IMG/VR virus record: IMGVR_UViG_2667527588_000007
Coordinates: 1 to 41,084 of that record
DNA from: a virus
Lineage: Duplodnaviria > Heunggongvirae > Uroviricota > Caudoviricetes
Reading direction: 5' to 3' (one strand)
Length of the DNA stretch: 41,084 bases
Shown: piece by piece, positions 1 to 41,084 of the stretch
Layout of the letters: every line of letters begins with the position of its first letter
Position numbering within the stretch: position 1 is the first letter of the stretch
Notes under the pieces: generated by a model
Databases searched by the model: none
Seen by the model: only the letters and a program-made list of their open reading frames with translations
Told to the model about the DNA's origin: nothing
Position numbers and translations under genes: made by a program

Positions 1-1254
1 ATGCTGGAACAAATGGGCATTGCCGCGAAGCAAGCCTCGTATAAATTAGCGCAACTCTCCAGCCGCGAAAAAAATCGCGTGCTGGAAAAAATCGCCGATG
101 AACTGGAAGCACAAAGCGAAATCATCCTCAACGCTAACGCCCAGGATGTTGCTGACGCGCGTGCCAATGGCCTTGGCGAAGCGATGCTTGACCGTCTGGC
201 ACTGACGCCCGCACGGCTGAAAGGCATTGCCGATGATGTGCGCCAGGTGTGTAACCTCGCCGATCCGGTGGGGCAGGTAATCGATGGCAGCGTACTGGAC
301 AGCGGCCTGCGTCTTGAGCGTCGTCGCGTACCGCTGGGGGTTATTGGCGTGATTTATGAAGCGCGCCCGAACGTGACGGTTGATGTCGCTTCGCTGTGCC
401 TGAAAACCGGTAATGCGGTGATCCTGCGCGGTGGCAAAGAAACGTGTCGCACTAACGCTGCAACGGTGGCGGTGATTCAGGACGCCCTGAAATCCTGCGG
501 CTTACCGGCGGGTGCCGTGCAGGCGATTGATAATCCTGACCGTGCGCTGGTCAGTGAAATGCTGCGTATGGATAAATACATCGACATGCTGATCCCGCGT
601 GGTGGCGCTGGTTTGCATAAACTGTGCCGTGAACAGTCGACAATCCCGGTGATCACAGGTGGTATAGGCGTATGCCATATTTACGTTGATGAAAGTGTAG
701 AGATCGCTGAAGCATTAAAAGTGATCGTCAACGCGAAAACTCAGCGTCCGAGCACATGTAATACGGTTGAAACGTTGCTGGTGAATAAAAACATCGCCGA
801 TAGCTTCCTGCCCGCATTAAGCAAACAAATGGCGGAAAGCGGCGTGACATTACACGCAGATGCAGCTGCACTGGCGCAGTTGCAGGCAGGCCCTGCGAAG
901 GTGGTTGCTGTTAAAGCCGAAGAGTATGACGATGAGTTTATGTCATTAGATTTGAACGTCAAAATCGTCAGCGATCTTGACGATGCCATCGCCCATATTC
1001 GTGAACACGGCACACAACACTCCGATGCGATCCTGACCCGCGATATGCGCAACGCCCAGCGTTTTGTTAACGAAGTGGATTCGTCCGCTGTTTACGTTAA
1101 CGCCTCTACGCGTTTTACCGACGGCGGCCAGTTTGGTCTGGGTGCGGAAGTGGCGGTAAGCACACAAAAACTCCACGCGCGTGGCCCAATGGGGCTGGAA
1201 GCACTGACCACTTACAAGTGGATCGGCATTGGTGATTACACCATTCGTGCGTAA
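1..1254 (+). CDS. proA: gamma-glutamyl phosphate reductase
   Basis: 417-aa ORF starting at position 1; colinear full-length match to enterobacterial ProA as recalled; followed by tRNA-Thr as in the E. coli proA-thrW locus. Confidence 0.95.
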
Positions 1255-1368
1255 ATAAAACCGGGTGATGCAAAAGTAGCCATTTGATTCACAAGGCCAT
1301 TGACGCATCGCCCGGTTAGTTTTAACCTTGTCCACCGTGATTCACGTTCGTGAACATGTCCTTTCAGG

Positions 1369-1444
1369 GCCGATATAGCTCAGTTGGTAGAGCAGCGCAT
1401 TCGTAATGCGAAGGTCGTAGGTTCGACTCCTATTATCGGCACCA
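1369..1444 (+). tRNA. thrW: tRNA-Thr (anticodon CGU)
   Basis: 76-nt sequence GCCGATATAGCTCAGTTGGTAGAGCAGCGCATTCGTAATGCGAAGGTCGTAGGTTCGACTCCTATTATCGGCACCA; cloverleaf with anticodon loop TTCGTAA; encoded CCA end. Confidence 0.93.
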
Positions 1445-1458
1445 TTTAAATCAATAAG

Positions 1459-2622
1459 TTACACATCATTAGTACCTTCCTTATTTTTTGACTGGGACAA
1501 ATTTGGGACCGATGGGTTCAGGATCGAGTCTATTTGCCGTGCGTGCTCGGTAAGGTGATTAGGTGCAAGGTGAGCATATCGACGAACCATTTCGATAGAC
1601 TCCCAGCCTCCCATTTCCTGTAACACTGACAACGGGACTCCGGCTTGAACCAGCCAACTTGCCCAGGTGTGTCTCAGGTCGTGAAATCTGAAATCATCAA
1701 TACCAGCCCGTCTCAGCGCCGCTTTCCAGGCTGTGTTTGCGTCATACCGCATCTTCCTTACTGTTGGCGCTTTCGTTCCGTCTGGTTTGGTACAGCTTTC
1801 CTTGTACACAAATACCCAACGGTGATGATTCCCGATTTGTTTTTTCAAAACGCGACATGCAGTATCATTCAGCGCAACGCCGATTGCGCGGTTTGATTTA
1901 CTCTCTTCCGGGTTTATCCATGCCACTCGGCGCTGCATATCTATTTGTTGCCATTCAAGGTTGATGATGTTCGAGCGTCTTAAGCCTGTTGCCAGTGCAA
2001 ATTCAACAACAGACTTTAATGGCTCCGGACATTCATCAATCAGCCTTTGTGCTTCATGGGGCTCCAGCCAGCGGATCCGTTTATTCTTTGGTTGAGGCAC
2101 TTTAATAATTGGTGCCTTATCCAGCATTTTCCATTCACGCTCTGCGGCTCTTAGTAGGGCCTTTATAAATGAAAGATGCGTAGCCTTCGTTGCAACGGAC
2201 GCTGGTTTTGGCGTGTATTCTGGAACAGGTTTCCCTTTTTTTCTGCATGCTTCTGCCCTGAGTTTCCAGTTTTCCTCATGACGCCGGTTCGTCATTTTCT
2301 GCATTGCTGAATAAATTTTTGATTCAGTAATGTCTCTTAGTTGCATTCCTGCGAAATGTTGAAGCCAGAATCCGATCCGGCTTTTGTCATCGTCCAGTGA
2401 TTTTTTATGTGCTTTCTCTTCAAGCCACCTGACACATGCTTCCTCGAACGTTATATCAGGTATTTCACCAAGTTTACTGACCCGCCATGCTTCAGCCTTT
2501 AGCTTGTCATGGAGTTCTGTCGCCTGCCTTTTGTCCTTTGTTCCAAGAGACTGTTTAAATCTTTTACCGTTCGGCAATGTGAAACTGGCGTACCATATTT
2601 CACCTCTGCGGAAGAGTGACAT
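1459..2622 (-). CDS. int: tyrosine-type phage integrase
   Basis: 387 aa; C-terminal [39 protein letters not shown] (R..H-x-x-R..Y catalytic signature); GAGGAA RBS upstream of start; adjacent to tRNA. Confidence 0.92.
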
Positions 2623-2849
2623 TTTCTTTCCTCTGTTATGCCATCACCCGCGCTCACCTGGACAGTATGCAGCGGAGACTGAAGAGCCGCAATGCAGGCT
2701 TGTCGTGTTGTGAGGTAAGGAGATTTATTCTTAGTGGGATCTTTGCGTGTTGCCTGAAGACGCCCTGTGCGTATCCAGTTAATAGCAGTCGGTCTGGATA
2801 TCTTGAGAAAATGACAGGCCTCATCGAGTGTGAGGCTGTATGGCTCCAT
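2499..2849 (-). CDS. xis: excisionase / AlpA-like HTH regulator
   Basis: Internal start [31 protein letters not shown] (AlpA/Xis-type HTH); TAATG stop-start overlap with upstream gene; AGGTG RBS; 3' end overlaps int start in another frame. Confidence 0.6.
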
Positions 2850-3193
2850 TATTTCACCTCTTGCTGTGACATTGTTGAAAAACGGATACCAGCTCGTTGC
2901 TGCCAGACGATCCAACCGAGAGTCATATCCCATGCCATGTATTCGTTATCGCCGTTTTTTGCTCTCCGACGATCGACTGTTTTACCGAAACGCTTTTCCA
3001 TAAATAATTCATAGGCTGCGCGTTCATCTGGCTCAACTTCCAGAGATGCCAGTGCAATCCGTGCCAGTTCTAAATCATTTTCAAGCTCAGCGCGAATCTC
3101 AGCGAATGCACTCTGTGTTAAGGCGAACTCAATGCTCTGCACTTTATTCCGTGCGCGCTCAAGCAGTGCATGGTAGTTAATTTCGGTTGTCAT
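2849..3193 (-). CDS. hypothetical protein
   Basis: 114-aa ORF translationally coupled (ATGA overlap) to the upstream PAPS-reductase-like gene. Confidence 0.5.
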   Translation of the reverse strand: MTTEINYHALLERARNKVQSIEFALTQSAFAEIRAELENDLELARIALASLEVEPDERAAYELFMEKRFGKTVDRRRAKNGDNEYMAWDMTLGWIVWQQRAGIRFSTMSQQEVK

Positions 3194-4068
3194 ACCCCTA
3201 CCTCTTCGAATTCCAATTCCAATTGATCACCCCAGATTTCACATGACTCTGAACACGAACCGGTATCGAATCGCCTGGCCTGTACCATCGCCTGATACAA
3301 ATTTCTGTAGTCGCTGTTGGCAGACATTCTGGCAATTCCGTCAAGCGTCAGGTGACCACGGTACATAATGTCTTTACCTGTTCTGCGATGACCATCCCTG
3401 ACGTGTTTGCCTGTAACCAGCTCATTAAAAACTCGCATCAGACCTGGTTCGTCTTTACATGCAAGCCCCAGCTTTTGCGTTGACTTTTTGATGCAGAAAA
3501 CACAGTTCCCGAGATGCTCCGGGATTTGCAAATCAAAAGGTTGTTTTCGCCACCACCGGATAACATCCGACTTATCAAAATCTGACAGCTCGGCAAGATA
3601 CCGGACGCCCGATTTCGGTTTCAGCCTACGGGGTTCGTCTGCACGAATACCCAGCCATGTGATGTAATTACCTCGCCCGAAATGGTTATCGCAGTATTTC
3701 GTGAAAGGGATGAGTTTTAGCCTGTCAGTACAGAACGCGCCGCCGATGTATGGCGTGCCGTACTTTTTAACCATGTCCATAAACGGTTTAAGCACCGGCA
3801 TTCGTGTCTGAATATCCTTTGGCTCCCATTCTGTATAACCATTTGGCTGCCCAAGCTCAGGATTTATATCGACCTGTAACACAGTTAGTGGTATGTCCCA
3901 GAGCTTTACAACCTCCCGGATAAAGCGGTATGTCAGCGGATGTTCGCAACCGGTATCCATAAAGATGTAGCAGACGTTATTGCCAGCCTTTCTTTGTTCT
4001 TCCATCAGGTGAACAAGATATGCGGATGTTCTCCCGCCAGAAAAACTAACTACATGAGTTATGCACAT
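3190..4068 (-). CDS. phosphoadenosine-phosphosulfate reductase family protein (PP-loop ATP pyrophosphatase fold)
   Basis: Start chosen at MCITHVVSFSGGRTS (PP-loop SGG-x-x-S motif near N-terminus); longer ORF-track start would overlap the upstream gene by over 100 nt. Confidence 0.7.
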   Translation of the reverse strand: MCITHVVSFSGGRTSAYLVHLMEEQRKAGNNVCYIFMDTGCEHPLTYRFIREVVKLWDIPLTVLQVDINPELGQPNGYTEWEPKDIQTRMPVLKPFMDMVKKYGTPYIGGAFCTDRLKLIPFTKYCDNHFGRGNYITWLGIRADEPRRLKPKSGVRYLAELSDFDKSDVIRWWRKQPFDLQIPEHLGNCVFCIKKSTQKLGLACKDEPGLMRVFNELVTGKHVRDGHRRTGKDIMYRGHLTLDGIARMSANSDYRNLYQAMVQARRFDTGSCSESCEIWGDQLELEFEEVGV

Positions 4069-4595
4069 TTGCGTAATTCCGATAACTCGTTGAAGCGTTC
4101 CATAAACATCCCGTAGGCATGGCCCGGTGCCAGTGGAATAACTTTGAACATCTCTGTTGCCGGGATACCTTCCAGTACAGGCCATAAAGAGCCATCATCA
4201 AGCCCGAGATCACGGCGTTCGGTTGCCAGCATAATGAGATCGGCATATTTCACTGGCGTGCTCATAACAGGAGGTAACCCGTATTTCTCACGGATTACTG
4301 CATCTATTTTTTCTTCCATCCGTTTATAGTCAGGAAGAAGGCGTTTCAGTGGTGCGGGGATGTCCTGGCAATACGCTTCTGTTGCATCATGCATTAACGC
4401 TTCAAAAGCAAACTCCTGCGGCACCAGCTGGCTGCAAAGCACCGCATGTTGGGCGACACTGTAGAAGTGAGAAAGATGACCGGCAAAGCGACAGATATTT
4501 GAAAGGGAAACCGCGATATCGTTAATCACGATGTCGTCTTTATTTATCTTGTCATAATAAAAATGCTTCCCGGAAAAAGTTTTAATAAATGACAT
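4059..4595 (-). CDS. HD-domain phosphohydrolase (YfdR-like 5'-deoxynucleotidase family)
   Basis: H..HD metal-binding motif (HFYSVAQHAVL ... ALMHDATEAY); ATG at 4595 preceded by GGAGAA RBS; track start at 4622 is a GTG. Confidence 0.7.
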   Translation of the reverse strand: MSFIKTFSGKHFYYDKINKDDIVINDIAVSLSNICRFAGHLSHFYSVAQHAVLCSQLVPQEFAFEALMHDATEAYCQDIPAPLKRLLPDYKRMEEKIDAVIREKYGLPPVMSTPVKYADLIMLATERRDLGLDDGSLWPVLEGIPATEMFKVIPLAPGHAYGMFMERFNELSELRKCA

Positions 4596-4722
4596 TTTGT
4601 TCTCCACGTATATGCGCTGCACCGCGCTGAGTTTGGGTAAAAGGAAGCCCTCACCATCCGGTGATTATTGAGTTAATTACGTTTCCATAAATGCCCCCGC
4701 AGGGGCATTTGCAGTAATGAAA

Positions 4723-5547
4723 TCAGGCGGTGAAAGTACCAATAAAGGTTTCTACTTTGCTGTCTTTGAATTTCTCAACAAGCAGATCACGAAATTCGTT
4801 AGCCATATCTTCCTGCACTGCTTCCAGCTGAATAATGCGCAGAACCAGTACAGGACGATCGCCAGTGATAATGCTGAGGCGTAATTTAAACGGACGTTCT
4901 TTCAGACCTTCAAACGGAACGCATTTAAATTCAAATGCCACTGGCATAATGTCTTTGGTCTTCGCTTCGACAGATTCCATCAGGGAGCGTTTGCCGCTGA
5001 AGTCATTATCTTCAAAATCAGCGGTCTGGTTTGCTTCAATCGTGATTTTACGGATTGCCGCAGCCGCTTTTGTTGCCTGAATGGCGTCACCATTAGCATC
5101 AAAGCCCACAAGGTAGTCGGCCCAGTCTTCAATCCATTCTGCCAGTGACTTCTGGGAGTTACGCTCGCCGTTAACAGACAACAGAGCAGAGAACGGTGCT
5201 GTCTTTTTCAGTTTGAGTGTGGCGGTGTTATCTGCGTGACCTGGTTCATCAATAGTACCCAGGTTAAGCACACTGACGGCACGCATATTATCAGCATCGA
5301 TAAAGCAGCGGGTGCCTTCATCTGCAAGATCTTTAGAATAACGGGTAAAGTCATCGATGCTGGCAGTGGAAAGCGCACCACGGAAACGGAAGCGATTTAA
5401 ATTAAATTTTTCCAGATCATGAATGCGGAAATTCTCAGGCAATGCCACAGCATCGGCACCAATCTTACTGATAATTTCATTAACACCCTGAGCAGAAATA
5501 AGGGCATGGATTTGATTAATTGCGGTTGCGTCTAAGTTCTGAGACAT
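4723..5547 (-). CDS. YfdQ-like (DUF2303 family) phage protein
   Basis: 274 aa beginning [12 protein letters not shown]; recalled as conserved prophage family adjacent to an HD-hydrolase as in CPS-53-type prophages; GAGGA RBS. Confidence 0.55.
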
Positions 5548-5612
5548 AATAAGTCCTCACTATATAAAGATATTCAGTGATGAGATAAATAATCAGTTAA
5601 TTAAAAACGATA

Positions 5613-5975
5613 TTAACGACCTGCTGCGCGGAGTTTTCCGTCAGGTTCACCGGCAAGAGTCAGCAACTGTCCCTGGTCTTCCTGCAGAATAGTCAGGCGA
5701 CCACCGCGATTGACATACATCGGCGTTTCGGTGGTGTCTTCTTCGGAAATTTTCCCGCGGTTAGTCGGGCGAACATATGAGAGTTTGTGTTTGATTTTCA
5801 CTCGGTTCTCATCAAACGGTTCGATTTCCAGGTTGAGCGAGACCTTACCTTTGGTTTTCGTGTTCATCACACCGGAAGCGACTTCACTGAGAACTGCGCC
5901 GATTTTGGTTTCAAATACGCCGCCGTCCAGCTCCCCGATAAATGCCTGCACATCAGTACTGCGTTCGCTAGCCAT
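5613..5975 (-). CDS. hypothetical phage protein
   Basis: Start MASERSTDVQAF preceded by GAGGAG RBS at optimal spacing; the 100-aa N-terminal extension in the ORF track has no RBS and is arginine/leucine-rich. Confidence 0.6.
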   Translation of the reverse strand: MASERSTDVQAFIGELDGGVFETKIGAVLSEVASGVMNTKTKGKVSLNLEIEPFDENRVKIKHKLSYVRPTNRGKISEEDTTETPMYVNRGGRLTILQEDQGQLLTLAGEPDGKLRAAGR

Positions 5976-6443
5976 TTTGCTGCTCCTCATCATATCGACC
6001 CTGCAAGGTCGGTTAGTTTCTCCACAAAACAGAGAAGAACACCTGCGGTGGCTGCCGCCCGGATGGATTGGGTTATGAGCCCGTCGTCCGGTGATGCTCT
6101 TCTCTGTTTTGTAAAAAGGACGGTACCAGCCGGAAGCAAGGGTACAAGCTGGTACCGCCAAGACTACACACAGCATAAAGTTGTGGTGCCGGGTGCCTCC
6201 CGGTGCCTGGCGAAGGTTGCACACCAGGCGGGTGGGTATCCACAGAAGGTCGACTGTCAGCCTCAACCTTAACCCGCGTGCGCTGAGCCGCATTCACCAC
6301 AACGCTAAGGATTCTCTCTGGTTGAAAATACTTAGCTGTTATGTGCCTGCTTTTAGCCACATCAGGCGAGGTGGACCTAGTTATTCCCCAACAACAAGGA
6401 TTCGGTTAATCTGGTTATCCCCAACAACGCAAAAGGAAAAGAA

Positions 6444-6878
6444 ATGTCCGGTAATATCTATACGCTGTACAAATCCCACTGTGAAAATGTTGGAAAGTAT
6501 CGGGGCATTGAAATCAGTGGGGTAGTGTCATCAGTCGAAATAAGCAAAGTTGAATCAAGGGCAACATTACTTACTCTTCTGGACCTTGTCTTACATGAGC
6601 ACCGGAAGAAATTCGGCACTCCCTATAATCAGTTGAATGGGAAAAAGGCTCTGGTTCACCTTATTCTGATGAAGCATCACTGGATGCCAAAACAGATTAA
6701 TGAGATGAAATTTGATGAACTTCTTCTTTCAATTCAGGATGAACTCACACTTGATAAAATAAGCGTAACCGCCCAGAAATTTTTAGATTATCGAGACTGG
6801 AGATCACAAATTCATCACTTTGATGATTTTGACGAAAATGAATGGGATCCTAATTTGTCTGCACAATATCTAAAGTAA
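6444..6878 (+). CDS. hypothetical protein (AT-rich accessory gene in immunity region)
   Basis: 144-aa ORF with AAGGAA RBS, visibly AT-rich relative to neighbours; opposite strand to the leftward early operon. Confidence 0.6.
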   Translation: MSGNIYTLYKSHCENVGKYRGIEISGVVSSVEISKVESRATLLTLLDLVLHEHRKKFGTPYNQLNGKKALVHLILMKHHWMPKQINEMKFDELLLSIQDELTLDKISVTAQKFLDYRDWRSQIHHFDDFDENEWDPNLSAQYLK

Positions 6879-7056
6879 CATCCTGTGATAAAACCGTGAT
6901 TTCCTGATCCAGTTTTTTTAAGGAGTCTATTGTTTCCTGTCGATAAGACAGCACTTCACGAAGCTGGTTTATAGCTGCCAGCTTCTTTGTCATCCACTCA
7001 TAAATTTCCTCATCTGTGTAGCCAGGCGCGACGATTTTGGGTTCTGTTTTGTGCAT
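6850..7056 (-). CDS. hypothetical small protein (first gene of leftward operon)
   Basis: ATG at 7056 preceded by AGGAG RBS at 7-nt spacing; 68 aa; track start at 7071 is TTG; 3' end overlaps the 6444-6878 gene convergently by 29 nt. Confidence 0.55.
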   Translation of the reverse strand: MHKTEPKIVAPGYTDEEIYEWMTKKLAAINQLREVLSYRQETIDSLKKLDQEITVLSQDVTLDIVQTN

Positions 7057-7104
7057 TTCACATCTCCTCAAGTTATCAGTTACTTGTTGATGGGGACCAG
7101 ATTG

Positions 7105-7137
7105 TTAAAGAGCTAAGCGTCCTGTAGGGCGCTTTTT
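7105..7137 (+). terminator. intrinsic terminator-like hairpin followed by T-run
   Basis: GCGTCCTGTAGGGCGC stem-loop followed by TTTTTTG. Confidence 0.4.
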
Positions 7138-7290
7138 TGTTGCTAACGAATCATCCTGGACTTCATATGCCCCAGGCGGCTACTTCGTGGGCGTCCTGCC
7201 TGTTCGTTTTTGACATTTACTGACTGCTTACGACACATGCACCGTGTTGCAACCAGATTTTGTTGTAATCCTGTAGTTGGTCTGGAACAA

Positions 7291-7319
7291 AAGATAAAAT
7301 TAAATTGCGAGATATGCAA
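7291..7319 (-). promoter_or_regulatory. candidate leftward early promoter (PL-like)
   Basis: On minus strand TTGCAT, 17-nt spacer, TATCTT; -35 lies within an operator repeat. Confidence 0.35.
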
Positions 7320-7341
7320 GTGATATTTGCGAGATATGCAA
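7305..7341. promoter_or_regulatory. OL-like operator: two direct copies of TTGCGAGATATGCAA (TTGC-N7-GCAA)
   Basis: Identical 15-mers at 7305-7319 and 7327-7341, 22 bp centre to centre; same TTGC-N7-GCAA architecture occurs in the cI-cro intergenic region. Confidence 0.6.
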
Positions 7342-7351
7342 ATTTATAGGT

Positions 7352-7375
7352 AATAAAAAGCCACCTTTCGGTGGC
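7352..7375 (-). terminator. intrinsic terminator downstream of cI
   Basis: GCCACC-TTTC-GGTGGC hairpin with U-run on the minus-strand transcript, 20 nt after the cI stop. Confidence 0.6.
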
Positions 7376-7395
7376 CGATGGATGGGATATTGAGG

Positions 7396-8088
7396 TTAAT
7401 TATGTCTCTTAAGGGTTTGCGACTGACTGATTAAGACCTTTCCAAAGACCATGAATCGGTGTTCGTTTTCGCTAGTAATTCCCCATTCACGGTAAATCTG
7501 GTTATCAGAAATCACCAGCAGTTTGTCAGGAATCATTTGAAGTCTTTTAACGTATATTTTGTCATCAAAACCAAAGACATATATACCATCACCATCAAAC
7601 TGATTGATGCTGACATCAACGAAGATGAGATCTCCTGGCTCAATGGTTGGACACATACTGTCCCCACGAACGTTGATAACTTTGATGTGATTGGCTGGTC
7701 GTCCGCCGAACATTGATACAGCATTATCAGTTCTGTATTCGATGGCATGAATCACATCAATGACATCACCGCCCTGGATAAGGCCATTTCCCGCACTGGC
7801 ACTGATATCCAGCATTTCAATACGGAACACATCCTTCACCTGCGCAACATCCTCATTGTTACTGTTTTTATATACAGTATTACTTTTGTGGGCAGAGGTA
7901 AAGAGATCAGCAATATCAACACCTAAGCTCTTGGCAATATTACTCAGTGTTTGTTCGGTAAATTGTTTTTGCTTACCCGTTTCTAAGCGCGAGATGTTCG
8001 CCGCATCTACTCCTATCGCTTCAGCGAGATCGGCGATTTTCATGTTCTTCGCTTGGCGAAGTTGTCTGACTCGGTTTCCTATGTTCAT
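7396..8088 (-). CDS. cI: CI-type prophage repressor (XRE HTH + S24 LexA-like peptidase domain)
   Basis: N-terminal HTH (RVRQLRQAKNMKIADLAEAIGVDAANISRLETG), C-terminal S24 signature (GDSMCPTIEPGDLIFVD ... KRL); divergent from cro; no SD before ATG. Confidence 0.9.
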   Translation of the reverse strand: MNIGNRVRQLRQAKNMKIADLAEAIGVDAANISRLETGKQKQFTEQTLSNIAKSLGVDIADLFTSAHKSNTVYKNSNNEDVAQVKDVFRIEMLDISASAGNGLIQGGDVIDVIHAIEYRTDNAVSMFGGRPANHIKVINVRGDSMCPTIEPGDLIFVDVSINQFDGDGIYVFGFDDKIYVKRLQMIPDKLLVISDNQIYREWGITSENEHRFMVFGKVLISQSQTLKRHN

Positions 8089-8185
8089 GCGTTTATTACA
8101 TTTCTTTATTGCGTGATAAGCAAATCAACTTGCGCAAAATAATTGCGTGAAATAACATGCATAACGCGCAATATTTGGAGGGCGT
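8089..8185. promoter_or_regulatory. OR-like operator/promoter region between cI and cro
   Basis: TTGCGTGATAAGCAA (8109-8123) matches TTGC-N7-GCAA; candidate PR -35 TTGCGC (8130-8135) and -10 TAACAT (8153-8158); GGAGGG RBS for cro. Confidence 0.55.
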
Positions 8186-8446
8186 ATGCAATCACCATTA
8201 CGAAATGTGCGTAAGGCGCATGGTTTCACTTTGCAGCATGTTGCTGCGGGTGTTCAAGTCAATCCAGCGACGTTGAGTCGTATTGAGAGGCTGGAGCAGA
8301 TTCCATCTATCGAGCTTGCAGAACGTTTAGCCAATTTTTTTAAGGGTGAAGTCAGCGAAATGCAGATTCTTTATCCGGCACGTTTTCAATCTAGCCAAAA
8401 CCAGAATGGGTTTAAACCACAGGAACAGGAGGTGAACCGTGGGTAA
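8186..8446 (+). CDS. cro: Cro-like HTH regulator
   Basis: 86 aa; HTH QHVAAGVQVNPATLSRIER; divergent from cI; strong RBS. Confidence 0.8.
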   Translation: MQSPLRNVRKAHGFTLQHVAAGVQVNPATLSRIERLEQIPSIELAERLANFFKGEVSEMQILYPARFQSSQNQNGFKPQEQEVNRG

Positions 8447-8990
8447 GCATCACTGGAAAGTAGAAAAACAGCCTGAGTGGTACGTGAAAGCTGTCAGAAA
8501 AACTATCGCAGCGTTGCCGGGGGGGTACGCTGAAGCTGCTGACTGGCTGGATGTAACAGAGAACGCATTATTTAACCGCCTTCGTGCCGATGGCGATCAG
8601 ATTTTCCCGCTGGGATGGGCAATGATTTTGCAACGTGCTGGTGGAACTCACTTCATTGCTGACGCTGTGGCGCAGTCTGCAAATGGCGTCTTTGTGTCTC
8701 TTCCTGATGTCGAGGATGTGGACAACGCCGATATCAACCAACGCCTGCTGGAGGTCATTGAACAGATCGGCAGTTATTCAAAACAGATTCGTTCAGCAAT
8801 TGAAGACGGTGTAGTGGAACCGCATGAGAAGACAGCAATTAACGACGAGCTGTACCTCTCAATTTCGAAGCTGCAGGAGCATGCAGCACTGGTCTACAAA
8901 ATTTTTTGCATTTCAGAAAGTAATGACGCCCGCGAGTGTGCAGCTCCGGGCGCCGTGGCGTGTCGTGACTGTGGAGAAACTAACGCATGA
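8439..8990 (+). CDS. hypothetical early regulatory protein
   Basis: GTG start with AGGAGG RBS; 183 aa with C-terminal Cys cluster; occupies the position after cro. Confidence 0.5.
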
Positions 8991-9325
8991 ACAGTTTAAC
9001 AACACACTACCGTCGCTCGCAACTGATTGCGCTTCCTGTACCGGGTGGAAAAGCGAAGGTGGAGTATTGCTATGCAGTAAATGTACCAGGTGGCAGGGTA
9101 ATTGTAACCCACAGCTTTGCAGAGTGGGCTGTGGGTGATTTTAACCGGCAAAAGGAGACAGTCCTTTGCGACAAGTTAACCGCTGGTTCAAAGATCACTA
9201 CGGAGTACCCGTCAGAGTCATTCGTTGGGAGCCGGAAACACAACGGGTTATCTACCTCCGTGAAGGCTATGAGCATGAGTGCTTCAGCCCGCTCGAACAG
9301 TTTCGTCGTAAATTCAGGGAAATAG
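8987..9325 (+). CDS. hypothetical protein (frame ambiguity with overlapping TTG-start small ORF 9166-9345)
   Basis: ATGA-coupled start at 8987; C-terminal half is Ser-rich and low complexity, whereas an alternative frame from 9166 (TTG after AAAGGAGA) encodes a more protein-like 59-aa product. Confidence 0.35.
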
Positions 9326-9334
9326 AGGTCGGTC

Positions 9335-10276
9335 ATGAGCACTAAATTAACCGGCTATGTATGGGATGGTTGCGCAGCGTCAGGCATGAAATTATCCAGC
9401 GTGGCAATTATGGCCCGCCTGGCTGATTTCAGTAATGACGAAGGTGTGTGCTGGCCATCAATTGAAACCATTGCCCGTCAGATTGGCGCGGGGATGAGTA
9501 CCGTCAGGACGGCTATCGCACGGCTGGAAGCAGAAGGCTGGTTAACGCGTAAGGCGCGTCGCCAGGGTAACCGCAATGCGTCGAATGTTTATCAGCTTAA
9601 CGTTGCGAAGCTTCAGGCAGCGGCATTTTCTCAACTGTCAGATTCTGACCCGTCAAAATCTGACGCATCAAAATCTGACCCGTCAAAATTTGATGCGTCG
9701 AAATCTGGCAAAAAAGCGGGTTTTCACCCGTCAGAATCTGGCGGGGATCCGTCAGTAAAATCAAAACATGATCCGTCAGATAAAAAACCTTCTCGTCCGG
9801 ACGCTTCGCAACCGGACACGCAGACGGATGAACAGGATTTTTTAACTCGCCATCCTGATGCGGTTGTATTCAGCCCTAAAAAGCGCCAGTGGGGAACGCA
9901 GGATGATTTGACCTGCGCACAGTGGCTCTGGAAAAAAATCATCGCCCTGTACGAGCAAGCCGCCGAATGTGACGGCGAGGTGGTTCGTCCCAAAGAACCG
10001 AACTGGACAGCCTGGGCAAACGAAATTCGCCTAATGTGTGTGCAGGATGGTCGTACTCACAAACAAATCTGCGAGATGTACAGCCGCGTCAGCCGCGATC
10101 CGTTCTGGTGCCGTAACGTGCTCAGCCCGTCGAAGCTGCGGGAAAAATGGGATGAGCTTTCCCTGCGCTTATCACCGTCCGTCAGCACGTACACCGAAAA
10201 ACGCGAAGACCCGTACTTCAAATCCAGTTACGACAACGTGGACTACAGCCAGATCCCGGCAGGATTCAGGGGGTGA
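9335..10276 (+). CDS. replication initiation protein (lambda O-like, HTH N-terminal domain, internal ori iterons)
   Basis: N-terminal winged-helix (IETIARQIGAGMSTVRTAIARLEAEGWL); 15-bp tandem iterons inside the coding sequence encoding an SD-x-SK peptide repeat. Confidence 0.8.
   Translation: MSTKLTGYVWDGCAASGMKLSSVAIMARLADFSNDEGVCWPSIETIARQIGAGMSTVRTAIARLEAEGWLTRKARRQGNRNASNVYQLNVAKLQAAAFSQLSDSDPSKSDASKSDPSKFDASKSGKKAGFHPSESGGDPSVKSKHDPSDKKPSRPDASQPDTQTDEQDFLTRHPDAVVFSPKKRQWGTQDDLTCAQWLWKKIIALYEQAAECDGEVVRPKEPNWTAWANEIRLMCVQDGRTHKQICEMYSRVSRDPFWCRNVLSPSKLREKWDELSLRLSPSVSTYTEKREDPYFKSSYDNVDYSQIPAGFRG
9644..9703. repeat. origin iterons: four tandem 15-bp repeats (TCTGACCCGTCAAAA-like) with degenerate copies to about 9790 followed by an A/T-rich tract
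   Basis: Direct repeats visible at 9644-9658, 9659-9673, 9674-9688, 9689-9703; A/T-rich 9757-9790. Confidence 0.7.
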
Positions 10277-10278
10277 TC

Positions 10279-10767
10279 ATGAGTCTTTTGAATGAAGTTC
10301 AGAAATTCATTGAAGCCCATCCGGGGTGTACTTCCGGAGACATTGCGGATGCTTTTGCAGGTTACTCACGGCAGCGCGTTCTGCAGTCAGCAAGCAAGTT
10401 ACGTCAGAGTGGGCGTGTGGCTCACCGTTGTGAAGGAGATACACGCAGACATTTCCCACGCCTGACTGAGAGAGCGCAGAAGCCGGAACCACAACCAGTT
10501 CGTGAAACCAGACCTGTGCGCAATTTCTATGTCGGCACTAACGATCCCCGGGTGATTTTGTGCCTGACCCGCCAGGCGGAAGAACTGGAGTCCAGGGGCT
10601 TATACCGTCGTGCTGCAACGGTGTGGATGGCGGCATTCCGTGAAAGCCACTCCCAGCCAGAACGAAACAATTTTCTGGCGCGTCGTGAGCGGTGCTTACG
10701 GAAAAGCAGCAAGCGCGCTGTATCGAGTGATGAGTGGTATCTGTCAGGGAATTACGTGGGGGCGTAA
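10279..10767 (+). CDS. hypothetical protein (C-terminal region weakly PerC-like)
   Basis: ATG at 10279 after AGGGGG; 162 aa; C-terminal W/R-rich segment recalls PerC-family activators (low confidence). Confidence 0.45.
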   Translation: MSLLNEVQKFIEAHPGCTSGDIADAFAGYSRQRVLQSASKLRQSGRVAHRCEGDTRRHFPRLTERAQKPEPQPVRETRPVRNFYVGTNDPRVILCLTRQAEELESRGLYRRAATVWMAAFRESHSQPERNNFLARRERCLRKSSKRAVSSDEWYLSGNYVGA

Positions 10768-11093
10768 TGACGACGTTAACTCAATGCCAGCAGCAGGTGC
10801 TGGATATGCTGATTTCTTACCAGAAAGAGCGTGGCTTTCCGCCAACCAATCAGGAGGTGGCAACCATGCTGGGATACCGTTCAGTGAATGCAGCGGTAGA
10901 GCATCTTCGTGCACTGGAGAAAAAAGGCGTCATCACGATAAAGCGTGGCGTGGCCCGGGGGATAACGCTTCATACCGCGGTGAAGGACGACGACAGCGAG
11001 GCGGTCGGGATTATCCGCGCACTGCTTGCCGGTGAGGAAAACGCCAGGCTGCGTGCAGCCCACTGGTTACATGAGAGAGGCCTGAAAGTATGA
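10767..11093 (+). CDS. LexA N-terminal DNA-binding-domain homolog (no peptidase domain)
   Basis: TLTQCQQQVLDMLISYQKERGFPPTNQEVATMLGYRSVNAAVEHLRALEKKGVITIKRGVARGITL aligns by eye with LexA residues about 5-70; TAATG coupling to upstream gene. Confidence 0.7.
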   Translation: MTTLTQCQQQVLDMLISYQKERGFPPTNQEVATMLGYRSVNAAVEHLRALEKKGVITIKRGVARGITLHTAVKDDDSEAVGIIRALLAGEENARLRAAHWLHERGLKV

Positions 11094-11479
11094 AGCTGAT
11101 CTTGCCTTTCCCGCCCAGCGTGAACACGTACTGGCGACACCCCAACAAAGGGGCGTTTGCTGGTAAGAGTCTGATAAGCGCGGCGGGGCGAAAATTCCAG
11201 AGCGCGGCGTGCGCAGCAATAGTTGAGCAGTTACGTCGTCTGCCGAAACCAACGTCGGCACCTGCTTCAGTGGAGATCGTGTTGTTTCCTCCGGATAACC
11301 GGATCCGCGATCTGGACAACTATAACAAGGCGCTGTTTGACGCCCTGACCCACGCGGGTGTGTGGGAAGACGACAGTCAGGTGAAAAGAATGCTGGTGGA
11401 GTGGGGACCGGTTATCCCGGAAGGGAAGGTCGAGATCACTATCAGTAAGTACGAGAAAACGGCGGGTGCAGCCGCCTGA
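11090..11479 (+). CDS. rusA: Holliday junction resolvase RusA
   Basis: 129 aa; LPFPPSVNTYWRH ... RDLDNYNKALFDALTHAGVWEDDSQV matches RusA catalytic Asp cluster; GAGAGAGG RBS. Confidence 0.85.
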   Translation: MKLILPFPPSVNTYWRHPNKGAFAGKSLISAAGRKFQSAACAAIVEQLRRLPKPTSAPASVEIVLFPPDNRIRDLDNYNKALFDALTHAGVWEDDSQVKRMLVEWGPVIPEGKVEITISKYEKTAGAAA

Positions 11480-11498
11480 TCAAGAGGAGAAACGAAGT

Positions 11499-12296
11499 AT
11501 GAATAATCTGATGGTCATTGATGGTATTGAAGTTCGTCGTGATACTTATGGGCGTTACAGCCTGAACGATCTGCACAGGGCTGCCGGTTCTCTGGATAAG
11601 CATAAGCCTGCATTCTGGCTCCGCAATGAGCAAACTGAACGTTTAATAAGCGAGTTGCAGATTTGCAACTCGGTCAATATAGAGCCAGTTAACGTTATTC
11701 GTGGCGGAAATAACCAGGGGACGTATGTCTGCAAAGAACTGGTGTATGCCTATGCAATGTGGATCAGCCCGTCATTCCATCTGAAGGTGATCCGTACTTT
11801 CGACATGGTAACCAGCGCACCGGAAAAATTATCCGGACAGGCTGCTGACAAGATGCAGGCTGGTGTGATTCTGCTGGACTTTATGCGCCGGGAATTAAAC
11901 CTGTCTAACTCTTCAGTGCTTGGTGCCTGTCAGAAGCTTCAGGAGGCTGTTGGCTTACCGAATCTGGCACCGCGCTATGCCATTGATGCTCCTGCTGATG
12001 CACACGATGGCTCAAGTCGCCCGACACTGTCACTGAGTGCATTGCTGAAACAGTATGGTATCCGCCTGACGGCTAATCAGGCATATCACCAGATGGCGAA
12101 GCTGGGGATCGTCGAACAGCGCGAACGATACAGCCGTACCGCGATTAACAACATTAAAAAATTCTGGTCGCTGACGGCGAAAGGCTGCATGTTCGGCAAG
12201 AACATCACCAGTCCCGCAAATCCGCGCGAGACGCAGCCGCATTTCTTCGAATCCCGGTTCCCTGAGCTGTTAAAGCTGCTCGATACCGTTCATTGA
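11499..12296 (+). CDS. KilA-N domain protein (antirepressor-like)
   Basis: Start MNNLMVIDGIEVRRDTYGRYSLNDLHRAAG after AGAGGAGA RBS; KilA-N-type N-terminal domain. Confidence 0.65.
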   Translation: MNNLMVIDGIEVRRDTYGRYSLNDLHRAAGSLDKHKPAFWLRNEQTERLISELQICNSVNIEPVNVIRGGNNQGTYVCKELVYAYAMWISPSFHLKVIRTFDMVTSAPEKLSGQAADKMQAGVILLDFMRRELNLSNSSVLGACQKLQEAVGLPNLAPRYAIDAPADAHDGSSRPTLSLSALLKQYGIRLTANQAYHQMAKLGIVEQRERYSRTAINNIKKFWSLTAKGCMFGKNITSPANPRETQPHFFESRFPELLKLLDTVH

Positions 12297-12297
12297 G

Positions 12298-13293
12298 GTG
12301 ACCGTGAGAGCACTACTGACCCCTGAAATTGCCCCGCGTATGGGGATCGTATTGTTCAGACCAGGTTCAGAGCTGATGCCCCTGTTTATGCAGGGGCGTG
12401 TCCTGCTGGAGCCTGAGCCGGAACGTTATTCATCTTTCCCCAGTGGTGCCGTTCCGGCGGCATCACAACCGCTGGCGGATGATCCTGCCGTTCGGGCCGT
12501 GTTCCGTAATGAGGCAGTGATCCGTCGTGCTGGTGGCGTGGAATGTCTTGAAAGCTGGTTACTTCGTGAAAAAGGCTGCCAGTGGCCTCATTCCGACTGG
12601 CACAGCGAGAACATGACCACAATGCGACACGCGCCGGGCGCGATCCGTCTGTGCTGGCACTGCGATAACCAGCTGCGCGATCAGTTCACGGAACGGCTGG
12701 AATCAATGGCAACGGATAACTGTGCCCGCTGGGTGTTGTCTGTTGTGCGTCGGGATCTCGGTTTTGATGACAGTCACGTTGTGACAATGCCGGAACTGTG
12801 CTGGTGGCTGGTTCGTAATGATCTGGCGGATGCCTTACCGGAAAGCGCAGCCCGTAAGGCACTGAGATTACCGAAGCCTGTTGTGCCGTCTGTCACCCGG
12901 GAAAGTGACCTTGTGCCTTCGGTTCCAGCCACCAGCATCATGCAGGATAAAGCGAAAAAGGTGCTGGCGCTGAAAGTGGAGCCGGAGTCGCCGGAGTCTT
13001 TTATGTTACGCCCCAAACGTCGCCGCTGGGTTAATGAAAAGTACACGCGCTGGGTTAAGACACAGCCGTGTGCATGTTGTGGAAAGCCTGCTGATGATCC
13101 CCACCACCTGATAGGCCACGGTCAGGGTGGAATGGGTACAAAAGCGCATGACCTTTTTGTGTTGCCTTTGTGCAGAAAGCATCACGACGAGCTGCATGCG
13201 GATACCGTGGCATTTGAAGAGAAGTATGGTTCCCAGCTGGAGCTGATATTTCGTTTTATCGATCGTGCGCTGGCAATAGGCGTACTGGCGTAA
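12298..13293 (+). CDS. DUF968-family phage protein (C-terminal Cys/His cluster)
   Basis: C-terminal CACCGKPADDPHHLIGHGQGGMGTKAHDLFVLPLCRKHHDELH, recalled as DUF968 (YdfU-type prophage proteins); GTG start after GAGGTG. Confidence 0.6.
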   Translation: MTVRALLTPEIAPRMGIVLFRPGSELMPLFMQGRVLLEPEPERYSSFPSGAVPAASQPLADDPAVRAVFRNEAVIRRAGGVECLESWLLREKGCQWPHSDWHSENMTTMRHAPGAIRLCWHCDNQLRDQFTERLESMATDNCARWVLSVVRRDLGFDDSHVVTMPELCWWLVRNDLADALPESAARKALRLPKPVVPSVTRESDLVPSVPATSIMQDKAKKVLALKVEPESPESFMLRPKRRRWVNEKYTRWVKTQPCACCGKPADDPHHLIGHGQGGMGTKAHDLFVLPLCRKHHDELHADTVAFEEKYGSQLELIFRFIDRALAIGVLA

Positions 13294-13306
13294 GTGGAGA
13301 ACGAGC

Positions 13307-14059
13307 ATGAACCTTGAAGCCTTACCGAAATATTACTCCCCGAAATCTCCAAAACTGAGCGATGACGCCCCGGCGACAGGCTCTGGTGGTTTAACGATTA
13401 CGGATGTGATGGCTGCGCAGGGGATGGTGCAGTCGAAAGCACCGCTTGGGTTTGCCTTATTCCTGGCAAAAGTTGGTGTTCAGGATCCTCAGTTTGCGAT
13501 TGAAGGTCTGCTCAATTACGCGATGGCACTGGATAACCCGACATTGAATAAATTGAGTGAAGAAACCCGGCTACAGATCATTCCTTACCTTGTGAATTTT
13601 GCCTTTGCTGATTATTCCAGGTCTGCGGCAAGTAAGGCTCGCTGTGAGCATTGTGCTGGTACTGGATTTCATAATGTATTGCGCGAAGTGGTGAAACACT
13701 CCAGAAGCGGGGAGTCTGTTATCAAGGAAGAGTGGGTGAAGGAACTATGTCAGCATTGTCATGGTAAGGGAGAAGTCAGCACAGCGTGCAGAGGGTGTAA
13801 GGGTAAAGGTATTGTCCTGGATGAAAAAAGAACCCGGCTTCATGGTACGCCTGTTTATAAGATTTGTGGGCGTTGCAATGGAAAACGGTTTAGTCGTTTA
13901 CCAACCACACTGGCGCGGCATCATGTCCAGAAACTGGTACCAGACCTGACGGATTATCAGTGGTACAAAGGATATGCAGATGTCATTGATAAACTGGTTA
14001 CAAAGTGCTGGCAGGAGGAATCTTACGCTGAAGCACAATTGAGAAAGGTGACAAGATAA
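13307..14059 (+). CDS. Q: late-gene antitermination protein Q
   Basis: 250 aa with CxxC...CxxC zinc-finger region (CEHCAGTG ... CQHCHGKG ... CRGCKGKG); positioned immediately upstream of late promoter and lysis genes. Confidence 0.75.
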   Translation: MNLEALPKYYSPKSPKLSDDAPATGSGGLTITDVMAAQGMVQSKAPLGFALFLAKVGVQDPQFAIEGLLNYAMALDNPTLNKLSEETRLQIIPYLVNFAFADYSRSAASKARCEHCAGTGFHNVLREVVKHSRSGESVIKEEWVKELCQHCHGKGEVSTACRGCKGKGIVLDEKRTRLHGTPVYKICGRCNGKRFSRLPTTLARHHVQKLVPDLTDYQWYKGYADVIDKLVTKCWQEESYAEAQLRKVTR

Positions 14060-14090
14060 GTGATCTTCGCCGAAAATGGTGACATCATGC

Positions 14091-14119
14091 TTGCAATTTT
14101 CAAAAAACATGGATAAGAT
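14091..14119 (+). promoter_or_regulatory. candidate late promoter (PR'-like)
   Basis: TTGCAA, 17-nt spacer, TAAGAT directly downstream of Q. Confidence 0.4.
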
Positions 14120-14167
14120 TTTCTCAACGATGGGCTTTATGTATCTGCTGTTGATAACCTTCAAGAA

Positions 14168-14190
14168 CTCGCCATTGAGCGGGTTTTTTA
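14168..14190 (+). terminator. candidate tR'-like terminator
   Basis: Short hairpin CTCGCC-ATTGA-GCGGG followed by TTTTTTATT. Confidence 0.35.
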
Positions 14191-14261
14191 TTGTGTAAAA
14201 ACAGAATGACGGTATTAATTAGTAATATAATTATTCGACCATACAACTAGGGGTCGAAAAA

Positions 14262-15047
14262 ATGTATGTTTTTGAGTTAATCAAGCCAGGCAGTAATCTT
14301 AAGTTTGAAAACAGAGAGTTAGAATGGACGTTTAATAACTTATTATCCCATTTAGAAACTGCATTTTATGATGCTAATGTAGCATTAAATTTATTCGAAC
14401 AGGAAAGAACTAAGAATAACAGTAAATTCGATAATATTTCTCAGACATGGCAAGCTGATGTACAGAAACGACAAGCACTGGAAATGCTGGTTCGTAAAGA
14501 GTTTGGTTATCAACCTTATGAATATTCAGAACAGGTTTTTTCAGAGGTCGAGCTACGTCTAAAAAGAGAAAAATGGAATAACGGTGAATATCCGTTGGCT
14601 CATCAACACAGATTGATCTTCTTACATGCAAAATCATTTCTCTACGCTTTGGATGCTATTGATAAATTTTTAAAGGTAATTTCAAAAGAAAATGGCGCGC
14701 CAGAGAACATTAAAAAATTGCATGAACAGCTTTCTAAAGACTTTCCGGATTTAAGAAAGGTAAGGAATTCAGCTCAACACATGGAAGACAGAGTTCGTGG
14801 GCTTGGTGCAGAGAAAGAACCAAAGCCAATAAAACTCAAACCTGTAAATAATATTCATGTTGTTGCACCTCAGGGGGCATTGATGTTGAATAACTTATTC
14901 GGAACTAAATTTGGGTGCACTATGGCTGATGGCTATTATGGTGAAGTAGATATTTCGACAGAGTCTTTGGCAAAGTTGCAAAATTTAATCCAAAAAGTTT
15001 TTAATTCCTTCAGTTGGGAAGGACCAAAGCAACACCTTCCCCGATAA
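14262..15047 (+). CDS. hypothetical protein with HEPN-like RNxxxH motif (candidate abortive-infection/defence moron)
   Basis: 261 aa, AT-rich, all-helical composition; motif RNSAQH fits HEPN R-x4-H; own TATAAT -10 (14226-14231) and own terminator (15065-15097); located between Q and holin. Confidence 0.6.
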   Translation: MYVFELIKPGSNLKFENRELEWTFNNLLSHLETAFYDANVALNLFEQERTKNNSKFDNISQTWQADVQKRQALEMLVRKEFGYQPYEYSEQVFSEVELRLKREKWNNGEYPLAHQHRLIFLHAKSFLYALDAIDKFLKVISKENGAPENIKKLHEQLSKDFPDLRKVRNSAQHMEDRVRGLGAEKEPKPIKLKPVNNIHVVAPQGALMLNNLFGTKFGCTMADGYYGEVDISTESLAKLQNLIQKVFNSFSWEGPKQHLPR

Positions 15048-15064
15048 CATTTTCTTTTTTATTG

Positions 15065-15097
15065 AAAGCCGCCAAATAATTGGCGGCTTTTTTATTT
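15065..15097 (+). terminator. strong intrinsic terminator after moron
   Basis: GCCGCC-AAATAATT-GGCGGC hairpin followed by TTTTTTATTT. Confidence 0.8.
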
Positions 15098-15136
15098 CAC
15101 AGTACCCGCAAATATCGCGAGGTGAGAGATGACGAA

Positions 15137-15463
15137 ATGCCTCATAACCCAAATACCTGGCTGGACTTGGTCCAGAGCTGGTGGCGTGGAGACACACCGC
15201 TGGGCGCAGTGATTATGTCGATTGTTATGGCTGGCTTGCGCATTGCATATTTTGGCGGTGGTGGGGGCTGGAAACGAAAAACACTCGAGATTTTGCTCTG
15301 TGGTGCTCTGACGCTGACTTTTGCATCCGCTCTTGAGTATGTCGGATGGCCTAAATCTCTTTCTGTTGCCATTGGTGGTGGCGTTGGGTTGATCGGTGTC
15401 GATGCTATTCGTGGGGCTGCAATGAGTGTAATCGGTAATAAGTTTGGTGGCTCTAAGGAGTAA
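15137..15463 (+). CDS. holin
   Basis: 108 aa from ATG at 15137 (GAGGTGAG RBS); hydrophobic Gly-rich TM segments; immediately upstream of endolysin; track start at 15080 lies inside the terminator hairpin. Confidence 0.75.
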   Translation: MPHNPNTWLDLVQSWWRGDTPLGAVIMSIVMAGLRIAYFGGGGGWKRKTLEILLCGALTLTFASALEYVGWPKSLSVAIGGGVGLIGVDAIRGAAMSVIGNKFGGSKE

Positions 15464-15466
15464 TTT

Positions 15467-15943
15467 ATGCAGGTACTAAATTCCCAGCGTAAAGCTTTCC
15501 TTGATATGGTGGCTTGGTCAGAAGGAACGGATAACGGACGACAACCGACACGTAACCACGGTTATGACGTTATTGTCGGTGGTGAACTCTTCACTGATTA
15601 CTCCGATCACCCTCGCAAACTTGTCACGCTAAACCCGAAACTCAAGTCAACAGCCGCCGGACGTTACCAGCTTCTTTCACGCTGGTGGGATGCTTACCGT
15701 AAACAGCTTGGCCTGAAAGATTTTTCTCCAGAAAGCCAGGACGCTGTAGCTCTGCAGCAGATTAAAGAGCGTGGCGCTTTACCGATGATTGACCGCGGCA
15801 ATATTCGTCAGGCAATCGACCGTTGCAGCAATATCTGGGCGTCGTTACCAGGTGCAGGTTACGGTCAGTATGAACATAAAATCGGCGACCTGATTGCCCG
15901 ATTTAAAGAGGCTGGTGGGGTAGTAAATGAAGCTGAGATATAA
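15467..15943 (+). CDS. R: endolysin, lambda R-type lytic transglycosylase
   Basis: 158 aa; near-colinear with lambda R as recalled (NSQRKAFLDMVAWSEGTDNGRQPTRNHGYDVIVGGELFTDYSDHPRK...); AGGAG RBS. Confidence 0.9.
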   Translation: MQVLNSQRKAFLDMVAWSEGTDNGRQPTRNHGYDVIVGGELFTDYSDHPRKLVTLNPKLKSTAAGRYQLLSRWWDAYRKQLGLKDFSPESQDAVALQQIKERGALPMIDRGNIRQAIDRCSNIWASLPGAGYGQYEHKIGDLIARFKEAGGVVNEAEI

Positions 15944-16319
15944 GCTGGTTATTGTTGCCTTCTTTGTTACCGTCATTGGTTCCTTCATCTGGTCTGTCGG
16001 GCATTACTACAGCAAATATCAGCACGAAAAGGAGCGTGCTGATGAGGCTGTACGAAATGCTGAATCGGCAACTGCCATTACCAATAACGTCCTGCAATCA
16101 ATACAAATCGTAAATACAGCACTGGAGGCTAGCCAGCATGCAAAACAACAAATCGCACTGGAGTCACAGAGAACCCAGGAAGATATCAAAGTGGCTGTTG
16201 CGAATGATGATTGCGCTTCACGTCCTGTGCCTGCTGCCGCTACTGACCGGTTGCGGAAGTACGCGGACAGTTTACGTGAGCACCCCAGTAGCACCACTGT
16301 CAACCACCCTAACTTCTGA
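15927..16319 (+). CDS. Rz: i-spanin Rz
   Basis: 130 aa; N-terminal TM helix then coiled-coil; overlaps endolysin stop; GGTGGGG RBS. Confidence 0.8.
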   Translation: MKLRYKLVIVAFFVTVIGSFIWSVGHYYSKYQHEKERADEAVRNAESATAITNNVLQSIQIVNTALEASQHAKQQIALESQRTQEDIKVAVANDDCASRPVPAAATDRLRKYADSLREHPSSTTVNHPNF

Positions 16320-16452
16320 AACACCGATTCCAATTATACCTAGTCCACTGACATATGGTGCTAGCCTAGACCTGAATGCAAGTTTGTTATCTGCATTAGG
16401 GCAGTGCAATAGAGATAAAAAGGCTATCCGCAGTATAAACAATGCTAGATGA
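16204..16452 (+). CDS. Rz1: o-spanin Rz1 (lipoprotein), overlapping Rz in +1 frame
   Basis: MMIALHVLCLLPLLTGC signal with lipobox LLTGC, Pro-rich mature part; starts inside Rz and extends past its stop. Confidence 0.7.
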   Translation: MMIALHVLCLLPLLTGCGSTRTVYVSTPVAPLSTTLTSETPIPIIPSPLTYGASLDLNASLLSALGQCNRDKKAIRSINNAR

Positions 16453-16467
16453 AGATTTTAATTTAAA

Positions 16468-16493
16468 TTGAAGATGCCTATTACTAGACATCT
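16468..16493. terminator. palindromic hairpin between converging Rz1 and minus-strand moron
   Basis: AAGATG-12 nt-CATCTT stem flanked by A/T-rich sequence on both sides. Confidence 0.35.
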
Positions 16494-16530
16494 TTATAAT
16501 TTATGCTCAAACCAAAGTGGATTTGTAATA

Positions 16531-16905
16531 TTAAAGACTATTTAGGAGACTCTGAATAATAGGCCATAAAGTTAATGTGTTTGCACCAGCTGAGTAAAAT
16601 CGCTCCATCAGTTGTAGAGGTGTTGATGACTGATTAAACTTGATATCATTTAAAATGTCGTATATTTCTTGTAGCTTCTCTGCACCAAGTTTATCGTTAA
16701 TTTCACTTAAGTTATTTTGTATGGCGATTTCTGCTTCTTTTATAAGCCGAACTGTTTCTGCTGAGTAATGAATATTGTTGGAAAGAAAAGTATTAGCTGA
16801 ATCAATAATTTCATAACCAACATCAGCACCAAATGATTTGTTTCCAATTATTTTGATGTTTTCGCATCCCTCAATGCGATAAGCAACGGTTTTCTTTTCA
16901 CTCAT
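16531..16905 (-). CDS. hypothetical protein (AT-rich minus-strand moron)
   Basis: 124-aa ORF antisense to the late operon, flanked by AT-rich intergenic DNA; weak AGGT RBS. Confidence 0.55.
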   Translation of the reverse strand: MSEKKTVAYRIEGCENIKIIGNKSFGADVGYEIIDSANTFLSNNIHYSAETVRLIKEAEIAIQNNLSEINDKLGAEKLQEIYDILNDIKFNQSSTPLQLMERFYSAGANTLTLWPIIQSLLNSL

Positions 16906-17032
16906 GTTATAACCTGTGTTTAGTTACTTTTATTAGAACCTTGTTATCAGATTTTTCTCATAAAGGAAAGAGTGAAAGAGAAAAATGAATCTCTTTTGTC
17001 AAATATGTCTATCAGATTAAAGAGAGTATTTT

Positions 17033-17383
17033 ATGCCAGCACTGATACCTAGAGCCTGCCGTGTTCGCGGCTGCCACCATACCACTACTGACCCGTCAGG
17101 CTATTGTGAAAGCCATAAAAGCGAAGGCTGGAAGCAATACAAGCCAGGCCAGTCCCGTCATCAGCGCGGCTACGGTTCGAAGTGGGACAGTATCCGCGCG
17201 CGCGTCCTGAAGCGTGACAAAGGTTTATGTCAGTTATGTCTGCGTGCCGGTGTGGTGCGTGAAGCTAAAACCGTTGACCACATCATCCCTAAAGCGCATG
17301 GCGGCACCGATGCAGACAGTAATCTGCAGAGCCTGTGCTGGCCGTGCCATAAGACGAAGACGGCCCGTGAACGGCTAAAGTGA
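17033..17383 (+). CDS. HNH endonuclease (packaging-associated)
   Basis: 116 aa; Cys/His motif (CHHT ... CESHKS ... DHIIPKAHGGTDADSNLQSLCWPCHKTK); immediately upstream of terminase small subunit. Confidence 0.85.
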   Translation: MPALIPRACRVRGCHHTTTDPSGYCESHKSEGWKQYKPGQSRHQRGYGSKWDSIRARVLKRDKGLCQLCLRAGVVREAKTVDHIIPKAHGGTDADSNLQSLCWPCHKTKTARERLK

Positions 17384-17409
17384 TAATAATTCTCAACTGC
17401 CTGAGGGGA

Positions 17410-17469
17410 GGGGCGGGTCAAATCCCTGTGGCCTGACGTCTTCCGGACTGCCCGCCCCATCGTTTTTTT
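17410..17469 (+). promoter_or_regulatory. GC-rich inverted repeat plus T-run; candidate cos/packaging site region
   Basis: GGGGCGGG ... CCCGCCCC inverted repeat (17410-17458) then TTTTTTT; lies between HNH and terS. Confidence 0.3.
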
Positions 17470-17508
17470 ATACCCGCGAAAAATGAAATTTAACCAGGAG
17501 TGCCGCAT

Positions 17509-18003
17509 ATGGCTGGAACGGCGGGGCGTTCCGGGCGTCGCCCCAAGCCAACGGCGCGCAAGGCGCTGGCCGGAAACCCCGGCAAGCGAGCCCTGAACAA
17601 AGATGAACCTGTTTTTACGCCCATCAAAGGTGTTGAGCCACCGGAGTGGTTCGCAGAAGAAGATCTCCCTCTCGCCACGATCATGTGGCAACTGACAACC
17701 AAAGAACTCTGCGGTCAGGGCCTGCTGTGCGTGACTGACCTGGCGGTACTTGAGCGGTGGTGCGTGGCCTATGAGTTCTGGCGACGTGCCGTGAAAAATA
17801 TTGCCAGACAGGGCAACACCATCACCGGTGCAATGGGCGGCATGGTCAAAAATCCGGAGCTGACCGCCAAAAAAGAACAGGAGTCCGAGATGAGCAGTAC
17901 GGGGGCAATGCTCGGACTCGACCCCAGCAGCCGCCAGCGTCTGATTGGCCTGGCGGGGCAGAAGAAAGCCACTAACCCGTTTCTGAAAATCATCGAATCA
18001 TGA
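17509..18003 (+). CDS. terS: terminase small subunit (P27-like family)
   Basis: Start [14 protein letters not shown] after AGGAG RBS; position upstream of and overlapping terL. Confidence 0.8.
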
Positions 18004-19733
18004 GCCGGAAATCTTACCCCAACGTAAATGCTGCCAATCAGTATGCCCGTGATGTCGTGCGCGGAAAGATTGTGGCCTGCCAGTTTGTGATTCAGGCCTG
18101 CCAGCGCCATCTTGATGACCTGATGGAGGAAAAAAGTAAGTCGTTTCGTTACCGCTTCGACAAGGACCTGGCTGAACGGGCCGCGAAATTTATTCAGCTG
18201 TTGCCGCACACCAAGGGTGAGTGGGCATTTAAGAGGATGCCCATCACGCTGGAGCCGTGGCAGCTCTTTGTGATCTGCTGCGCGTTTGGCTGGGTCAATA
18301 AAGGCTCCCGGCTGCGCCGCTTCCGTGAGGTGTATACCGAAATCCCCCGTAAGAACGGCAAATCGGCAATCTCTGCCGGTGTCGCCCTGTATTGTTTTGC
18401 CTGTGATAACGAGTTCGGCGCGGAAGTGTATTCCGGTGCCACGACGGAGAAACAGGCATGGGAAGTCTTTCGTCCGGCAAGACTGATGTGTAAACGCACA
18501 CCCATGCTGACGGAAGCGTTCGGGATTGAGGTTAACGCCTCAAACATGAACCGTCCGGAGGATGGTGCGCGTTTTGAACCGCTGATCGGTAACCCCGGTG
18601 ATGGTTCATCACCCCACTGTGCGGTGGTGGATGAATATCACGAGCACGCCACAGATGCGCTTTACACCACGATGCTTACCGGGATGGGGGCGCGACGTCA
18701 GCCACTGATGTGGGCTATCACTACCGCCGGGTACAACATTGAGGGGCCGTGCTACGACAAACGGCGGGAAGTCATCGAGATGCTCAACGGCTCGGTGCCT
18801 AACGATGAACTGTTCGGGATCATCTATACCGTTGATGAAGGTGACGACTGGACCGACCCGCAGGTGCTGGAAAAAGCCAATCCAAATATTGGCGTGTCGG
18901 TTTATCGCGAATTTTTGTTAAGTCAGCAGCAGCGTGCGAAAAATAACGCCCGTCTGGCAAACGTCTTTAAAACAAAACACCTCAATATCTGGGTGTCGGC
19001 GCGTTCGGCGTATTTCAACCTGGTGAGCTGGCAGAGCTGCGAGGATAAATCACTGACCCTTGAGCAGTTCGAGGGGCAGCCGTGCATTCTGGCCTTTGAC
19101 CTGGCGCGTAAGCTGGATATGAACAGCATGGCGCGACTTTATACCCGCGAGATTGACGGTAAAACGCATTACTACAGTGTGGCCCCGCGTTTCTGGGTAC
19201 CGTATGACACGGTGTACAGCGTCGAGAAAAATGAAGATCGACGGACAGCCGAACGCTTTCAGAAATGGGTGGAAATGGGCGTTCTGACCGTTACCGATGG
19301 TGCGGAGGTGGATTATCGCTACATCCTCGAGGAGGCCAAAGCGGCGAACAAAATCAGCCCGGTCAGTGAGTCACCCATCGACCCCTTCGGGGCGACCGGG
19401 TTGTCACATGACCTTGCTGATGAAGACCTGAACCCCATCACTATCATTCAGAACTACACCAACATGTCCGACCCGATGAAAGAGCTGGAAGCGGCAATTG
19501 AATCGGGGCGCTTTCATCATGATGGCAATCCCATCATGACCTGGTGTATCGGCAACGTGGTCGGCAAAACCATTCCGGGTAACGATGATGTGGTGAAGCC
19601 CGTCAAAGAGCAGGCGGAAAACAAAATCGATGGTGCAGTTGCGCTGATTATGGCGGTTGGCAGAGCCATGCTGTATGAGAAAGAAGACACTCTGTCCGAC
19701 CACATTGAGTCCTACGGGATCCGCTCGCTTTAA
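18000..19733 (+). CDS. terL: terminase large subunit
   Basis: 577 aa; ATPase and nuclease regions in terminase_1-like arrangement (VVDEYHEH Walker B-like); ATGA coupling to terS. Confidence 0.9.
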
Positions 19734-19744
19734 CTGAGGTAATT

Positions 19745-19927
19745 ATGATCATGCTGATTCTCGCGCCTCTGGTGGGCGTGCTGGGGGTGCTTTTGCTGGC
19801 GTATGGTGCCTGGCTGATTTATCCCCCGGCGGGGTTTGTTGTTGCCGGGGCGTTGTGCCTGTTCTGGTCGTGGCTGGTGGCGCGATATCTCGACCGTACA
19901 CAGTCGTCTGTCGGCGGAGGTAAATAG
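19745..19927 (+). CDS. small hydrophobic membrane protein
   Basis: 60 aa, two predicted TM segments; GAGGT RBS; between terL and portal. Confidence 0.5.
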
Positions 19928-21168
19928 TGTTCTTTTCGGGATTATTTCAACGAAAAAGTGACGCACCGATGACCACGCCAGCAGAGCTGGCGGATGCTAT
20001 CGGGTTGTCCTACGACACCTATACCGGAAAGCAGATCAGCAGCCAGCGGGCCATGCGACTGACGGCGGTTTTTTCCTGTGTCAGGGTGCTGGCGGAGTCG
20101 GTCGGGATGTTGCCCTGCAACCTGTATCACCTGAACGGCAGCCTGAAGCAGAGAGCCACTGGCGAACGTCTGCATAAGCTGATCTCCACGCATCCCAATG
20201 GCTATATGACGCCGCAGGAGTTCTGGGAGCTGGTGGTCACCTGTCTGTGCCTGCGGGGAAACTTTTACGCCTACAAAGTGAAAGCATTTGGCGAAGTGGC
20301 TGAACTGCTGCCCGTCGATCCCGGCTGTGTGGTACCGAAGCTTAACAGTAGCTGGGAGCCGGTCTATCAGGTCACATTCCCGGATGGCTCCACGGATGTA
20401 CTGAGCCAGGAAGATATCTGGCATGTGCGCACGCTGACGCTGGACGGACTGGTGGGGCTGAATCCCATCGCCTATGCCCGCGAGGCAATATCGCTGGCGG
20501 CAGCGACCGAAGAGCACGGGGCCAGACTGTTCAGCAATGGCGCGGTGACGTCGGGTGTGTTGCGTACAGAGCAGACGCTGTCAGATCAGGCTTATGAGCG
20601 CCTGAAGAAAGATTTTGAGGAGCGTCACACCGGGCTTGGCAATGCTCACCGCCCGATGATCCTTGAGATGGGGCTGGACTGGAAGTCGATGGCGCTGAAC
20701 GCCGAGGACAGCCAGTTCCTGGAAACCCGCAAGTTTCAGCTTGAAGAAATCTGTCGTCTGTTCCGGGTGCCATTGCACATGGTGCAGAACACCGATCGCG
20801 CCACCTTCAACAATATCGAAGAGCTGGGGCTGGGATTTATCAACTATTCACTGGTGCCGTATCTGACCCGCATTGAGCAGCGGATCAACACCGGACTGGT
20901 ACGAAAAAGTAAGCAGGGCGTTTATTACGCCAAATTTAACGCCGGGGCCTTACTGCGCGGGGATATGAAGTCCCGTTTTGAAGCCTACGCTACCGGGATC
21001 AACTGGGGAATTTACTCTCCCAATGACTGCCGCGACCTGGAAGATATGAATCCGCGTCCCGGTGGTGATGTCTATCTCACACCGATGAACATGACCACGA
21101 AACCCTCCGATGGCAGTAAAGCCGGTAAGCAGAAGGATAACGCCAATGCAGACGAAACAACGTCTTGA
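19927..21168 (+). CDS. portal protein (HK97 family)
   Basis: GTG start after GGAGG RBS; 413 aa; follows terminase; HK97-type portal arrangement. Confidence 0.85.
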   Translation: MFFSGLFQRKSDAPMTTPAELADAIGLSYDTYTGKQISSQRAMRLTAVFSCVRVLAESVGMLPCNLYHLNGSLKQRATGERLHKLISTHPNGYMTPQEFWELVVTCLCLRGNFYAYKVKAFGEVAELLPVDPGCVVPKLNSSWEPVYQVTFPDGSTDVLSQEDIWHVRTLTLDGLVGLNPIAYAREAISLAAATEEHGARLFSNGAVTSGVLRTEQTLSDQAYERLKKDFEERHTGLGNAHRPMILEMGLDWKSMALNAEDSQFLETRKFQLEEICRLFRVPLHMVQNTDRATFNNIEELGLGFINYSLVPYLTRIEQRINTGLVRKSKQGVYYAKFNAGALLRGDMKSRFEAYATGINWGIYSPNDCRDLEDMNPRPGGDVYLTPMNMTTKPSDGSKAGKQKDNANADETTS

Positions 21169-21796
21169 TGTACCGCTGAGTCTGAAATCTGTCAGTGACT
21201 CCGGTGAGTTTGAAGGGTATGGCTCCGTCTTTGGTGTAAAGGACAGCCACGATGATGTGGTGATGTCAGGGGCATTTGCCGCTTCCCTGCGGGCGTGGAG
21301 TGACAGAAAAGCGTTACCTGCGCTGCTCTGGCAGCACCGCATGGATGAACCCATCGGTGTTTACACCGAAATGAAGGAAGACGATGTCGGGCTTTACGTC
21401 AGGGGACGGTTGCTTATTGATGATGATCCCCTCGCAAAACGCGCACATGCACACATGAAGGCCGGTTCGTTAACCGGCCTTTCTATTGGGTACGTCCTGA
21501 AAGACTGGGAATACGACCGGACGAAAGAAGCCTTTCTGCTGAAAGAAATCGACCTCTGGGAAGTCAGTCTGGTGACGTTCCCGTCTAACGACGAGGCGCG
21601 GATCAGCGACGTCAAGAACGCGCTGGCCCGCGGGGAAATCCCCGAACAGAAAAAAATCGAAAGAGTCCTGCGTGATGTCGGACTCTCCCGTACCCTGGCC
21701 AAAGCATTCATGGCCGGGGGCTATGGCGCACTGTCCCTGCGCGACGCTGAGGATGTGAGCTCTGCACTGAATGCACTGAAAAATCTGAACTTCTAA
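21146..21796 (+). CDS. prohead protease (HK97 family)
   Basis: Start MQTKQRLDVPL overlapping portal 3' end; FEGYGSVFGVKDSHDDVV ... SIGY region typical of HK97-type protease. Confidence 0.8.
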   Translation: MQTKQRLDVPLSLKSVSDSGEFEGYGSVFGVKDSHDDVVMSGAFAASLRAWSDRKALPALLWQHRMDEPIGVYTEMKEDDVGLYVRGRLLIDDDPLAKRAHAHMKAGSLTGLSIGYVLKDWEYDRTKEAFLLKEIDLWEVSLVTFPSNDEARISDVKNALARGEIPEQKKIERVLRDVGLSRTLAKAFMAGGYGALSLRDAEDVSSALNALKNLNF

Positions 21797-21810
21797 TCAG
21801 GAGAAATACG

Positions 21811-23016
21811 ATGGCGGTAGATATTAAAGATGTCGAACAGGTCGCGCAGGAGCTGCAGCAGAAGTTTGACGACTTCAAAGCAAAGAACGACAAGCGCGTG
21901 GATGCGATTGAGCAGGAAAAAGGCAAGCTTGCCGGGCAGGTGGAAACCCTGAACGGGAAACTCAGCGAGCTGGAAAACCTCAAAAGCGATCTTGAAAAAG
22001 AGCTGCTTGAGCTGAAACGTCCGGCAGGTGGTGCGCAAAATAAACTGGCCACCGAGCATAAAGAAGCGTTTGTGGGCTTCCTGCGTAAAGGCCGTGAAGA
22101 TGGTCTGCGCGATCTGGAGCGCAAGGCATTACAGGTGGGCACCGATGAAGACGGCGGCTATGCCGTGCCGGAAGCACTGGATCGCAACATTCTCACCCTG
22201 CTGAAAGATGAAGTGGTGATGCGCCAGGAAGCCACGGTGATCACCGTTGGTGGTTCCGACTACAAAAAACTGGTGAATCTGGGCGGCACGGCTTCCGGAT
22301 GGGTTGGCGAGACTGACGCGCGCTCCCAGACTGCCACCTCAAAACTGGGCCTGATTGAACCTTTCATGGGGGAAATCTACGGTAACCCGCAGGCCACCCA
22401 GAAAATGCTGGATGATGCCTTTTTCAACGTGGAAGCATGGATCAACAGCGAGCTGGCAACCGAATTTGCCGAACAGGAAGAAATTGCCTTTACCACCGGC
22501 GATGGTACCAAGAAGCCGAAAGGGTTCCTGGCGTATGAATCCACGGATGAAACCGATAAGGTCCGGGCGTTCGGCAAACTTCAGCATATTGTATCCGGCG
22601 ACGCGACGGCGGTGACCGCAGACGCCATTATCAAACTGATTTACACGCTGCGTAAGGCACACCGCACCGGCGCGAAGTTCATGATGAACAACAATAGCCT
22701 GTTTGCCATCCGTCTGCTGAAAGACAGCGAGGGTAACTATCTGTGGCGTCCGGGGCTGGAGCTGGGGCAGCCGTCCTCTCTGGCGGGTTACGGTATCGCT
22801 GAAAACGAACAGATGCCGGATATCGCCGCTGATGCGAAAGCCATTGCATTTGGTAACTTCAAACGGGGTTACACCATCGTTGACCGTATCGGCACCCGCA
22901 TTCTGCGTGACCCGTACACCAATAAACCGTTTGTCGGTTTTTATACCACCAAACGCACCGGCGGCATGCTGGTCGATTCGCAGGCCATCAAACTGCTGAA
23001 GATTGCAGTGGCGTAA
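21811..23016 (+). CDS. major capsid protein (HK97 fold, N-terminal delta/scaffold domain)
   Basis: 401 aa; coiled-coil N-terminal domain followed by capsid domain; AGGAGA RBS; gene order portal-protease-capsid. Confidence 0.9.
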   Translation: MAVDIKDVEQVAQELQQKFDDFKAKNDKRVDAIEQEKGKLAGQVETLNGKLSELENLKSDLEKELLELKRPAGGAQNKLATEHKEAFVGFLRKGREDGLRDLERKALQVGTDEDGGYAVPEALDRNILTLLKDEVVMRQEATVITVGGSDYKKLVNLGGTASGWVGETDARSQTATSKLGLIEPFMGEIYGNPQATQKMLDDAFFNVEAWINSELATEFAEQEEIAFTTGDGTKKPKGFLAYESTDETDKVRAFGKLQHIVSGDATAVTADAIIKLIYTLRKAHRTGAKFMMNNNSLFAIRLLKDSEGNYLWRPGLELGQPSSLAGYGIAENEQMPDIAADAKAIAFGNFKRGYTIVDRIGTRILRDPYTNKPFVGFYTTKRTGGMLVDSQAIKLLKIAVA

Positions 23017-23023
23017 TCACTCA

Positions 23024-23050
23024 GGGGCGCGGAACCGCGCCCCTGTTCTG
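23024..23050 (+). terminator. GC-rich hairpin after capsid gene (attenuator-like)
   Basis: GGGGCGCGG-AA-CCGCGCCCC then TGTTCTG. Confidence 0.4.
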
Positions 23051-23064
23051 ACGGGTGAAGAATC

Positions 23065-23265
23065 ATGATCCTGAAACAAGATCTGAAATGGTCACCGGAC
23101 GGTATGCGTGTTGAGGTCATTCGGGCCGGTGAGTATGACGACGGGGCGCTTCATGCCCGGGTGCAGGAGATTGCACTTCAGGCCGGGTTAGCAGAGCGCG
23201 GAACCAGTGCAAAAAGCAGTAAAGCGACAAAAGAGAAAAAAGCCACGACCAGTAAAGAGGGCTGA
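23065..23265 (+). CDS. hypothetical small head-module protein
   Basis: 66-aa ORF between capsid and connector genes; Lys/Ser-rich C-terminus. Confidence 0.45.
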   Translation: MILKQDLKWSPDGMRVEVIRAGEYDDGALHARVQEIALQAGLAERGTSAKSSKATKEKKATTSKEG

Positions 23266-23267
23266 GT

Positions 23268-23591
23268 ATGCTTCTGACAATGGAAGAGATTAAAGCCCAA
23301 CTCCGGCTGGATGAGGATTTCGATACTGATGACCGCCATCTGCAACTGCTGGCCTGTGCGGCACAAAAGCGGACGGAAACGTATCTGAACCGGACGCTCT
23401 ATGCACCGGATGAAACCATTCCGGACAACGATCCGGACGGTCTGCACCTGCCGGATGATATTCGTCTGGGGATGCTGATGCTTATCAGCCATTTTTACGA
23501 AAACCGCTCGTCGGTTACGGAAGTGGAGAAACTCGACATGCCGCAGAGTTTTGGCTGGCTTGTTGGCCCGTACAGGTACTTTCCGCAATGA
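23268..23591 (+). CDS. head-tail connector protein (gp6-like)
   Basis: 107 aa; position and size typical of HK97-type head-tail connector; acidic N-terminus. Confidence 0.65.
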   Translation: MLLTMEEIKAQLRLDEDFDTDDRHLQLLACAAQKRTETYLNRTLYAPDETIPDNDPDGLHLPDDIRLGMLMLISHFYENRSSVTEVEKLDMPQSFGWLVGPYRYFPQ

Positions 23592-23998
23592 AAATTCGTC
23601 AGGCGCAGACCAGCGCAACCTACATTCTGCCGGACCCCGGCGAACTGAATAAACGCGTCCTGATTCGCCAGCGGGTGGATATGCCCGCGGATAACTTTGG
23701 CGTGGAGCCTCAATACCCGGTTACGTTCCGGACATGGGCGAAGGTTATCCAGACCAGTGCCACCACCTGGCAGGAAACCGCGCAGACCGGGGACGCCATC
23801 ACCCATTACATCACCATTCGTTACCGCCGGGGGATCACCGCTGATTATGAGGTGGTCTGCGGTGACAGTGTGTACCGGGTGAAACGTCAGCGCGATCTGA
23901 ACGGGGCGCGGCGCTTTCTGCTGCTGGAGTGTACGGAGCTGGGCGAATGTAGGCAGAGTCACGGAGGCAACAATGACGACTTCCTTTTTGCACGTTGA
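23588..23998 (+). CDS. head closure / head-tail adaptor protein
   Basis: 136 aa, ATGA-coupled to upstream gene. Confidence 0.6.
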   Translation: MKIRQAQTSATYILPDPGELNKRVLIRQRVDMPADNFGVEPQYPVTFRTWAKVIQTSATTWQETAQTGDAITHYITIRYRRGITADYEVVCGDSVYRVKRQRDLNGARRFLLLECTELGECRQSHGGNNDDFLFAR

Positions 23999-24479
23999 TT
24001 TTCAGCAGCCCGCGGAGATGCGCTTTAACCGCGCCCGTGTCCGGCGGGCGTTTGTCACGATTGGTCAGCGTCATATGCGTGATGCCCGTCGGCTGGTGAT
24101 GCGCCGTGCGCGGTCGGCAGCGGGTGAAAACCCCGGTTATCAGACCGGACGCCTGGCTCGTTCGATTGGTTACATGGTACCCAGAGCCAGTAAACATCGC
24201 CCTGGTTTTATGGCACGTATAGCCCCTAACCAGCGTAATGGAGAGGGAAACCGTCGTATCACCGGTGATTTTTATCCGGCTTTTTTGTTCTATGGCGTGA
24301 GGCGAGGGGCAAAGCGTCGTCGCAGCCATCATCGTGGTGCATCCGGTGGCAGCGGCTGGCGACTGGCTCCACGTAATAACTTCATGGTGGAAACGCTTGA
24401 AAAGAACCGCAGCTGGACACGCTATTTTCTGGCGCGGGAATTGCGTAAATCACTGAAGCCGGAGAGACGACACAGATGA
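23973..24479 (+). CDS. HK97 gp10-like tail-component protein
   Basis: 168 aa, Arg-rich, in head-tail joining module. Confidence 0.6.
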   Translation: MTTSFLHVDFQQPAEMRFNRARVRRAFVTIGQRHMRDARRLVMRRARSAAGENPGYQTGRLARSIGYMVPRASKHRPGFMARIAPNQRNGEGNRRITGDFYPAFLFYGVRRGAKRRRSHHRGASGGSGWRLAPRNNFMVETLEKNRSWTRYFLARELRKSLKPERRHR

Positions 24480-25036
24480 AACTGACGCCTGTTATTGCTG
24501 CACTGCGTGCCCGCTGTCCGTATTTTGAAAACCGGGTTGCAGGCGCGGCACAGTTCAAAAATCTGCCGGAGGTCGGAAAGCTGAGACTCCCGGCGGCGTA
24601 TGTGGTACCGGGTGATGACTCTCCGGGAGAAAACAAAAGCCAGACCGACTACTGGCAGGAGCTGAAAGAGGGCTTCTCCGTGGTTGTCATACTGAGTAAC
24701 GGGCGTGATGAGCGCGGTCAGTTTGCCTCGTATGATGTGGTGGACGATGTCCGGCAGATGCTCTTTAAGGCCCTGCTGGGCTGGAACCCGGAAGCGTGCG
24801 GTAACCCGATTACCTATGACGGCGGCACGCTGCTGGATCTGAATCGTCATGAGCTGATTTATCAGTTCGATTTTTCGGTCATCAGCGAGCTGACTGAAGA
24901 CGATACCCGCCAGCAGGATGATCTGAACAGTCTGGATGAACTGCAAACGCTGGCGATTGATGTTGATTATCTCGAGCCCGGTAACGGGCCTGACGGCGAT
25001 ATCGAACATCACATCGAAATAACCCTTCCTTCCTGA
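24476..25036 (+). CDS. tail completion protein (Mu gp37-like)
   Basis: 186 aa immediately upstream of sheath gene in Mu-like tail module. Confidence 0.5.
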   Translation: MKLTPVIAALRARCPYFENRVAGAAQFKNLPEVGKLRLPAAYVVPGDDSPGENKSQTDYWQELKEGFSVVVILSNGRDERGQFASYDVVDDVRQMLFKALLGWNPEACGNPITYDGGTLLDLNRHELIYQFDFSVISELTEDDTRQQDDLNSLDELQTLAIDVDYLEPGNGPDGDIEHHIEITLPS

Positions 25037-25044
25037 GGATCCTC

Positions 25045-25215
25045 ATGTTTGTCAAACCTGTTAAAGGGCGGTCAGTTCCTGACCCTGCCCGCGGCGACCT
25101 TTTGCCCGCCGAAGGGCGAAATGTTGACGAGAACAACTACTGGCTGCGCCGTGAAGCAGCGGGTGATATCCGGCGCGTGAATAAAAAGGTGAACACCGAT
25201 GACGATAAGCTTTAA
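25045..25215 (+). CDS. small hypothetical protein overlapping sheath start
   Basis: 56-aa ORF (MFVKPVKGRSVPDPARGDLLP...) with GAGGA RBS; not in ORF track because under 60 aa. Confidence 0.35.
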   Translation: MFVKPVKGRSVPDPARGDLLPAEGRNVDENNYWLRREAAGDIRRVNKKVNTDDDKL

Positions 25216-26695
25216 CACCATTCCGTCGAATACGCTGGTTCCGCTGTTTTATGCGGAAATGGATAACCAGGCGGCGAATACTGCACAGGACAGCGGAGCA
25301 TCGCTGCTGATTGGTCATGCCAATAACGGTGCAGAGATTGTTGCCAACAGTCTGGTACTGATGTCGTCGGCAGACTATGCACGCCAGATTTGTGGTGCGG
25401 GAAGTCAGCTGGCGCGTATGGTCGAGGCTTATCGCCAGACCGACCCGTTTGGCGAGCTGTATGTGATTGCCGTTCCTGAATCCACAGGCGCGGCGGCAAC
25501 GGTTACGCTGACGGTGACCGGGGCGGCAACCGAAACCGGCACGGTGAATGTCTATGTGGGACGTACCCGCGTGCAGGCTCCGGTGACCAACGGCGATAAC
25601 GTCACGACGATTGCCAGCAGTATCAAAGATGCCATCAATGCCGTTCCGGCCCTGCCGTTTACGGCTTCATCTTCGGCAGGCGTGGTCACACTGACCGCGC
25701 GTCATAAGGGGCTTTGCGGGAATGAAATTCCTGTCAGCCTCAATTACTACGGCTTTGGTGGGGGCGAAGTGCTGCCAGCGGGCGTACAGATTGCCGTGGC
25801 GACGGGTACCGCCGGAACGGGTGCTCCGGTTCTCACCGGCGCGGTGGCTGCAATGGCGGATGAGCCGTTTGATTATATCGGTCTGCCGTTCAACGACACG
25901 GCCTCCGTTAACACGCTGGTGACCGAGATGAACGATACCAGCGGTCGCTGGAGCTATGCGCGTCAGCTGTATGGTCATGTGTATACGGCAAAGATCGGCA
26001 CGCTGTCAGAACTGGTGACCGCAGGTGACCAGTTTAACCAGCAGCACATTACCCTGGCGGGGTACGAAAAAGAGACCCAGACGCCTGCCGACGAACTGGC
26101 GGCAAGCCGTACCGCCCGCGCAGCGGTGTTTATTCGCAACGATCCGGCACGTCCCACGCAGACCGGTGAGCTGGTGGGTATGCTGCCTGCGCCGAAGGGG
26201 AAACGGTTCACGATGACCGAACAACAGACCCTGCTGTCTCATGGCGTGGCAACGGCGTATGTCGAAAGCGGGGTACTGCGCATTCAGCGTGATGTCACCA
26301 CGTACAGGAAAAACGCTTACGGGGTTGCGGATAACAGCTACCTAGACAGTGAGACTCTGCATACCAGCGCGTATGTACTGCGCAAACTGAAATCCGTCAT
26401 TACCAGTAAGTACGGGCGTCACAAGCTTGCCAGTGACGGTACCCGCTTTGGTCCCGGTCAGGCGATTGTCACCCCGGCGGTGATCAAAGGGGAACTGCTG
26501 GCAACCTACCATCAGCTTGAGCGTGCGGGGATCGTGGAAAACTACGAACTGTTTAAGCAGTACCTGGTTGTGGAGCGTGATGCCAGCGATCCGAACCGCC
26601 TGAACACGCTGTTCCCGCCTGACTATGTTAACCAGTTGCGTGTCTTTGCCGTGGTTAACCAGTTCCGTCTTCAGTATTCAGAGGAGTCCGCATAA
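25199..26695 (+). CDS. contractile tail sheath protein (Mu gpL-like)
   Basis: 498 aa; AAGGTG RBS; followed directly by tube gene; Mu-like sheath family by recalled similarity. Confidence 0.85.
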   Translation: MTISFNTIPSNTLVPLFYAEMDNQAANTAQDSGASLLIGHANNGAEIVANSLVLMSSADYARQICGAGSQLARMVEAYRQTDPFGELYVIAVPESTGAAATVTLTVTGAATETGTVNVYVGRTRVQAPVTNGDNVTTIASSIKDAINAVPALPFTASSSAGVVTLTARHKGLCGNEIPVSLNYYGFGGGEVLPAGVQIAVATGTAGTGAPVLTGAVAAMADEPFDYIGLPFNDTASVNTLVTEMNDTSGRWSYARQLYGHVYTAKIGTLSELVTAGDQFNQQHITLAGYEKETQTPADELAASRTARAAVFIRNDPARPTQTGELVGMLPAPKGKRFTMTEQQTLLSHGVATAYVESGVLRIQRDVTTYRKNAYGVADNSYLDSETLHTSAYVLRKLKSVITSKYGRHKLASDGTRFGPGQAIVTPAVIKGELLATYHQLERAGIVENYELFKQYLVVERDASDPNRLNTLFPPDYVNQLRVFAVVNQFRLQYSEESA

Positions 26696-27051
26696 TGGCC
26701 CGTATCGGGGGAACCTGTTATTTCAAAATTGACGGTCAGCAGCTATCGCTGACCGGCGGCATTGAGGTGCCCATGAACAGGACGGTCAATGATGACATCA
26801 TCGGCCTGGACGGTTCAGTGGACCGCAAGGAAACTCACCGTGCGCCTTATGTCAAAGGGACCTTCAAGGTGCCGAAGAATTTTCCGGTGAGCAAAATCAC
26901 TTCGTCTGATGAGATGACCATCACTGCCGAGCTGGCGAACGGTCAGGTCTATGTATTGTCGTCCGCCTGGCTGCACGGCGAAGCGAACCATAATGCCGAA
27001 GAAGGCACGGTTGATCTTGAGTTCCACGGTGAAGAAGGGGATTACCAGTAA
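26695..27051 (+). CDS. tail tube protein
   Basis: 118 aa, GAGGAG RBS, stop overlaps next start; sheath-tube order. Confidence 0.8.
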   Translation: MARIGGTCYFKIDGQQLSLTGGIEVPMNRTVNDDIIGLDGSVDRKETHRAPYVKGTFKVPKNFPVSKITSSDEMTITAELANGQVYVLSSAWLHGEANHNAEEGTVDLEFHGEEGDYQ

Positions 27052-27320
27052 TGAAAGAGCTTGAGTTAAAGAAACCGATTATCGCTCATGGTGAGACACT
27101 CTCCGTACTGGAGTTTGATGAACCCACCGGGAAGGATGTCCGCGAGCTGGGGTATCCCTACCAGATGAATCAGGATGAGTCCGTCAGACTTCTGGCGCAT
27201 GTGGTGTCGAAATACATTGTGCGGCTGGCGAAAGTGCCGCAAAGCTCTGTCGACCAGATGTCTCCGGCAGACCTGAATGCAGCGGCGTGGCTTGTGGCTG
27301 GTTTTTTCCTCCAGGCCTGA
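27051..27320 (+). CDS. tail assembly chaperone (frame 0 product)
   Basis: 89-aa ORF between tube and tape measure; contains slippery TTTTTTC at 27302-27308. Confidence 0.7.
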   Translation: MKELELKKPIIAHGETLSVLEFDEPTGKDVRELGYPYQMNQDESVRLLAHVVSKYIVRLAKVPQSSVDQMSPADLNAAAWLVAGFFLQA

Positions 27321-27469
27321 CGGCTGAATACCTCACTGATCGCTTCTTTGACTGCGCCAGCTACTGGCGCATTAATCCCTTCGAATTGCTGAATATGCCG
27401 ATCAGTGAAATTCCCTTGCTGGTCAGTCAGGCAAACAGGATAGAGCAGGAGAAACGCACACATGGCTGA
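27287..27469 (+). CDS. tail assembly chaperone -1 frameshift extension
   Basis: -1 frame ORF beginning at the slippery site (FFPPGLTAEY...) and ending 8 nt into tape measure gene. Confidence 0.6.
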   Translation: MACGWFFPPGLTAEYLTDRFFDCASYWRINPFELLNMPISEIPLLVSQANRIEQEKRTHG

Positions 27470-29294
27470 ATTTGAGCTTAAGGCGTTGATCACCGGTGTC
27501 GACAGGCTTTCTCCCGCGCTGTCGAAAATGCAAAAGAAAATCCGGGGATTTAAACGCCAGGCGGAAGAAGCGTCACAGGGTGGGCTGGCGCTTGGTGGCG
27601 GACTGGCAGCGGGTCTGACGCTTTCCCTGAAATCTTATGCCGATCAGGAAAACGCCGCCACCGGGCTGAAAGTCGCCATGATGGATGCGAACAGCGAGGT
27701 TGGAAAGAGCTTTCAGGACATCAATAAACTGGCTATTGGCCTGGGTAACCAGCTACCCGGTACAACGGCTGATTTCCAGAACATGATGCAGATGCTGGTG
27801 CGTCAGGGGATCCCGGCAGAAAACATTCTTGGTGGTGTGGGTAAAGCGACAGCTTATCTTGCGGTACAACTGAAAAAAACACCGGAAGCGGCTGCTGAGT
27901 TTGCTGCAAAGATGCAGGATGCTACCGGAACGGCGTCAGAAGACATGATGGGGCTGTTCGACACTATCCAGAAGGCGTTTTATCTGGGCGTTGACGATAC
28001 CAACATGTTGTCCTTCTTCACTAAAACCAGTTCTGTTCTGAAGATGGTGAATAAGGACGGACTTCAGGCTGCACAGAGCCTTGCCCCTATCAGCGTCATG
28101 ATGGATCAGATGGGGATGAACGGGGAGTCGGCAGGTAATGCCCTGCGAAAAGTTATCCAGTCCGGATTAAGCGTTAAGAAAATCAGGGACGTCAATAAAG
28201 TCATGGCCCGCCAGAAACTCGGGGTACAGCTCGATTTTACTGACGGCAAAGGAAGTTTTGGCGGTCTTGATAACATGTTCAGGCAACTGGCAAAGCTGCG
28301 AAAACTGACCGACGTTAAGCGAACAGGTGTACTTAAGGCAATATTTGGTGATGATGCCGAAACCCTTCAGGTGGTCAATGCACTAATCGATAAAGGAAAG
28401 GATGGCTACGATCAGATCCAGCAGAAGATGAATAAACAGGCCAGCCTGAATAAACGTGTTCAGGCCCAGCTTGGTACGCTGTCCAACCTGTGGGAGGCAA
28501 TGACGGGGACCGCAACTAACGGCCTTGCGGCTATTGGTGGCGCATTTTCTGGTGACGCCAAAAATATCACGCAATGGCTGGGGGAGTTAGGGGAAAAATT
28601 CACGAAGTTTGCGGATGAAAATCCCCGGGTTATTCGCGGCGTCGTCGGGCTTGCTGCCGGTCTTGCGATTCTGAAACTGGGATTGATGGGCGTTGGCGGT
28701 GCCATCAGTATTGTCAGCAGGATCATGTCGATGACGCCGATTGGAATGATTGCGACGGCGATAGCCCTGGCTGCGGGATTAATTATCACTAACTGGGATG
28801 TTGTCGGACCTTATTTCAAGAAGCTCTGGGAAACCATTGGTCCTTATTTTGAGGCTGGCTGGGAACTTCTGAAGAAGGTTTTTGCCTGGTCGCCGCTGGG
28901 GATGGTAATCAATAACTGGGGACCGGTTGTTAAGTGGTTTCAGGATATGTGGGACAAGCTGAAGCCAATTATTGAGTGGTTTACCGACAGTTCCGGTGAC
29001 ACGGTCGATGCCATTAACTCTGCGCAGTGGGGCGCGGGTGCTTATGATGCTTATGGGACGGGAATACTGGCGCGGGGATACACACCTTATCAGGCGGTAG
29101 ATCCGGCTCAGTCAAACAACGCCTCCGATGCCACAGGCTCGAATCCCTTCATGATTAATAAAGCTACCGCGCCAAAAGTTGATGGTGAGATCAAGGTATC
29201 ATTTATAAATATGCCACCAGATATGCGGGTTACGGAAACACGCTCCAGTGGCATTGATATAAATCACGATGTTGGCTATACCCGATTTTGGTAG
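27462..29294 (+). CDS. tail tape measure protein
   Basis: 610 aa, Ala/Gly-rich with hydrophobic C-terminal region; AGGAGA RBS; follows chaperone pair. Confidence 0.9.
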   Translation: MAEFELKALITGVDRLSPALSKMQKKIRGFKRQAEEASQGGLALGGGLAAGLTLSLKSYADQENAATGLKVAMMDANSEVGKSFQDINKLAIGLGNQLPGTTADFQNMMQMLVRQGIPAENILGGVGKATAYLAVQLKKTPEAAAEFAAKMQDATGTASEDMMGLFDTIQKAFYLGVDDTNMLSFFTKTSSVLKMVNKDGLQAAQSLAPISVMMDQMGMNGESAGNALRKVIQSGLSVKKIRDVNKVMARQKLGVQLDFTDGKGSFGGLDNMFRQLAKLRKLTDVKRTGVLKAIFGDDAETLQVVNALIDKGKDGYDQIQQKMNKQASLNKRVQAQLGTLSNLWEAMTGTATNGLAAIGGAFSGDAKNITQWLGELGEKFTKFADENPRVIRGVVGLAAGLAILKLGLMGVGGAISIVSRIMSMTPIGMIATAIALAAGLIITNWDVVGPYFKKLWETIGPYFEAGWELLKKVFAWSPLGMVINNWGPVVKWFQDMWDKLKPIIEWFTDSSGDTVDAINSAQWGAGAYDAYGTGILARGYTPYQAVDPAQSNNASDATGSNPFMINKATAPKVDGEIKVSFINMPPDMRVTETRSSGIDINHDVGYTRFW

Positions 29295-29322
29295 CCAGGA
29301 TTCCCCTCACAGGTATTGCTGG

Positions 29323-29350
29323 TTGTAAGTCATAAATAGAGTGATAGAAT
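29323..29350 (+). promoter_or_regulatory. candidate sigma70 promoter for tail-cluster moron
   Basis: TTGTAA, 16-nt spacer, TAGAAT upstream of the 29386 ORF. Confidence 0.4.
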
Positions 29351-29385
29351 TAATGCACATTTAGAAAAATGTTAATAGGCGAAAA

Positions 29386-29916
29386 ATGAAAGGCTATATC
29401 ACAGCAAGTGTAATTCTTGGAGCAGCGGCTATTTTTTCATCTCTCATAATCTCTGGCAACATCTCCTTTAAAGATGAACATATTATTCAGTTATCTGGAG
29501 GAGCCATAAAACTTGGTGATGTTTATAAAGAAAATAAATTGATAAGTGCAAAGATTATTTTTCCAGATAATCAGGGTGAACAGATTCTTGTTGTCGACGG
29601 CAATCCTGAAAACTTTAAGGAGGATTTTCAGGAGAAATTAAATAAAGTAATAAAAACTTTAAATGCGTCAAAGAAAAAAGATGAAGAGAAAGTTAGCCTG
29701 GATAATTTAAGTGTTATTGAAGAGTCTAAACTAGAGCTCGTTTCTGCGGTGCGTTACTCTGCTCAGTATGTTCCTATGTTTACTCTGACGCTGGACAAAA
29801 AAGAAATTACCATGCCTAAAAATACGGTAATATTTCCATTTGCCAGCGATGAAACAGCTAAGTATTTAAATGAACAACAGCAAAAGTATAAAGATTCGTT
29901 GTTTCTGACTCGCTAA
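29386..29916 (+). CDS. hypothetical membrane-anchored protein (AT-rich moron inside tail cluster)
   Basis: 176 aa; N-terminal hydrophobic anchor (ITASVILGAAAIFSSLIISG); Lys/Glu-rich; own promoter and terminator. Confidence 0.6.
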   Translation: MKGYITASVILGAAAIFSSLIISGNISFKDEHIIQLSGGAIKLGDVYKENKLISAKIIFPDNQGEQILVVDGNPENFKEDFQEKLNKVIKTLNASKKKDEEKVSLDNLSVIEESKLELVSAVRYSAQYVPMFTLTLDKKEITMPKNTVIFPFASDETAKYLNEQQQKYKDSLFLTR

Positions 29917-29934
29917 TTAATAAAATTCATTACA

Positions 29935-29965
29935 AGGCCACCTTCTAATAGGTGGCTTTTTTATT
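29935..29965 (+). terminator. intrinsic terminator after tail-cluster moron
   Basis: GGCCACC-TTCTAATA-GGTGGC hairpin followed by TTTTTTATTTT. Confidence 0.8.
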
Positions 29966-29977
29966 TTCGGAGTGTAT

Positions 29978-31306
29978 ATGACGTGGAAAGACAGGCTTCA
30001 GGATGCGTCATTTCGAGGTGTGCCGTTTAAGGTTGAAGAAGAAAGTGCGGGAACCGGTCGCCGTGTGGAAACACATGAATACCCGAACCGCGACAAGCCC
30101 TATACCGAAGATCTGGGAAAAGTCACTTTCCGCCCGTCCATCACAGCTTATGTGGTGGGAGATGACTGCTTTGACCAGCGCGATCGCCTGATTGAAGCGC
30201 TGAATAAACCAGGTCCCGGCACGCTTGTCCACCCGACATATGGTGAGCTGAAAGTCTGTGTTGACGGGGAAGTTCGGGTCAGCACATCGAAAAGTGAAGG
30301 GCGTATTGTCCGCTTTGACCTGAAGTTTGTCGAAGCGGGAGAACTCTCTTACCCCACATCAGGCGTGGCGACGGCGCAGACGCTGATGTCATCCTGTTCT
30401 GCACTGGATGACTGCATCAGTGACAGTTTCAGTAGTTTCAGTATCGATGGCGTGGCAGATTTTGTGCAGAACGACGTCGTCGGTAATGCCAGCACAATGC
30501 TTGGGTATGTTTCTGATGCGATGAAAGTGGTGGATTCTGCCGTATCGGATGCCGCCAGGCTGTTGCAGGGGGATATCTCGGTACTTCTGCCGCCGCCATC
30601 GTCAGGCAAAAATTTCGTTGAGCAGGTGCAGAAAATGTGGCGTACCGGGAAACGCCTTTATGGTAACGCCAGCGACCTGGTCACCATGATCAAAACGCTT
30701 TCCGGTGTCAGCCTCGGCAGCGATCTGCAACCGCGCGGCGTCTGGAAAACGGACAGTAAAACCACCGCCACGGCTACGCAGCAGCGTAACGTGGTTGCCA
30801 GCACCCTTCGTACGACCGCAATCAGCGAAGCGACGTATGCCGTCACCCGATTGCCTGCGCCAACAACTTCCGCGGTGATGCAGAATGCCGCAGTGGGGCA
30901 GGCAACAACACCTGCGCAGAGCACTGGCTGGCCTTCCGTCACGCATCCGGCACTGAACAATGCACCGGCGGTGAAAAACACAGTTGACCTGCCGACGTGG
31001 GAAGAACTGACTGACATTCGCGACACACTGAATACGGCAATTGATAAGGAGTTGTCCCGTACAACCAGTGATGCGCTGTTTCTGGCGCTGCGCCGGGTGA
31101 AAGCAGATCTGAATGCGGATATCAACACGCGCCTTGAACAGTCTGCACGGATCATTCAGCGCGCACCGGATGAGGTTTTACCCGCGCTGGTGCTGGCGGC
31201 GACCTGGTTTGATAACGCGGCGCGTGACGCGGACATTATTCGGCGTAATGCCATTACGCATCCCGGCTTTGTGCCGGTGATCCCTCTGAAGGTGCCAGTG
31301 CAATGA
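29978..31306 (+). CDS. DNA circulation protein (Mu gpN-like)
   Basis: ATG at 29978 with GGAG RBS 6 nt upstream; N-terminal region typical of Mu N family; follows tape measure. Confidence 0.7.
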   Translation: MTWKDRLQDASFRGVPFKVEEESAGTGRRVETHEYPNRDKPYTEDLGKVTFRPSITAYVVGDDCFDQRDRLIEALNKPGPGTLVHPTYGELKVCVDGEVRVSTSKSEGRIVRFDLKFVEAGELSYPTSGVATAQTLMSSCSALDDCISDSFSSFSIDGVADFVQNDVVGNASTMLGYVSDAMKVVDSAVSDAARLLQGDISVLLPPPSSGKNFVEQVQKMWRTGKRLYGNASDLVTMIKTLSGVSLGSDLQPRGVWKTDSKTTATATQQRNVVASTLRTTAISEATYAVTRLPAPTTSAVMQNAAVGQATTPAQSTGWPSVTHPALNNAPAVKNTVDLPTWEELTDIRDTLNTAIDKELSRTTSDALFLALRRVKADLNADINTRLEQSARIIQRAPDEVLPALVLAATWFDNAARDADIIRRNAITHPGFVPVIPLKVPVQ

Positions 31307-32382
31307 ACGACAATGTCACGCTACGGGTAAATGGCCGGGAGTGGAATGGCTGGACATCGGTGCGCATCGGTGCCGGTATTGAACGGCTGGCGCGGGATTT
31401 CAGTGTGGAGATCACCCGCCAGTGGCCGGGTGATGAGGGTATCACCACGCTTCAGCCGCGCATTAAAAACGGTTCAAAAGTGGAGGTGCTGATTGGTGAT
31501 GAGCTGGTGATCACCGGCTGGGTGGAGGCGACGCCCGTTCGTTACGATGCCCGTTCGGTCAGCACCGGTATTGCCGGACGCAGTCTGACCGCTGACCTGA
31601 TTGACTGTGCAGCCGAACCGACACAGTTTAACGGACGATCGCTGGTACAGATTGCGCAGGCGCTTGCTGCGCCTTTCGGCATTGAGGTGGTGAACAACGG
31701 TGCGCCGTCGGGTGTTATTCCTGACATCCAGCCTGATCACGGCGAAACGGTGATTGAGGTGATCAACAAAATACTCGGTCAGCAGCAGGCACTGGCTTAC
31801 GACGACCCGCACGGCAGGCTGGTGATTGGCGGTATTGGCTCAACTCGGGCACATACCGCGCTGGTACTTGGGGAAAACATCCTTTCCTGCGATACGGAGA
31901 AGAGTATCCGGGAGCGGTTTTCAGTTTACCAGGTGGCGGGGCAGCGTGCCGGAAACGACGATGATTTCGGTGAGGCCACCACCACCGCGCTGCGGGCCCG
32001 CACAGAGGACGCATTTATTGCCCGTTACCGTCCGATGTATATCAGGCAGACAGGGCAGGCCACGGGGGCAGGCTGTATTGCGCGTGCTGACTTTGAAGCC
32101 CGACAACGGGCGGCGCGGACGGATGAAACCACTTATGTGGTGCAGGGCTGGCGACAGGGTAACGGTACGCTGTGGCAGCCCAACCAGCGGGTGATTGTCT
32201 TCGATCCGGTCTGTGGTTTCGACAATACCGAACTGCTTGTTTCGGAAGTCACGTTTACTCAGGACCAGAACGGCACCCTGACGGAAATCCGTGTCGGCCC
32301 GCCTGATGCTTATCTGCCTGAACCCGAAGATCCCGGCGCGCGGAAAAAGAAAAAAGCCAGAGTACAGGAGGACCCGTTCTGA
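31303..32382 (+). CDS. baseplate hub / tail protein (Mu gpP-like)
   Basis: 359 aa; ATGA coupling; position in Mu-like baseplate module. Confidence 0.7.
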   Translation: MNDNVTLRVNGREWNGWTSVRIGAGIERLARDFSVEITRQWPGDEGITTLQPRIKNGSKVEVLIGDELVITGWVEATPVRYDARSVSTGIAGRSLTADLIDCAAEPTQFNGRSLVQIAQALAAPFGIEVVNNGAPSGVIPDIQPDHGETVIEVINKILGQQQALAYDDPHGRLVIGGIGSTRAHTALVLGENILSCDTEKSIRERFSVYQVAGQRAGNDDDFGEATTTALRARTEDAFIARYRPMYIRQTGQATGAGCIARADFEARQRAARTDETTYVVQGWRQGNGTLWQPNQRVIVFDPVCGFDNTELLVSEVTFTQDQNGTLTEIRVGPPDAYLPEPEDPGARKKKKARVQEDPF

Positions 32383-32930
32383 TGAGGGCGATTGAAGCCA
32401 TGCAGCGACAACTTCTCGGCCTGATTGGGCGGGCCGTGGTGAAAAGCATCAGTGCCGCCACGAAATGTCAGACCGTGGATGTGTCCCTGATTGCCGGTGA
32501 ACCCAAAGCCGGGGTTGAACATCTTGAACCCTACGGTTTTACCGCAAGGGCAAACAGCGGTGCGGAAGCGGTGGTGTTGTTTCCGGATGGCGACCGTTCT
32601 CATGCGGTGGTTGTTACGGTGTCGGACCGGCGCTACCGCCTGAAAGGGCTGCAGACGGGTGAGGTGGCTGTCTATGACGATCAGGGGCAGTCCGTGACGC
32701 TGACCCGGGAGGGGATCGTGGTGGACGGTGCAGGTAAAACGATCACGTTTCGCAATTCACCTAAAGCACGTTTTGAAATGGACCTGGAAGTGACAGGACA
32801 GGTGAAAGACCTGTGCGACTCCAGCGGCACTACCATGTCAGCGATGCGGCTTGCCTATAACGGGCATCGTCACAGAGAGAACGGTCAGGGCAGTAACACC
32901 GACAAACCGGATAAAGCGATGGAGGCATGA
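32382..32930 (+). CDS. baseplate assembly protein V / spike (Mu gp45-like)
   Basis: 182 aa; gene order and size. Confidence 0.7.
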   Translation: MRAIEAMQRQLLGLIGRAVVKSISAATKCQTVDVSLIAGEPKAGVEHLEPYGFTARANSGAEAVVLFPDGDRSHAVVVTVSDRRYRLKGLQTGEVAVYDDQGQSVTLTREGIVVDGAGKTITFRNSPKARFEMDLEVTGQVKDLCDSSGTTMSAMRLAYNGHRHRENGQGSNTDKPDKAMEA

Positions 32931-33355
32931 TGGAACTGTGGCTGACGGTGAACGGTAAACGCACCTGCGCCAGCGCACCGCTGGATCCGCTGACCCGCGC
33001 CGTGGTGATTTCCCTGTTTACCTGGCGGCGGGCGGAGCCTGATGACAACGCCGACGTCCCGATGGGATGGTGGGGGGATACCTGGCCTGCGGTACAGAAT
33101 GACCGTTACGGCTCCCGACTGTGGCTGCTTCAGCGCAGCAAACTGACCAATCAGCTGGTGCAGACGGTAAGGGGGTATATCCGCGAATGCCTGCAATGGA
33201 TGATTGATGACGGCGTGGTGTCCCGTATTGATCTGGATATCCGCCGCACCGGGATTAATGAGCTGGGTAACAGTATCACCCTCTGGCGTCGTGACGGACC
33301 GGTAATGATTTCTTTTGATGATCTGTGGAGTGCGATAACGCATGGCGGACAGTGA
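32927..33355 (+). CDS. baseplate protein (Mu gp46-like)
   Basis: 142 aa, coupled to neighbours. Confidence 0.65.
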   Translation: MMELWLTVNGKRTCASAPLDPLTRAVVISLFTWRRAEPDDNADVPMGWWGDTWPAVQNDRYGSRLWLLQRSKLTNQLVQTVRGYIRECLQWMIDDGVVSRIDLDIRRTGINELGNSITLWRRDGPVMISFDDLWSAITHGGQ

Positions 33356-34400
33356 ATTTCAGCGCCCGACGCTGGCAGAAAATATCAGTATGCTCCGTAA
33401 CGATTTATTCGCCAGGCTGGACGTCAGCGACACGCTCCGGCGCATGGATGAAGACGTGCGGGCAAAGGTGTATGCGGCGGCGCTGCATACGGTTTACGGG
33501 TACATCGATTATCTGGCAATGAACATTCTGCCTGACCTGTGCGATGAGTCCTGGCTGGCGCGACATGCTGCGATGAAACGGTGTCCGCGCAAGGGGGCCA
33601 CGGCTGCCAGCGGGTATATGCGCTGGGAAGGTGTCAGCGATGGCCTGAAGGTGACCGCCGGGAGTGTTATTCAGCGCGATGACCTGGTGCAGTACACGGC
33701 AACTGCCGATGCAACCAGCTCCGGTGGTGTCCTGCGCGTGCCGATCGCCTGCTCAAATGCAGGCGCGGTCGGTAACGCTGACGACGGTACGGCATTAATC
33801 CTGGTCACGCCGGTGAATGGTCTGCCGTCTTCCGGTGTGGCTGACACCCTGACAGGCGGATTTGATACTGAAGAGCTGGAAACGTGGCGCGCCCGCGTCA
33901 TTGAGCGGTATTACTGGACGCCGCAGGGTGGGGCTGACGGGGACTATGTCGTCTGGGCTAAAGAAGTGCCCGGCATTACCCGCGCATGGACATACCGTCA
34001 CTGGATGGGAACGGGAACTGTCGGTGTGATGATTGCCAGCAGTGACCTGATTAATCCCATTCCGGAAGAATCAACGGAAACGGCGGCAAGACAACATATC
34101 GGGCCACTGGCCCCGGTGGCAGGCTCTGATTTGTATGTGTTCAGGCCGGTGGCACATACGGTGGATTTTCATATCCGCGTGACGCCGGACACACCGGAAA
34201 TACGGGCTGCCATCACCGCGGAGTTGCGTTCGCTCCTGCTGCGTGATGGTTATCCGCAGGGAGAACTGAAGGTATCGCGTATCAGTGAGGCGATTTCCGG
34301 TGCGAACGGGGAATACAGCCATCAGTTGCTTGCACCGGCAGACAATATCTCCATTGCAAAAAATGAACTGGCGGTACTGGGGACGATTTCATGGACGTGA
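33342..34400 (+). CDS. baseplate J-like protein (Mu gp47-like)
   Basis: 352 aa; position upstream of tail fibre genes. Confidence 0.7.
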
Positions 34401-34975
34401 CAAACGATGATTACATCCGTCTGTTGTCGGCACTGTTGCCCCCCGGTCCGGCGTGGTCAGCCAGCGATCCGGCGATTGCCGGTGCGGCACCGTCATTAAC
34501 CCGCGTTCATCAGCGTGCGGATGCCCTGATGCGGGAGCTGGATCCGCGCACCACCACTGAACTGATAAACCGCTGGGAGCGTCTGTGCGGTCTGCCGGAT
34601 GAATGTATTCCCGCAGGGACACAGACCCTTCGCCAGCGTCAGCAACGGCTGGATGCGAAGGTTAACCTGGCGGGCGGCATCAACGAGAATTTTTATCTTG
34701 CACAGCTTGCTGCCCTGGGCAGACCAGACGCTACCATCACGCGATACGACAAAAGCACGTTCACCTGCTCATCGGCCTGTACTGACGCGGTGAATGCGCC
34801 GGAATGGCGGTATTACTGGCAGGTCAACATGCCAGCCGCCACAAACACCACCTGGATGACATGTGGCGATCCCTGTGATTCCGCGCTGCGTATCTGGGGC
34901 GACACCGTTGTCGAATGTGTGCTTAACAAACTCTGCCCGTCGCATACCTACGTAATTTTTAAATATCCGGAGTAA
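34391..34975 (+). CDS. tail protein, DUF2313 / YmfQ-like (Mu gp48-like)
   Basis: 194 aa; recalled similarity to e14 YmfQ-type proteins; precedes tail fibre. Confidence 0.6.
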
Positions 34976-34978
34976 TCC

Positions 34979-35626
34979 ATGCATCGTATAGACACGAAAA
35001 CCGCGCAGAAGGATAAGTTCGGCGCGGGTAAGAACGGTTTTACCCGTGGTAACCCCCAGACAGGCACGCCTGCCACCGATCTGGATGATGACTACTTTGA
35101 CATGTTGCAGGAAGAACTCTGCAGCGTGGTGGAGGCATCCGGTGCCAGCCTGGAGAAGGGGCGAAACGACCAGTTGCTTACCGCGCTTCGTGCTCTGCTG
35201 TTAAGCCGCAAGAATCCGTTTGGTGATATCAAATCGGATGGCACGGTGAAAATGGCTCTCGAAAACCTTGGTTTGGGAGAAGCGGCAAAACGGAATGTGG
35301 GGACAGGAGAAAATCAGGTACCGGATATGAACAACTTTGGTAACTCATTGACCGCCAATGGATACCAGAAATTACCTGGGGGGATGATTATTCAATGGGG
35401 GAGTTTTTCTGTCTCACCAACCGGAGGAAGTGTTGGAACAGTTGATATAACATTACCTGTAGCTTTCCCTGCTGCTTGTCGTTCGGTAAACGCTCTTATT
35501 TCAACTAATGATCCTTCTGCCCGTTCTGTGGGCTTTGATATTGGAAGTACCAACAGAACTAAAATCAGATTTACTTACACTTCTGCTACAACAAATTCAA
35601 TTTACTGGATGGCTGTGGGGTATTAA
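34979..35626 (+). CDS. tail fibre protein (constant N-terminal part plus variable C-terminal part in current orientation)
   Basis: 215 aa; ORF crosses the left inversion site at 35258-35281 in frame. Confidence 0.75.
35258..35281. repeat. left recombination site of invertible segment (gix/hix-like)
   Basis: CTCGAAAACCTTGGTTTGGGAGAA; inverted relative to 37081-37106 with 2 central mismatches over about 20 bp. Confidence 0.7.
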
Positions 35627-35628
35627 CT

Positions 35629-36060
35629 ATGGAAAAGACATATTATTTTAATCCCTCTGATTCGGGATTTTATATTTCACCAGATAGCCAAACCATTCCT
35701 GAGAACGCTACGAAAATAAACTTTACTATTTATTCTGAGTTCGCAGGAGTTGCATGGCCTGATGGTAAAATACTTGGTTCAGATAAAAATGGTTTTCCAG
35801 CATGGCAGGATGCGCCACCACTTACCAGCGAAGAATTAATCTCAATCGCTGAATCAAATAAACAGCGATTAGTTAATCAGGCCAACGAATACATGAACAG
35901 TAAACAATGGCCTGGTAAAGCGGCGATTGGTCGTCTGAAAGGTGAGGAACTGGCGCAATATAATTTGTGGCTGGATTATCTGGACGCACTGGAACTGGTC
36001 GATACTTCCGGTGCGCCAGATATTGAATGGCCTACTCCTCCGGCAGTTCAGGCCAGATGA
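35629..36060 (+). CDS. tail fibre assembly protein
   Basis: 143 aa; C-terminal ...DYLDALELVDTSGAPDIEWPTPP motif shared with the inverted copy on the minus strand. Confidence 0.8.
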   Translation: MEKTYYFNPSDSGFYISPDSQTIPENATKINFTIYSEFAGVAWPDGKILGSDKNGFPAWQDAPPLTSEELISIAESNKQRLVNQANEYMNSKQWPGKAAIGRLKGEELAQYNLWLDYLDALELVDTSGAPDIEWPTPPAVQAR

Positions 36061-36634
36061 CATCCGGCGCGGTGCTGGTATCCGTTGCCGTCACCGCGTC
36101 AATGTAATCCAGCACAGCGTTTAGTCGGGTGGTTTCTGTCTGCGTCAGCTTCCTCCCGGCCTGCAATTTCAGTTGAATCAGACTAATGGAAGCCATTGCA
36201 GTATCAATTAGTGACTGTCGCTGTACTTCTGCCGCTTTTACTGCGGCACCATATTGTGCCTCAGTATCTGTCACCCATTTCTCACCATCCCATTTATCGT
36301 ATGGCGTTAATGGGACGATAGTGGTTGTATTTTCAGGGTAATCACCCGGAGCTGTGATTTCTTTTGATTCTCCTGTTTCAGTGCTATAGACAAATTCACC
36401 ACGATGGTCTGGCACATATATCCACGAGTTAAAATCTTCAGAACGGCAAATTGCATAACCAGTTTTGTATGGGCCAGGGGCATCTAAACAGGAACATGCC
36501 GGAATGCCGACACCAATGGCAAGATATTCTGTTGATGTGGAAATATATTCCCGCGTTTCACCATCATAATTATAAACGGTTATGTCTCCCGCTTTTATGG
36601 CAATGAGTTCGTTATTTAAGACAACTTTATTCAT
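36032..36634 (-). CDS. alternative tail fibre assembly protein (inverted orientation)
   Basis: 200 aa on minus strand; C-terminal ...DYIDAVTATDTSTAPDVIWPELP paralogous to 35629-36060 product. Confidence 0.75.
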   Translation of the reverse strand: MNKVVLNNELIAIKAGDITVYNYDGETREYISTSTEYLAIGVGIPACSCLDAPGPYKTGYAICRSEDFNSWIYVPDHRGEFVYSTETGESKEITAPGDYPENTTTIVPLTPYDKWDGEKWVTDTEAQYGAAVKAAEVQRQSLIDTAMASISLIQLKLQAGRKLTQTETTRLNAVLDYIDAVTATDTSTAPDVIWPELPEE

Positions 36635-37089
36635 CAGGCAGCCCTCACGATATAATTAAAGGCAATGTTACGAGGTCGGTTTTCGTTTGCAGTTGGAACA
36701 ACTCTGGAAGCATCGAATGTTACTCGCTTTGCATAACCACCTTTAATTGAATCCGATGAAGCATCTCCGATGACGCTGGTTGTAAAAACGCCAGAATCAG
36801 AAGGATAGGTATTGAACCTGACATCCACTAATGCACCAATTATATTTCGAATGGCATCGCCCTGTGATGAAAGCAAGCTACGGTTAGTATCTATTCCTCT
36901 TCCGTCATCCCAGCCACGAATAAACTCACCACGTAAATCTGGCAATTTATTTGTCGGATAAACTTTTGCCAGTTCCGGATACTCTTCGGCAGAAAAAGGC
37001 GCACCATTGCATTTCAGCCAGCCTGTTGGCGGAGTGGCTGAAGGCCACGGAACAGGCACACCAACGGGTAATGCCGAACCTTCTCCCAA
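36634..37089 (-). CDS. alternative tail fibre C-terminal segment (promoterless; expressed only after inversion)
   Basis: 151-aa ORF beginning inside the right inversion site; would fuse in frame (…LGLGE/GSALPVG…) to the constant fibre part after inversion. Confidence 0.65.
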   Translation of the reverse strand: MGEGSALPVGVPVPWPSATPPTGWLKCNGAPFSAEEYPELAKVYPTNKLPDLRGEFIRGWDDGRGIDTNRSLLSSQGDAIRNIIGALVDVRFNTYPSDSGVFTTSVIGDASSDSIKGGYAKRVTFDASRVVPTANENRPRNIAFNYIVRAA

Positions 37090-37106
37090 ACCAACCTTTT
37101 AGAAAA
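37081..37106. repeat. right recombination site of invertible segment
   Basis: TTCTCCCAAACCAACCTTTTAGAAAA, reverse complement of left site; directly upstream of invertase remnant. Confidence 0.7.
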
Positions 37107-37159
37107 TGCAGTAATTCCGCTCAGATGGCATGATCCAAGCTTTTTAAGGGGCATTTCTC

Positions 37160-37498
37160 ATGCTCATCGGTTATGTACGTGTGTCAACAAATGACCAGAA
37201 CACCGCATTGCAACGAAACGCACTGGAGTGCGCAGGATGTGAACTGATATTCGAGGATAAGATCAGCGGCAGATGGGGGGGCAGTCAGGGGGTTGCCCAG
37301 CTCAATTTGTTTGATGAAAACGCGCCACGCCCGGGTAGTGAGAAACTGATGGAAGTGTTGGATCACCTCAACGCCAAAGACGGCAGGGGAACCTTGTACT
37401 TTACCAGGCAGGGTATCCAGCCACAGTTGCAGATGAAACGCGAGATGCTTTCACCTAGATATACAACGAGATATGATGACATATTAAGAGTTAAATAG
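37160..37498 (+). pseudogene. serine DNA invertase (Pin/Gin/Hin family) remnant: only the first 37 codons conserved
   Basis: MLIGYVRVSTNDQNTALQRNALECAGCELIFEDKISG matches invertase N-terminus including catalytic Ser; downstream sequence in all frames lacks the remaining catalytic core; break coincides with a G7 run. Confidence 0.7.
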
Positions 37499-37517
37499 AA
37501 CATCAGCGAGGTGATAA

Positions 37518-38513
37518 ATGAAAGGGATATATTATGAGAATACTCGAACCTCTATACCGGGGTGGATATCAAACCTTCATGAAACTCAAAGGTTTGGTTA
37601 CGCTTATGAAACAAGTACTCACTTTGTTCATTTATATGGTAAAGCTGAACCTTTTAATGTCATATCAGTTGGCCTTACCGCAATACAAGGTAAAAGTGGG
37701 ACTCTAAATGATTGGGTTATAAATACATTTGGAGCAACTAACATCCAAACATTACAAAATGATATCGGACATGTTGTTGAAGGTGTCTGGAGACCATCTT
37801 TATATTATAGCGATGACATTCAAGGTGCGTTGTTAGTTGATCCGTTCGAGAAAATGTCGTCAGGACAAGCTCTGCGCAATCTTATTAATAAACTCGATGA
37901 ATTATTTTTGTACATTGAGCCAAGCATCACAGGTCTGAAAGCATATAGCCATAAATGCAGGGAGCTATTAATTTTGGCTTGTACAGAAGTTGAGAATCAG
38001 TGGGTGTCACTGATAAAAAAAACAAACCTAAATAATGTAGGGGCTAGATATACAACTAGGGACTATGTACGGCTTGCAGATAAATGTTTTTTAAAAGAAT
38101 ACAAGGTGAATTTTAAAAATTACTCAGGCTTAAGAGATTTCACACCATTTTTATCTTGGGTTCCGACTGCCTCTACTGGCTCTTTACCTTGGTACGATGC
38201 TTATAATGGAACTAAGCATGATAGGGAAGCAGGTTTTAATCTCGCATCATTGGAGAATGTGATGGATGCCTTATCTGCTTGTATAGTATTGTATTGTGTT
38301 AAATATGGACCTTATGATTTGGTGTCTGGTGGGGATCTGCTTTCAGGAACGTTTAACGAGCATTTTTCTCTTAGTTTCATAAATAGTGATAAAAGTAGCT
38401 ATTACGTTCCCGAATTGAATTTTAACGCAAACGCAATAACAGACTTGTGTGTGATTGACTGTTATAGAGAAAAACTCAACAAAGCATGGGTTACAGAACC
38501 TCTTGTTTTATAG
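37518..38513 (+). CDS. hypothetical protein (AT-rich accessory gene at invertase-proximal hotspot)
   Basis: 331 aa, GAGGTG RBS, AT-rich with Asn/Tyr-rich composition; occupies DNA that replaced the invertase 3' portion. Confidence 0.6.
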   Translation: MKGIYYENTRTSIPGWISNLHETQRFGYAYETSTHFVHLYGKAEPFNVISVGLTAIQGKSGTLNDWVINTFGATNIQTLQNDIGHVVEGVWRPSLYYSDDIQGALLVDPFEKMSSGQALRNLINKLDELFLYIEPSITGLKAYSHKCRELLILACTEVENQWVSLIKKTNLNNVGARYTTRDYVRLADKCFLKEYKVNFKNYSGLRDFTPFLSWVPTASTGSLPWYDAYNGTKHDREAGFNLASLENVMDALSACIVLYCVKYGPYDLVSGGDLLSGTFNEHFSLSFINSDKSSYYVPELNFNANAITDLCVIDCYREKLNKAWVTEPLVL

Positions 38514-39174
38514 GTAGTATTAATTCAGCACCTTGATTTTTTGTATTTCCCACGGCACGCGTCACGGCGTGCCAGATAAACGTGTCGGCAGACGCTGTAC
38601 CCTTAGCAACAATCTCCTCCACCACTCTACCTACGACATTCTGCCGTATCCACTCACGAGCTGCTTCCGGTGATAGCACCAGCGGCCGGCGATCATGAAT
38701 ATCTACCAGCCCTTTATCCGCAGCAGTAGTTACAATCAGGAACCCCTCAGCTTCATCGCCACGTTCAAATGGTGTGCTGCCAATAGCGGCCATGAATATA
38801 GGCTGGCCGTCAGCCCTGCGAATGAAGTAGGGCTGTTTTATAATGCCTTCGCGCTTCCATTCGAACCAACCATCAGCAAAGCAAATTGCACGTCCATGCA
38901 ACCAGAGAGGTTTGAACATTCGGCTGGTGGCCGCAGTTTCTGAGCGTGCGTTAATCAGCGGAGGTTTATTCCACCATCCGGGAGCGAATCCCCAGATAAC
39001 AGGATCGAGGTGCAACTGTTCGTCGCGTTCGCTCAAAAGCAGAACTTTGGTACCGGGTGCAACGTTGAATCGTCCAATTGGTTCTGGAACGTATGGGATG
39101 TCACGCTCAGCTTCTTCTGATAGGAGGGCAAGATAGTCTTCACGCGTCATTGATTGGGCGAAACGTCCGCACAT
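38491..39174 (-). CDS. SOS-response-associated peptidase (SRAP / YedK-like abasic-site processing protein)
   Basis: N-terminal MCGRFAQ with catalytic Cys2; 227 aa; GGAGG RBS. Confidence 0.8.
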   Translation of the reverse strand: MCGRFAQSMTREDYLALLSEEAERDIPYVPEPIGRFNVAPGTKVLLLSERDEQLHLDPVIWGFAPGWWNKPPLINARSETAATSRMFKPLWLHGRAICFADGWFEWKREGIIKQPYFIRRADGQPIFMAAIGSTPFERGDEAEGFLIVTTAADKGLVDIHDRRPLVLSPEAAREWIRQNVVGRVVEEIVAKGTASADTFIWHAVTRAVGNTKNQGAELILPIKQEVL

Positions 39175-39217
39175 AGAAACCTCCAGTCACCAGACTGAAA
39201 GTATAGGGTAGGGATAC

Positions 39218-39242
39218 AAAAAAGCCCGCATAAGCGGGCTTT
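39218..39242 (-). terminator. intrinsic terminator (minus-strand orientation)
   Basis: GCCCGC-ATAA-GCGGGC hairpin with A6 on plus strand (U-run on minus-strand transcript). Confidence 0.6.
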
Positions 39243-39370
39243 CATGTCACTCGGGAGCCGCGGCTCCTTTACGTATCCTTTTTTGTCTCCTCACCGTCTA
39301 GTCGGTGTCCTGCTGAGACTGCTAACTTCCTGTTTTTGTTAGTGCTGTCCTGGCACTGTCCAATCATGAT

Positions 39371-39398
39371 TGGTGGAGCTGGCGGGAGTTGAACCCGC
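39371..39398 (-). other. 28-nt fragment identical to the 3' end of tmRNA (ssrA); probable att-site remnant
   Basis: Minus strand reads GCGGGTTCAACTCCCGCCAGCTCCACCA, the T-arm and acceptor 3' end of E. coli tmRNA as recalled; upstream sequence does not continue the tmRNA. Confidence 0.55.
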
Positions 39399-39689
39399 AG
39401 ACACGTCGTATGCAAGAACTTGCTGCGGCTGGATGGTGGACTTTCGATAGTGCGAGTATTGAATGATGTCCAGCCGTTATTGATTTTACGTATTTTTTGC
39501 ATGAAAAGATTAGCACCTCATCCCACCGCTCCTCCATGATTTTACACCACTGTCTCTAGAGCTCTGTGTGCCAGAAGCGGAAGTTCATACCTCTAAGTGG
39601 ATATTTTGTTAAAATATGCCATCAAAATCCTTGCTACCTCATGGTTGACAGTGATAAAAGTTGCACAAATTACTGAGAGAGAAATTACA

Positions 39690-40127
39690 ATGAGTGGAGA
39701 TACCTCTGAGTTTCCTAATAAACTTCCCAGAAAGCCAATAGGTTGGCGTGAAGAATATAGTGATTTTACAGGTAGTATTATATTCTATATGATATTCCCG
39801 TTGCTTCCATTACTTTTTGAGTCAATTAACACAGGAACTCACCCTTCAATACAATCATTAACAATTACTGCATCAATATACTCTTTTTCCATCGGTGTAT
39901 CTTCTCGAGATAAAGCTATTTTTTGCTTAGGGATTTTTTGTGGTTTCATTCTCGCTTATCTTTACGGTAAAGTTAGTGAGCCAAAAGTTATTATATATAC
40001 CTGGTACTATGTAGTTACGGTGATACTACTGGCTGTAATATTTATATTTCATCTTCTCGAACGATTTAATAAACACGTGGTAGAATGTGAACCTGTTTTC
40101 TCCTTTAAGTTTACGAGAGGTATGTAA
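39690..40127 (+). CDS. hypothetical multi-pass membrane protein
   Basis: ATG at 39690 preceded by purine-rich GAGAGAGA and a TTGACA -35-like motif (39645-39650); AT-rich; several hydrophobic segments; track start at 39597 is GTG. Confidence 0.5.
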   Translation: MSGDTSEFPNKLPRKPIGWREEYSDFTGSIIFYMIFPLLPLLFESINTGTHPSIQSLTITASIYSFSIGVSSRDKAIFCLGIFCGFILAYLYGKVSEPKVIIYTWYYVVTVILLAVIFIFHLLERFNKHVVECEPVFSFKFTRGM

Positions 40128-40594
40128 TGGAGGATATTATATTTATGTATGCTGGGTTGATAGTGTCTTCTTTAGCGGCAATTGTAGGCTTAGCTACATC
40201 TATCATGCATACTCGTAAAAAAGTTAAAGCTAATGAAGAGCTTGCAACTGAAATGGCAAAGAGCTTTAGTGAGCTTGAATCTATCAATAAAAGCATAGGG
40301 GATTTGGAAGCGACAATTAAAAGGATAGATGAAGATGAATTAAAGTTAAGAATAGCAATTGAATCTTTAAAGGAAATGACTTCTGATGAAAAAAAAGAAT
40401 CTAGGGATATGTTGAAAAACATCGTTAATGATGAGGTGTTCATTAAAGTTCTTCTCGAAAGCTATAAAAAACTGGATACCCAGTCAAAGAAGGAGATTTA
40501 TTTGACTTTTTCCAAGTCGACAGATAGAGGCCTTTATCGATATATAAAAAGAATAGCTTCATCAGTACTCGATAACTTAATGGTTAAAATATAA
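40127..40594 (+). CDS. hypothetical membrane-anchored coiled-coil protein
   Basis: TAATG coupling to upstream gene; GAGAGG RBS; N-terminal TM helix followed by Glu/Lys-rich helical region; AT-rich. Confidence 0.55.
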   Translation: MEDIIFMYAGLIVSSLAAIVGLATSIMHTRKKVKANEELATEMAKSFSELESINKSIGDLEATIKRIDEDELKLRIAIESLKEMTSDEKKESRDMLKNIVNDEVFIKVLLESYKKLDTQSKKEIYLTFSKSTDRGLYRYIKRIASSVLDNLMVKI

Positions 40595-40949
40595 ATGCGT
40601 GCGCGCGAGATACAATTTCTCGCGCATTGTGTAACCGGCGACAAAACCCTGTTATCATTATAGCGACCCGTTTAGATGGGCCATTTGTGCCCCAACAGCT
40701 TCTGGGTATAGATTTCCTCGGCCCTGTATAGATACTTTGCTAAAGAGTATTTTAATGGTATTTTGCTTACGTACTATTCTTCTAACGAATGTCTGCCTTA
40801 TCCTGTGAGCTGCCTTCGCTCAGCATTGGCCTGTTTCTCGTTGATTTATATACTGCGACACTAACATAGGCGGATATGTCCGCTCCTCGCTCATAACAGA
40901 CATTCACTACAGTTATGGCAGAAAGGTATGCATGCTGGGTGGGGAAAGT

Positions 40950-41084
40950 ATGAAGGAAAAGAAAACTGCTGCGCTGTTTGTCGTCACGTTTATCTTCATT
41001 GGCTATGCAAGTCATAATACAAGGTGGGACAAAACTGAGACACATAAGGCCTCACAATGGCTTGCAAGGCTTTACATGTTTTGA
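40950..41084 (+). CDS. small hydrophobic peptide ORF ending exactly at window end
   Basis: MKEKKTAALFVVTFIFIGYASHNTRWDKTETHKASQWLARLYMF (44 aa) with GGGGAAAG upstream; stop TGA is the last three bases of the window. Confidence 0.3.
   Translation: MKEKKTAALFVVTFIFIGYASHNTRWDKTETHKASQWLARLYMF

Follow-up and report, generated by a model that had tools for sequence, protein, structure and literature searches.

The window analysed here comprises 41,084 nucleotides of a Caudoviricetes virus. Its left prophage end carries a tRNA-Thr gene, an integrase gene and xis, and a minus-strand block containing a ninC-like gene, yfdR, yfdQ and yfdP is located between xis and cI. The features of this region are the following:

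1369-1444: tRNA-Thr, beside the integrase gene and proA, at the left prophage end
1459-2622, minus strand: integrase (Pfam Phage_integrase; RefSeq), left prophage end, given as context
2499-2849, minus strand: xis (Pfam HTH_17; RefSeq), given as context
2849-3193, minus strand: yfdT-like ORF, 114 aa (PHROG 660; RefSeq 'DNA-binding protein')
3059-4060, no strand assigned: exchanged cassette, which spans the ninC-like gene as well as ~45 codons at the start of the next ORF
3190-4068, minus strand: ninC-like gene encoding a protein with a PP-loop/PAPS-reductase fold, 292 aa (motif SFSGGRTS)
4059-4595, minus strand: yfdR, HD-domain phosphohydrolase, 178 aa (PHROG 318, PDB 2gz4)
4689-4710, minus strand: GC-rich hairpin of 9 bp inside the 127-nt yfdQ-yfdR spacer (from sequence and folding)
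4723-5547, minus strand: yfdQ (DUF2303), 274 aa
5613-5975, minus strand: yfdP, 120 aa, with GAGGAG 8 nt 5′ of the ATG at 5975 (PHROG 204, E 1.2e-49)

The first-pass annotation had reported three ORFs between xis and the immunity region, encoding PP-loop/PAPS-reductase-like, HD and DUF2303 proteins. All three were confirmed at these limits on the minus strand, and the Pfam and PHROG domain searches agreed with the assignments. This trio had omitted a fourth conserved gene, yfdP, the partner of yfdQ, and the yfdT-like ORF also belongs to the block. The ninC-like gene starts at the ATG at 4068, which fits the MxxVVSFSGG start of its homologues, while position 4185 is only the start of the stop-to-stop ORF; in a 99.9% identical locus, the corresponding RefSeq CDS is 879 bp long. 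The description of the three genes as coupled applied to yfdR and the ninC-like gene, which overlap by 10 nt, but not to yfdQ and yfdR, which are 127 nt apart with the hairpin in between. An ATGA overlap joins the ninC-like stop to the start of the yfdT-like ORF, whose C-terminal two thirds resemble K-12 YfdT and SfV orf28 and whose N-terminus is different. Lacking a T-run, the hairpin between yfdQ and yfdR does not qualify as a canonical terminator; it was not among the calls of the terminator scan and the whole spacer reached a fold z-score of only -1.5. An Rfam scan of positions 1-12000 detected the tRNA-Thr and nothing else, and the promoter scan gave fewer hits than those obtained for shuffled sequence.

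Comparison with the CPS-53 prophage of E. coli K-12 and with orf32-orf28 of Shigella phage SfV revealed that yfdP, yfdQ and yfdR are 97-98% identical in DNA to those of the window (98% for K-12 yfdPQR), and that the gene order, the spacing and the position beside xis/int are common to all of them. In contrast, the ninC-like cassette of the window takes the place of yfdS (DUF551) and of the 5′ portion of yfdT. Homology to SfV and K-12 ends at window position 3058 and restarts at 4061, and the match to Stx phage Lys12581Vzw is restricted to positions 3181-4070. Since the homology breaks coincide with gene borders, the ninC-like gene appears to be independent of its neighbours. The slot that it occupies is the yfdS position in K-12 CPS-53 and SfV, and K-12 yfdS overlaps the yfdR stop by the same 10 nt. 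When the content of this slot was examined in 80 near-identical yfdQ loci, 58 had YfdS and 9 had NinC, 12 had neither of them, and one locus was truncated.

The distribution of the genes was also compared. After dereplication of the NinC loci at 85% identity (n=71), only 3 of them had a yfd gene within 6 kb, whereas 15 had a Dam methylase that was fused or within 3.5 kb. Other sites carrying ninC-like genes were the λ nin region, phage-like plasmids and Stx phages. Among complete E. coli genomes, the yfdPQR block was present at a coverage of at least 80% in 2456 out of 5426, and the yfdPQR arrangement with the PAPS-like gene was annotated in 272. Thus, the proposal that the trio recurs in prophages holds for these 272 genomes, but the recurrence is narrow when compared to that of yfdPQR. 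Near-identical ninC alleles were adjacent to yfdR in 272 out of 429 E. coli genomes (~63%) and, in the window, yfdR and the ninC-like gene are translationally coupled, so that a local functional link between the two is conceivable, though less probable than their independence. Altogether, the sequence comparisons indicate that the ninC-like gene is an independently mobile, discrete cassette of ~1 kb that replaces yfdS, making the slot after yfdR a site of cassette exchange.

The yfdP-yfdQ pair behaved differently from the cassette. YfdQ matched the Pfam DUF2303 profile over positions 2-269 of 269 (311.9 bits, cut-off 26.6, E 4.3e-93). As a scan of viral contigs with the YfdQ alignment gave near-identical E. 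coli loci only, more diverse loci were gathered from records of phages and by scans that started from distant YfdQ homologues, yielding 17 loci from E. coli, Salmonella, Vibrio, Xanthomonas, Psychrobacter and metagenomic phages. A yfdP homologue was directly upstream of yfdQ in all 17, the window included, and RefSeq labels it 'protein YfdP' in a near-identical locus. The usual neighbours of the pair were ERF, YqaJ, RNase_T and SSB genes, and in Vibrio, Xanthomonas and Stx phages the pair lay inside a Rec/SSB cluster. The usual location of yfdP-yfdQ bears on the possibility that the genes belong to the recombination module, which had been considered in the first-pass annotation; in the window itself, no Rec genes were found between cI and xis. 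YfdP had no significant match in the PDB, and none in the Pfam copy searched, NCBIfam or PADLOC. Neither YfdP nor YfdQ matched a known recombinase, exonuclease or SSB in Pfam, PHROG functions or the PDB, and a full-length fold match was found for neither protein in this set of searches. The PDB contains a 36-chain YfdQ entry (9o7m), and ORF37 of Xanthomonas phage CP2 matches it with 93% identity. Published yfdQ deletants are sensitive to MMS and H2O2, as quoted in PMC4776307.

We also considered YfdPQ as a hidden recombinase and rejected this candidate, as homology was lacking and the literature was contrary, while an accessory role by association was retained. A 2025 study in Genome Research likewise argued against yfdPQR being hidden recombinases, since in some phages they accompany a full Rec module.

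These data are consistent with yfdP-yfdQ being an obligate two-gene pair across gammaproteobacterial phages, whose usual home is a recombination/ssDNA cluster and which would assist phage DNA replication or recombination as an accessory. The pair, in which no enzyme fold was detected, would work as a large YfdQ oligomer. Because the pair is invariant and adjoins recombination genes, yfdQ is best studied together with yfdP rather than with yfdR or the PAPS gene.

Regarding yfdR, its product matched PHROG 318 ('deoxyribonucleoside 5′ monophosphate phosphatase', E 2.6e-109) and the HD protein of PDB 2gz4 (E 5.5e-13), and RefSeq names it 'yfdR: 5′-deoxynucleotidase'. The score against the Pfam YfbR-like profile was slightly below the cut-off (24.2 vs 25.9 bits) and that against NCBIfam PRK03826 (5′-deoxynucleotidase) was 19.9 bits, with a cut-off of 122. 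The HD residues H50, H69-D70, E73 and D118 are present according to the sequence and the 2gz4 alignment, and these motif residues are common to YfbR-type HD 5′-deoxynucleotidases. The phage T5 Dmp is presumably of the HD 5′-deoxynucleotidase type to which YfdR can be likened. Only 2 of the 17 diverse yfdQ loci had an HD homologue after yfdQ, both of them enterobacterial, suggesting that yfdR would have joined yfdP-yfdQ only in enterobacterial phages.

The role of the genes had been described as not established; this does not apply to K-12 YfdR, a published DnaA binder that contacts domain I of DnaA in competition with DiaA and DnaB (PMC4776307). In addition, yfdQ plus yfdR plus either yfdS or yfdT blocked initiation at oriC in multicopy, an effect of yfdQRST that was seen in multicopy only and that, as the authors allow, may be an artefact, and deletion of yfdQRST had no replication phenotype (PMC4776307). 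The window retains a sufficient set, namely yfdQ, yfdR and the yfdT-like gene. By analogy, YfdR would help to stop host chromosome initiation on prophage induction. Its affinities for nucleotides are reported to lie far below YfbR's (Zimmerman 2008, as quoted in PMC4776307), and a dNMP phosphatase activity would be weak and secondary.

The ninC-like protein matched PF01507 (PAPS_reduct) in its N-terminal part only (E 4.7e-8), and PHROG 424 and 33262 ('phosphoadenosine phosphosulfate reductase') with E values of about 1e-90. The SGG motif noted previously is genuine: it forms part of the PP-loop SFSGGRTS (residues 8-15 of 292), in which S8, S10, G11, G12, R13 and S15 did not vary in 44 homologues. 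In the same 44 homologues, down to 50% identity, six cysteines (C113, C126, C189, C192, C272 and C276) were invariant or nearly so. The C-terminal tail is disordered and Cys-bearing, ending in GSCSESCE. The AF2 model (pLDDT 87) had APS/PAPS reductases (2goy, 6vpu and 1sur) and LarE as top Foldseek matches, with probability 1.0, E of about 5e-5, TM 0.37-0.50 and ~20% identity for the APS/PAPS reductases. The best match in the PADLOC defence library was SspD (E 2.4e-14). These analyses showed that the protein has an intact PP-loop and a fold resembling that of PAPS/APS reductases, as well as six conserved cysteines and a flexible C-terminal tail that bears cysteine. It would thus be an ATP-dependent adenylating or sulfur-transfer enzyme, and the conservation of the cysteines suggests that it is probably metal- or Fe-S-dependent.

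Several explanations of the block were weighed. In the proposal from which we started, host defences are evaded through the joint action of the PP-loop enzyme, the DUF2303 protein and the HD hydrolase in a single pathway of nucleotide or DNA modification. The genes lie on the same strand and in the same operon, where the end of yfdR and the beginning of the ninC-like gene overlap by 10 nt, and the arrangement is found in the 272 E. coli genomes mentioned above. Furthermore, Stx phage Lys12581Vzw combines a diverged DUF2303 gene with a 93%-identical PAPS-like gene, with no HD gene, and Vibrio phage 34E29.1 carries PAPS-Dam and yfdP-yfdQ ~6 kb apart on opposite strands. However, the co-occurrence check argued against the three genes being a functional unit: the link was lost beyond near-identical alleles (the 3 out of 71 dereplicated NinC loci), yfdPQR without the ninC-like gene was about nine times commoner than with it, the cassette borders were gene borders and an unrelated DUF551 gene usually fills the slot with the same overlap. 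No PADLOC, Pfam or NCBIfam match linked YfdP, YfdQ and YfdR to modification, and for the HD protein we found no evidence of a connection with the modification of nucleotides or DNA. We therefore regard a single pathway as improbable. It is somewhat less unlikely, although still doubtful, that yfdP-yfdQ-yfdR constitute an anti-defence or nucleotide-pool module by themselves, in which, for example, a dNMP phosphatase like T5 Dmp clears host DNA breakdown products or counters nucleotide-based immunity, with YfdPQ inhibiting a nuclease or sensor of the host. The PHROG 318 and RefSeq annotations of YfdR and its intact HD catalytic residues would agree with this idea, as would the presence of a Vibrio-phage yfdP-yfdQ in a 5.7-kb region that distinguishes retron-sensitive from retron-resistant phages. 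Nonetheless, retron-escape mutations mapped to the exonuclease and not to yfdPQ, the nucleotide affinities quoted for YfdR are far below those of YfbR, these proteins had no PADLOC match and most yfdPQ loci lack the HD gene.

The two remaining alternatives are far less probable. The view that the block is prophage cargo in decay, currently serving no function, would be in line with K-12 CPS-53 being a cryptic remnant, with the occurrence of in-frame yfdP::yfdQ deletion fusions and with the lack of a replication phenotype of the yfdQRST deletion. We consider this highly improbable, as the ORFs are intact and the motifs are kept in viable isolates (SfV, SfIV, Kati and Stx, Vibrio and Xanthomonas phages), and yfdPQR is 95-99% conserved across thousands of genomes. 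The least credible explanation is that the PAPS-reductase-like gene is a true CysH, i.e., an auxiliary metabolic gene of sulfate assimilation. The annotation name, the APS/PAPS reductases as best structural matches and the weak PF01507 and PRK02090 matches would support it, but the protein scored 20.5 bits against the CysH equivalog PRK02090, whose cut-off is 154, and the identity and TM values to CysH/APS reductase structures were low (~20% and 0.37-0.50, as above). Moreover, the protein has an intact PP-loop, SGGRTS, at the position where the aligned chains of CysH and APS reductase read SSSFG and SFSGAE, and its relatives occur fused to a DNA methyltransferase or next to one. The C-terminal motif of CysH is ECGLH, in contrast to the GSCSESCE of the ninC-like protein.

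Overall, the explanation that we favour, and that we consider probable, is that independent early-left accessory modules, and not a three-enzyme pathway, make up the mosaic block of this prophage, which is of the SfV/CPS-53 type and integrated at tRNA-Thr. The modules would be yfdP-yfdQ, yfdR and the ninC-like gene in the yfdS slot. The locus is mostly ordinary, being composed of distinct prophage modules that had been catalogued before: each gene falls in a named family, these families are already known and the gene order is annotated in hundreds of E. coli genomes. A more far-reaching reading, which we put forward only tentatively, is that NinC and its relatives are stand-alone anti-phosphorothioate-immunity enzymes and that YfdP-YfdQ is a structurally new oligomeric Rec/replication accessory tied to a DnaA-targeting HD protein. 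Through ATP chemistry at the PP-loop and a cysteine or Fe-S centre, NinC would then either put a mark on phage DNA or disrupt the phosphorothioation machinery of the host, with Dnd, Ssp and BREX type 4 as targets, and enterobacterial phages would couple YfdP-YfdQ to the HD protein to arrest host replication.

The closest known relative of the window gene is λ ninC (ORF-290 of the nin region), whose product is 79% identical over residues 2-287 and has the length, PP-loop and cysteine set of the ninC-like protein; the two are orthologues. They differ in position, as λ ninC lies between ninB and ninD in the early-right region whereas the window gene is early-left, between yfdR and xis. Location in the nin region is inessential to membership of the NinC family. 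λ ninC is dispensable in the laboratory. λ NinC-type proteins share 55% identity with the only phage PAPS-reductase domain that has a defence-evasion phenotype, that of p0018 from Vibrio phage 44E38.1; for the window protein, this match covers residues 3-282 (E 4e-110) and includes all the conserved motifs. In contrast to the stand-alone ninC-like protein, which stops at residue 292, p0018 of 44E38.1 and 34E29.1 has a C-terminal Dam domain (PF05869); neither a Dam nor a p0019 homologue was found across the window. Transfer of p0018 and p0019 allowed a Dnd-sensitive phage to infect a Dnd+ host (Piel et al., bioRxiv 10.1101/2021.05.05.442762), and the Vibrio phage gene is cited as anti-Dnd in PMC13551039. 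Because the PAPS-Dam fusion moved together with p0019, the PAPS domain may not be sufficient by itself. JSS1_004 (PMC12345140) was considered as another anti-Dnd source and rejected, as it is a T7 gp0.7-like kinase and not a PAPS reductase.

SspD and DndC, the PP-loop ATP pyrophosphatases that serve DNA phosphorothioation, belong to the same superfamily as the ninC-like protein and are likewise cysteine-rich. However, only positions 2-123 of the 277 of the SspD profile, corresponding to the nucleotide-binding half, aligned to the protein, and the matches to DndC (E of about 5e-3) and BrxP were weak. Unlike SspD/DndC, the window gene is phage-borne and its neighbours are prophage genes: the six neighbouring ORFs (2849-7071) had no PADLOC matches, and no DndA/D/E or SspA/B/C partners were found among them. 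CysH-type APS/PAPS reductases (2goy, 6vpu and 1sur) are the closest solved folds and have in common with the ninC-like protein a flexible Cys-bearing C-terminal tail and a CxxC downstream of the core, but differ in the tail motif and lack its extra helical segment at 197-267. As an anti-phosphorothioate role has been reported for the homologous Vibrio PAPS domain, the same role is predicted here: the ninC-like enzyme would target either phage DNA or the phosphorothioation machinery of the host, resulting in escape from Dnd/Ssp-type restriction. The previously suggested counter-defence or modification function is thus plausible for the PAPS-reductase-like gene as a DNA-directed role, by analogy with 44E38.1 and the SspD match, but is not supported for the HD protein. 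Given the 55% identity to the Vibrio domain, plating of λ ΔninC on Dnd and Ssp hosts could assign a function to this λ gene.

The start of the window covers the left boundary of a prophage of the SfV/CPS-53 type. In RefSeq, a 99.9% identical locus, likewise at proA/tRNA-Thr, has identical gene models and names. From the cI side, the minus-strand order was yfdP, yfdQ, yfdR, the PAPS-reductase-like gene, a yfdT-like ORF, and xis with int:

1-1254, proA, the opening gene of the window
1369-1444, tRNA-Thr
minus strand, tyrosine integrase and then the HTH excisionase xis (Pfam)
2849-3193, minus strand, yfdT-like ORF
3190-4068, minus strand, PAPS-reductase-like (ninC-like) gene, 292 aa
4059-4595, minus strand, yfdR, HD domain
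4723-5547, minus strand, yfdQ, DUF2303
5613-5975, minus strand, yfdP, 120 aa

The first-pass annotation had described three coupled genes here, and its observation as such was confirmed by the genes, their domains and the near-identical RefSeq locus. All three domain matches were far beyond chance: yfdQ is a DUF2303 gene (E 4e-93, Pfam), the HD gene fell into PHROG 318 (E 3e-109) and the PAPS-reductase-like gene into PHROG 424/33262 (E about 1e-90), its SGG motif being borne out as SFSGGRTS at residues 8-15. Homologue starts and the RefSeq gene model placed the true start of this last gene at 4068 instead of the ORF limit at 4185, and yfdP had been overlooked. The coupling applied to yfdR and the ninC-like gene (10-nt overlap) and to the latter and the next ORF (ATGA overlap), but not to yfdQ and yfdR, which are separated by a 127-nt gap with a hairpin. 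This 9-bp GC-rich hairpin (4689-4710, minus strand; AAAUGCCCC/GGGGCAUUU) has no T-run, is kept in K-12 and SfV, and may serve in RNA processing or stability or terminate transcription weakly. Upstream of yfdP, a 226-aa stop-to-stop ORF extends that gene (5976-6440, minus strand); no homologues of it were found, and at positions corresponding to about 5990-6300 the near-identical RefSeq locus is annotated with a frameshifted pseudogene. This stretch is a long leader or a decayed gene.

The PAPS-reductase-like gene is an orthologue of λ ninC and a mobile cassette. In tblastn searches against phage records, the window protein was 79% identical to λ NinC, whose gene lies in the nin region, flanked by ninB and ninD; a gene in Stx2a-type phages reached 93%, and further relatives came from many Vibrio, Salmonella and other phages. 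SfV and K-12 CPS-53 DNA showed 97-98% identity on both flanks, breaking at window position 3058 and resuming at 4061; between these breakpoints they carry yfdS (DUF551) and a different yfdT 5′ end, whereas the window carries the ninC-like cassette. The DNA that Stx phage Lys12581Vzw has in common with the window was limited to 3181-4070, the gene itself. Since K-12 yfdS has the identical 10-nt overlap with the yfdR stop, the coupling belongs to the slot following yfdR and not to a partnership. Among 80 near-identical yfdQ loci in IMG/VR, the slot was occupied by YfdS in 58 and by NinC in 9; 12 loci had neither gene there and one was truncated. The yfdPQR genes were present in 2456 out of 5426 complete E. 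coli genomes and the NinC-containing version of the block in 272; the ninC allele of the window was found in 429 genomes, with 72 copies on plasmids, one plasmid context being without yfd genes. When 160 NinC loci were gathered from viral and genome collections, a yfd gene within 6 kb was seen almost only where NinC identity was at least 93%, and after dereplication at 85% identity a yfd gene was near 3 of 71 loci. By the same count, a Dam (PF05869) methyltransferase accompanied 15 of the 71 (5 fused, 10 within 3.5 kb). The cassette borders, the slot exchange and the 3/71 count do not support a trio acting as one functional unit. Separately, several loci (L084-L094, L098 and others in our collection) carried ninC with the same 79% match as λ itself. 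Their contigs, small or of very low coverage, come from unrelated assemblies (Pseudomonas, Oceanobacillus, Neobacillus, Bradyrhizobium, Shewanella, Enterococcus, Kitasatospora and a Segatella MAG) and look like λ DNA contamination or spike-in of public data.

The constant partner of yfdQ was yfdP. The comparison covered phage records and contigs from Salmonella, Stx phages, Vibrio podoviruses, Xanthomonas CP2-like phages, Psychrobacter and metagenomes whose YfdQ homologues are distant (31-57% identity). In 17/17 loci the gene directly upstream of yfdQ encoded a YfdP homologue (about 110-150 aa), and an HD gene followed yfdQ in two, both enterobacterial. Genes for an ERF-family annealing protein and a YqaJ exonuclease recurred nearby, along with an RNase_T/DEDD exonuclease gene just upstream of yfdP and an SSB gene just downstream of yfdQ; Stx phage Lys12581Vzw has the order gam-recT-exo-ssb-yfdP-yfdQ. 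Membership of the recombination module had been named as an outcome that would tell against counter-defence. Since the pair sits among recombination and SSB genes, such membership holds in part for yfdQ by genomic association, but not by homology; YfdP and YfdQ matched no recombinase, nuclease or SSB family in Pfam, PHROG, PDB and fold searches (fold library older than PDB 9o7m). A 2025 Genome Research paper notes that the yfdPQR cluster sometimes accompanies a Rec module and sometimes stands apart from one, and doubts the idea of a hidden recombinase. PDB 9o7m, "YfdQ Protein", comprises 36 chains of a YfdQ homologue (E 2e-44) that is 93% identical to Xanthomonas phage CP2 ORF37; a literature search found no paper describing it. 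Judging from an alignment of 41 homologues, the invariant PGHADN motif (residues 102-107) and the conserved acidic E137, E140 and D141 may together make a site for metal binding or catalysis; the protein has no recognisable fold. Our reading goes no further than YfdQ as a probable oligomeric accessory to the replication or recombination of phage DNA. In two collected proteins from E. coli prophage remnants (P0130 and P0193), an in-frame deletion has fused the YfdP N-terminus to C-terminal YfdQ sequence; both contain PF27127, which seems to be the YfdP family in a Pfam release newer than the copy searched.

The HD gene of the window is yfdR itself. Its HD residues are intact, its closest match among solved structures was Atu1052, an uncharacterised HD protein (2gz4, E 5.5e-13), and it scored below threshold against the curated 5′-deoxynucleotidase models of Pfam and NCBIfam. 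YfdR is reported to have nucleotide affinities much below those of YfbR (Zimmerman et al., quoted by Noguchi and Katayama, PMC4776307). Noguchi and Katayama showed that purified K-12 YfdR binds DnaA, requiring Phe46 of domain I and competing with DiaA and DnaB, and that multicopy yfdQRT or yfdQRS inhibited oriC initiation in vivo, as did extracts in vitro, an effect that required both yfdQ and yfdR and not yfdP (PMC4776307). Deletion had no phenotype, and those authors allowed for an overexpression artefact while suggesting a λ P-like shut-off of host replication in the ancestral phage (PMC4776307). The window keeps yfdQ, yfdR and the yfdT-like gene, one of the two sufficient sets.

Elsewhere in the window, an ECs1072-family phage-associated gene (6444-6878; NCBIfam NF033230, E 1.7e-46) sits inside the early-left region but on the opposite, plus strand, and is followed by a terminator-like hairpin with a T-run (6960-6985). 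It therefore resembles a moron-type insertion; the match to SfV stops at about 6374, just short of it. The replication-initiator-like protein (9335-10276, plus strand) contains the peptide repeats DPSKSD, ASKSD and PSKFDASKS (about 9640-9720), which point to direct repeats in the DNA of the gene that resemble iterons, like those of lambdoid origins. GC-poor islands (0.36-0.39) at 14001-15000, 16001-17000, 29001-30000 and 40001-41000, against about 0.55 in structural genes, suggest additional insertions of morons or cargo.

Counter-defence was plausible for the PAPS-reductase-like gene only, so that the earlier interpretation was partly supported, for this gene and not for a three-gene unit. 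The gene is a NinC-family member with the features of that family: in the alignment of homologues, the PP-loop, C113, C126, C189, C192 and C276 were invariant and C272 nearly so. The AF2 model (pLDDT 87) was confident apart from the tail (270-292), which bears GSCSESCE. Its closest solved folds by Foldseek were the [4Fe-4S] APS reductase 2goy and the PAPS reductases 6vpu and 1sur, followed by the sulfur transferase LarE and by MnmA, and the top defence-library profile (PADLOC) was SspD (E 2.4e-14, N-terminal half), with BrxP and DndC weak. Identity with CysH was rejected (a score of 20.5 bits where the cut-off is 154, and a differing tail motif), as was a role as a DndC/SspD system component, the features tested being absent. 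The "Dam methyltransferase with PAPS reductase domain" of Vibrio phage 44E38.1 (P0074) was 55% identical over window protein residues 3-282. In Vibrio crassostreae, this PAPS-Dam fusion, p0018, and its neighbour p0019 were the only genes specific to phages infecting Dnd+ hosts, and their recombination into a sensitive phage, the PAPS domain being left unseparated from the Dam domain and p0019, gave full plating on a Dnd+ host without the retron (Piel et al., bioRxiv 10.1101/2021.05.05.442762). A 2026 NAR paper cites this work as an example in which a phage PAPS reductase promotes evasion of Dnd (PMC13551039). Neither Dam nor p0019 homologues were found in the window, and λ ninC is dispensable under laboratory conditions. 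In Vibrio phage 34E29.1, p0018 (L245, 24112-25551) was deposited as "BsuMI modification methylase subunit ydiP" and is actually a PAPS_reduct and Dam fusion identical to the 44E38.1 anti-Dnd protein; this phage also has yfdP-yfdQ, between an RNase_T exonuclease and SSB.

Because of the conserved features and the 55% match to the anti-Dnd fusion, we infer that the NinC-like protein would be an enzyme that uses ATP for adenylation or sulfur transfer and has a centre of cysteines or metal as well as a Cys-bearing tail that swings. Its target would be DNA or the host phosphorothioate pathway, allowing escape from phosphorothioate-dependent restriction. Each gene belongs to a named family and the arrangement already figures in public annotation; the main value lies in the invariant yfdP-yfdQ pair and in a testable link between λ NinC and evasion of phosphorothioate defences. 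The NinC-like protein may work like the CysH-, DndC- and SspD-type sulfur or adenylate-transfer enzymes, though it is not one of them.

Follow-up and report, generated by a model that had tools for sequence, protein, structure and literature searches.

A probable untranslated early-left leader of a lambdoid prophage: a small RNA with a DicF-like terminator ahead of a conserved long-stem RNA motif

The island at positions 5976-6440 of the window (the whole 41,084-nucleotide stretch of viral DNA that was analysed) consists of several separate RNA modules rather than a single element. Taken together, these modules are probably the untranslated, minus-strand leader of the early-left operon of an Escherichia coli prophage, a leader in which a small RNA and its terminator would be followed by an RNase III-type stem, P1-P2-P3 (Table 1). 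An earlier, sequence-only reading had taken the island for one structured RNA, or for a processing or antitermination element. The structured RNA was upheld, with a stem kept by compensatory changes, but the view of one element was not; of the two roles, processing is preferred for the long stem by analogy with the RNase III processing of Qin dicBF, whereas antitermination found little favour.

Table 1. Features of the island and its downstream gene, in the direction of leftward transcription
Feature	Position	Strand	Basis or remark
cI-like repressor C-terminus relic, reading ...GDNQINRILVVGE and stop	6377..6443	-	ORF translation and direct repeats
S0, irregular hairpin of ~18 bp, 3' strand ending ...CUUAGCGUUGUG	6298..6343	-	fold and inverted repeat
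Small-RNA body, STnc100-like domain	6180..6306	-	Rfam match, 9-bp inverted repeat and fold
Single-stranded linker UUUAUGCUGUGUGUAGUCUU	6160..6179	-	unpaired or weakly paired in folds
Predicted intrinsic terminator and small-RNA 3' end, DicF-like sequence	6113..6159	-	inverted repeat, sequence and fold
P1-P2-P3 long-stem motif	6017..6112	-	57-variant alignment, RNAalifold and covariance model
P1	6112-6093 with 6044-6025	-	15-bp repeat as core; 18-20 bp
P2	6091-6059	-	enclosed by P1; tip GGG-CUCAUAA-CCC at 6082-6070
P3	6058-6045	-	enclosed by P1
Junction and ribosome-binding region	5976..6016	-	fold; arrangement conserved
yfdP, first protein gene after the leader	5613..5975	-	RefSeq annotation of the identical locus and ORF list

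As had been proposed, the island lies inside the leftward early operon. It is downstream of PL, and a short leftward ORF and a gene of opposite orientation lie between the two; the operators of the prophage are found at 7305-7341 (PL, downstream of cI) and at 8109-8123. The claim that the island is richer in GC than its neighbours holds weakly, with 0.529 against 0.515 for yfdP and 0.456 for yfdQ; the rightward gene at 6444-6878 has 0.382, the whole window 0.501 and the island core (6000-6300) 0.55-0.575. Sequences matching the island were found in 2782 of 5426 complete Escherichia coli genomes, i.e. about half, with 1626 holding most of it, and are present also in Shigella, Salmonella and Stx2c-converting phages. 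Outside the RNA elements, direct repeats (6377-6390 and 6403-6419) are 93-94% identical to the 3' end of the cI gene in the window itself (7472-7485 and 7490-7506); this apparent repressor relic shows that the island was formerly positioned directly downstream of a repressor gene. Locus L153 carries a similar sequence upstream of its small-RNA region, which is read as the putative end of a repressor gene.

Both inverted repeats that had been pointed out in the island are real and non-random, and both act as minus-strand (leftward) RNA. The perfect 15-bp repeat was found exactly where it had been placed (6024-6038 and 6098-6112); it forms the core of P1 and sits within a 25-nt pair, 6024-6048 with 6088-6112, that is 84% complementary. 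The shorter repeat exists too, but extends to 10 bp (6121-6130 and 6148-6157) rather than 9. When 5976-6440 was shuffled 1000 times with its dinucleotides preserved, no perfect inverted repeat reached 15 bp (maximum 13), and one of at least 10 bp with a loop of at most 20 nt arose in 11 of the shuffles. The action of both hairpins on the minus strand, the U5 after the short hairpin and a Northern-validated homologue, sRNA-17, had all been overlooked in the sequence-only reading.

P1-P2-P3 is a previously undescribed RNA motif with strong covariation. The check for covariation across homologues that had been suggested was carried out on an alignment (A1) of 57 variants from about 20 enterobacterial genera using RNAalifold and pair counts, and the 15-bp repeat proved to lie at the heart of a stem that compensatory changes have maintained from genus to genus: 98.1% of cells are paired, 13 pairs show changes on both sides, and none of 500 shuffles equalled this pairing. 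The motif folds with a z score of -6.2, and a covariance model (R1) scores it at 109.4 bits on the minus strand versus 39.6 on the plus strand; the G-U wobbles in P1 can pair solely on the minus strand. A single strong sense copy per locus was found in 34 of the 40 diverse loci searched, and the copy in phage mEp460 is 97% identical to that of the window. Searches of Rfam 15 at E <= 10 returned no match to the motif apart from noise.

Within the motif, P2 and P3 are adjacent hairpins one base apart, and P1 would reach about 25 bp if the U tract upstream of it paired with GUGGAGA (6024-6018). The P1 duplex, of 18-20 bp or of 25 bp when extended, spans the roughly two helical turns (at least 20 bp) of an RNase III site, and by analogy P1 is a candidate site for RNase III processing or for stability. 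P1-P3 always stands directly after the terminator while the first gene downstream varies (yfdP, rdgC-like or yfdR), so it is a module of the operon leader and not of yfdP. In Providencia the P2/P3 interior is swapped for a plain long hairpin, and the long duplex is therefore the common feature. A plain RNase III site would, however, have no need of the near-invariant sequence of P2, which indicates a more specific partner. A pseudoknot between the 3' bulge of P2 (AUCCA) and UGGAG, considered by eye, was dropped because homologues with GCUUC or GCUAC cannot form it. Also dropped was the 3' strand of P1 (UGCUCUU) as a boxA; it is base-paired and covarying, and the window has UGUUCUU there.

The short inverted repeat is a predicted intrinsic terminator. 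On the minus strand, a GC-rich 13-bp stem GGCGGUACCAGCU...GGCUGGUACCGUC (6159-6147 with 6131-6119) is followed by C and then by U5 (6117-6113), and this hairpin with its U tract is therefore taken to terminate the small RNA. Its fold has -26.3 kcal/mol (z -3.95), and 82 of 103 homologous variants retain the hairpin with 5-7 U, with compensatory variants in the stem. It was not called in a consensus promoter/terminator scan because its loop exceeds the 8-nt limit of that scan. In the linker before the terminator, the stretch GCUGUGUGUAGUC is a likely candidate for a target-pairing seed; TGTGTAGTC occurs in 41 of 103 upstream variants, across many genera.

Judged from its sequence, the small RNA would be ~194 nt long, running from about 6306 to 6113 and ending in the DicF-like terminator. 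Its body, which folds with a z score of -2.9, is closed by the helix GUUGUGGUG/CACCACAAC (6303-6295 with 6188-6180, a perfect 9-bp inverted repeat) and contains the hairpin CCGGG-AGGCA-CCCGG. An Rfam scan, which had also been proposed, gave the tRNA-Thr at 1369-1444 as its sole hit at curated thresholds (ARAGORN likewise finds this as the only tRNA of the window) and, at permissive settings, resemblances to STnc100 and DicF below their cut-offs. The STnc100 family (RF02076) matched 6333 to 6110 on the minus strand at 43.4 bits (E 5.3e-8) against a gathering score of 47, with model positions 1-206 aligned in full and both the closing helix and the conserved CACCGGGAGGCACCCGG hairpin present in the alignment. 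Between lineages the AGGCA hairpin covaries (CCGGG/CCCGG, GGUGG/CCACC, CCUGG/CCAGG); these pairs are cited from the raw sequences because MAFFT with RNAalifold misaligned that hairpin in the STnc100-like bodies and gave weak support, with 4 covarying pairs. Other phages have unrelated bodies, tRNA-like genes included, within the same flanking frame. PasB was rejected as the identity of the small RNA, as it resides in a structural-gene operon.

The consensus scan found no sigma-70-like promoter between 6307 and 6443, and the 5' end of the small RNA most likely arises by cleavage in S0 rather than from a promoter of its own. S0 corresponds, by analogy, to the long stems found ahead of the small-RNA body in mEp460 (L003, 2898 to 2820) and Qin (L156, 2673-2758), and is a candidate site for 5'-end formation.

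Downstream of the long stem, a conserved CUAAC extends the motif's GUGGAGAAA tail and leads into the junction. There, a further hairpin, P4 (CGACCU-UGCA-GGGUCG, 6011-5996), is followed by a Shine-Dalgarno sequence, GAGGAG, at about 5989-5984 and by the start codon of yfdP, AUG, at 5975. This arrangement is conserved before yfdP and before other first genes. After yfdP come yfdQ, yfdR and the remainder of the early-left operon; it was noted that yfdR is itself preceded, at 4630 to 4600, by a P4-like hairpin with a GGUGCA loop (which contains GUGCA) and then GUGGAGAAC.

The mechanism that we infer would run as follows. The leftward transcript would fold the STnc100-like domain and meet the DicF-like terminator, giving a ~194-nt small RNA that would correspond to sRNA-17 (193 nt) and to the long form of DicF (190 nt). 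Its 5' end would be made by cleavage in S0, an additional shorter form of DicF size might occur, and GCUGUGUGUAGUC would pair with targets as the seed. In the lysogen, the terminator would shield the early genes from stray transcription. Transcripts that read through would fold P1-P2-P3, whose 20-25-bp duplex could absorb the U tract of the terminator, and an RNase III cut at P1 would then detach the yfdP mRNA from the small RNA and define the 5' end of that mRNA, with effects on its stability or translation.

Other readings of P1-P2-P3 were weighed against this leader with an RNase III-type stem. The motif might be a specific cis-regulatory leader that binds a phage or host protein or a ligand and governs how the first early gene is translated or how stable its mRNA is, with the long stem as a scaffold. 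P2 is near-invariant across genera where the downstream coding sequence falls to 57-76% amino-acid identity, P3, P4 and hairpins ahead of further Shine-Dalgarno sequences in the operon have loops of the (G/U)UGCAG type, a recurrence that would suit a protein site, and the U tract can sequester the conserved GGAG after P1. Nevertheless, such a role is unlikely: the first genes behind the motif are unrelated, so that it is not tuned to one mRNA, Providencia retains the long stem alone, and the loop motif is marginally more frequent in the window than chance would give (7 observed versus 3.1 expected). It is more doubtful still that the motif is a processive antiterminator RNA of the HK022 put kind, modifying RNA polymerase for read-through without an N-like protein. 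P2 and P3, adjacent and near the start of the early operon, loosely recall put, which is cis-acting and consists of two adjacent stem-loops at the early-operon start, and no N-like gene was seen in these phages; the motif lies about 1.2 kb from PL, however, after the very terminator it would most need to suppress, and is enclosed by a 20-bp stem that put lacks. Moreover, put occurs as putL and putR, but the window has a single copy of the motif (next best hit 14 bits) and no second one in its rightward operon. In the HK022 stretch covering the early region, where put itself is unannotated, R1 reached at best 14.7 bits (E 0.07), and an rrn-type boxA downstream of PL (7112 to 7101) offers an alternative route to antitermination. 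That the inverted repeats act on DNA, as an operator, recombination site or cruciform, is very improbable. Perfect palindromic arms could bind a dimeric protein, and the island is a recombination mosaic with sharp module boundaries; yet pairing is maintained through G-U wobbles, which are A-C mismatches on the opposite strand, the covariance model strongly prefers one strand (109 versus 40 bits), and the real operators (7305-7341 and 8109-8123) differ in sequence.

Two further readings concern the island as a whole. There is a slim chance that its modules are tRNA mimics, serving as decoys or substrates for RNase P, anticodon nucleases (e.g. VapC-type toxins), MetRS or the ribosomal P site. 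The small-RNA body stands in the frame of a tRNA acceptor stem, and the tip of P2 copies the anticodon arm of initiator tRNA, positions 6083 to 6070 being an exact 14-nt copy of CGGGCUCAUAACCC in metZ (0.01 expected by chance), a match that was, however, noticed post hoc. Elsewhere, sequences at the same cassette position pass the Rfam tRNA cut-off (52.8, 43.9 and 29.5 bits), and a fourth tRNA-like sequence, in L107 (40.0 bits), lies a few hundred bases further upstream; in the aligned L019, L124 and L107 the acceptor stem is built from flanks of the GUUGUGG/CCACAAC type, and UCAUAACC arms are present in two of the tRNA-like sequences. Against this, ARAGORN and the Rfam tRNA model (run on 5800-6600, E <= 10) find no tRNA in the island, and in an unbiased set of loci the P2 loop is CUCAUUC in five and is lost in one. 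A decayed or frameshifted protein gene, or a yfdP extended at its N-terminus, as the annotation of phage SfIV has it, is scarcely credible, and this protein-coding reading was rejected. The discovery of a frameshifted gene was among the findings that the sequence-only reading had set against a structured RNA, and PGAP does nominally call one, a pseudogene labelled 'frameshifted hypothetical protein' at the positions equivalent to 5990-6300; the SfIV record annotates a 226-aa ORF together with an overlapping plus-strand ORF, and the 226-aa yfdP extension is open in the window (5613-6293). The earlier statement that the island lacks a credible ORF was nonetheless sustained: although mechanical ORFs cover it, they gave no matches in a Pfam search, length differences are not multiples of 3 in 17 of 57 homologous variants, and the variation has neither a third-position excess nor codon periodicity. 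In addition, substitutions in the stems are compensatory, the body is exchanged between the same flanks for unrelated and even tRNA-like sequences, and yfdP homologues begin at a conserved AUG with a Shine-Dalgarno sequence of their own.

Standard annotation labels the island as a 'hypothetical protein' or a pseudogene, and reading it as an RNA leader removes spurious genes. It also gives sRNA-17, so far an isolated report, a link with the DicF and STnc100 families and with the way in which dicBF is processed, and P1-P3 is newly defined as a motif suited to covariance modelling and to experiments. If the long stems are RNase III punctuation, temperate phages would have in them a general means of both producing small RNAs from their early operons and insulating these. 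A bolder proposal, and a long shot, is that the early leaders of the SfV/mEp460/Qin type are a modular array of RNA cassettes with fixed frames in which P1-P2-P3 is a functional tRNA mimic; the motif would then be, for example, a decoy or sensor for nucleases that target tRNA-fMet or for the initiation machinery, made at the start of induction. As frames one may list GUUGUGG...CCACAAC, the DicF-like terminator and the long stems, and as inserts STnc100-like domains, unrelated bodies and tRNA-like genes.

Several known systems resemble parts of the leader. STnc100 (also known as EcOnc27) and the related PasD small RNAs are prophage-borne, as is the RNA of the window, which shares with STnc100 the closing helix, the 5' GGUGAAU...GCG motif and the CACCGGGAGGCACCCGGCACCA hairpin. 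The described copies of STnc100 are found in the late region, e.g. just downstream of stx2B, whereas the domain in the window belongs to the early-left leader and, unlike STnc100, has a DicF-like terminator as its 3' end.

The closest counterpart in position is sRNA-17 of E. coli K1 strain RS218, a 193-nt RNA mapped by RACE and Northern blotting that has a virulence phenotype in meningitis E. coli (PMC7719688). With the published primer sequences it was located on phage mEp460 at 2833 to 2641 of L003, the minus strand of that locus. As in the window, the prophage is of the mEp460/SfV type and the RNA is encoded on the same strand, after the immunity region and ahead of yfdP, directly before P1-P3. 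The two RNAs (193 versus about 194 nt) share the 5' CGUUGUGGUGAAUGCG and the 3' part UUGGCGGUACCAG...CUGGUACCG-U5. The RACE 5' end of sRNA-17 begins at CGTTGTGG, where the upstream stems of both mEp460 and the window end, and its 3' RACE end is the same hairpin and U run as the terminator of the window. Homology does not extend over the whole RNA, as the alignment is confined to ~24 nt at the 5' end and ~60 nt at the 3' end, the central ~100 nt being unrelated; likewise, in a phage search mEp460 matched just 5976-6161 of the island, and an Rfam scan at E < 0.01 showed no STnc100 in mEp460, whereas the window has an STnc100-like domain. Adjoining the 5' end of sRNA-17, an ArcA-regulated promoter has been reported (PMC7719688), so that some alleles may make the small RNA as a primary transcript; both this promoter and the ArcA site fall in sequence that is absent from the window. 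Deletion of sRNA-17 raised yfdP about 95-fold (PMC7719688), which fits an insulating role for the locus but could also be an artefact of the deletion cassette. That paper does not describe terminator insulation, the flanking stems or P1-P3.

In the Qin prophage, DicF is processed by RNase III to a 190-nt form and by RNase E to a 53-nt form, with no internal promoter found (Faubladier 1990; bioRxiv 10.1101/2023.04.14.536235). Counting 190 nt back from the 3' end of dicF leads into the 3' strand of the long Qin stem, which ends in GGUUGUGG; the rnc-dependent 5' end was thus placed by length and not from a published figure. Both DicF and the RNA of the window lie within an early operon that a lambdoid prophage keeps under repressor control, and both end at a terminator, whose hairpin sequence they have in common (UUGGCGGUAYCAG...CCGCC-U5). 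The seed regions differ, with UUUCUGGUGACGUU in DicF at the position occupied by the linker of the window, as do the downstream genes (dicB versus yfdP). An STnc100-like domain is present in Qin too, where a stem of ~20 bp closes it; it stands between dicF and dicB, after DicF, whereas in the window it comes before the DicF-like hairpin. The Rfam DicF model (RF00039), which has a gathering score of 48, gave the window 19.4 bits (E 0.15), compared with 76.7 bits for the true K-12 DicF and 28-30 bits for some homologous hairpins at other loci, and the Qin long stem matched R1 weakly (17.9 bits). The RNase III hairpins of the lambda N leader and of the T7 early mRNAs are long, near-perfect duplexes of at least 20 bp. 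They and P1 alike are found between a promoter-proximal RNA element and the ribosome-binding site of the first gene; P1 differs in enclosing a domain, P2/P3, that is conserved in sequence far beyond the need of the lambda and T7 sites.

The window is a lambdoid prophage of E. coli inserted beside tRNA-Thr, and a copy of its non-coding island identical to that of the window was found in a RefSeq genome, where the gene order is annotated (see table). Two copies of the operator TTGCATATCTCGCAA (TTGCGAGATATGCAA) lie past the cI terminator to the left of cI (OL/PL), and a third copy of TTGCGAGATATGCAA, at 87% identity, lies between cI and cro. The operator pair allows PL to be placed from sequence, which puts the island on the leftward strand, roughly 1 kb past PL, in agreement with its earlier assignment to the leftward early operon. 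Phage mEp460 carries the same operator, and the two phages therefore have the same immunity specificity. The stretch between PL and the island is a mosaic that includes the C-terminal relic of another repressor, the decayed 3' end of a cI-like gene (GDNQINRILVVGE* compared with SDNQIYREWGITS at 7472-7506); the small-RNA region thus formerly stood directly downstream of a repressor, as it does in the E. coli K-12 prophage Qin.

Features of the window and of comparison loci (L numbers are fetched loci; L003, phage mEp460; L156, Qin)
Feature	Position	Strand or direction	Source, score or remark
tRNA-Thr	1369-1444		integration site
integrase, yfdT, phage protein, yfdR, yfdQ, yfdP	downstream side of island	all leftward	RefSeq copy
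GCGC-GGUGCA-GCGC hairpin, then GUGGAGAACAAAAUG	4600-4630	minus	before yfdR
Island	5976-6440
P4 hairpin	5994-6011	minus	before yfdP
P1-P2-P3	6112->6017	minus	long-stem motif
P2 tip CGGGCUCAUAACCC	6083->6070	minus
Predicted terminator	6159->6113	minus
STnc100 alignment	6333->6110	minus	permissive Rfam scan
Predicted small RNA	about 6306->6113	minus	homology with sRNA-17
S0	6343->6298	minus	fold
Repressor relic	6377-6443	minus
Inverted duplication	6408-6427 and 7084-7103		20 nt, 75%
ECs1072 family gene	6444-6878	rightward	RefSeq copy
Short ORF	between ECs1072-family gene and cI	leftward	RefSeq copy
boxA GCUCUUUAACAA (GCTCTTTAACAA)	7112->7101	minus	rrn-type
Hairpin before boxA	7134->7115	minus
Operator, two copies	7305-7341
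cI terminator	7376->7359		terminator scan
cI-type repressor	7396-8088		RefSeq copy; then cro
Operator, third copy	8109-8123
mEp460 operator	L003 about 3130-3190
Stem upstream of dicF	L156 2673-2758
dicF-dicB spacer	L156 2933-3142
tRNA-like	L019 3722-3800		52.8 bits; ARAGORN tRNA-Ile(aat)
tRNA-like	L024 1186-1264		ARAGORN tRNA-Ile(aat); second contig of L019's assembly, same cassette
tRNA-like	L124 1077-1203		43.9 bits
tRNA-like	L118 4364-4488		29.5 bits
tRNA-like	L107 1800-1925		40.0 bits; few hundred bases further upstream than cassette position

About 175 nt past the inferred PL start, an rrn-type boxA is directly preceded by a hairpin, the order found in ribosomal RNA operons. Together they are a candidate site for antitermination of the early-left operon, nut-like or dependent on host factors, and the boxA may be relevant to induced transcription passing the small-RNA terminator. 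In the plus-strand direction this hairpin is scored as terminating the rightward gene. A short inverted duplication is also present here, and the leader of the ECs1072-family gene is homologous, in opposite orientation, to the leader of the short leftward ORF that follows boxA, which suggests an inversion or inverted duplication of a gene start.

Of the two inverted repeats described by the sequence-only reading, the perfect 15-bp repeat was found where it had been placed, and 1000 dinucleotide shuffles of the region yielded no perfect repeat of at least 15 bp. The second was correctly positioned but measures 10 bp rather than 9, and a 10-bp short-loop repeat appeared in 11 of 1000 shuffles. 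On the minus strand this repeat forms part of a 13-bp stem, after which come C and U5; the hairpin is the predicted terminator of a small RNA. Other prophages gave 103 distinct variants of the upstream region, of which 82 keep a stable hairpin and 5-7 U at this position, the stems differing through compensatory changes. In a permissive Rfam scan the whole STnc100 model was covered at 43.4 bits (E 5e-8), slightly short of its 47-bit cut-off, and DicF matched the hairpin region at 19.4 bits. In many non-E. coli homologues (L007, L017, L018, L023, L026, L027, L029-L031, L039 and L043) the terminator loop contains an inserted mini-hairpin and a conserved GAAGAUAAUGUUCUG, both absent from the window; AGGAGG-AUG ahead of GAAGAUAAUGUUCUG in L007 gives a 5-codon mini-ORF.

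A described relative is sRNA-17, a 193-nt RNA from an mEp460-like prophage of E. coli K1 RS218 that was mapped by 5'/3' RACE and Northern blot; yfdP rose about 95-fold on its deletion, and an adjoining ArcA-controlled promoter was proposed by its authors (PMC7719688). The published primers locate sRNA-17 on mEp460 precisely in the interval that separates the immunity region from yfdP, in the orientation of yfdP. Common to sRNA-17 and the window RNA are the opening ~24 nt (CGUUGUGGUGAAUGCG...) and the closing ~60 nt (UUGGCGGUACCAG...CUGGUACCG-U5), whereas the middle parts are unrelated. With ends predicted from this homology, the window small RNA adds a new allele to a family (sRNA-17, DicF-like, STnc100-like) that has been described in part.

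Loci encoding YfdP relatives (one genome per species) and viral contigs holding the 17-nt hairpin core were compared to describe the long-stem motif P1-P2-P3. Across about 20 enterobacterial genera the same order recurs: DicF-like terminator, directly P1 enclosing P2/P3, GUGGAGAAACUAAC, the small hairpin P4, Shine-Dalgarno and start codon. When 57 distinct variants are aligned, the consensus fold has 30 pairs, with pairing kept in 98.1% of cells and 13 pairs changed on both sides (103 cells), so that the stems proposed earlier for checking across homologues do covary; 0 of 500 shuffles matched this covariation, and pairing falls to 42-56% once partner columns slide by 1-3. P1 is rich in G-U/U-G pairs, which are A-C mismatches if read on the opposite strand, and R1, the covariance model built for the motif, scores 109.4 bits on the minus strand of the window versus 39.6 on the plus. 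A single sense R1 match (78-113 bits) was found in 34 of 40 diverse loci, accompanied in every case by an antisense echo at 34-46 bits. The fold is much stabler than shuffles (z = -6.2), and in the minimum-energy structure the terminator U tract pairs with a conserved GUGGAGA, extending P1 to 25 bp, which would account for the conservation of GUGGAGA. The Rfam comparison recognized the small-RNA region, below cut-off, but returned no Rfam 15 counterpart for P1-P3; neither there nor in the literature searched was a description of this motif found.

P1-P3 is part of the leader rather than of yfdP. The core occurs 133 times, with yfdP on the 3' side in 96 cases; several other copies reach the end of the fetched DNA, and the rest precede other genes, including rdgC-like or yfdR directly. 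The Providencia form has a plain stem extension in place of the P2/P3 interior, making the long duplex the common denominator. In two E. coli yfdP copies (L006 and L013) the leader is replaced by short, iteron-like direct repeats (TCTGACGG / TTTTGACGGGTCAGA), so that yfdP can do without the RNA modules. Small hairpins whose loops contain GUGCA or UGCAG, often (G/U)UGCAG, stand just before the Shine-Dalgarno of several early-left genes in many loci (e.g. L035, L039, L069 and L095), and the P3 loop too is often UUGCAG. The loop pattern occurs 7 times in the window versus 3.1 expected, marginally above chance, and such hairpins may serve repeatedly as a site for a protein or a nuclease.

Coding annotations over the region comprise a PGAP frameshifted pseudogene and SfIV ORFs. 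Protein coding was rejected, with 17 of 57 variants differing by non-multiples of 3 and codon periodicity and Pfam hits both absent; the lack of a credible ORF is upheld, and the PGAP call, an instance of the frameshifted gene named earlier as the counter-case, fails on frame, periodicity and Pfam alike. A DNA-level palindrome is contradicted by the strand asymmetry of pairing and R1 scores. Antitermination was also proposed earlier; in its put-type form it was discarded: the HK022 early region has no match and the motif is single-copy. The island as first observed is confirmed, its GC enrichment being modest (0.529 versus 0.515 for yfdP; core, 0.55-0.575). The outline of a structured RNA, possibly for processing, holds, but its strand, terminator, known small-RNA homologue and modular anatomy had been overlooked.

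That the RNA modules mimic tRNA is improbable, although the P2 tip reproduces, in all of its 14 nt, the anticodon stem-loop of the initiator tRNA-fMet of E. coli and is kept in most homologues (within the unbiased set, five loci have a CUCAUUC loop and one has lost it), and tRNA-like cassettes lie nearby. The latter are tRNA-like genes at the small-RNA cassette position in early-left leaders of other prophages (Rfam tRNA cut-off, 29 bits), with the acceptor stem built from GUUGUGG/CCACAAC-type flanks in the aligned matches (L019, L124 and L107). In some, the anticodon region is enlarged by insertions of 64-68 nt, and the anticodon AAU of the called tRNA-Ile is unusual.

The leader region consists of a row of modules that can be exchanged. 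The flanks (C)GUUGUGG... and ...CCACAAC stay fixed, and the body that they enclose varies by phage: the STnc100-like body of the window type occurs in 39 loci, two further types, one of them the sRNA-17 body, in 25 and 18 mEp460-like loci, and several others more rarely. In Qin these modules are ordered differently, as long stem, cassette, DicF with terminator, STnc100-like domain and dicB. Its dicF-dicB spacer contains the STnc100-like domain, which scores 34.4 bits and has a closing stem of ~20 bp, so the dicB 5' untranslated region is itself a structured module of the STnc100-like family.

The dicBF operon of Qin is the studied relative. DicF lacks its own promoter and is processed from the transcript of a repressor-controlled promoter, to a 190-nt form by RNase III and a 53-nt form by RNase E; its 3' end is the terminator, and it accumulates in stationary phase (bioRxiv 10.1101/2023.04.14.536235). 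By analogy, P1-P3 would be the next RNase III-type punctuation mark along read-through transcripts, and its cutting would free the small RNA and set the 5' end of yfdP mRNA; the conservation of P2 far exceeds what an RNase III site needs and fits this processing reading poorly. The dicF 3' end minus 190 nt falls at about L156:2746, within a ~24-bp stem and in its 3' strand; this stem ends GGUUGUGG and is matched weakly by R1 (17.9 bits). In mEp460 the 3' strand of the equivalent stem ends ...CUCUCAG/CGUUGUGG, the slash lying exactly at the sRNA-17 RACE 5' end, and the equivalent in the window is S0, an irregular hairpin upstream of the small-RNA body. From these upstream stems in Qin, mEp460 and the window, we infer that sRNA-17 and the window RNA would be counterparts of the long form of DicF.

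Follow-up and report, generated by a model that had tools for sequence, protein, structure and literature searches.

A convergent, overlapping pair of ECs1072-family and YdfC-family genes as a candidate two-gene accessory cassette in the sieB slot of lambdoid prophages

Sequence comparison indicates that two convergent, overlapping genes in the immunity region of an SfIV/Kati/mEp460-type lambdoid prophage form a mobile two-gene accessory ("moron") cassette that occupies ~6429-7096 in the sieB slot of this SfIV/mEp460-type backbone. Positions are those of the window, by which we mean the whole stretch of 41,084 nt that was analysed (virus record IMGVR_UViG_2667527588_000007). The large gene (6444-6878, plus strand, ATG start) encodes a 144-residue protein of the ECs1072 family, and the small gene (6850-7056, minus strand, ATG at 7056) encodes a 68-residue protein of the YdfC family, both as given in the ORF list. 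A GAGGAG ribosome-binding site (7057-7070, minus strand) stands 7-8 nt upstream of the start codon of the small gene. The coding 3' ends of the two genes share 29 nt (6850-6878, both strands), with both stop codons included. The initial annotation had described the two ORFs, their coordinates and the 29-nt convergent overlap, all of which the ORF list and the sequence bear out, and it was equally right in calling the large gene AT-rich, as is the small one: the GC content is 38.2% in the large gene and 40.6% in the small gene, compared with 50.1% in the whole window. Both ORFs proved to be real, conserved genes, arranged as a convergent overlapping pair that adjoins PL. Recurrence of the pair in distant prophages makes it probable that we are dealing with a two-part accessory module and not with a chance overlap.

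The immunity region around the pair has the expected landmarks of a lambdoid prophage. A cI-type repressor gene (7396-8088, minus strand), recognised by its HTH and Peptidase_S24 domain matches, is succeeded by cro (8186-8446, plus strand, from the ORF list). Two exact copies of TTGCGAGATATGCAA were located by sequence match at 7305-7319 and 7327-7341 (minus strand), and related copies occur between cI and cro at 8109-8123 and 8157-8171. These operator copies place OL/PL at ~7300-7345 and therefore make the 68-residue gene the first gene of the PL operon. A putative PL promoter (TTGCAT-17-TATCTT, minus strand) can be picked out by eye within 7305-7341; the sigma-70 promoter scan did not call it. 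A terminator predicted at 7359-7376 on the minus strand would end the cI transcript. Downstream of the cassette, the PL operon contains an STnc100-like sRNA region (6110-6333, minus strand; Rfam RF02076), whose match spans the full length of the model with 43.4 bits against a gathering score of 47 (E 1e-7). A weak DicF match (19.4 versus 48 bits) falls at 6118-6172, and the STnc100-like region has its own hairpin and U-run at ~6111-6160. The fold z of this conserved, highly structured non-coding stretch is -5.4 on the minus strand and -2.25 on the plus strand, and past it the PL operon continues with yfdP and then yfdQ (DUF2303).

Homologues of both proteins stand together, convergent and overlapping, in other prophages. 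A pair in a metagenome contig (L004) has 52% identity to the window in the large as well as the small protein, overlaps by 44 nt and has the same plus-strand terminator on its 3' side as the window pair. In the L095 lineage (38% identity for the large and 39% for the small protein, 35-nt overlap), the pair adjoins an S24 repressor gene, and a strong PL-like promoter lies directly upstream of the small gene. Other pairs reside in the late region: between Q-region genes and the holin gene in Serratia quinivorans (L014; 33% and 16%, 74-nt overlap), and between the Q antiterminator and holin genes in ST64B (30% and 21%, 71 nt) and in Klebsiella phage KPP5665-2 (27% and 18%, 95 nt). The large ORF is unannotated in the latter two phages, and the small one is known as sb50 and GP45, respectively. 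The sb50-type small proteins are linked to the YdfC-type proteins by hhalign (90.9% probability, E 1e-6), and reciprocal HMM matches agree. Scans of viral contigs seeded on the window proteins returned near-identical copies only; for the ST64B type, the large protein of ST64B retrieved 80 viral contigs, and the pair was present in all 80, with overlaps of 53-95 nt.

With the 29 nt of the window included, the overlaps between homologous pairs measure 29, 35, 44, 53, 71, 74, 83 and 95 nt. In every paired case the small gene has the orientation of the lytic operon, whether this is PL or the Q-to-holin segment, and the large gene opposes it, and the identities of the large and small proteins fall in parallel across the paired lineages. 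Pairing persists at identities as low as ~30%, both in the immunity region and in the interval from Q to holin. Because 3' overlaps recur between the homologous genes of lineages 27-52% identical to the present one, we conclude from sequence conservation that the overlap of the large and small genes is not a chance feature. Close to the overlap, TGGGATCCTA (6843-6852, both strands), within which the small ORF stops (TAG), is what is left of the palindrome TGGGATCCCA, by which W-D-P is encoded in both proteins of the late-region pairs.

These pairings bear on a rival explanation, in which the two genes are functionally independent, one a stand-alone moron and the other an ordinary early-left gene of the dicB-operon type, and the overlap is a compaction at a recombination joint that has no regulatory meaning. 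We regard this as possible but on the doubtful side. It does not readily explain why members of both families recur side by side in three backbones that are unrelated, at two different positions in the genome and with their divergence in step, nor why the late-region type was paired in every contig retrieved. By contrast, independence is favoured by the fact that both families also occur alone. Solo large genes were found in L002, in the chromosomal, non-phage L096/L097, in the Rac-like L098-L100 and in L101; Qin-type phages have YdfC without the large gene; and in E. albertii the small gene is frameshifted, with the adjoining large gene intact. Because of these solo large genes, the solo YdfC and the frameshifted small gene of E. 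albertii, the partnership of the large and small genes is facultative and not obligatory.

The same occurrences weigh on a toxin-antitoxin-like or abortive-infection pair, in which the large protein would be toxic or death-triggering and would be neutralised by a labile small protein, by its mRNA or by both, perhaps with RNA-level control through the convergent overlap as in 3'-overlapping type I systems or in P22 sieB/esc/sas. We consider such a pair quite unlikely. Solo large genes are common, a chromosomal non-phage one among them, and both these and the intact large gene beside a frameshifted small gene are hard to square with an obligatory antidote.

The small protein is a member of phrog_1744 and, as judged by several comparisons, a homologue of YdfC from the Qin prophage. 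A tblastn search aligned 97% of its length with annotated ydfC at 39-41% identity (E 2e-9, 19 phage records), and the two share the motif M-x-K-x-EP...Y..(D/E)E(I/L).EW. The HMM of the small family matches the YdfC of L102 at E 7e-35, a sequence that is itself among those from which this HMM was built. The small protein is acidic and coiled-coil-like in appearance, and in the YdfC literature we found no assigned function (10.1101/2025.03.22.644768). The genomic contexts may also be alike: ydfC belongs to the Qin dicB operon (ydfA-ydfB-ydfC-dicF-dicB), and like the small gene it lies in a repressor-controlled leftward operon, where the sRNA downstream is DicF in Qin and, in the window, the candidate STnc100-like RNA, with a match just below the gathering score and a weak DicF match. 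In a Qin-type phage the 3' end of ydfC is likewise overlapped by a convergent ORF bearing a sieB-type leader, but this ORF encodes 67 residues with CxxC motifs and is unrelated to the ECs1072 family.

The distribution of the pair in E. coli delimits the cassette. The segment 6376-7150 is essentially complete in 408 of 5426 complete E. coli genomes (~7.5%), and another 471 of the 5426 have the flanks only (6376-6428 and ~7097-7150). The prophages examined that have flanks only possess other plus-strand genes at the same start offset. This alternative cargo encodes 171 aa in strain Ec42 and 167 aa in WP3-W18; PhiR29_1 has the same 171-aa ORF as Ec42, annotated there as 243 aa from an upstream start; mEp460 has a 122-aa cargo at the slot, and SfV and SfII have still other genes. 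No YdfC-like gene was found in the alternative-cargo prophages examined, and therefore in this backbone both genes come and go together. That the SfIV/mEp460 backbone has a YdfC-like gene only alongside ECs1072-family cargo is a further argument against functional independence. The cassette is bounded by a conserved leader, of which 6376-6428 is common to prophages with different cargo, and by a plus-strand terminator, contained in the segment 7097-7150 that is common to prophages lacking the cassette. The ribosome-binding site of the small gene falls within ~7063-7097, where cassette-specific sequence passes into the flank common to other prophages.

The leader ties this slot to sieB. An invariant element of 30 nt, GCCTGCTTTTAGCCACATCAGGCGAGGTGG (6345-6374, plus strand), is the same as that found upstream of sieB in lambda and P22, and it contains the interleaved inverted repeats GCCTG/CAGGC and CCAC/GTGG. 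In lambda the element lies 55-85 nt upstream of sieB (L265 598-628). When 56 nt of lambda around the element were used as query, P22 matched with 98% identity, again upstream of sieB, and matches were present in 151 phage records; the element precedes many unrelated plus-strand cargo ORFs. The rest of the leader (6375-6443, plus strand) has two CCCCAACAAC repeats, which parallel a doubled ACCCCTACAG in lambda, and a Shine-Dalgarno sequence (AAGGA) before the ATG of the large gene. A promoter scan of the leader did not recognise a sigma-70 promoter for the large gene. Two candidate roles for the element were considered: an extended -10 promoter (TGGTATCTT), whose -10-like part is not kept in the window or in lambda, and an RNA pseudoknot, the stems of which never vary, so that covariation gives no sign for or against it.

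Convergent ends are found at this position in several phages. Lambda sieB (34482-35036, plus strand) abuts N (35037-35438, minus strand) with 0 nt between them, P22 sieB and gene 24 converge with a 20-nt gap, and rac10 and rac11 of Rac-SA53 overlap by 39 nt. The architecture noted in the initial annotation is therefore standard for the sieB slot, and its comparison with sieB holds, given the upstream element of the large gene and the convergence of lambda sieB itself with the N gene that it abuts. Convergent ends that abut or overlap are the rule at this slot, irrespective of which genes occupy it, and this also lends some weight to functional independence. The likeness of the large gene to lambda sieB/N and P22 sieB(esc)/24 extends to position, to topology (a rightward accessory gene that converges on the first gene of PL and is, in the case of the large gene probably, expressed by the prophage) and to the upstream element at 6345-6374. 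The large protein, however, is unlike SieB: it is soluble and modelled as all-alpha, not a membrane protein, its sequence is unrelated, and searches of Pfam, NCBIfam and PHROG gave no match to SieB (a membrane protein of ~190 aa). The convergent partner differs as well, being here a YdfC-family protein that travels with the cargo and in lambda an N-type antiterminator. The parallel drawn with rexAB did not stand. The rexAB genes are on the cI strand between cI and PL, whereas the present genes are on the other side of OL/PL with one of them on the opposite strand, and homology is absent, with no PADLOC or Pfam match.

Ranade and Poteete are said to have described, in 1993, the escape of a SieB phage from its own exclusion by way of Esc and the sas antisense RNA. 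The SieB protein itself acts in exclusion and is expressed from the prophage (PMC10461980). Two further reports treat it as an abortive-infection protein that the phage encoding it evades by this Esc and sas route, and document control by the sas antisense RNA for P22 sieB (PMC7067206, PMC12197685). Occupancy of the slot of an abortive-infection protein is thus a point in favour of a toxin-antitoxin-like pair.

The large protein matches NF033230 ("ECs1072 family phage-associated protein", NCBIfam) with 157.8 bits against a cut-off of 70 (E 1.7e-46), its residues 4-144 aligning with profile positions 2-142, and it also matches phrog_5286 (E 1.5e-90). A profile search over 1.84 billion representatives yielded 76 representatives at 50% identity, nearly all of them 145-155 aa long. 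In an alignment of 47 family members, W134 is the sole invariant residue, and L50, R54, L64, G66, A69 and H72 are nearly so. The protein is hydrophilic and soluble (GRAVY -0.47, pI 6.4), and the AlphaFold (AF2) model obtained with a deep alignment is all-alpha and compact (pLDDT 94.7, pTM 0.89). A fold search with this model gave no match and no solved relative, and Foldseek on BFVD returned nothing at E <= 0.001. For both proteins, PDB sequence-profile searches returned nothing, PADLOC-DB 2.0 gave no family at E <= 0.1, Pfam gave no family, and the NCBIfam and PHROGs matches were to families of "unknown function" only. Profile and structure searches thus assigned the proteins to catalogued families (NF033230, phrog_5286 and phrog_1744), and for neither protein did they find a matching fold or a Pfam or PADLOC family.

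The string RSQIHH (residues 120-125) had been noted as a looser R-x4-H match, which would make the large protein a HEPN-like RNase with R-x4-6-H in a four-helix fold. This string is the only point in favour of such an activity. R120, H123 and H124 vary within the family and are not conserved even among close relatives, so the R-x4-H idea fails; a HEPN-like fold was not found, and as a family feature the HEPN assignment is refuted and deserves almost no credence. The pair also departs from type II toxin-antitoxin systems, the genes being convergent and not co-directional, and no toxin-antitoxin family or fold was found in these searches. This result, together with the fact that the large protein does not have the character of a type I toxin, which would be small and hydrophobic, counts against a toxin-antitoxin-like pair in general.

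The extent of the transcripts can be predicted from their terminators. An intrinsic terminator, AAGCGTCCTGTAGGGCGCTT followed by TTTTTGTTG, is predicted on the plus strand beyond the small gene (7115-7134), at the place where the L004 pair has its counterpart, and a weaker candidate is predicted at 6960-6985 (plus strand). In the other direction, the PL transcript must cross the whole of the large gene in antisense. With these predicted terminators, each transcript would therefore run antisense across the entire opposing gene, well beyond the 29 nt of coding overlap. Reciprocal antisense control between the two genes, as the initial annotation had suggested, is on this footing plausible. Convergent architecture with a full predicted antisense overlap is likewise what a toxin-antitoxin-like pair with RNA-level control might display.

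We propose that the large gene is read rightward behind the sieB-type leader, probably in the lysogen and independently of PL, and that its transcript would end at the predicted terminator at 7115-7134. The small gene would be read leftward as the first of PL, in a transcript that runs on through the large gene, the STnc100-like RNA and yfdP. The two mRNAs would then be fully complementary over ~700 nt and could damp each other reciprocally through transcription collision and RNA duplex formation. The balance may be tied to repressor occupancy of OL: a repressed PL would tip it towards the large protein, and induction or infection towards the small one. We further suppose that both proteins act together. 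By analogy with the slot, the lysogen would express the large protein as an effector, whose most likely role is in superinfection exclusion or abortive infection, with the small coiled-coil protein perhaps serving as its cognate modulator or self-immunity factor. We favour an effector with a small modulator because of the sieB slot and the conserved partnership. That the two genes constitute a functionally coupled accessory module with antisense cross-talk is, in our estimate, an even proposition.

Expression data exist for the homologous pair of ST64B, which corresponds to the window pair by profile-level matches and by its 71-nt convergent overlap. It differs in lying between Q and holin and not in the immunity region, and in having no sieB-type leader. 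Owen et al. (2020, PMC7067206) report that the large gene, STMMW_20121, has a promoter of its own from which it is transcribed, antisense to the lytic genes, under nearly all conditions, and they flag it as a lysogen-expressed candidate accessory gene. Table S5 of that report places STMMW_20121 at 2090066-2090500 and STMMW_20131 (sb50) at 2090430-2090789. These genes match the ST64B ORFs exactly, with lengths of 435 and 360 nt, a gap of 161 nt after the holin gene and the same overlap.

Over 17 conditions in Salmonella lysogens, the TPM values tabulated there are 61-269 for STMMW_20121, with 4.9 in late stationary phase, and 23-258 for STMMW_20131. Those of the holin gene stay below 16, except for ~32-33 under peroxide and nitric oxide shock, and those of the neighbouring Q gene are ~2-7 in eleven conditions (PMC7067206). 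In the RNA-seq data of this source, both genes of a homologous pair are shown to be expressed, and strongly so, during lysogeny, an observation that a toxin-antitoxin-like pair would accommodate. Since the two ST64B genes are transcribed together in lysogens, any antisense effect there would be modulatory and not all-or-none. From InSPI2 to peroxide or nitric oxide shock, STMMW_20121 falls from 269 to 113 or 105, and STMMW_20131 rises from 108 to 148 or 258 (PMC7067206). These opposite shifts agree with reciprocal control, but the population was partly induced and the evidence is weak.

A more specific form of the coupled module, which we put forward tentatively and hold to be unlikely, is a two-component prophage exclusion system. 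The effector would be expressed from the sieB-type leader, and an antisense-encoded small antagonist would be switched on by the resident lytic promoters (PL or the late operon), thereby turning the effector off. Such a system could be seen, by analogy, as a split-gene counterpart of P22 SieB/Esc/sas in Escherichia, Shigella, Salmonella, Klebsiella and Serratia prophages. BstA of prophage BTP1 (PMC8585504) offers another parallel, again as an analogy only, in being a lysogen-expressed defence gene of the immunity region with a cognate self-immunity element; in BstA, however, this is a DNA element inside its own gene and not a separate convergent protein gene, and BstA is unrelated to the pair in sequence and structure. 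An exclusion system with built-in self-immunity, if confirmed, would add a compact new defence module and, with it, a natural case in which convergent transcription acts as a switch coupled to the lysis-lysogeny state. Otherwise, the genes are still a well-delimited pair of function-unassigned families.

Both families were already catalogued, as hypothetical only, and the large gene of ST64B has been singled out as a candidate accessory gene. In the literature searched, as far as its accessible text extends, we found no description of the pairing with a YdfC-family gene, of this cassette as an occupant of the sieB slot downstream of the sieB-type leader, or of the exchangeable nature of this slot. 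Our comparisons point to the sieB position of lambdoid prophages as an exchangeable slot, in which a common leader and terminator accompany many unrelated, uncharacterised genes. Relatives of the cassette are present in Salmonella and Klebsiella prophages. The large homologue in ST64B has one of the highest transcript levels of any prophage gene in Salmonella lysogens (PMC7067206) but is unannotated in the ST64B phage record.

Many otherwise unrelated plus-strand cargo ORFs in the PL regions of lambdoid phages share a common leader, which corresponds to the upstream element of sieB. This sieB-type leader occupies 6345-6443 in the window, 598-685 in the lambda locus (L265) and 901-956 in the P22 locus (L266), and it recurs at positions 2932 and 3839 of locus L101, at 3611 of the Rac-like locus L098, on the minus strand of L102 (the Qin-type phage vB_EcoS-813R8) and in loci L006, L007 and L268. 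Nine short leaders carry a hairpin located 2 nt 3' of the sieB-type element, and the Shine-Dalgarno sequence forms the 3' arm of this hairpin. Since the stems covary among the short leaders (CUUGG/CCAAG, CCUUC/GAAGG, CCUUAC/GUAAGG, CCUCU/AGAGG and CCUUUU/AAAAGG), their sequences suggest translational control by sequestration of the Shine-Dalgarno sequence. By contrast, the leader of the window and of lambda is longer and duplicated.

A conserved non-coding segment of the window (5976-6375) includes an STnc100-like region on the minus strand (6110-6333). This region aligned with the whole Rfam STnc100 model at 43.4 bits, just under the threshold of 47 (E = 1e-7), and is 77% identical to ST64B. 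It contains a hairpin and a U-run at approximately 6111-6160 and a weak match to DicF at 6118-6172. The order of a ydfC-like gene, an sRNA and downstream genes in the window mirrors the ydfC-dicF-dicB arrangement of Qin. At 6205-6235, the STnc100-like region also harbours a second, degenerate version of the sieB-type element (GCCTGGCGAAGGTTGCACACCAGGCGGGTGG), whose conservation extends to over 100 related loci. We also found a near-perfect long inverted repeat, ACAAAACAGAGAAGA ... TCTTCTCTGTTTTGT (6036-6110), that separates yfdP from the STnc100-like terminator and forms a stem of about 25 bp in folds of both strands.

At the overlap of the convergent genes, the homologous pairs located between Q and holin share the palindrome TGGGATCCCA, which includes a BamHI site (position 3391 in L014 of Serratia quinivorans and 2747 in both L183 of ST64B and L184 of Klebsiella phage KPP5665-2). 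This palindrome translates to W-D-P on either strand and, therefore, both late-region proteins feature WDP at the overlap. A degenerate copy is present at 6843-6852 of the window, and the small ORF terminates inside it.

In vB_EcoS-813R8 (L102 2684-2887, minus strand), a convergent ORF of 67 aa, which has CxxC motifs and a sieB-type leader, overlaps the 3' end of ydfC by 36 nt. This topology is identical to that of the window pair, but the cargo differs. In the E. albertii locus L003 (1105-1312, minus strand), a frameshift splits the YdfC-like gene, placing residues 1-48 and 47-68 in separate frames next to an intact large gene. This split gene could be a pseudogene or reflect an assembly error.

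The ECs1072-family gene is unannotated in the phage records of ST64B (NC_004313; L183 2345-2779) and KPP5665-2 (L184 2318-2791); the ST64B gene is annotated as STMMW_20121 in Salmonella D23580, with high expression. Immediately 3' of the solo ECs1072-family gene in the Rac-like loci L099 and L100, a 96-aa ORF (3654-3965, plus strand) has its own sieB-type leader. This ORF gives a weak HMM match to the middle portion of the ECs1072 family (E about 3e-7) and could represent a partial paralogue.

A plus-strand tRNA gene (1369-1441, 71.8 bits) close to the window's left end is probably the attachment-site tRNA, because a tRNA-Pro adjoins the integrase in phage Kati.

Follow-up and report, generated by a model that had tools for sequence, protein, structure and literature searches.

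The window, that is, the whole 41,084-nucleotide stretch of phage DNA that was analysed, carries a cI repressor gene flanked by a terminator and by operators of the OR and OL types; these and the other features discussed below are collected in Table 1. The encoded protein has an HTH_3 domain at residues 7-62 (E = 1.2e-11) and a Peptidase_S24 domain at residues 104-218 (E = 6e-19), and Ala99-Gly100, Ser144 (in GDSM) and Lys181 (in VKRL) were invariant in a 20-sequence alignment. By its domains, its Ala-Gly bond and its Ser/Lys dyad, this CI is a predicted self-cleaving repressor of the CI/LexA type. The AlphaFold2 model obtained with a 20-sequence alignment was poor (mean pLDDT 46), and only the N-terminal helices 3-62 were reasonably confident. 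Among the relatives, the lytic genes of ST64B go up under peroxide and NO stress. A response to UV induction is on record for two others, phi1720a-02 and phiNP (bioRxiv 10.1101/2025.01.01.630987).

Table 1. Coordinates of the features at and around the cI gene of the window.
Feature	Position	Strand	Remarks
cI repressor, 230 aa (HTH, linker, S24 autocleavage domain)	7396..8088	-	Profile matches; 99.3% DNA identity to the SfII cI region
Intrinsic terminator just 3' of cI	7359..7376	-	Terminator also annotated in SfII
OL-type operators	7305..7340		TTGCGAGATATGCA at 7305-7318 and repeat at 7327-7340; beyond the cI terminator
OR operator region, cI-cro interval	8109..8171		TTGCGTGATAAGCA at 8109-8122 (+); TTGCGCGTTATGCA at 8158-8171 (-)
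LexA (SOS) operator, predicted	7860..7879	-	Sense TACTGTATATAAAAACAGTA; cI codons 70-76; same as umuDC operator; kept in 71/74 distinct homologues
Candidate -35, TTTACC	7897..7902	-	Codons Phe63-Thr64; 17 nt 5' of TACTGT
Candidate -10, TACTGT	7874..7879	-	Left half-site of the box; matches TATAAT only at positions 1, 2 and 6
SD-like GAGGA	7850..7854	-	11 nt 5' of the Val84 GTG; duplex with the 16S 3' end -6.4 kcal/mol
Second SD-like AGGTGA	7836..7841	-	5 nt 5' of the Val87 GTG; read from the sequence
Proposed nested in-frame ORF, C-terminal-domain-only isoform, 147 aa	7396..7839	-	Putative start GTG Val84 (7837-7839)
Alternative nested start, GTG Val87	7828-7830	-	Same stop codon and terminator as cI
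LexA DNA-binding-domain paralog, no S24 domain	10767..11093	+	PF01726, E = 2.9e-19; possible second ligand of the box

The LexA box reads TACTGTTTTTATATACAGTA on the plus strand and TACTGTATATAAAAACAGTA in the sense of cI, where its codons (N T V Y K N S) belong to the interdomain linker. The gammaproteobacterial definition of the box was used, a 20-bp imperfect palindrome TACTG(TA)5CAGTA with CTGT/ACAG half-sites 8 bp apart, and the site matched the consensus TACTGTATATATATACAGTA at 18 of 20 positions with both half-sites intact. No other match to the consensus with three or fewer mismatches was detected in the whole 41-kb window, and none of 100 dinucleotide-preserving shuffles reached that level of match; the bare CTGT-N8-ACAG core is not significant by itself (one in the window versus 0.59 expected). 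The matrix scoring that the first-pass annotation had called for was performed with an HI-like matrix of 29 E. coli operators, the scale of which is approximate. The box scored 0.9, a value that rose to 1.4 once umuDC and sbmC, whose sites are identical to it, were taken out of the matrix; the next-best 20-mer of the window scored 11.6, worse than all the operators in the matrix (0.9-10.3). Base for base, the sense strand is the umuDC operator of MG1655 (L028, 429-448), a 20-mer with a published HI of 2.77. The identity with this biochemically established operator predicts that the box is bound by LexA and is among the tightest LexA sites known. Affinity for LexA could shift with the flanking context of the box. 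The annotation had described an SOS-box-quality LexA site of 18/20 embedded in the codons NTVYKN of cI, and on both counts it was correct. The site is the only LexA-grade one in the window. Two silent changes, ACT to ACC and AGT to TCC, would kill the half-sites and leave the protein unaltered.

The box was present at the same codons in 20 of the 24 genome loci compared and in 71 of the 74 distinct homologous cI genes (linker variants), which came from Escherichia, Shigella, Salmonella, Citrobacter, Klebsiella, Pantoea, Proteus, Serratia and Cronobacter hosts. The diverse set was obtained from IMG/VR with divergent members of the family as seeds. At a nucleotide distance of 15% the 71 box-bearing variants fall into 31 clusters, and they diverge by up to 47%; the box is also found in ST64B and in ENT47670, a Cronobacter phage with a CI of 50% identity. 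Three members of the family have no box, two from Dryocola (L019 and L020) and one from Phaseolibacter (L024). The protein sequence of the linker around the box is hypervariable, whereas the silent positions of the box are fixed: its Thr codon was ACT in all 71 variants (background 36%), its Val codon GTA in 68 (background 19%) and its Ser codon AGT in 70 (background 16%), while the codon preceding the Thr ended in T in 63. In the codon 5' of the Ser, the second base was always A or C and the third always C, so that the residue there is N, Y, D, H, S, T or P.

CTGT and CAG were invariant among the homologues, the spacer was AT-rich throughout and compensatory changes were absent; the conservation is therefore sequence-specific and that of a LexA motif, not of a generic stem. 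The two half-sites differed in strictness, T1 and A2 on the left being more constrained than T19 and A20 on the right (A in 39 and G in 32 variants at position 20), which fits a double use of the left half-site as a -10 element. Judged from these comparisons, the box is not the product of chance and is held by selection at the DNA level; we take it for a true LexA operator of high affinity. The first-pass annotation had found such a box unexpected in a CI that already has an S24 domain; with that domain confirmed, the surprise was justified, because the site is under strong DNA-level selection in the comparative data. The linker is also a clean case of regulatory DNA dictating protein, its T-V-Y/C-x-N/Y/D/H-S being owed to the needed CTGT...ACAG.

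Translation start signals follow the box. An SD (duplex of -5.3 kcal/mol or lower) together with an in-frame GTG or ATG was found between the box and the Ala-Gly site in all 71 box-bearing genes, compared with 9.7% of random 20-codon windows elsewhere in the same genes; the combination appeared in 18% of synonymous linker re-codings, versus 19 of 20 observed. The nested start stands at the Val84 or the Val87-88 column in 62 of the 71 genes, and one clade (nine variants) has lost the Val88 GTG and SD, so that its sole remaining start is the GTG of Val96, which precedes the Ala-Gly by four codons. The SD differs among lineages (GAGGA, GAGGG, GGAGA, CAGGAG, AAGGGGGG, AGGAGGGAGGGA or GAGGT), indicating that the signal has been maintained through sequence turnover. 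The Dryocola and Phaseolibacter genes, in which no good box is found, have no nested start either, the start column of Dryocola being GGT or GGA. Three of seven distant CI genes that have no box still show an SD and a start in the linker; such SD-like strings arise easily, since the linkers are rich in Glu, Gly, Asp and Lys codons. For the AGGTGA of the window the duplex was -3.9 kcal/mol, calculated with a short anti-SD string that had no C opposite the first G. The 11-nt spacing between GAGGA and GTG84 is above the usual optimum, and GTG is a weak start codon.

The isoform start falls after the HTH_3 domain and before the S24 domain, 1-4 residues ahead of the cleavage-site strand, so that the product would be a whole S24 domain, and the only solved structures matching its sequence at E <= 0.001 were UmuD and UmuD'. 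From the box to the start there are 20 nt (GTG84) or 29 nt (GTG87), and 19 nt in umuD. In LexA-controlled genes of Salmonella the box lies over the transcription start, and the start codon is 21.6 +/- 5.8 bp away on average (PMC8072944), a spacing with which the cI distances agree.

A candidate sense promoter can be drawn at the box, with its left half-site serving as the -10 hexamer. At the 17-nt spacing most homologues have TTTACC, TTTACA or TTTACT, a recurrence confounded by a conserved Leu-Phe-Thr coding motif, and the regulatory region of umuDC has the same hexamer and geometry (TTGATC-17 nt-TACTGT). No sigma-70 promoter was detected at the box when the window and the two homologues with the best -35 were scanned, and the internal promoter is accordingly a putative one. 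No Rfam match was obtained in 6800-8600 at E <= 1. An mRNA switch was considered and not adopted. In the full-length RNA of the window, codons 62-65 (CUCUUUACCUCU) pair with the region of the SD, and the short transcript would not contain them; over the 71 homologues, however, this pairing did not consistently beat shuffled controls (median z of -0.93, with 32% below -1.64). The published expression tables for ST64B resolve the whole cI gene only, and STnc1310, examined as a possible intragenic transcript, was rejected, as it maps to the PL region, some 330 nt beyond the 3' end of cI.

The reading that we favour, and to which we give an even chance of being right, is that cI contains a nested, umuD-like SOS gene, in which a LexA-gated internal sense promoter would yield a C-terminal-domain-only isoform of CI that promotes induction. 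In the undamaged lysogen, host LexA on the linker DNA would silence the weak internal promoter (TTTACC-17-TACTGT), from which transcription would start inside the box. Because the operator is as tight as that of umuDC, the box would be vacated only at deep LexA depletion, i.e. when DNA damage is severe or prolonged. The short transcript made under these conditions would extend from the box to the cI terminator, which would end the PRM transcript too, and translation would begin from the SD and in-frame GTG (Val84 or Val87), 20-29 nt past the box. The predicted product of about 16 kDa would be exactly the S24 domain: it would keep the strand with the cleavage site, both catalytic residues (Ser and Lys) and the surface used for dimerisation, and would lack a DNA-binding domain. 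CI-type repressors dimerise via the C-terminal domain, and the isoform may make mixed dimers with full-length CI or compete for cooperative contacts, thereby weakening operator binding and tilting the switch to lytic growth. LexA depletion would act as a second input alongside RecA-stimulated CI autocleavage, and the repressor gene would in effect code for its own SOS-controlled antirepressor. The box, its match to the umuDC operator and the conservation of both the box and the start signals are observed, whereas we infer that the promoter is active, that the isoform is made and which way it acts; the choice between a pro- and an anti-induction direction is pure inference. CI retains all its autocleavage residues, and the need for a further route to induction is thus not obvious.

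The closest counterpart of the proposed gene is umuDC, with which it shares the 20 bp of the operator, an almost equal operator-to-start spacing (19 nt in umuD versus 20 nt in cI) and a TTGAnn/TTTAnn hexamer 17 nt 5' of TACTGT; both would give an S24 domain that stands on its own, with a short tail on the N-terminal side of the cleavage site. The cI unit differs in that it sits in-frame within another gene, with no umuC partner and a promoter that is only putative, and in that its S24 domain is that of a phage repressor, whose expected role is switch control and not translesion synthesis. Three candidate relatives were rejected: the Citrobacter phage Omnitron and the Salmonella phage ST-29 had been considered as carriers of free-standing C-terminal-domain genes, whereas the CI of the former is full-length and differs in its N-terminal domain and that of the latter is frameshifted, both with no box, and the repressor YmfK of the E. 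coli K-12 element e14 belongs to a different family with no LexA-grade site.

LexA-gated proteins that inactivate a prophage repressor in SOS, in place of or on top of its RecA-stimulated cleavage, are known, among them Tum of 186 and Fels-2 and AntC of N15. On the Gifsy prophages this role belongs to the LexA-gated antirepressors GfoA, GfhA and GftA (PMC3121763). Each of these has a small gene of its own, preceded by an ordinary promoter that contains the LexA box, and the repressors concerned are usually not self-cleaving, whereas the putative antirepressor of the window would be a shortened copy of the repressor, and CI keeps its autocleavage residues. As the box is the sole LexA-grade site, the window holds no separate antirepressor gene; being intragenic as well, the cI box falls outside the Tum/Gifsy/N15 family, although it may work alike. 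In-frame N-truncated isoforms made from an internal start, such as Inh of the Tn5 Tnp/Inh pair and Esc of the P22 SieB/Esc pair, inhibit the full-length protein in trans. The putative cI isoform would resemble them in losing the N-terminal functional region and keeping the interaction surface, and by analogy it may likewise inhibit; Inh and Esc differ in that no consensus LexA operator in the coding sequence gates the short form and no phage immunity repressor is involved. In the Bacillus phage GIL01, host LexA together with gp7 is the phage's own repressor and controls lysis-lysogeny directly on the phage DNA (PMC4551915), a likeness to the LexA binding that sequence predicts at the cI box. 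The SOS boxes of GIL01, however, are located between genes, in a lytic promoter, and its control involves no repressor of the CI type, whereas in cI LexA would be an accessory within a classical CI gene.

The box, the nested start and their conservation would serve equally an isoform of the same anatomy and opposite effect, one that protects the lysogen as a RecA* decoy or as a damper of cleavage. Such an SOS-induced brake would make the prophage ignore all but overwhelming damage, and since its Ala-Gly site and catalytic residues are retained, the isoform should serve RecA* as a substrate. Hex of phage 434 offers a precedent, a second product encoded in or overlapping the repressor gene region that modulates RecA-dependent induction by blocking RecA-stimulated repressor cleavage (PMC3564112), as do the LexA-regulated dinI homologues on Gifsy prophages (PMC8072944). 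Hex is nevertheless read in another frame and made constitutively from the PRM transcript, not under LexA control, and it stabilises lysogeny, unlike the pro-induction isoform that we favour; an operator as tight as that of umuDC, moreover, opens late, in deep SOS, when the phage would gain most by exit. We consider a protective isoform unlikely.

A roadblock is improbable. On this account, LexA bound in the gene would halt the polymerase coming from PRM or PRE, trimming cI expression and freeing it in SOS, with no internal promoter or isoform. A very high-affinity site midway in a weakly transcribed gene is what such a roadblock would need, and the scans that found no convincing promoter agree with it. 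The conserved SD and in-frame start, and the loss of the start along with the box, would be left unexplained, and the logic would be perverse, more repressor being made just as RecA* destroys it. LexA is, to our knowledge, not known as an effective block to elongation.

The palindrome also gives TACTGT on the plus strand, pointing at OR and cro some 230-300 bp away, so an antisense promoter that fires in SOS towards cro, across PRM and the 5' half of cI, could act by interference, antisense RNA or read-through into the lytic operon, and would bypass the control of PR by CI. Its -35, however, would fall in the hypervariable linker and is not conserved (CACCTG in the window), the antisense hexamer is CACTGT in 32 of the 71 variants, there was no Rfam match, and the sense SD and start would have no explanation. 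Antisense coding across the box was rejected, since the plus-strand frames that are open over it show no conservation, the shortest being 4-7 aa. We regard antisense firing, too, as improbable.

The first-pass annotation, which put forward no mechanism, had hinted at a link between the box and the LexA-like protein encoded further along the window. This protein is 43% identical to LexA residues 1-86 and has a clear LexA winged-helix domain; it cannot self-cleave in the LexA manner because it has no S24 domain. Its gene lies in the early lytic operon. A box serving mainly this paralog, which would bind after induction and, for example, shut cI or the nested gene, draws on a recognition helix almost equal to that of LexA (RSVNAAVEHLRAL versus RSPNAAEEHLKAL) and on the presence of the paralog in all the E. 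coli and Shigella phages with a window-type cI. On the other side, no relative of the paralog was found at E <= 1e-8 in ST64B, the Klebsiella phages, phiNP or ENT47670, all of which keep the box; the paralog also accompanies unrelated immunity regions (SfV, SfIV, cdtI and Stx2c phages), and the box agrees exactly with the host LexA consensus. We hold a box meant mainly for the paralog to be very improbable. In E. coli and Shigella phages paralog and box do occur together, and to that extent the hinted link stands; since the two are also found apart, the paralog is a possible but not an obligatory partner of the box.

A box with no regulatory function, be it a palindrome arisen by chance, the remnant of a gene fusion, a linker for recombination between domain modules or an mRNA hairpin, could draw on the 6-bp hairpin into which the 20-mer can fold and on a C-terminal module common to CIs with other N-terminal domains (Omnitron, ST-29, HK022), which implies that recombination does occur near the domain junction, but it is effectively refuted by the comparative data, namely silent positions kept in a hypervariable linker over up to 47% nucleotide divergence, conservation of the LexA motif rather than of a stem, absence of the box from CI relatives with swapped N-terminal modules, and the shuffles, none of which (0/100) reached such a match.

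The window-type cI family is present in 1040 of 5426 complete E. coli genomes (about 19%), and its members include Stx2a- and Stx2k-converting phages, the Shigella serotype-converting phage SfII and Salmonella ST64B, the last of which carries the effector gene sseK3. A full-text literature search, with most subscription journals outside its reach so that an earlier description is possible, yielded no LexA box in a cI-type gene and no SOS-controlled truncated repressor. In the lambda paradigm, a CI-type repressor senses DNA damage solely via RecA-stimulated self-cleavage, and in the alternative paradigm, that of 186 and Gifsy, a separate LexA-controlled antirepressor is used. A LexA operator conserved in the repressor gene would be a third design, in which LexA status is read within cI. 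For the family as a whole, we suggest, as a tentative idea that may well prove wrong, that cI gives two proteins, the classical CI and a LexA-gated, C-terminal-domain-only 'self-antirepressor', which together would integrate two SOS read-outs. If this is true, one read-out would be the cleavage of CI under RecA* stimulation and the other a fall of LexA low enough to open the umuDC operator, and an SOS cassette like that of umuD, joined to an HTH domain upstream of it, would be either the origin of the module or what it mimics. Reporters for phiNP and phi1720a-02 already exist, and the silent mutations allow the nested-gene hypothesis to be tested directly. Predictors of prophage SOS-dependence and regulon searches limited to promoter regions would miss an intragenic box by design, and an extra input into the induction threshold of such phages would bear on antibiotic-triggered toxin release and on phage spread.

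The window carries a lambdoid prophage whose immunity region shares 99.3% DNA identity with that of Shigella phage SfII and ~90% with the corresponding regions of several E. coli phages, Stx2-converting ones among them. Its cI gene lies between OR and cro at one end and a terminator with OL-type operators at the other; the product, which carries the S24 autocleavage domain assigned to it in the first-pass annotation, qualifies by its predicted domains as a self-cleaving S24 repressor. The LexA box reported within cI in that annotation was found exactly in place, and was the only sequence of the 41-kb window with three or fewer mismatches to TACTGTATATATATACAGTA, a quality of match obtained in none of 100 shuffles of the window; the bare CTGT-N8-ACAG core alone was not significant in the window (1 found vs 0.59 expected). 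On an HI-like matrix (heterology-type; lower scores denote better operators) derived from a set of 29 E. coli operators and of approximate scale, the box scored 0.9, or 1.4 after dropping two identical training sites, vs 11.6 for the second-best 20-mer of the window, which lies beyond the range of the matrix operators themselves. The cI sense strand of the box reads TACTGTATATAAAAACAGTA, and the same 20 bases occur 19 nt before the umuD ATG in the upstream region of E. coli MG1655 umuD (L028, 429-448). Because it is identical to the umuDC operator, the box reproduces an established LexA operator of very high affinity and goes beyond the near-consensus site first described; basal expression of a umuDC promoter fusion is reported to be undetectable (PMC2994835). 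The box thereby satisfies the sequence definition of a LexA operator, and is almost certainly a functional one.

Features of the cI region and of the LexA-like gene in the window
Feature	Position	Strand	Remarks
Candidate CI operators, OL	7305-7340		TTGCGAGATATGCA twice, 22 bp apart, downstream of cI terminator
cI terminator	7359-7376	-	Proposed internal transcript would end here
cI repressor	7396-8088	-	230 aa; HTH_3 residues 7-62, Peptidase_S24 residues 104-218
Start candidate 2	AGGTGA 7836-7841; GTG Val87 7828-7830	-	29 nt after box
Start candidate 1	GAGGA 7850-7854; GTG Val84 7837-7839	-	20 nt after box
Mini-ORF ATGAGGATGTTGCGCAGGTGA (MRMLRR*)	7836-7856	-	Six codons, in putative leader
LexA box	7860-7879	sense on -	Codons 70-76 (N-T-V-Y-K-N-S), interdomain linker of cI
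Candidate CI operators, OR	8109-8171		TTGCGTGATAAGCA and inverted TTGCGCGTTATGCA, between cI and cro
PerC-like ORF	10273-10767		Directly abuts LexA-like ORF
LexA-like ORF	10767-11093	+	LexA DNA-binding domain, no S24 domain

Homologous DNA was collected from one genome per species (24 loci), from IMG/VR re-seeded with divergent members, and from GenBank phages. A LexA box was present at exactly the same codons in 71 of the 74 distinct linker variants (HI-like 0.8-6.9), with hosts including Escherichia/Shigella, Salmonella (ST64B sb38, whose LT2 orthologue is STM0898 in a published table), Citrobacter (phiNP), Klebsiella, Kluyvera, Pantoea, Mixta, Rosenbergiella, Proteus, Serratia and Cronobacter (ENT47670, 50% protein identity). 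Clustering of the full-length genes, 70 in number, gave 31 groups at a nucleotide distance of 15% and 15 groups at 25%; divergence reached 47%. Across 20 aligned homologous proteins (69-95% identity) the CI linker was hypervariable, with only T71, V72 and S76 invariant, and the codons of these residues are those carrying CTGT and ACAG. Thr was encoded by ACT in 71/71 variants (background in the same genes, 36%), Val by GTA in 68/71 (19%) and Ser by AGT in 70/71 (16%), while the codon preceding the Thr ended in T in 63/71. The residue before the Ser was N, Y, D, H, S, T or P, and in its codon the second base was always A or C and the third always C; replacement of Y73 by C or F changed the DNA at box position 9, at which the recA operator is also off consensus. 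On this codon pattern, it is the DNA motif that dictates the protein sequence of the linker, and not vice versa.

The exceptions were two Dryocola genes, the first having lost the box and the second keeping a degenerate version (CGCTGTGCAAAAGCACAGCG), and a Phaseolibacter gene without a good box, in which the Ala-Gly site was lost too. None of the remoter CI relatives in the comparison had a box (HK022, BTP1, Turner, a Klebsiella phage, Providencia, Mannheimia and Omnitron; 44% identity or less, different N-terminal domains). The Phaseolibacter flectens homologue (L024, gene 3001-3687; 40% identical), with neither an intragenic box nor the Ala-Gly/SASAG cleavage motif, carries at 2766-2785, ~235 bp upstream of its start, the LexA-like box TACTGGTTAAATTTTCAGTT, which may represent a different wiring of LexA to the same gene. 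Omnitron (L109), Salmonella phage ST-29 (L110; cI version frameshifted) and HK022 (L117) share the same C-terminal-domain module (~42-50% identity) under unrelated N-terminal domains, indicating domain shuffling at the linker. A 1407-bp contig labelled Actinomadura rugatobispora (L025) carried a typical enterobacterial cI with a LexA box, most likely a contamination of the actinomycete assembly.

Downstream of the box and ahead of the Ala-Gly cleavage site, every box-bearing gene had a Shine-Dalgarno (SD)-like sequence (predicted pairing with the 16S 3' end of -5.3 kcal/mol or lower) followed by an in-frame GTG, rarely ATG. The start lay in the Val84 or Val87-88 column in 62/71 variants, and in one clade (9 variants) a GTG at Val96 was the sole remaining start. 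The SD varied by lineage (GAGGA, GAGGG, GGAGA, CAGGAG, AAGGGGGG, AGGAGGGAGGGA, GAGGT), its site being the most variable part of the gene. The combination of SD and start occurred in 9.7% of 20-codon windows taken at random from other parts of these genes, and synonymous re-coding of each linker, with codons drawn from the genes' own usage, produced it in a mean of 18% of trials vs 19/20 observed. It was missing in all three family members without a good box, the Dryocola start column reading GGT or GGA, and was present in the linkers of 3/7 distant box-less CI genes; the signal is thus enriched without being exclusive, and is owed in part to purine-rich codons in the linker.

The mini-ORF, limited to the E. 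coli/Shigella clade, has a stop overlapping the Val84 GTG as GTGA, a typical translational-coupling junction. In the predicted fold of the full-length mRNA (7805-7945, minus strand), codons 62-65 (CUCUUUACCUCU, anti-SD-like) pair with the AGGUGAAGGA initiation region; this segment would be missing from a transcript starting in the box, and the pairing was strong in some homologues (z down to -6) and inconsistent across the family. The CI of Klebsiella phage ST101-KPC2phi6.1 (L113, 796-1281) is annotated from an internal Met (161 aa), and the box-less Omnitron (2183-2938) and Mannheimia PHL101 (L118) genes have a strong SD and in-frame start in the linker. Internal initiation of C-terminal-domain-only repressors might be wider than its LexA-gated version.

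The order of elements, a tight LexA operator, a ~20-30 nt leader with an SD, a start codon and an S24 domain, is as read here the layout of a standard SOS gene, umuD in particular. In LexA-controlled Salmonella genes the box lies 21.6 +/- 5.8 bp from the start codon and overlaps the transcription start (PMC8072944). In most homologues TTTACC, TTTACA or TTTACT precedes the left half-site TACTGT at a spacing of 17 nt, a geometry identical to that upstream of umuD (TTGATC-17-TACTGT). Given this layout, box-start distance and hexamer geometry, we propose that LexA occludes an internal sense promoter in cI. TACTGT matches TATAAT at positions 1, 2 and 6 only, a weak promoter on paper; a promoter scan of the window and the best homologues found no promoter at the box, and conservation of the -35-like hexamer is not creditable to promoter function, since it coincides with a conserved Leu-Phe-Thr motif. 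Published Salmonella ST64B transcriptomes give whole-gene values only.

The internal transcript would extend to the cI terminator and encode residues 84/87-230, an isoform with the complete C-terminal domain (cleavage-site strand, Ser144, Lys181 and dimerisation surface) and no HTH. The only solved structures matching it by sequence at E <= 0.001 were UmuD and UmuD'. Dimers joined through the C-terminal domains are the operator-binding form of CI-type repressors, and cooperativity runs through the same domains, so a free C-terminal domain should be a dominant-negative subunit. The isoform would then be an antirepressor from the repressor's own gene, released only once LexA has dropped far enough for an operator with the affinity of the umuDC one to open. 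We consider this pro-induction mechanism evenly balanced between right and wrong, and the direction of its effect is one we purely infer.

With the same anatomy, the isoform might instead protect CI as a RecA* decoy, by analogy with 434 Hex and with prophage DinI homologues, a reading that we regard as unlikely. The LexA-like protein encoded by the prophage, which is 43% identical to LexA residues 1-86 and whose recognition helix almost matches that of LexA, may well be a ligand of the box, and the LexA-type DNA-binding domain ascribed to it in the first-pass annotation was borne out; as main ligand, however, it cannot be the reason for the box's existence, since several phages with the box yielded no match to it at E <= 1e-8 and it also occurs in phages whose immunity regions differ. 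Its 'LLAGE' Ala-Gly motif aligns with the LexA cleavage site and, since the S24 domain is missing, it could be a LexA mimic incapable of self-cleavage and a product of the early lytic operon. Sixty phage records contain it, typically beside dam and rusA; dam lies between the PerC-like and LexA-like genes in SfII (L001, 6980-8442) and is absent at this place in the window. LexA acting as a roadblock on cI transcription would account for the box, but not for the conserved sense-strand initiation signals, which are equally left unexplained by a LexA-controlled antisense promoter directed at PRM and cro, whose -35 would moreover land in hypervariable sequence and whose antisense ORFs are not conserved. 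Conservation that is specific in sequence and falls on silent positions rules out chance, a relic, a recombination linker or an RNA hairpin.

The proposed way of working resembles that of the LexA-controlled antirepressor modules of 186, Fels-2, Gifsy and N15, but the cI box lacks their defining feature, as there is neither a separate antirepressor gene nor another LexA-grade site in the window. In design the likeness is to Tn5 Inh and P22 Esc, which are nested in-frame inhibitor isoforms. Full-text searches of a literature collection that covers older subscription journals incompletely found neither a LexA operator described inside a cI-type gene nor a truncated repressor under SOS control. 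The arrangement would belong with SOS-gated anti-repression. The cI family is common, being present in 1040/5426 complete E. coli genomes and including toxin-converting and serotype-converting phages.

Follow-up and report, generated by a model that had tools for sequence, protein, structure and literature searches.

Prophage induction, the release of Shiga toxin, mutagenesis and antibiotic tolerance are all under the control of the SOS response. In LexA the C-terminal domain provides dimerisation, self-cleavage and the interface with RecA* (PMC3159453), five residues, S39, N41, A42, E44 and E45, contact the DNA (PMC3091678), and the fragments left by cleavage are removed by ClpXP and Lon (bioRxiv 2020.07.14.201889; PMC3159453). 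Of phage-encoded truncated LexA homologues the one characterised is GIL01 gp6, which comprises just the DNA-binding domain; it is produced under a promoter repressed by LexA and serves as activator of the late promoter P3 (PMC6182141). The sequence bound by gp6, GaCACAnnTGTGaC, is a palindrome other than the SOS box, and K38 in the recognition helix of gp6 is essential (PMC6182141). A second GIL01 protein, gp7, is described in PMC4551915 as acting on the LexA protein.

The protein considered here, LexN, is encoded by lexN in a window of 41,084 nucleotides, the window being the whole stretch of phage DNA that was analysed. LexN resembles gp6 of GIL01/Bam35 in being a phage LexA DNA-binding domain essentially without the protease domain, and the Klebsiella and Enterobacter relatives of LexN also lie behind a LexA-repressed promoter. 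The two differ in that gp6 has 66 residues and no tail, and in that the recognition helix of gp6, VSHKTAHRYLMQL, is rebuilt whereas that of LexN is LexA-like, with Asn41, as in LexA, at the position aligned with gp6 Lys38. No BLASTP alignment was obtained between LexN and gp6, gp6 belongs to Tectiviridae of Bacillus and LexN to lambdoid prophages of Enterobacteriaceae, and the truncation of LexN arose independently of gp6. Since gp6 binds a different palindrome, homology alone cannot settle the target of LexN.

The LexA 1-84 fragment that self-cleavage leaves and the non-cleavable LexA(Ind-) mutants are functional analogues of LexN, as their DNA-binding head is likewise beyond inactivation by RecA*. 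In contrast to the 1-84 fragment, LexN is the product of a separate gene and has a conserved tail which may restore dimerisation. The LexA fragment reportedly retains the ability to repress, hence the importance of its removal, a finding ascribed to Neher et al. in Genes Dev in 2003. The degradation signal of cleaved LexA need not apply to LexN because the C-terminus differs.

The lexN gene and its product

The element carrying lexN is an SfII-like lambdoid prophage, its cI gene being 99.4% identical in DNA to that of Shigella phage SfII. As shown in Table 1, lexN is placed between the cI/cro/cII/O-like genes and Q, with PerC upstream and RusA downstream. The ATG start codon overlaps the stop codon of PerC (TAATG, 10765-10769) and the stop codon overlaps the start of RusA (ATGA, 11090-11093), by which lexN is tightly coupled translationally to its neighbours. 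A longer form with a GTG start at 10734 is also in the list of open reading frames, and the ATG at 10767 was preferred because homologues begin MTTLT. On the plus strand no promoter-like site was found less than about 700 bp from the start of lexN. A strong terminator-like site (10-pair stem and T-run) first occurs on the same strand after Q, at 14163, and weaker matches between cro and Q are at 8205, 12722, 13227, 13425 and 13451. The gene arrangement suggests that lexN is a delayed-early gene of the pR operon. PADLOC gave no meaningful defence-system match in the window, and no homologues of DinI, orf96 or the GFPSPA-ORF were found there.

Table 1. Coordinates of lexN, its parts and the surrounding features in the window.
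Feature	Position	Strand	Basis
lexN (LexN), 108-aa LexA-N-terminal-domain protein	10767..11093	+	ORF list, profile matches
LexA-type winged helix-turn-helix, residues 1-70	10767..10976	+	profile/PDB alignments, AF2 model
Linker and two-helix tail, residues 71-108	10977..11090	+	family conservation, AF2 model
SOS box TACTGTTTTTATATACAGTA	7860..7879	.	matrix score 27.0 bits
cI-type repressor, HTH_3 and Peptidase_S24; SOS box inside	7396..8088	-	
Early-right operon including lexN	8186..14059	+	gene arrangement
cro	8186-8446	+	
cII-like	8439-8990	+	
orf between cII-like and O-like genes	8987-9325	+	
O-like	9335-10276	+	
PerC	10273-10767	+	
RusA	11090-11479	+	
KilA-N	11466-12296	+	
DUF968	12298-13293	+	
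Q	13307-14059	+	

The original prediction had been a phage-encoded LexA DNA-binding domain lacking the peptidase domain, and the profile searches agree with it. Residues 1-65 match positions 1-65 of 65 of PF01726 (LexA_DNA_bind) in Pfam with E=2.9e-19 and a score of 69 bits against a cutoff of 23.7, residues 2-70 align without gaps to the LexA N-terminal domain in PDB entry 1lea (E=6.5e-16), and there is no match to Peptidase_S24 (PF00717) in LexN, which ends at residue 108. The full-length protein (residues 1-108) matches positions 1-106 of 106 of phrog_362 (E=1.6e-59), a family labelled 'transcriptional repressor', and the gene is annotated as 'LexA family transcriptional regulator'. With the NCBIfam lexA equivalog TIGR00498 it scores 70.5 bits, below the cutoff of 110.95, and without S24 and a conserved Ala-Gly it falls outside the LexA repressor proper. 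The likeness was also claimed to extend along the length of the protein, which did not hold, as the winged helix occupies residues 1-70 only and residues 71-108 form a family-specific tail.

That the protein stops before the cleavage site and S24 domain proved correct for S24 but not for the alignment, since the HMMER pairwise alignment runs on through the hinge and sets A88-G89 of LexN against A84-G85 of LexA. This Ala-Gly pair is not kept among family members, so A88-G89 is not a conserved cleavage site, and the same variation rules out a conserved Ala-Gly as pseudo-substrate or trans-cleavage site. As the S24 domain is absent, and with it Ser119/Lys156 and the LexA dimer interface, no RecA*-stimulated self-cleavage of LexN is expected.

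DNA-reading surface and tail

An AF2 model from the single sequence was poor (pLDDT 58.8) and was superseded by a run with a 24-sequence alignment as input, giving a pLDDT of 81.9. In Foldseek this model superposes with 1.3 Å on 1lea (68 residues) and with 1.0 Å on 3jso, in which LexA is bound to DNA, so that the expected structural match to the LexA DNA-binding domain was recovered, with about 51% identity over residues 2-70 (51% with 3jso). Helices span residues 6-22, 28-35 and 40-52, and the wing strands residues 56-58 and 66-68. The recognition helix reads RSVNAAVEHLRAL in LexN and RSPNAAEEHLKAL in LexA. Of the five LexA residues that contact DNA, LexN retains four: S39 and N41, which do not vary in the alignment of 24 family members, together with A42 and E45, which most of the family also have. 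The wing residues R64-G65-I66, shared with LexA, are also invariant in the family alignment. It is position 44, Glu in LexA, that departs from this pattern, being Val in LexN and never acidic across the family, and in members from Klebsiella and S. Choleraesuis Leu or Ile takes the place of E45. A shift in LexN specificity is therefore possible, as position 44 is always and position 45 sometimes altered. Several lineages have the recognition helix SSPNAAAEHLKAL, which differs from LexA residues 39-50 (SPNAAEEHLKAL) in position 44 only. The retained contact residues and the modelled fold suggest that the winged helix would recognise SOS boxes of the form CTGT-N8-ACAG.

The 38-residue tail has no counterpart in LexA, Pfam or PDB by profile searches. 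It begins with a flexible linker (residues 71-75, pLDDT below 50), followed by two helices (76-87 and 93-103) that are conserved in the family with the motif EAxxhhRALLAxExxARxRAxxWLxxxG, in which A97 is invariant. A HEAT or PBS-lyase-type repeat in the tail was considered and is unsupported, the best matches in Pfam and PDB being NIL (E=0.004) and 1b0u (E=0.66). The tail may be a dimerisation module standing in place of the S24 domain.

Distribution and neighbourhood of the family

LexN belongs to a group of short LexA-family proteins of 106-135 residues in enterobacterial prophages, delimited in the present analysis and composed of a winged helix and the conserved tail. The group is coherent at 40-60% identity across about ten enterobacterial genera, members occurring in Escherichia, Citrobacter, Salmonella, Hafnia, Cronobacter, Klebsiella, Enterobacter, Atlantibacter, Kosakonia and Raoultella. 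The gene is carried by Stx2a, Stx2c and Cdt-I converting phages and by prophages of Klebsiella, Salmonella and Cronobacter, and of 5426 complete E. coli genomes 2233 (41%) have it; it is thus a very common, so far uncharacterised prophage gene and not a rare one. A literature search of incomplete coverage gave nothing relevant on a characterised enterobacterial LexA-head protein. Over 56 alleles pN/pS is 0.04, and lexN is under strong purifying selection; together with its carriage by so many E. coli genomes this shows the gene to be functional.

At E. coli-type loci RusA was present in 78 of 78 cases and DUF968 in 67 of 67, and in the Cronobacter, Atlantibacter and Klebsiella branches lexN likewise lies in an early or nin-like region near RusA and/or DUF968. 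A LexN at least 98% identical to that of the window was accompanied by the window-type cI in 19 of 69 loci, with no detectable cI homologue in 44 of the 69, and by the window-type Q in only 20 of 63. The lexN gene thus travels with the PerC-RusA block regardless of the immunity or Q module, and this independence points to a target that all hosts share. The loci amount to few independent observations because they are closely related.

A search of genome contigs with the family alignment, employing one N-terminal pattern, returned mostly genuine lexA, the relevant loci being L084-L086 and L135. Chimeric Dam-LexN or O-LexN reading frames occur in databases. LexN as a domain of the neighbouring Dam methylase was rejected, as the apparent fusions P0023, P0092, P0098 and P0001 join partial domains in either order and therefore look like deletion or recombination chimeras.

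SOS boxes at lexN loci

SOS boxes were scored with a matrix built from 20 E. coli boxes, several of which were confirmed in PMC3009722 Table 4. The site in Table 1, which is close to the consensus, is the sole SOS box in the window, the next-best site scoring below 12 bits. It sits inside cI, in the coding sequence for the linker that joins the HTH and S24 domains, and its reverse complement matches the umuD and sbmC boxes of E. coli exactly (PMC3009722 Table 4). The box is kept in diverged cI genes and is also found in ST64B, Klebsiella phage 1 LV-2017 and Flotzy, where no LexN is annotated within roughly 6 kb on each side; PF01726 gave no match in ST64B sb44 or the Klebsiella methylase. The cI-internal box is certainly a candidate site for host LexA and a candidate cis target for LexN. 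An SOS box within 10 kb is lacking at about a third of the E. coli-type loci and at the majority of the Cronobacter-type ones, so a cis role of the box is not general. Literature searches of incomplete coverage on an SOS box inside cI or in ST64B gave nothing relevant.

Searches of the window for CTGT-Nx-ACAG and ACAG-Nx-CTGT with x from 0 to 24 gave no excess, and among short inverted repeats in 8100-14300 only the ori iterons were found. Besides the single SOS box no recurrent palindrome or CTGT-Nx-ACAG spacing was found in the window, such motif absence being weak evidence.

The arrangement is different in an N-extended branch of Klebsiella and Enterobacter, where nearly all of about 105 loci (L164-L243, L300-L326 and L333) have a strong SOS box 530-700 bp upstream. 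Here the box overlaps the -10 element of a promoter TTGAAC-N17-TACTGT, and its sequence differs between lineages. The operon reads (dinI)-orf96-LexN-orf67-DUF968-Q, dinI being often present and recognised by PF06183 with E=5.6e-25. In this branch LexN, behind an SOS-box promoter and often together with the RecA modulator DinI, might form an SOS-induced negative-feedback module.

Possible functions of LexN

The reading that we prefer, giving it an even chance, is that LexN is a RecA-insensitive surrogate of host LexA that binds SOS boxes. Its LexA-type winged helix would read these boxes and its two-helix tail would supply the dimerisation otherwise given by the C-terminal domain of LexA, and activated RecA could not trigger its self-cleavage. 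The SfII-like prophage would make LexN as a delayed-early product once cI is inactivated, and, being uncleavable and made at this stage, LexN would re-occupy the host SOS operators and the cI-embedded box when host LexA is destroyed. SOS functions would then be damped or reset during lytic growth. Non-cleavable occupancy of SOS boxes had also been put forward in the original prediction, which is supported in part and indirectly by the retained contact residues, the modelled fold, the missing S24 domain, the independence of lexN from the immunity and Q modules and the SOS-box operon, often with dinI, of the diverged branch.

It is a tentative extension, held with somewhat less confidence, that lambdoid prophages of Enterobacteriaceae in general carry such an uncleavable LexA surrogate with a private dimerising tail, re-silencing the host SOS regulon after the destruction of LexA by RecA. 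Under this extension the E. coli- and Shigella-type phages (Stx2a, Stx2c, Cdt-I) would make the surrogate delayed-early and it could also occupy the cI-embedded SOS box, and the Klebsiella- and Enterobacter-type phages would co-induce it with DinI in a phage-borne SOS feedback loop. If the surrogate reading holds, LexN works to the same end as DinI and GIL01 gp7, the SOS response being damped or reshaped by a phage-borne factor, with the difference that DinI acts on RecA and gp7 on LexA and neither occupies operators itself. [quoted passage not shown] As the family is already annotated and the proposed function is the most obvious one, the surprise would be moderate.

The main rival reading, less likely and with gp6 itself as the precedent, is a phage-specific regulator of the GIL01 gp6 type, in which the winged helix has drifted to an operator of its own and not to SOS boxes, activating or repressing a phage promoter, for instance in the PerC-RusA-KilA-N-DUF968 block or before Q. 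The alteration of position 44 throughout and of position 45 in some branches would agree with such drift, yet the recognition helix has stayed LexA-like in most lineages and was not rebuilt as in gp6, to which LexN has no BLASTP similarity and which has no tail. Nor was the recurrent palindrome of a private operator found in the window besides its single SOS box. That lexN recombines freely relative to the immunity and Q modules is unexpected for such a regulator, although its target could lie in the co-inherited block. In Klebsiella and Enterobacter the location of LexN between an SOS-box promoter and Q speaks in favour of this rival, and the SOS-box promoter ahead of lexN would fit a gp6-type logic equally well as the surrogate reading.

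We regard it as improbable that LexN acts mainly through protein contacts of the tail, as a decoy or adaptor whose winged helix is a tether or vestigial. Candidate partners would be RecA, host LexA, cI or recombination and replication proteins encoded nearby; no partner co-varies with lexN, but the gene always lies beside genes of DNA metabolism (RusA, Dam, DUF968) and in one branch shares an operon with DinI. For the conserved tail no function is known, yet conservation is strongest on the DNA-reading surface, in S39, N41 and R64-G65-I66. A decoy role had been put forward in the original prediction and found no support, since the RecA*-contacting and dimerising parts of LexA belong to the C-terminal domain, which LexN lacks.

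That LexN is a decaying, functionless remnant of a captured lexA, as its truncation relative to LexA and the chimeric reading frames in databases might suggest, is very improbable, being contradicted by the low pN/pS, the coherence of the family and its conserved tail, the tight translational coupling of lexN to its neighbours and the presence of the gene in 41% of complete E. coli genomes.

Domain identity and predicted fold

LexN, the 108-aa product of the ORF at 10767-11093, matches the Pfam profile LexA_DNA_bind over all 65 positions (E = 2.9e-19) and aligns without gaps to the N-terminal domain of E. coli LexA (1lea) over residues 2-70 (E = 6.5e-16), and profile search found no S24 domain. 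The original prediction of a LexA DNA-binding domain without peptidase domain is upheld by these matches. An AlphaFold2 model built with a 24-sequence alignment (pLDDT 81.9) has a winged-helix part of three helices and a two-strand wing, and fits 1lea at 1.3 Å and the DNA-bound LexA structure 3jso at 1.0 Å, the identity being about 51%. The alignment had been said to run along the whole product; this holds for residues 1-70, but residues 71-108 form a tail of their own, modelled as a flexible linker followed by helices 76-87 and 93-103. The tail is conserved family-wide (EAxxhhRALLAxExxARxRAxxWLxxxG, A97 invariant), and no relatives of it were found in Pfam or PDB. That the product stops before the cleavage site is right as far as the missing S24 domain goes, but the HMMER pairwise alignment continues through the LexA hinge and sets A88-G89 of LexN against the scissile bond A84-G85 of LexA. 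A functional cleavage site at A88-G89 was ruled out because Ala-Gly is not conserved among homologues. LexN also scores under the cutoff of the lexA equivalog model, which together with the missing S24 domain and the unconserved cleavage site makes three LexA-defining features that it lacks. LexN is not LexA, but a true member of both PF01726 and PHROG 362.

The DNA-reading surface and comparison with GIL01 gp6

DNA contacts of LexA are made by S39, N41, A42, E44 and E45, all in helix III (PMC3091678), and LexN of the window has S39, N41, A42, V44 and E45 at these positions. Across the LexN family S39, N41 and the wing residues R64-G65-I66 are invariant, position 44 is never acidic, and E45 is kept in most members, being Leu or Ile in those of Klebsiella and S. 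Choleraesuis. In several lineages the helix is SSPNAAAEHLKAL, and residues 39-50 differ from LexA at position 44 only.

The one characterised phage-encoded truncated LexA homologue, gp6 of the Bacillus phage GIL01, has GaCACAnnTGTGaC as its binding site and is an activator of the late promoter P3 (PMC6182141). Its recognition helix is rebuilt (VSHKTAHRYLMQL), whereas that of LexN is much closer to LexA; gp6 is without a tail, unlike LexN, and BLASTP found no similarity between the two. LexN is not a gp6 orthologue and, because of these differences, is an independent truncation, nearer to LexA at the reading surface. Phage-encoded LexA DNA-binding domains without protease are already known as a kind, which LexN joins as a new and uncharacterised member, distinguished by its tail and by a reading head that stays LexA-like.

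Gene position and travel partners

The window is a lambdoid-type prophage, whose genes from cro to Q form a tightly packed rightward operon.

Features of the window and of related loci (L-numbers)
Sequence	Feature	Position	Strand	Remark
Window	integrase	1459-2622	-	
Window	cI-type repressor	7396-8088	-	HTH + Peptidase_S24
Window	SOS box TACTGTTTTTATATACAGTA	7860-7879		within cI
Window	cro	8186-8446	+	rightward operon
Window	cII-like	8439-8990	+	rightward operon
Window	ORF without assigned function	8987-9325	+	rightward operon
Window	O-like replication initiator	9335-10276	+	rightward operon
Window	GTCAnAATCTGAC-type repeats	9637-9699		inside O-like gene
Window	PerC	10273-10767	+	rightward operon
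Window	LexN	10767-11093	+	rightward operon
Window	RusA	11090-11479	+	rightward operon
Window	KilA-N	11466-12296	+	rightward operon
Window	DUF968/HNH	12298-13293	+	rightward operon
Window	Q antiterminator	13307-14059	+	rightward operon
Window	terminator-like site	14163	+	10-pair stem + T-run, 3' of Q
L165	dinI-orf96-LexN-orf67-DUF968-Q	8160-11284		headed by TTGAAC-N17-TACTGT
L030	TACTGTAAAAATAAACAGTG box	14547-14566		
L081	cI-internal box	6468		
L082	cI-internal box	6455		
L083	cI-internal box	6446		
L245	cI-internal box	about 2812		
L331	cI-internal box			

Read from the gene arrangement, LexN would be a delayed-early gene of the pR operon, since its ATG shares bases with the PerC stop (TAATG) and its own stop with the RusA start (ATGA), the + strand has no promoter-like site less than about 700 bp from its start, and the first strong terminator-like site on that strand follows Q, with weaker matches between cro and Q. 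The GTCAnAATCTGAC-type repeats, tandem and inverted, coincide with a repetitive PSKSDASKSD stretch of the O-like protein and are presumably ori iterons. The KilA-N protein matches PF04383 (E = 2e-26) and phrog_129 ('transcriptional regulator'). Its match to the PADLOC candidate-defence model PDC-S22 is weak (E = 4.7e-6), covers residues 79-115 only and is probably just the common KilA-N core.

Among 80 IMG/VR loci with LexN at least 98% identical to that of the window, LexN travels with RusA (78/78), DUF968 (67/67) and PerC (72/78). Of 69 loci, only 19 had an immunity region of the window type and 44 had no detectable cI homologue; a window-type Q was present in just 20 of 63. Such independence favours a target common to all hosts, for example SOS boxes, because a regulator tied to a phage-specific operator should change along with it; a site inside the co-inherited block could serve instead. 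None was seen in the window, where CTGT/ACAG palindromes at spacings other than 8 were not enriched, and the iterons were the only notable inverted repeats.

SOS boxes at LexN loci

SOS boxes were scored with a matrix of 20 E. coli boxes, several of which were confirmed in PMC3009722. The window has a single site of at least 12 bits, the near-consensus TACTGTTTTTATATACAGTA (27.0 bits), the reverse complement of which is identical to the E. coli umuD and sbmC boxes (PMC3009722).

The strongest contextual support for an SOS-related function comes from the N-extended branch of Klebsiella, Enterobacter and relatives (about 105 loci, 43-63% identical to other branches), where a strong SOS box, its sequence varying by lineage, precedes LexN by 530-700 bp in almost all loci. 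In L165, representative of L164-L243, L305-L326 and L333, the box overlaps the -10 element of the promoter heading the operon, which starts with dinI (PF06183, E = 5.6e-25); in some loci without dinI (L300-L304) it stands directly before orf96-LexN. Neither orf96 nor orf67 belongs to a known family. Since this promoter heads the operon, LexN of the N-extended branch is predicted to be itself an SOS gene, beside dinI for the known RecA modulator, much as lexA stands behind its own operators. A gp6-like scheme, with SOS switching on a secondary regulator, would fit this arrangement too. Ahead of LexN in the E. coli and Cronobacter branch no SOS box was found, and many loci have none within 10 kb.

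In Klebsiella- and Enterobacter-type prophages the late antiterminator Q lies downstream of this predicted LexA-controlled promoter. Some have a further SOS-box promoter, TTGACT-N17-TACTGT, before a 109-aa ORF that gave no Pfam match and begins GFPSPAKDY, which we take to resemble the UmuD'/HumD N-terminus. A second strong SOS-like box, TACTGTAAAAATAAACAGTG (22.4 bits), is not in the window and recurs 3.3-5 kb downstream of LexN (to about 6.5 kb in two loci) in relatives without the window-type cI: L030, about 30 other loci among L001-L080, and L085, L258, L277, L299, L301-L303 and L328. The box of L030 overlies codons 3-9 of a gene for a 350-aa N6_N4 DNA methyltransferase (PF01555, E = 1.3e-42), which suggests LexA control of that gene.

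The SOS box inside cI

The window cI shares 99.4% identity with the cI of Shigella phage SfII. Its box lies in the HTH-S24 linker, elsewhere the most variable part of the protein. All window-type cI genes examined have the box there, and it recurs in homologues of 69-77% identity (Salmonella ST64B, Klebsiella phage 1 LV-2017, E. coli phage Flotzy, Cronobacter prophages and L331). The arms are kept by identical synonymous choices (ACT GTA ... xAC/xCC AGT) while spacer and flanks vary, which speaks for selection on the DNA itself. The box is primarily a candidate host-LexA site, since no LexN is annotated in about 6 kb on each side of cI in ST64B, Klebsiella phage 1 LV-2017 or Flotzy; a LexA domain is also lacking from ST64B sb44 and the Klebsiella methylase.

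In each of the five diverged genes TTTAC[CA] precedes TACTGT by exactly 17 nt on the cI sense strand, the same geometry as in the two Klebsiella phage SOS promoters, and an in-frame GTG with a purine-rich Shine-Dalgarno-like sequence follows. Speculatively, the box could be an SOS-derepressed internal promoter yielding an N-terminally truncated cI, with cleavage and oligomerisation domain only, that might poison repressor oligomers. A LexA roadblock on cI transcription is the alternative. We found no paper describing an SOS box inside cI in either role.

Proposed role of LexN

The S24 domain of LexA carries self-cleavage, the interface with activated RecA (RecA*) and dimerisation (PMC3159453). 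The reading we put first, with about even confidence, is that a LexN dimer, joined through the tail, binds canonical SOS boxes, and that RecA* would be unable to inactivate LexN because the S24 domain is missing. Appearing with the delayed-early proteins, once SOS has removed LexA and cI, it would return host SOS operators and the cI-internal box to repression. Speculative pay-offs are silencing of SOS-controlled toxins, colicins and rival prophages' antirepressors, limited RecA and UmuDC, and prevention of cI re-synthesis. The function originally proposed, non-cleavable occupation of SOS boxes, is plausible and partly supported.

That LexN is instead a gp6-like regulator with its own operator has the gp6 precedent and the changes at positions 44 and 45 in its favour, yet we hold it for the less likely reading, the helix being LexA-like and LexN modularly independent of immunity and Q. 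A protein-contact role through the tail, or the 'decoy' first offered as an option, is improbable, and the decoy is unsupported: what is conserved is the DNA-reading surface, and LexN lacks the portions of LexA that contact RecA*.

Spread and selection of the LexN family

LexN is the full-length prototype of PHROG 362 ('transcriptional repressor') and is named 'LexA family transcriptional regulator' by NCBI, where its clusters hold thousands of member sequences. Near-identical proteins (96-99%) occur in SfII, SfIV, SfV, cdtI, mEp460 and Stx2a and Stx2c converting phages, and the gene is present in 2233 of 5426 complete E. coli genomes, in at most four copies each. Diverged members (40-60% identity, 106-135 aa, same tail) were found in prophages of Citrobacter, Salmonella, Hafnia, Cronobacter, Klebsiella, Enterobacter, Atlantibacter, Kosakonia and Raoultella; winged helix and tail define a coherent enterobacterial prophage family. 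Purifying selection on the gene is strong (56 distinct alleles, pS = 0.10, pN = 0.004, ratio 0.04), a signal that contradicts the hardly credible notion of a dead remnant and led to its rejection.

In most E. coli copies a Dam methylase gene separates LexN from PerC; the window has none there. Seven database proteins (P0001, P0023, P0092, P0098, P0121, P0253 and P0255) are singleton ORFs fusing O-like, Dam or RusA parts to LexN, in varying order and with partial domains. They are probably chimeras from recombination or deletion, or else artefacts of annotation, at a PerC/Dam-RusA hot spot.

Follow-up and report, generated by a model that had tools for sequence, protein, structure and literature searches.

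A putative stand-alone HEPN-type ribonuclease in the Q–holin slot of an SfV-like prophage

The slot between the late antiterminator gene Q and the holin gene of lambdoid prophages is best known for Shiga toxin. In the window (the whole 41,084-nucleotide stretch of viral DNA analyzed here), this slot is occupied by an ORF coding for a 261-aa protein, which raises the question of what the protein does and whether it would serve the bacterium carrying the element or the phage itself. The initial annotation, made from the sequence of the window, regarded the gene as self-contained cargo encoding a HEPN-motif protein and proposed it as an anti-phage candidate. In this study, we examined the borders and transcription signals of the gene, the conservation and predicted structure of its product, and the genomic contexts of its homologs.

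The cargo cassette and its transcription signals

The ORF was confirmed on the + strand at 14262–15047 and encodes 261 aa. It starts with an ATG at 14262, and a GGGG Shine-Dalgarno sequence is located at 14250–14253, 8 nt 5′ of this ATG. The gene and its surroundings are as follows.

13307–14059, + strand: Q-type late antiterminator, left neighbor (PF03589 Antiterm, E = 1e-53; "antitermination protein" in near-identical prophages)
14190–15084, + strand: cargo cassette (moron) of 895 bp, with low GC content and absent from SfV
14262–15047, + strand: 261-aa protein of the phrog_5322 family, putative HEPN-type RNase (phrog_5322, E = 5e-140)
15137–15463, + strand: lambda-S-family holin, right neighbor (PF05106, E = 9e-25; RefSeq "phage holin, lambda family")
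15467–15943, + strand: endolysin (phrog_90 endolysin, E = 2.5e-63; RefSeq GH104)

Downstream of the holin gene, the endolysin gene is followed by a spanin gene. The RefSeq annotation of a 97–100% identical E. coli prophage, an SfV-like myovirus, agrees on the Q, holin, and endolysin neighbors and names the 261-aa ORF "hypothetical protein" (WP_000289222). The exact cassette is rare, being found in 22 of 5426 complete E. coli genomes.

The borders of the cassette emerged from an alignment with phage SfV. Similarity of 95% extends through Q and stops at 14189, where a terminator following Q comes to its end; the authors of the SfV sequence annotated this terminator too. Similarity (90%) restarts at 15085, within the stem of the terminator downstream of the ORF. 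At the same place, SfV carries orf47 and orf48 (the latter a DNA methyltransferase gene in RefSeq), followed by a terminator of its own. Because SfV homology ends at 14189 and restarts at 15085 with different SfV cargo in between, the segment at 14190–15084 is an exchangeable cargo unit. Its GC content is 0.31–0.39 over 14150–15050 (approximately 0.35 in the ORF) versus 0.47–0.58 in the flanks (approximately 0.52), and it is bounded by the post-Q terminator on the left and by a strong terminator ahead of the holin gene on the right. Foreign composition, discrete borders between backbone genes, and an own terminator are the characteristics of a moron. The 261-aa gene is a foreign cargo cassette in the Q–holin slot, and the SfV borders at 14189 and 15085, with other SfV cargo between them, bear out the earlier view that an AT-rich cargo ORF was placed there.

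A foreign base composition and a downstream terminator are features that the cassette shares with other cargo between Q and the holin gene S. The orf48 methyltransferase gene of SfV resides in the same slot, between the late promoter/terminator and the holin gene. In the Stx phages, stx lies in this slot as well, with the late promoter and terminator on its 5′ side and the holin gene on its 3′ side. The payloads are different: stx and orf48 encode a eukaryote-aimed toxin and a methylase, respectively, whereas the protein described here is a putative RNase.

Four candidate transcription signals were located around the ORF.

14048–14077, + strand: promoter-like site over the end of Q, candidate late promoter (pR′-like; GTGACA-18-GAAAAT, 9/12; consensus match only)
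14163–14194, + strand: intrinsic terminator just after Q (tR′-like), left cassette border (10-bp stem and T-run)
14226–14231, + strand: TATAAT hexamer, possible −10 element of an autonomous promoter (putative; letters present)
15064–15097, + strand: strong intrinsic terminator before the holin gene, right cassette border (12-bp stem at 15064–15091 and T-run)

The position of the promoter-like site is presumably analogous to that of lambda pR′, and we take the site and the first terminator after Q (−11 kcal/mol, z = −2.4) to resemble the lambda pR′/tR′ arrangement. Given that the gene lies downstream of this pR′-like promoter and terminator pair, it will be transcribed together with the lysis genes once Q acts, with the site over the end of Q as the candidate late promoter.

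The initial annotation had also assigned the gene a promoter and a strong terminator of its own. The terminator was corroborated: its 12-bp stem folds with −18.7 kcal/mol (z = −5.6), and none of 200 shuffles folded equally well. As for the promoter, the TATAAT hexamer at 14226–14231 is indeed present and is one of only seven on the + strand of the window, but as a promoter element it remains putative; at 16–18 bp spacing no −35 element was seen (at most 2 of 6 matches), a TG extension was lacking, and a consensus promoter scan did not call the site. In the five Q–holin loci scanned, no convincing sigma-70 promoter was found upstream of the gene, and in none of the five did promoter-like calls exceed the number expected from shuffles. 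With the lone TATAAT and a terminator that insulates the gene, a promoter of its own could plausibly drive expression in the lysogen. In all five independent Q–holin insertions, a terminator lies between the gene and the holin gene, and the sequences of these terminators are unrelated. More broadly, a terminator was present 3′ of the gene in 21 of 50 lineages, compared with 67 of 569 control ORFs, which include some spurious ORFs (odds ratio 5.4, p = 4e-7).

This arrangement bears on whether the product would serve the bacterium or the phage. An HEPN-like RNase could take part in the phage lytic cycle. Its gene would then be a late one, with expression confined to the time after Q antitermination, and the function could be, for instance, host RNA shut-off, transcript processing, or action against co-resident elements. 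The location downstream of a pR′-like promoter/terminator pair, with no own consensus promoter found, is consistent with such a role, and in phages the gene is always in the sense orientation within late operons, which fits a late function equally well. However, an AT-rich, terminator-insulated cassette is typical of morons that are expressed in the lysogen, and in SfV the slot is interchangeable with a methyltransferase.

The phrog_5322 family and its conserved motif

The 261-aa protein matched a single profile, phrog_5322, which is described as having "unknown function" (E = 5e-140). A word-indexed homolog search yielded 375 clusters at 90% identity, and an exhaustive HMM search (E ≤ 1e-3) yielded 979 clusters at 50% identity. 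Among the matches listed, members are almost always 250–270 aa in length, and all 120 homologs are unannotated. The hosts are Gamma- and Betaproteobacteria together with some Alphaproteobacteria and with Desulfuromonadales and Campylobacterales MAGs, and a distant homolog of 200 aa (24–28% identity) occurs in viruses of Marinitoga (Thermotogota). As a bridge to other families, the Marinitoga virus homolog gave no Pfam match and had three relatives only. The phrog_5322 family is large, uncurated, and widely mobile. The searchable literature contained nothing on the protein accession or the PHROG id and no experiment on any family member.

Two conserved motifs were considered as parts of a possible active site.

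14763–14792, + strand: R168-N169-S-A-Q-H173-M-E175-D176-R177, putative catalytic motif (conservation in 273 sequences)
14652–14666, + strand: D131-x3-K135, candidate second HEPN acidic motif on the assigned core helix 2 (conservation)

The sequence RNSAQH, which corresponds to residues 168–173 (nt 14763–14780), had originally drawn attention as a HEPN R-N-x3-H motif. Catalytic HEPN domains have a conserved R-x4-6-H in which R is followed by a polar residue, in most cases N, D, or H (Anantharaman et al. 2013, PMC3710099), and the family has both the R-x4-6-H spacing and the polar residue described in PMC3710099. An R-x4-H pattern arose by chance in 33% of shuffles of the 261-aa protein, and a second one in the query, at residues 117–122, is not conserved in the family. 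R-x4-H alone is common by chance, and RNSAQH is meaningful because it is invariant across the family. R168 and H173 were each retained in 269 of 273 family sequences, the exceptions being truncated or degenerate, and position 169 was N in 237 sequences and D in 34 (N/D, 271 of 273). The motif runs on into the near-invariant E175-D176-R177 (E/D in 270 of 273; R177 in 265 of 273), and residues 166–177 constitute the most conserved 12-mer of the family, with an entropy of 1.06 bits versus a mean of 2.19. The Marinitoga proteins retain the motif as FPNL+YVRNSIAH. Judged by this conservation, RNSAQH is not a chance match, and the fit to the HEPN pattern proposed in the initial annotation holds in 269 of 273 orthologs and in the distant Marinitoga virus homolog.

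The second motif was found with D131 in 260 and K/R135 in 253 of the 273 family sequences and is kept in the Marinitoga homolog as LDMCVK; [DE]x3[KR] is a pattern of low specificity, with 11 matches in the query.

Structure models and comparison with HEPN proteins

An AlphaFold2 model of the query, built from a 37-sequence alignment, was confident, with a pLDDT of 91.9 and a pTM of 0.85. It consists of short N-terminal strands, helices at 18–81, 89–106, 112–142, 149–160, and 164–172/174–178, a beta-rich part at 181–230, a helix at 233–249, and a final strand (DSSP), and the break in the helix at 172/174 falls exactly at H173. The likewise confident model of the Marinitoga homolog (pLDDT 88.6, pTM 0.83) displayed a cleaner core, with helices at 18–48, 56–87, 91–104, and 108–116/118–122, a beta hairpin, and a helix at 182–199; its RNSIAH occupies residues 112–117, within the helix at 108–116/118–122. 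Comparison of the two proteins delimited two further features.

14400–14558, + strand: inserted helical hairpin, residues ~47–99 (missing from the minimal Marinitoga homolog)
14802–15044, + strand: beta-rich subdomain after the motif, followed by the C-terminal helix 233–249; residues 181–261 (DSSP, both models)

Since the Marinitoga homolog aligns to residues 1–46 and from ~100 onward, residues ~47–99 are regarded as an inserted helical hairpin. The C-terminal part includes a conserved block, TMADGxYGEVD, at residues 220–230.

The HEPN domain is a four-helix up-down bundle, often with additional elements placed between helices 2 and 3, in which the motif lies at the end of helix 3 or the start of the loop to helix 4 and is often distorted, and helix 2 bears a conserved acidic residue, often as E-x3-[KR] (PMC3710099). 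In Csx1, a beta hairpin directly follows the HEPN motif (PMC3710099). On the basis of the models, core helix 1 of the 261-aa protein would correspond to residues 18–46, followed by the inserted hairpin (47–106), and core helix 2 would correspond to residues 112–142. After an extra short helix (149–160), core helix 3 would span 164–178 and end in R168-N169-x3-H173-x-E-D-R, the beta subdomain (181–230) would come straight after the motif, and helix 233–249 would be core helix 4. The motif at the distorted end of predicted helix 3 and D131 on predicted helix 2 fit the published HEPN layout, and this fit is suggestive only, because [DE]x3[KR] is common and fold searches do not discriminate.

In these fold searches, the top matches were generic four-helix bundles, and Foldseek gave no match at E < 0.1. 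The most specific recurrent match was 3JRT (Vpc_cass2), which is the "integron cassette HEPN" of PMC3710099 and was assigned by its authors to the KNTase_C/HEPN clan. With respect to a HEPN structure, the secondary-structure layout fits the expectation, but the fold searches, topped by generic bundles, speak neither for nor against a HEPN fold.

Profile searches, which the initial annotation had proposed as a check, did not place the protein in a known HEPN family. The query had no match in Pfam, PADLOC, or NCBIfam, and Pfam searches with 37 and then 149 diverse family members (E ≤ 10) matched no HEPN model, not even weakly. Family profiles found no HEPN chain among PDB sequences, an hhalign comparison with a 41-sequence AbiU2 profile gave a probability of 0.3%, and hhalign against single bona fide HEPN proteins that adjoin family members gave no signal. 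As no score exceeded the thresholds of Pfam (Abi_2, HEPN_AbiU2, HEPN_AbiV, Abi_C, and others) or PADLOC, the family is filed under none of them; by these profiles, it belongs to none of the curated HEPN families. HEPN families are known for their strong divergence. Moreover, alignment beyond the conserved motifs is unreliable for HEPN families without solved structures (PMC3710099). Given this divergence and this caution, the negative profile searches lower, and do not abolish, the case for membership in the HEPN superfamily. The HEPN family represented by Bxe_C0808, which is described as "in operon with AbiU2" (PMC3710099, Table 1), was also considered. Identity with that family is unlikely, since AbiU2 adjoins members in 1 of 67 loci; the comparison was made by the described operon association only.

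In another reading, the protein would not be a HEPN protein at all but a helical bundle with a beta subdomain, whose R-N-x3-H-x-E-D-R segment would be used for binding or for some chemistry other than RNA cleavage. Against it speak the motif, which follows the HEPN grammar exactly (R, N/D, x3, H), is conserved more strongly than any other segment of the family, and has the position usual for HEPN motifs, and the mobile-element lifestyle that the family has in common with HEPN Abi proteins. We consider this reading improbable.

Among characterized systems, the HEPN Abi proteins are close in character. AbiD/AbiF (Pfam Abi_2), AbiU2, AbiV, and AbiJ are, like members of this family, stand-alone, mostly helical proteins of ~200–340 aa that have an R-[NH]-x3-5-H block in a like context; the local motifs are KVRNSAQH in the query, EIRNVCAHH in an Abi_2 neighbor of a family member, and LRHQHLAH in an AbiU2 neighbor. 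Both groups occur on plasmids, prophages, and integron cassettes, and they are physically adjacent in three taxa. No sequence relationship to the Abi families was detectable (Pfam with 149 members; hhalign with AbiU2, 0.3%), and the helical hairpin after helix 1 and the conserved beta subdomain after the motif are this family's own features. A HEPN-like protein encoded by a chromosomal-integron cassette of V. cholerae, Esos, has been shown to defend against phage, and its phenotype and architecture are those that we would predict for the 261-aa protein, the comparison being made by description.

Genomic contexts and possible role

The surroundings of family members were surveyed at 67 loci, which collapsed into 38 lineages at 80% identity, by inspecting neighbors within 2 kb with ORFs of at least 60 aa. 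No neighbor family occurred in more than 5 of the 38 lineages, and the recurring neighbors were lambdoid Q, holin, and endolysin genes. In V. parahaemolyticus, the member is a single-ORF integron cassette between attC-type repeats, in an array that also contains an AbiV cassette. The single-gene cassette and the absence of a recurrent neighbor family agree with the earlier proposal that the gene has no partner. The Chromobacterium member also stands alone among metabolic genes, with a PTS operon on one side and a regulator on the other.

Other members lie beside known or suspected defense and toxin genes. A Pseudomonas island carries a member between HEPN_AbiU2 and an AAA_21+RloB pair, Acinetobacter Rep3 plasmids carry one adjoining Abi_2 and RelE/HTH, and a Limnobacter islet carries one adjoining PIN/PhD. 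An integrase/VapE island of Aeromonas also contains a member, with a weak SIR2_2 match nearby. A census of 131 neighbors in 24 further species was heterogeneous, comprising housekeeping genes and a few methylases, AAA_21 proteins, and helicases; because of this heterogeneity and the many housekeeping neighbors, we do not claim a general enrichment in defense islands.

In viruses, the insertions are concentrated at one site. Members occur between Q and the lysis genes also in prophages of Klebsiella, a second E. coli lineage, Enterobacter, and Citrobacter, and these insertions involve three different Q families and several types of holin and endolysin. Among 49 IMG/VR loci, in a sample that is pattern-limited and redundant, 40 had the gene between Q and the lysis genes. 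In Andreprevotia, the gene lies between tail genes, and in the Marinitoga virus it follows the tape-measure gene. The Q–lysis position in 40 of 49 viral loci and at least five unrelated lambdoid backgrounds, as well as the positions among tail genes and after the tape-measure gene, would all suit an RNase working for the phage lytic cycle. Against this stand the members on Rep3 plasmids, in the integron cassette, in chromosomal islets, and in solitary positions, where a late phage function would make no sense, and on balance we regard the phage-serving role as unlikely.

The same contexts bear on whether the protein is the toxin of an addiction (TA) module with an unrecognized antitoxin, either a small protein or an RNA; such a module would stabilize the mobile element rather than act against phages. 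HEPN toxins usually have antitoxins (MNT, RnlB), members adjoin RelE/HTH and PIN/PhD pairs on plasmids and islets, and small unannotated ORFs flank some copies (51–86 aa antisense ORFs in Klebsiella and a 53-aa ORF in Aeromonas). However, no neighboring ORF of at least 60 aa is conserved beyond 5 of 38 lineages, and the integron cassette contains this ORF alone between two attC sites. Within the borders of the cassette in the window, only 72 nt upstream and 37 nt downstream of the ORF are available, and neither tandem repeats nor Rfam families were found in it. A type III arrangement, with an RNA antitoxin, was rejected on the latter grounds. HepT-MntA and RnlA-RnlB are type II TA systems, whereas the family has no MNT, RnlB, or other conserved partner and gave no Pfam match to DUF86 or RnlA. 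A TA module is, in our estimation, very unlikely.

Considering the motif, the contexts, and the likeness to Abi proteins, we think it probable that the family represents a new, uncurated group of stand-alone HEPN-type RNases that would be carried as one-gene cargo and act in abortive infection or exclusion. In this model, the phrog_5322 protein would be a divergent, metal-independent endoribonuclease of the HEPN superfamily that works alone. By analogy with characterized HEPN RNases, two protomers would pair to form the active site, in which H173 and R168 would catalyze RNA cleavage, and the beta subdomain and the hairpin might gate the activity or sense a signal. The one-gene cargo unit would travel on prophages, plasmids, islands, and integron cassettes, and when triggered it would protect its carrier by RNA cleavage, through abortive infection or exclusion of competing phages. 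The HEPN fold, dimerization, RNase chemistry, trigger, and host benefit are all predicted, and we infer the 261-aa protein's role against phages from context only. The gene is a credible single-gene candidate for an anti-phage protein or a toxin.

If this assignment is correct, approximately a thousand clusters of "hypothetical proteins" across Proteobacteria would constitute a new family of stand-alone HEPN RNases, which annotation by Pfam, NCBIfam, PADLOC, and PHROG does not reveal at present. Its carriers are plasmids, islands, integrons, and prophages, among the last those of E. coli, Klebsiella, Enterobacter, and Citrobacter. The family would extend the anti-phage repertoire by a compact candidate that consists of one gene and would flag the lambdoid Q-to-holin slot as an exchange site for defense or toxin cargo, which is of relevance to phage therapy against these hosts and to annotation pipelines. 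With one gene and three predicted catalytic residues, it would also offer a simple system for studying how a HEPN protein is controlled in the absence of an antitoxin.

A bolder version, which we hold to be highly doubtful, is that the family is a new, autonomous HEPN lineage in which a beta subdomain placed immediately behind the catalytic motif fuses sensor and effector, and that its preference for the Q–lysis slot is functional, making the gene a suicide or exclusion device triggered by the late switch. In the lysogen the RNase would stay silent until Q antitermination sets it off, either on induction or in trans through a compatible Q of a superinfecting lambdoid phage. To our knowledge, such wiring has not been described for any defense gene. 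HEPN Abi proteins encoded by one gene are an established concept, as is cargo in the Q–S slot; this family is distinguished by its inserted hairpin, by the beta subdomain that follows the motif, and by its strong preference for the Q–lysis slot.

Terminators and cargo exchange between Q and the holin

The cargo cassette of the window, which carries the putative HEPN-type RNase gene, starts directly after the intrinsic terminator that follows Q, and the layout of promoter-like site and terminator is similar to that of lambda pR'/6S RNA/tR'. The corresponding slot of phage SfV holds orf47 and orf48 (RefSeq: DNA methyltransferase).

Window 14048-14194: promoter-like site over the end of Q, then an intrinsic terminator about 90-115 nt downstream
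SfV (L009, U82619) 1510-2945: orf47, orf48 and SfV's own terminator, Q-holin slot

The junction between the SfV and window cassettes lies within the terminator stem, which suggests that terminators serve as recombination boundaries in cargo swapping.

Additional genes accompany the homologue in other prophages.

Klebsiella prophages L001 7653-7895, L002 7634-7894 and L004 7739-7894, minus strand: small antisense ORF, 51-86 aa
Citrobacter prophage L028 8020-8653, minus strand: HicB-like antitoxin gene and a 60-aa ORF

The Citrobacter insertion, found in one prophage, separates the homologue from the holin, and thus the Q-holin slot is able to stack several cargo units. The Klebsiella antisense ORF, which is missing from the window, may represent a further moron or have a regulatory role. 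It is apparently hydrophobic and is located just upstream of the homologue, in the conserved cassette flank.

A second exchange slot and the HNH-type genes

Window 16531-16905, minus strand: AT-rich ORF, 124 aa, GC about 0.31-0.33
Window 12298-13293: DUF968/HNHc-like protein, just upstream of Q
Window 17033-17383: separate HNH endonuclease, adjoining the small terminase subunit

The otherwise near-identical E. coli GTEN_24 prophage has an iss (bor-like) lipoprotein gene at the position of the 124-aa ORF, and therefore the site between the spanin and HNH/terminase genes is a second slot for cargo exchange. This ORF, the second AT-rich one of the window, is on the strand opposite to these flanking genes and had no match in Pfam, PHROG or PADLOC. 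The DUF968/HNHc-like and HNH genes are typical of the phage group of the window and have no relation to the cargo-gene finding.

Neighbors of family members at non-phage loci

Vibrio parahaemolyticus L019 1-9500: chromosomal integron array, 12 attC-type repeats
Pseudomonas island L013 8971-9906: unannotated gene directly 3' of the homologue, 311 aa
Limnobacter islet L020 7851-8417: unannotated gene directly 3' of the homologue, 188 aa

The family member shares the integron array with cassettes for HEPN_AbiV, glyoxalase, acetyltransferases and PNPOx, and a group II intron reverse transcriptase gene and an SMC/AAA gene are located just outside the array. The Pseudomonas and Limnobacter downstream genes, neither of which had a match in Pfam or PADLOC, are lineage-specific neighbors of the homologue.
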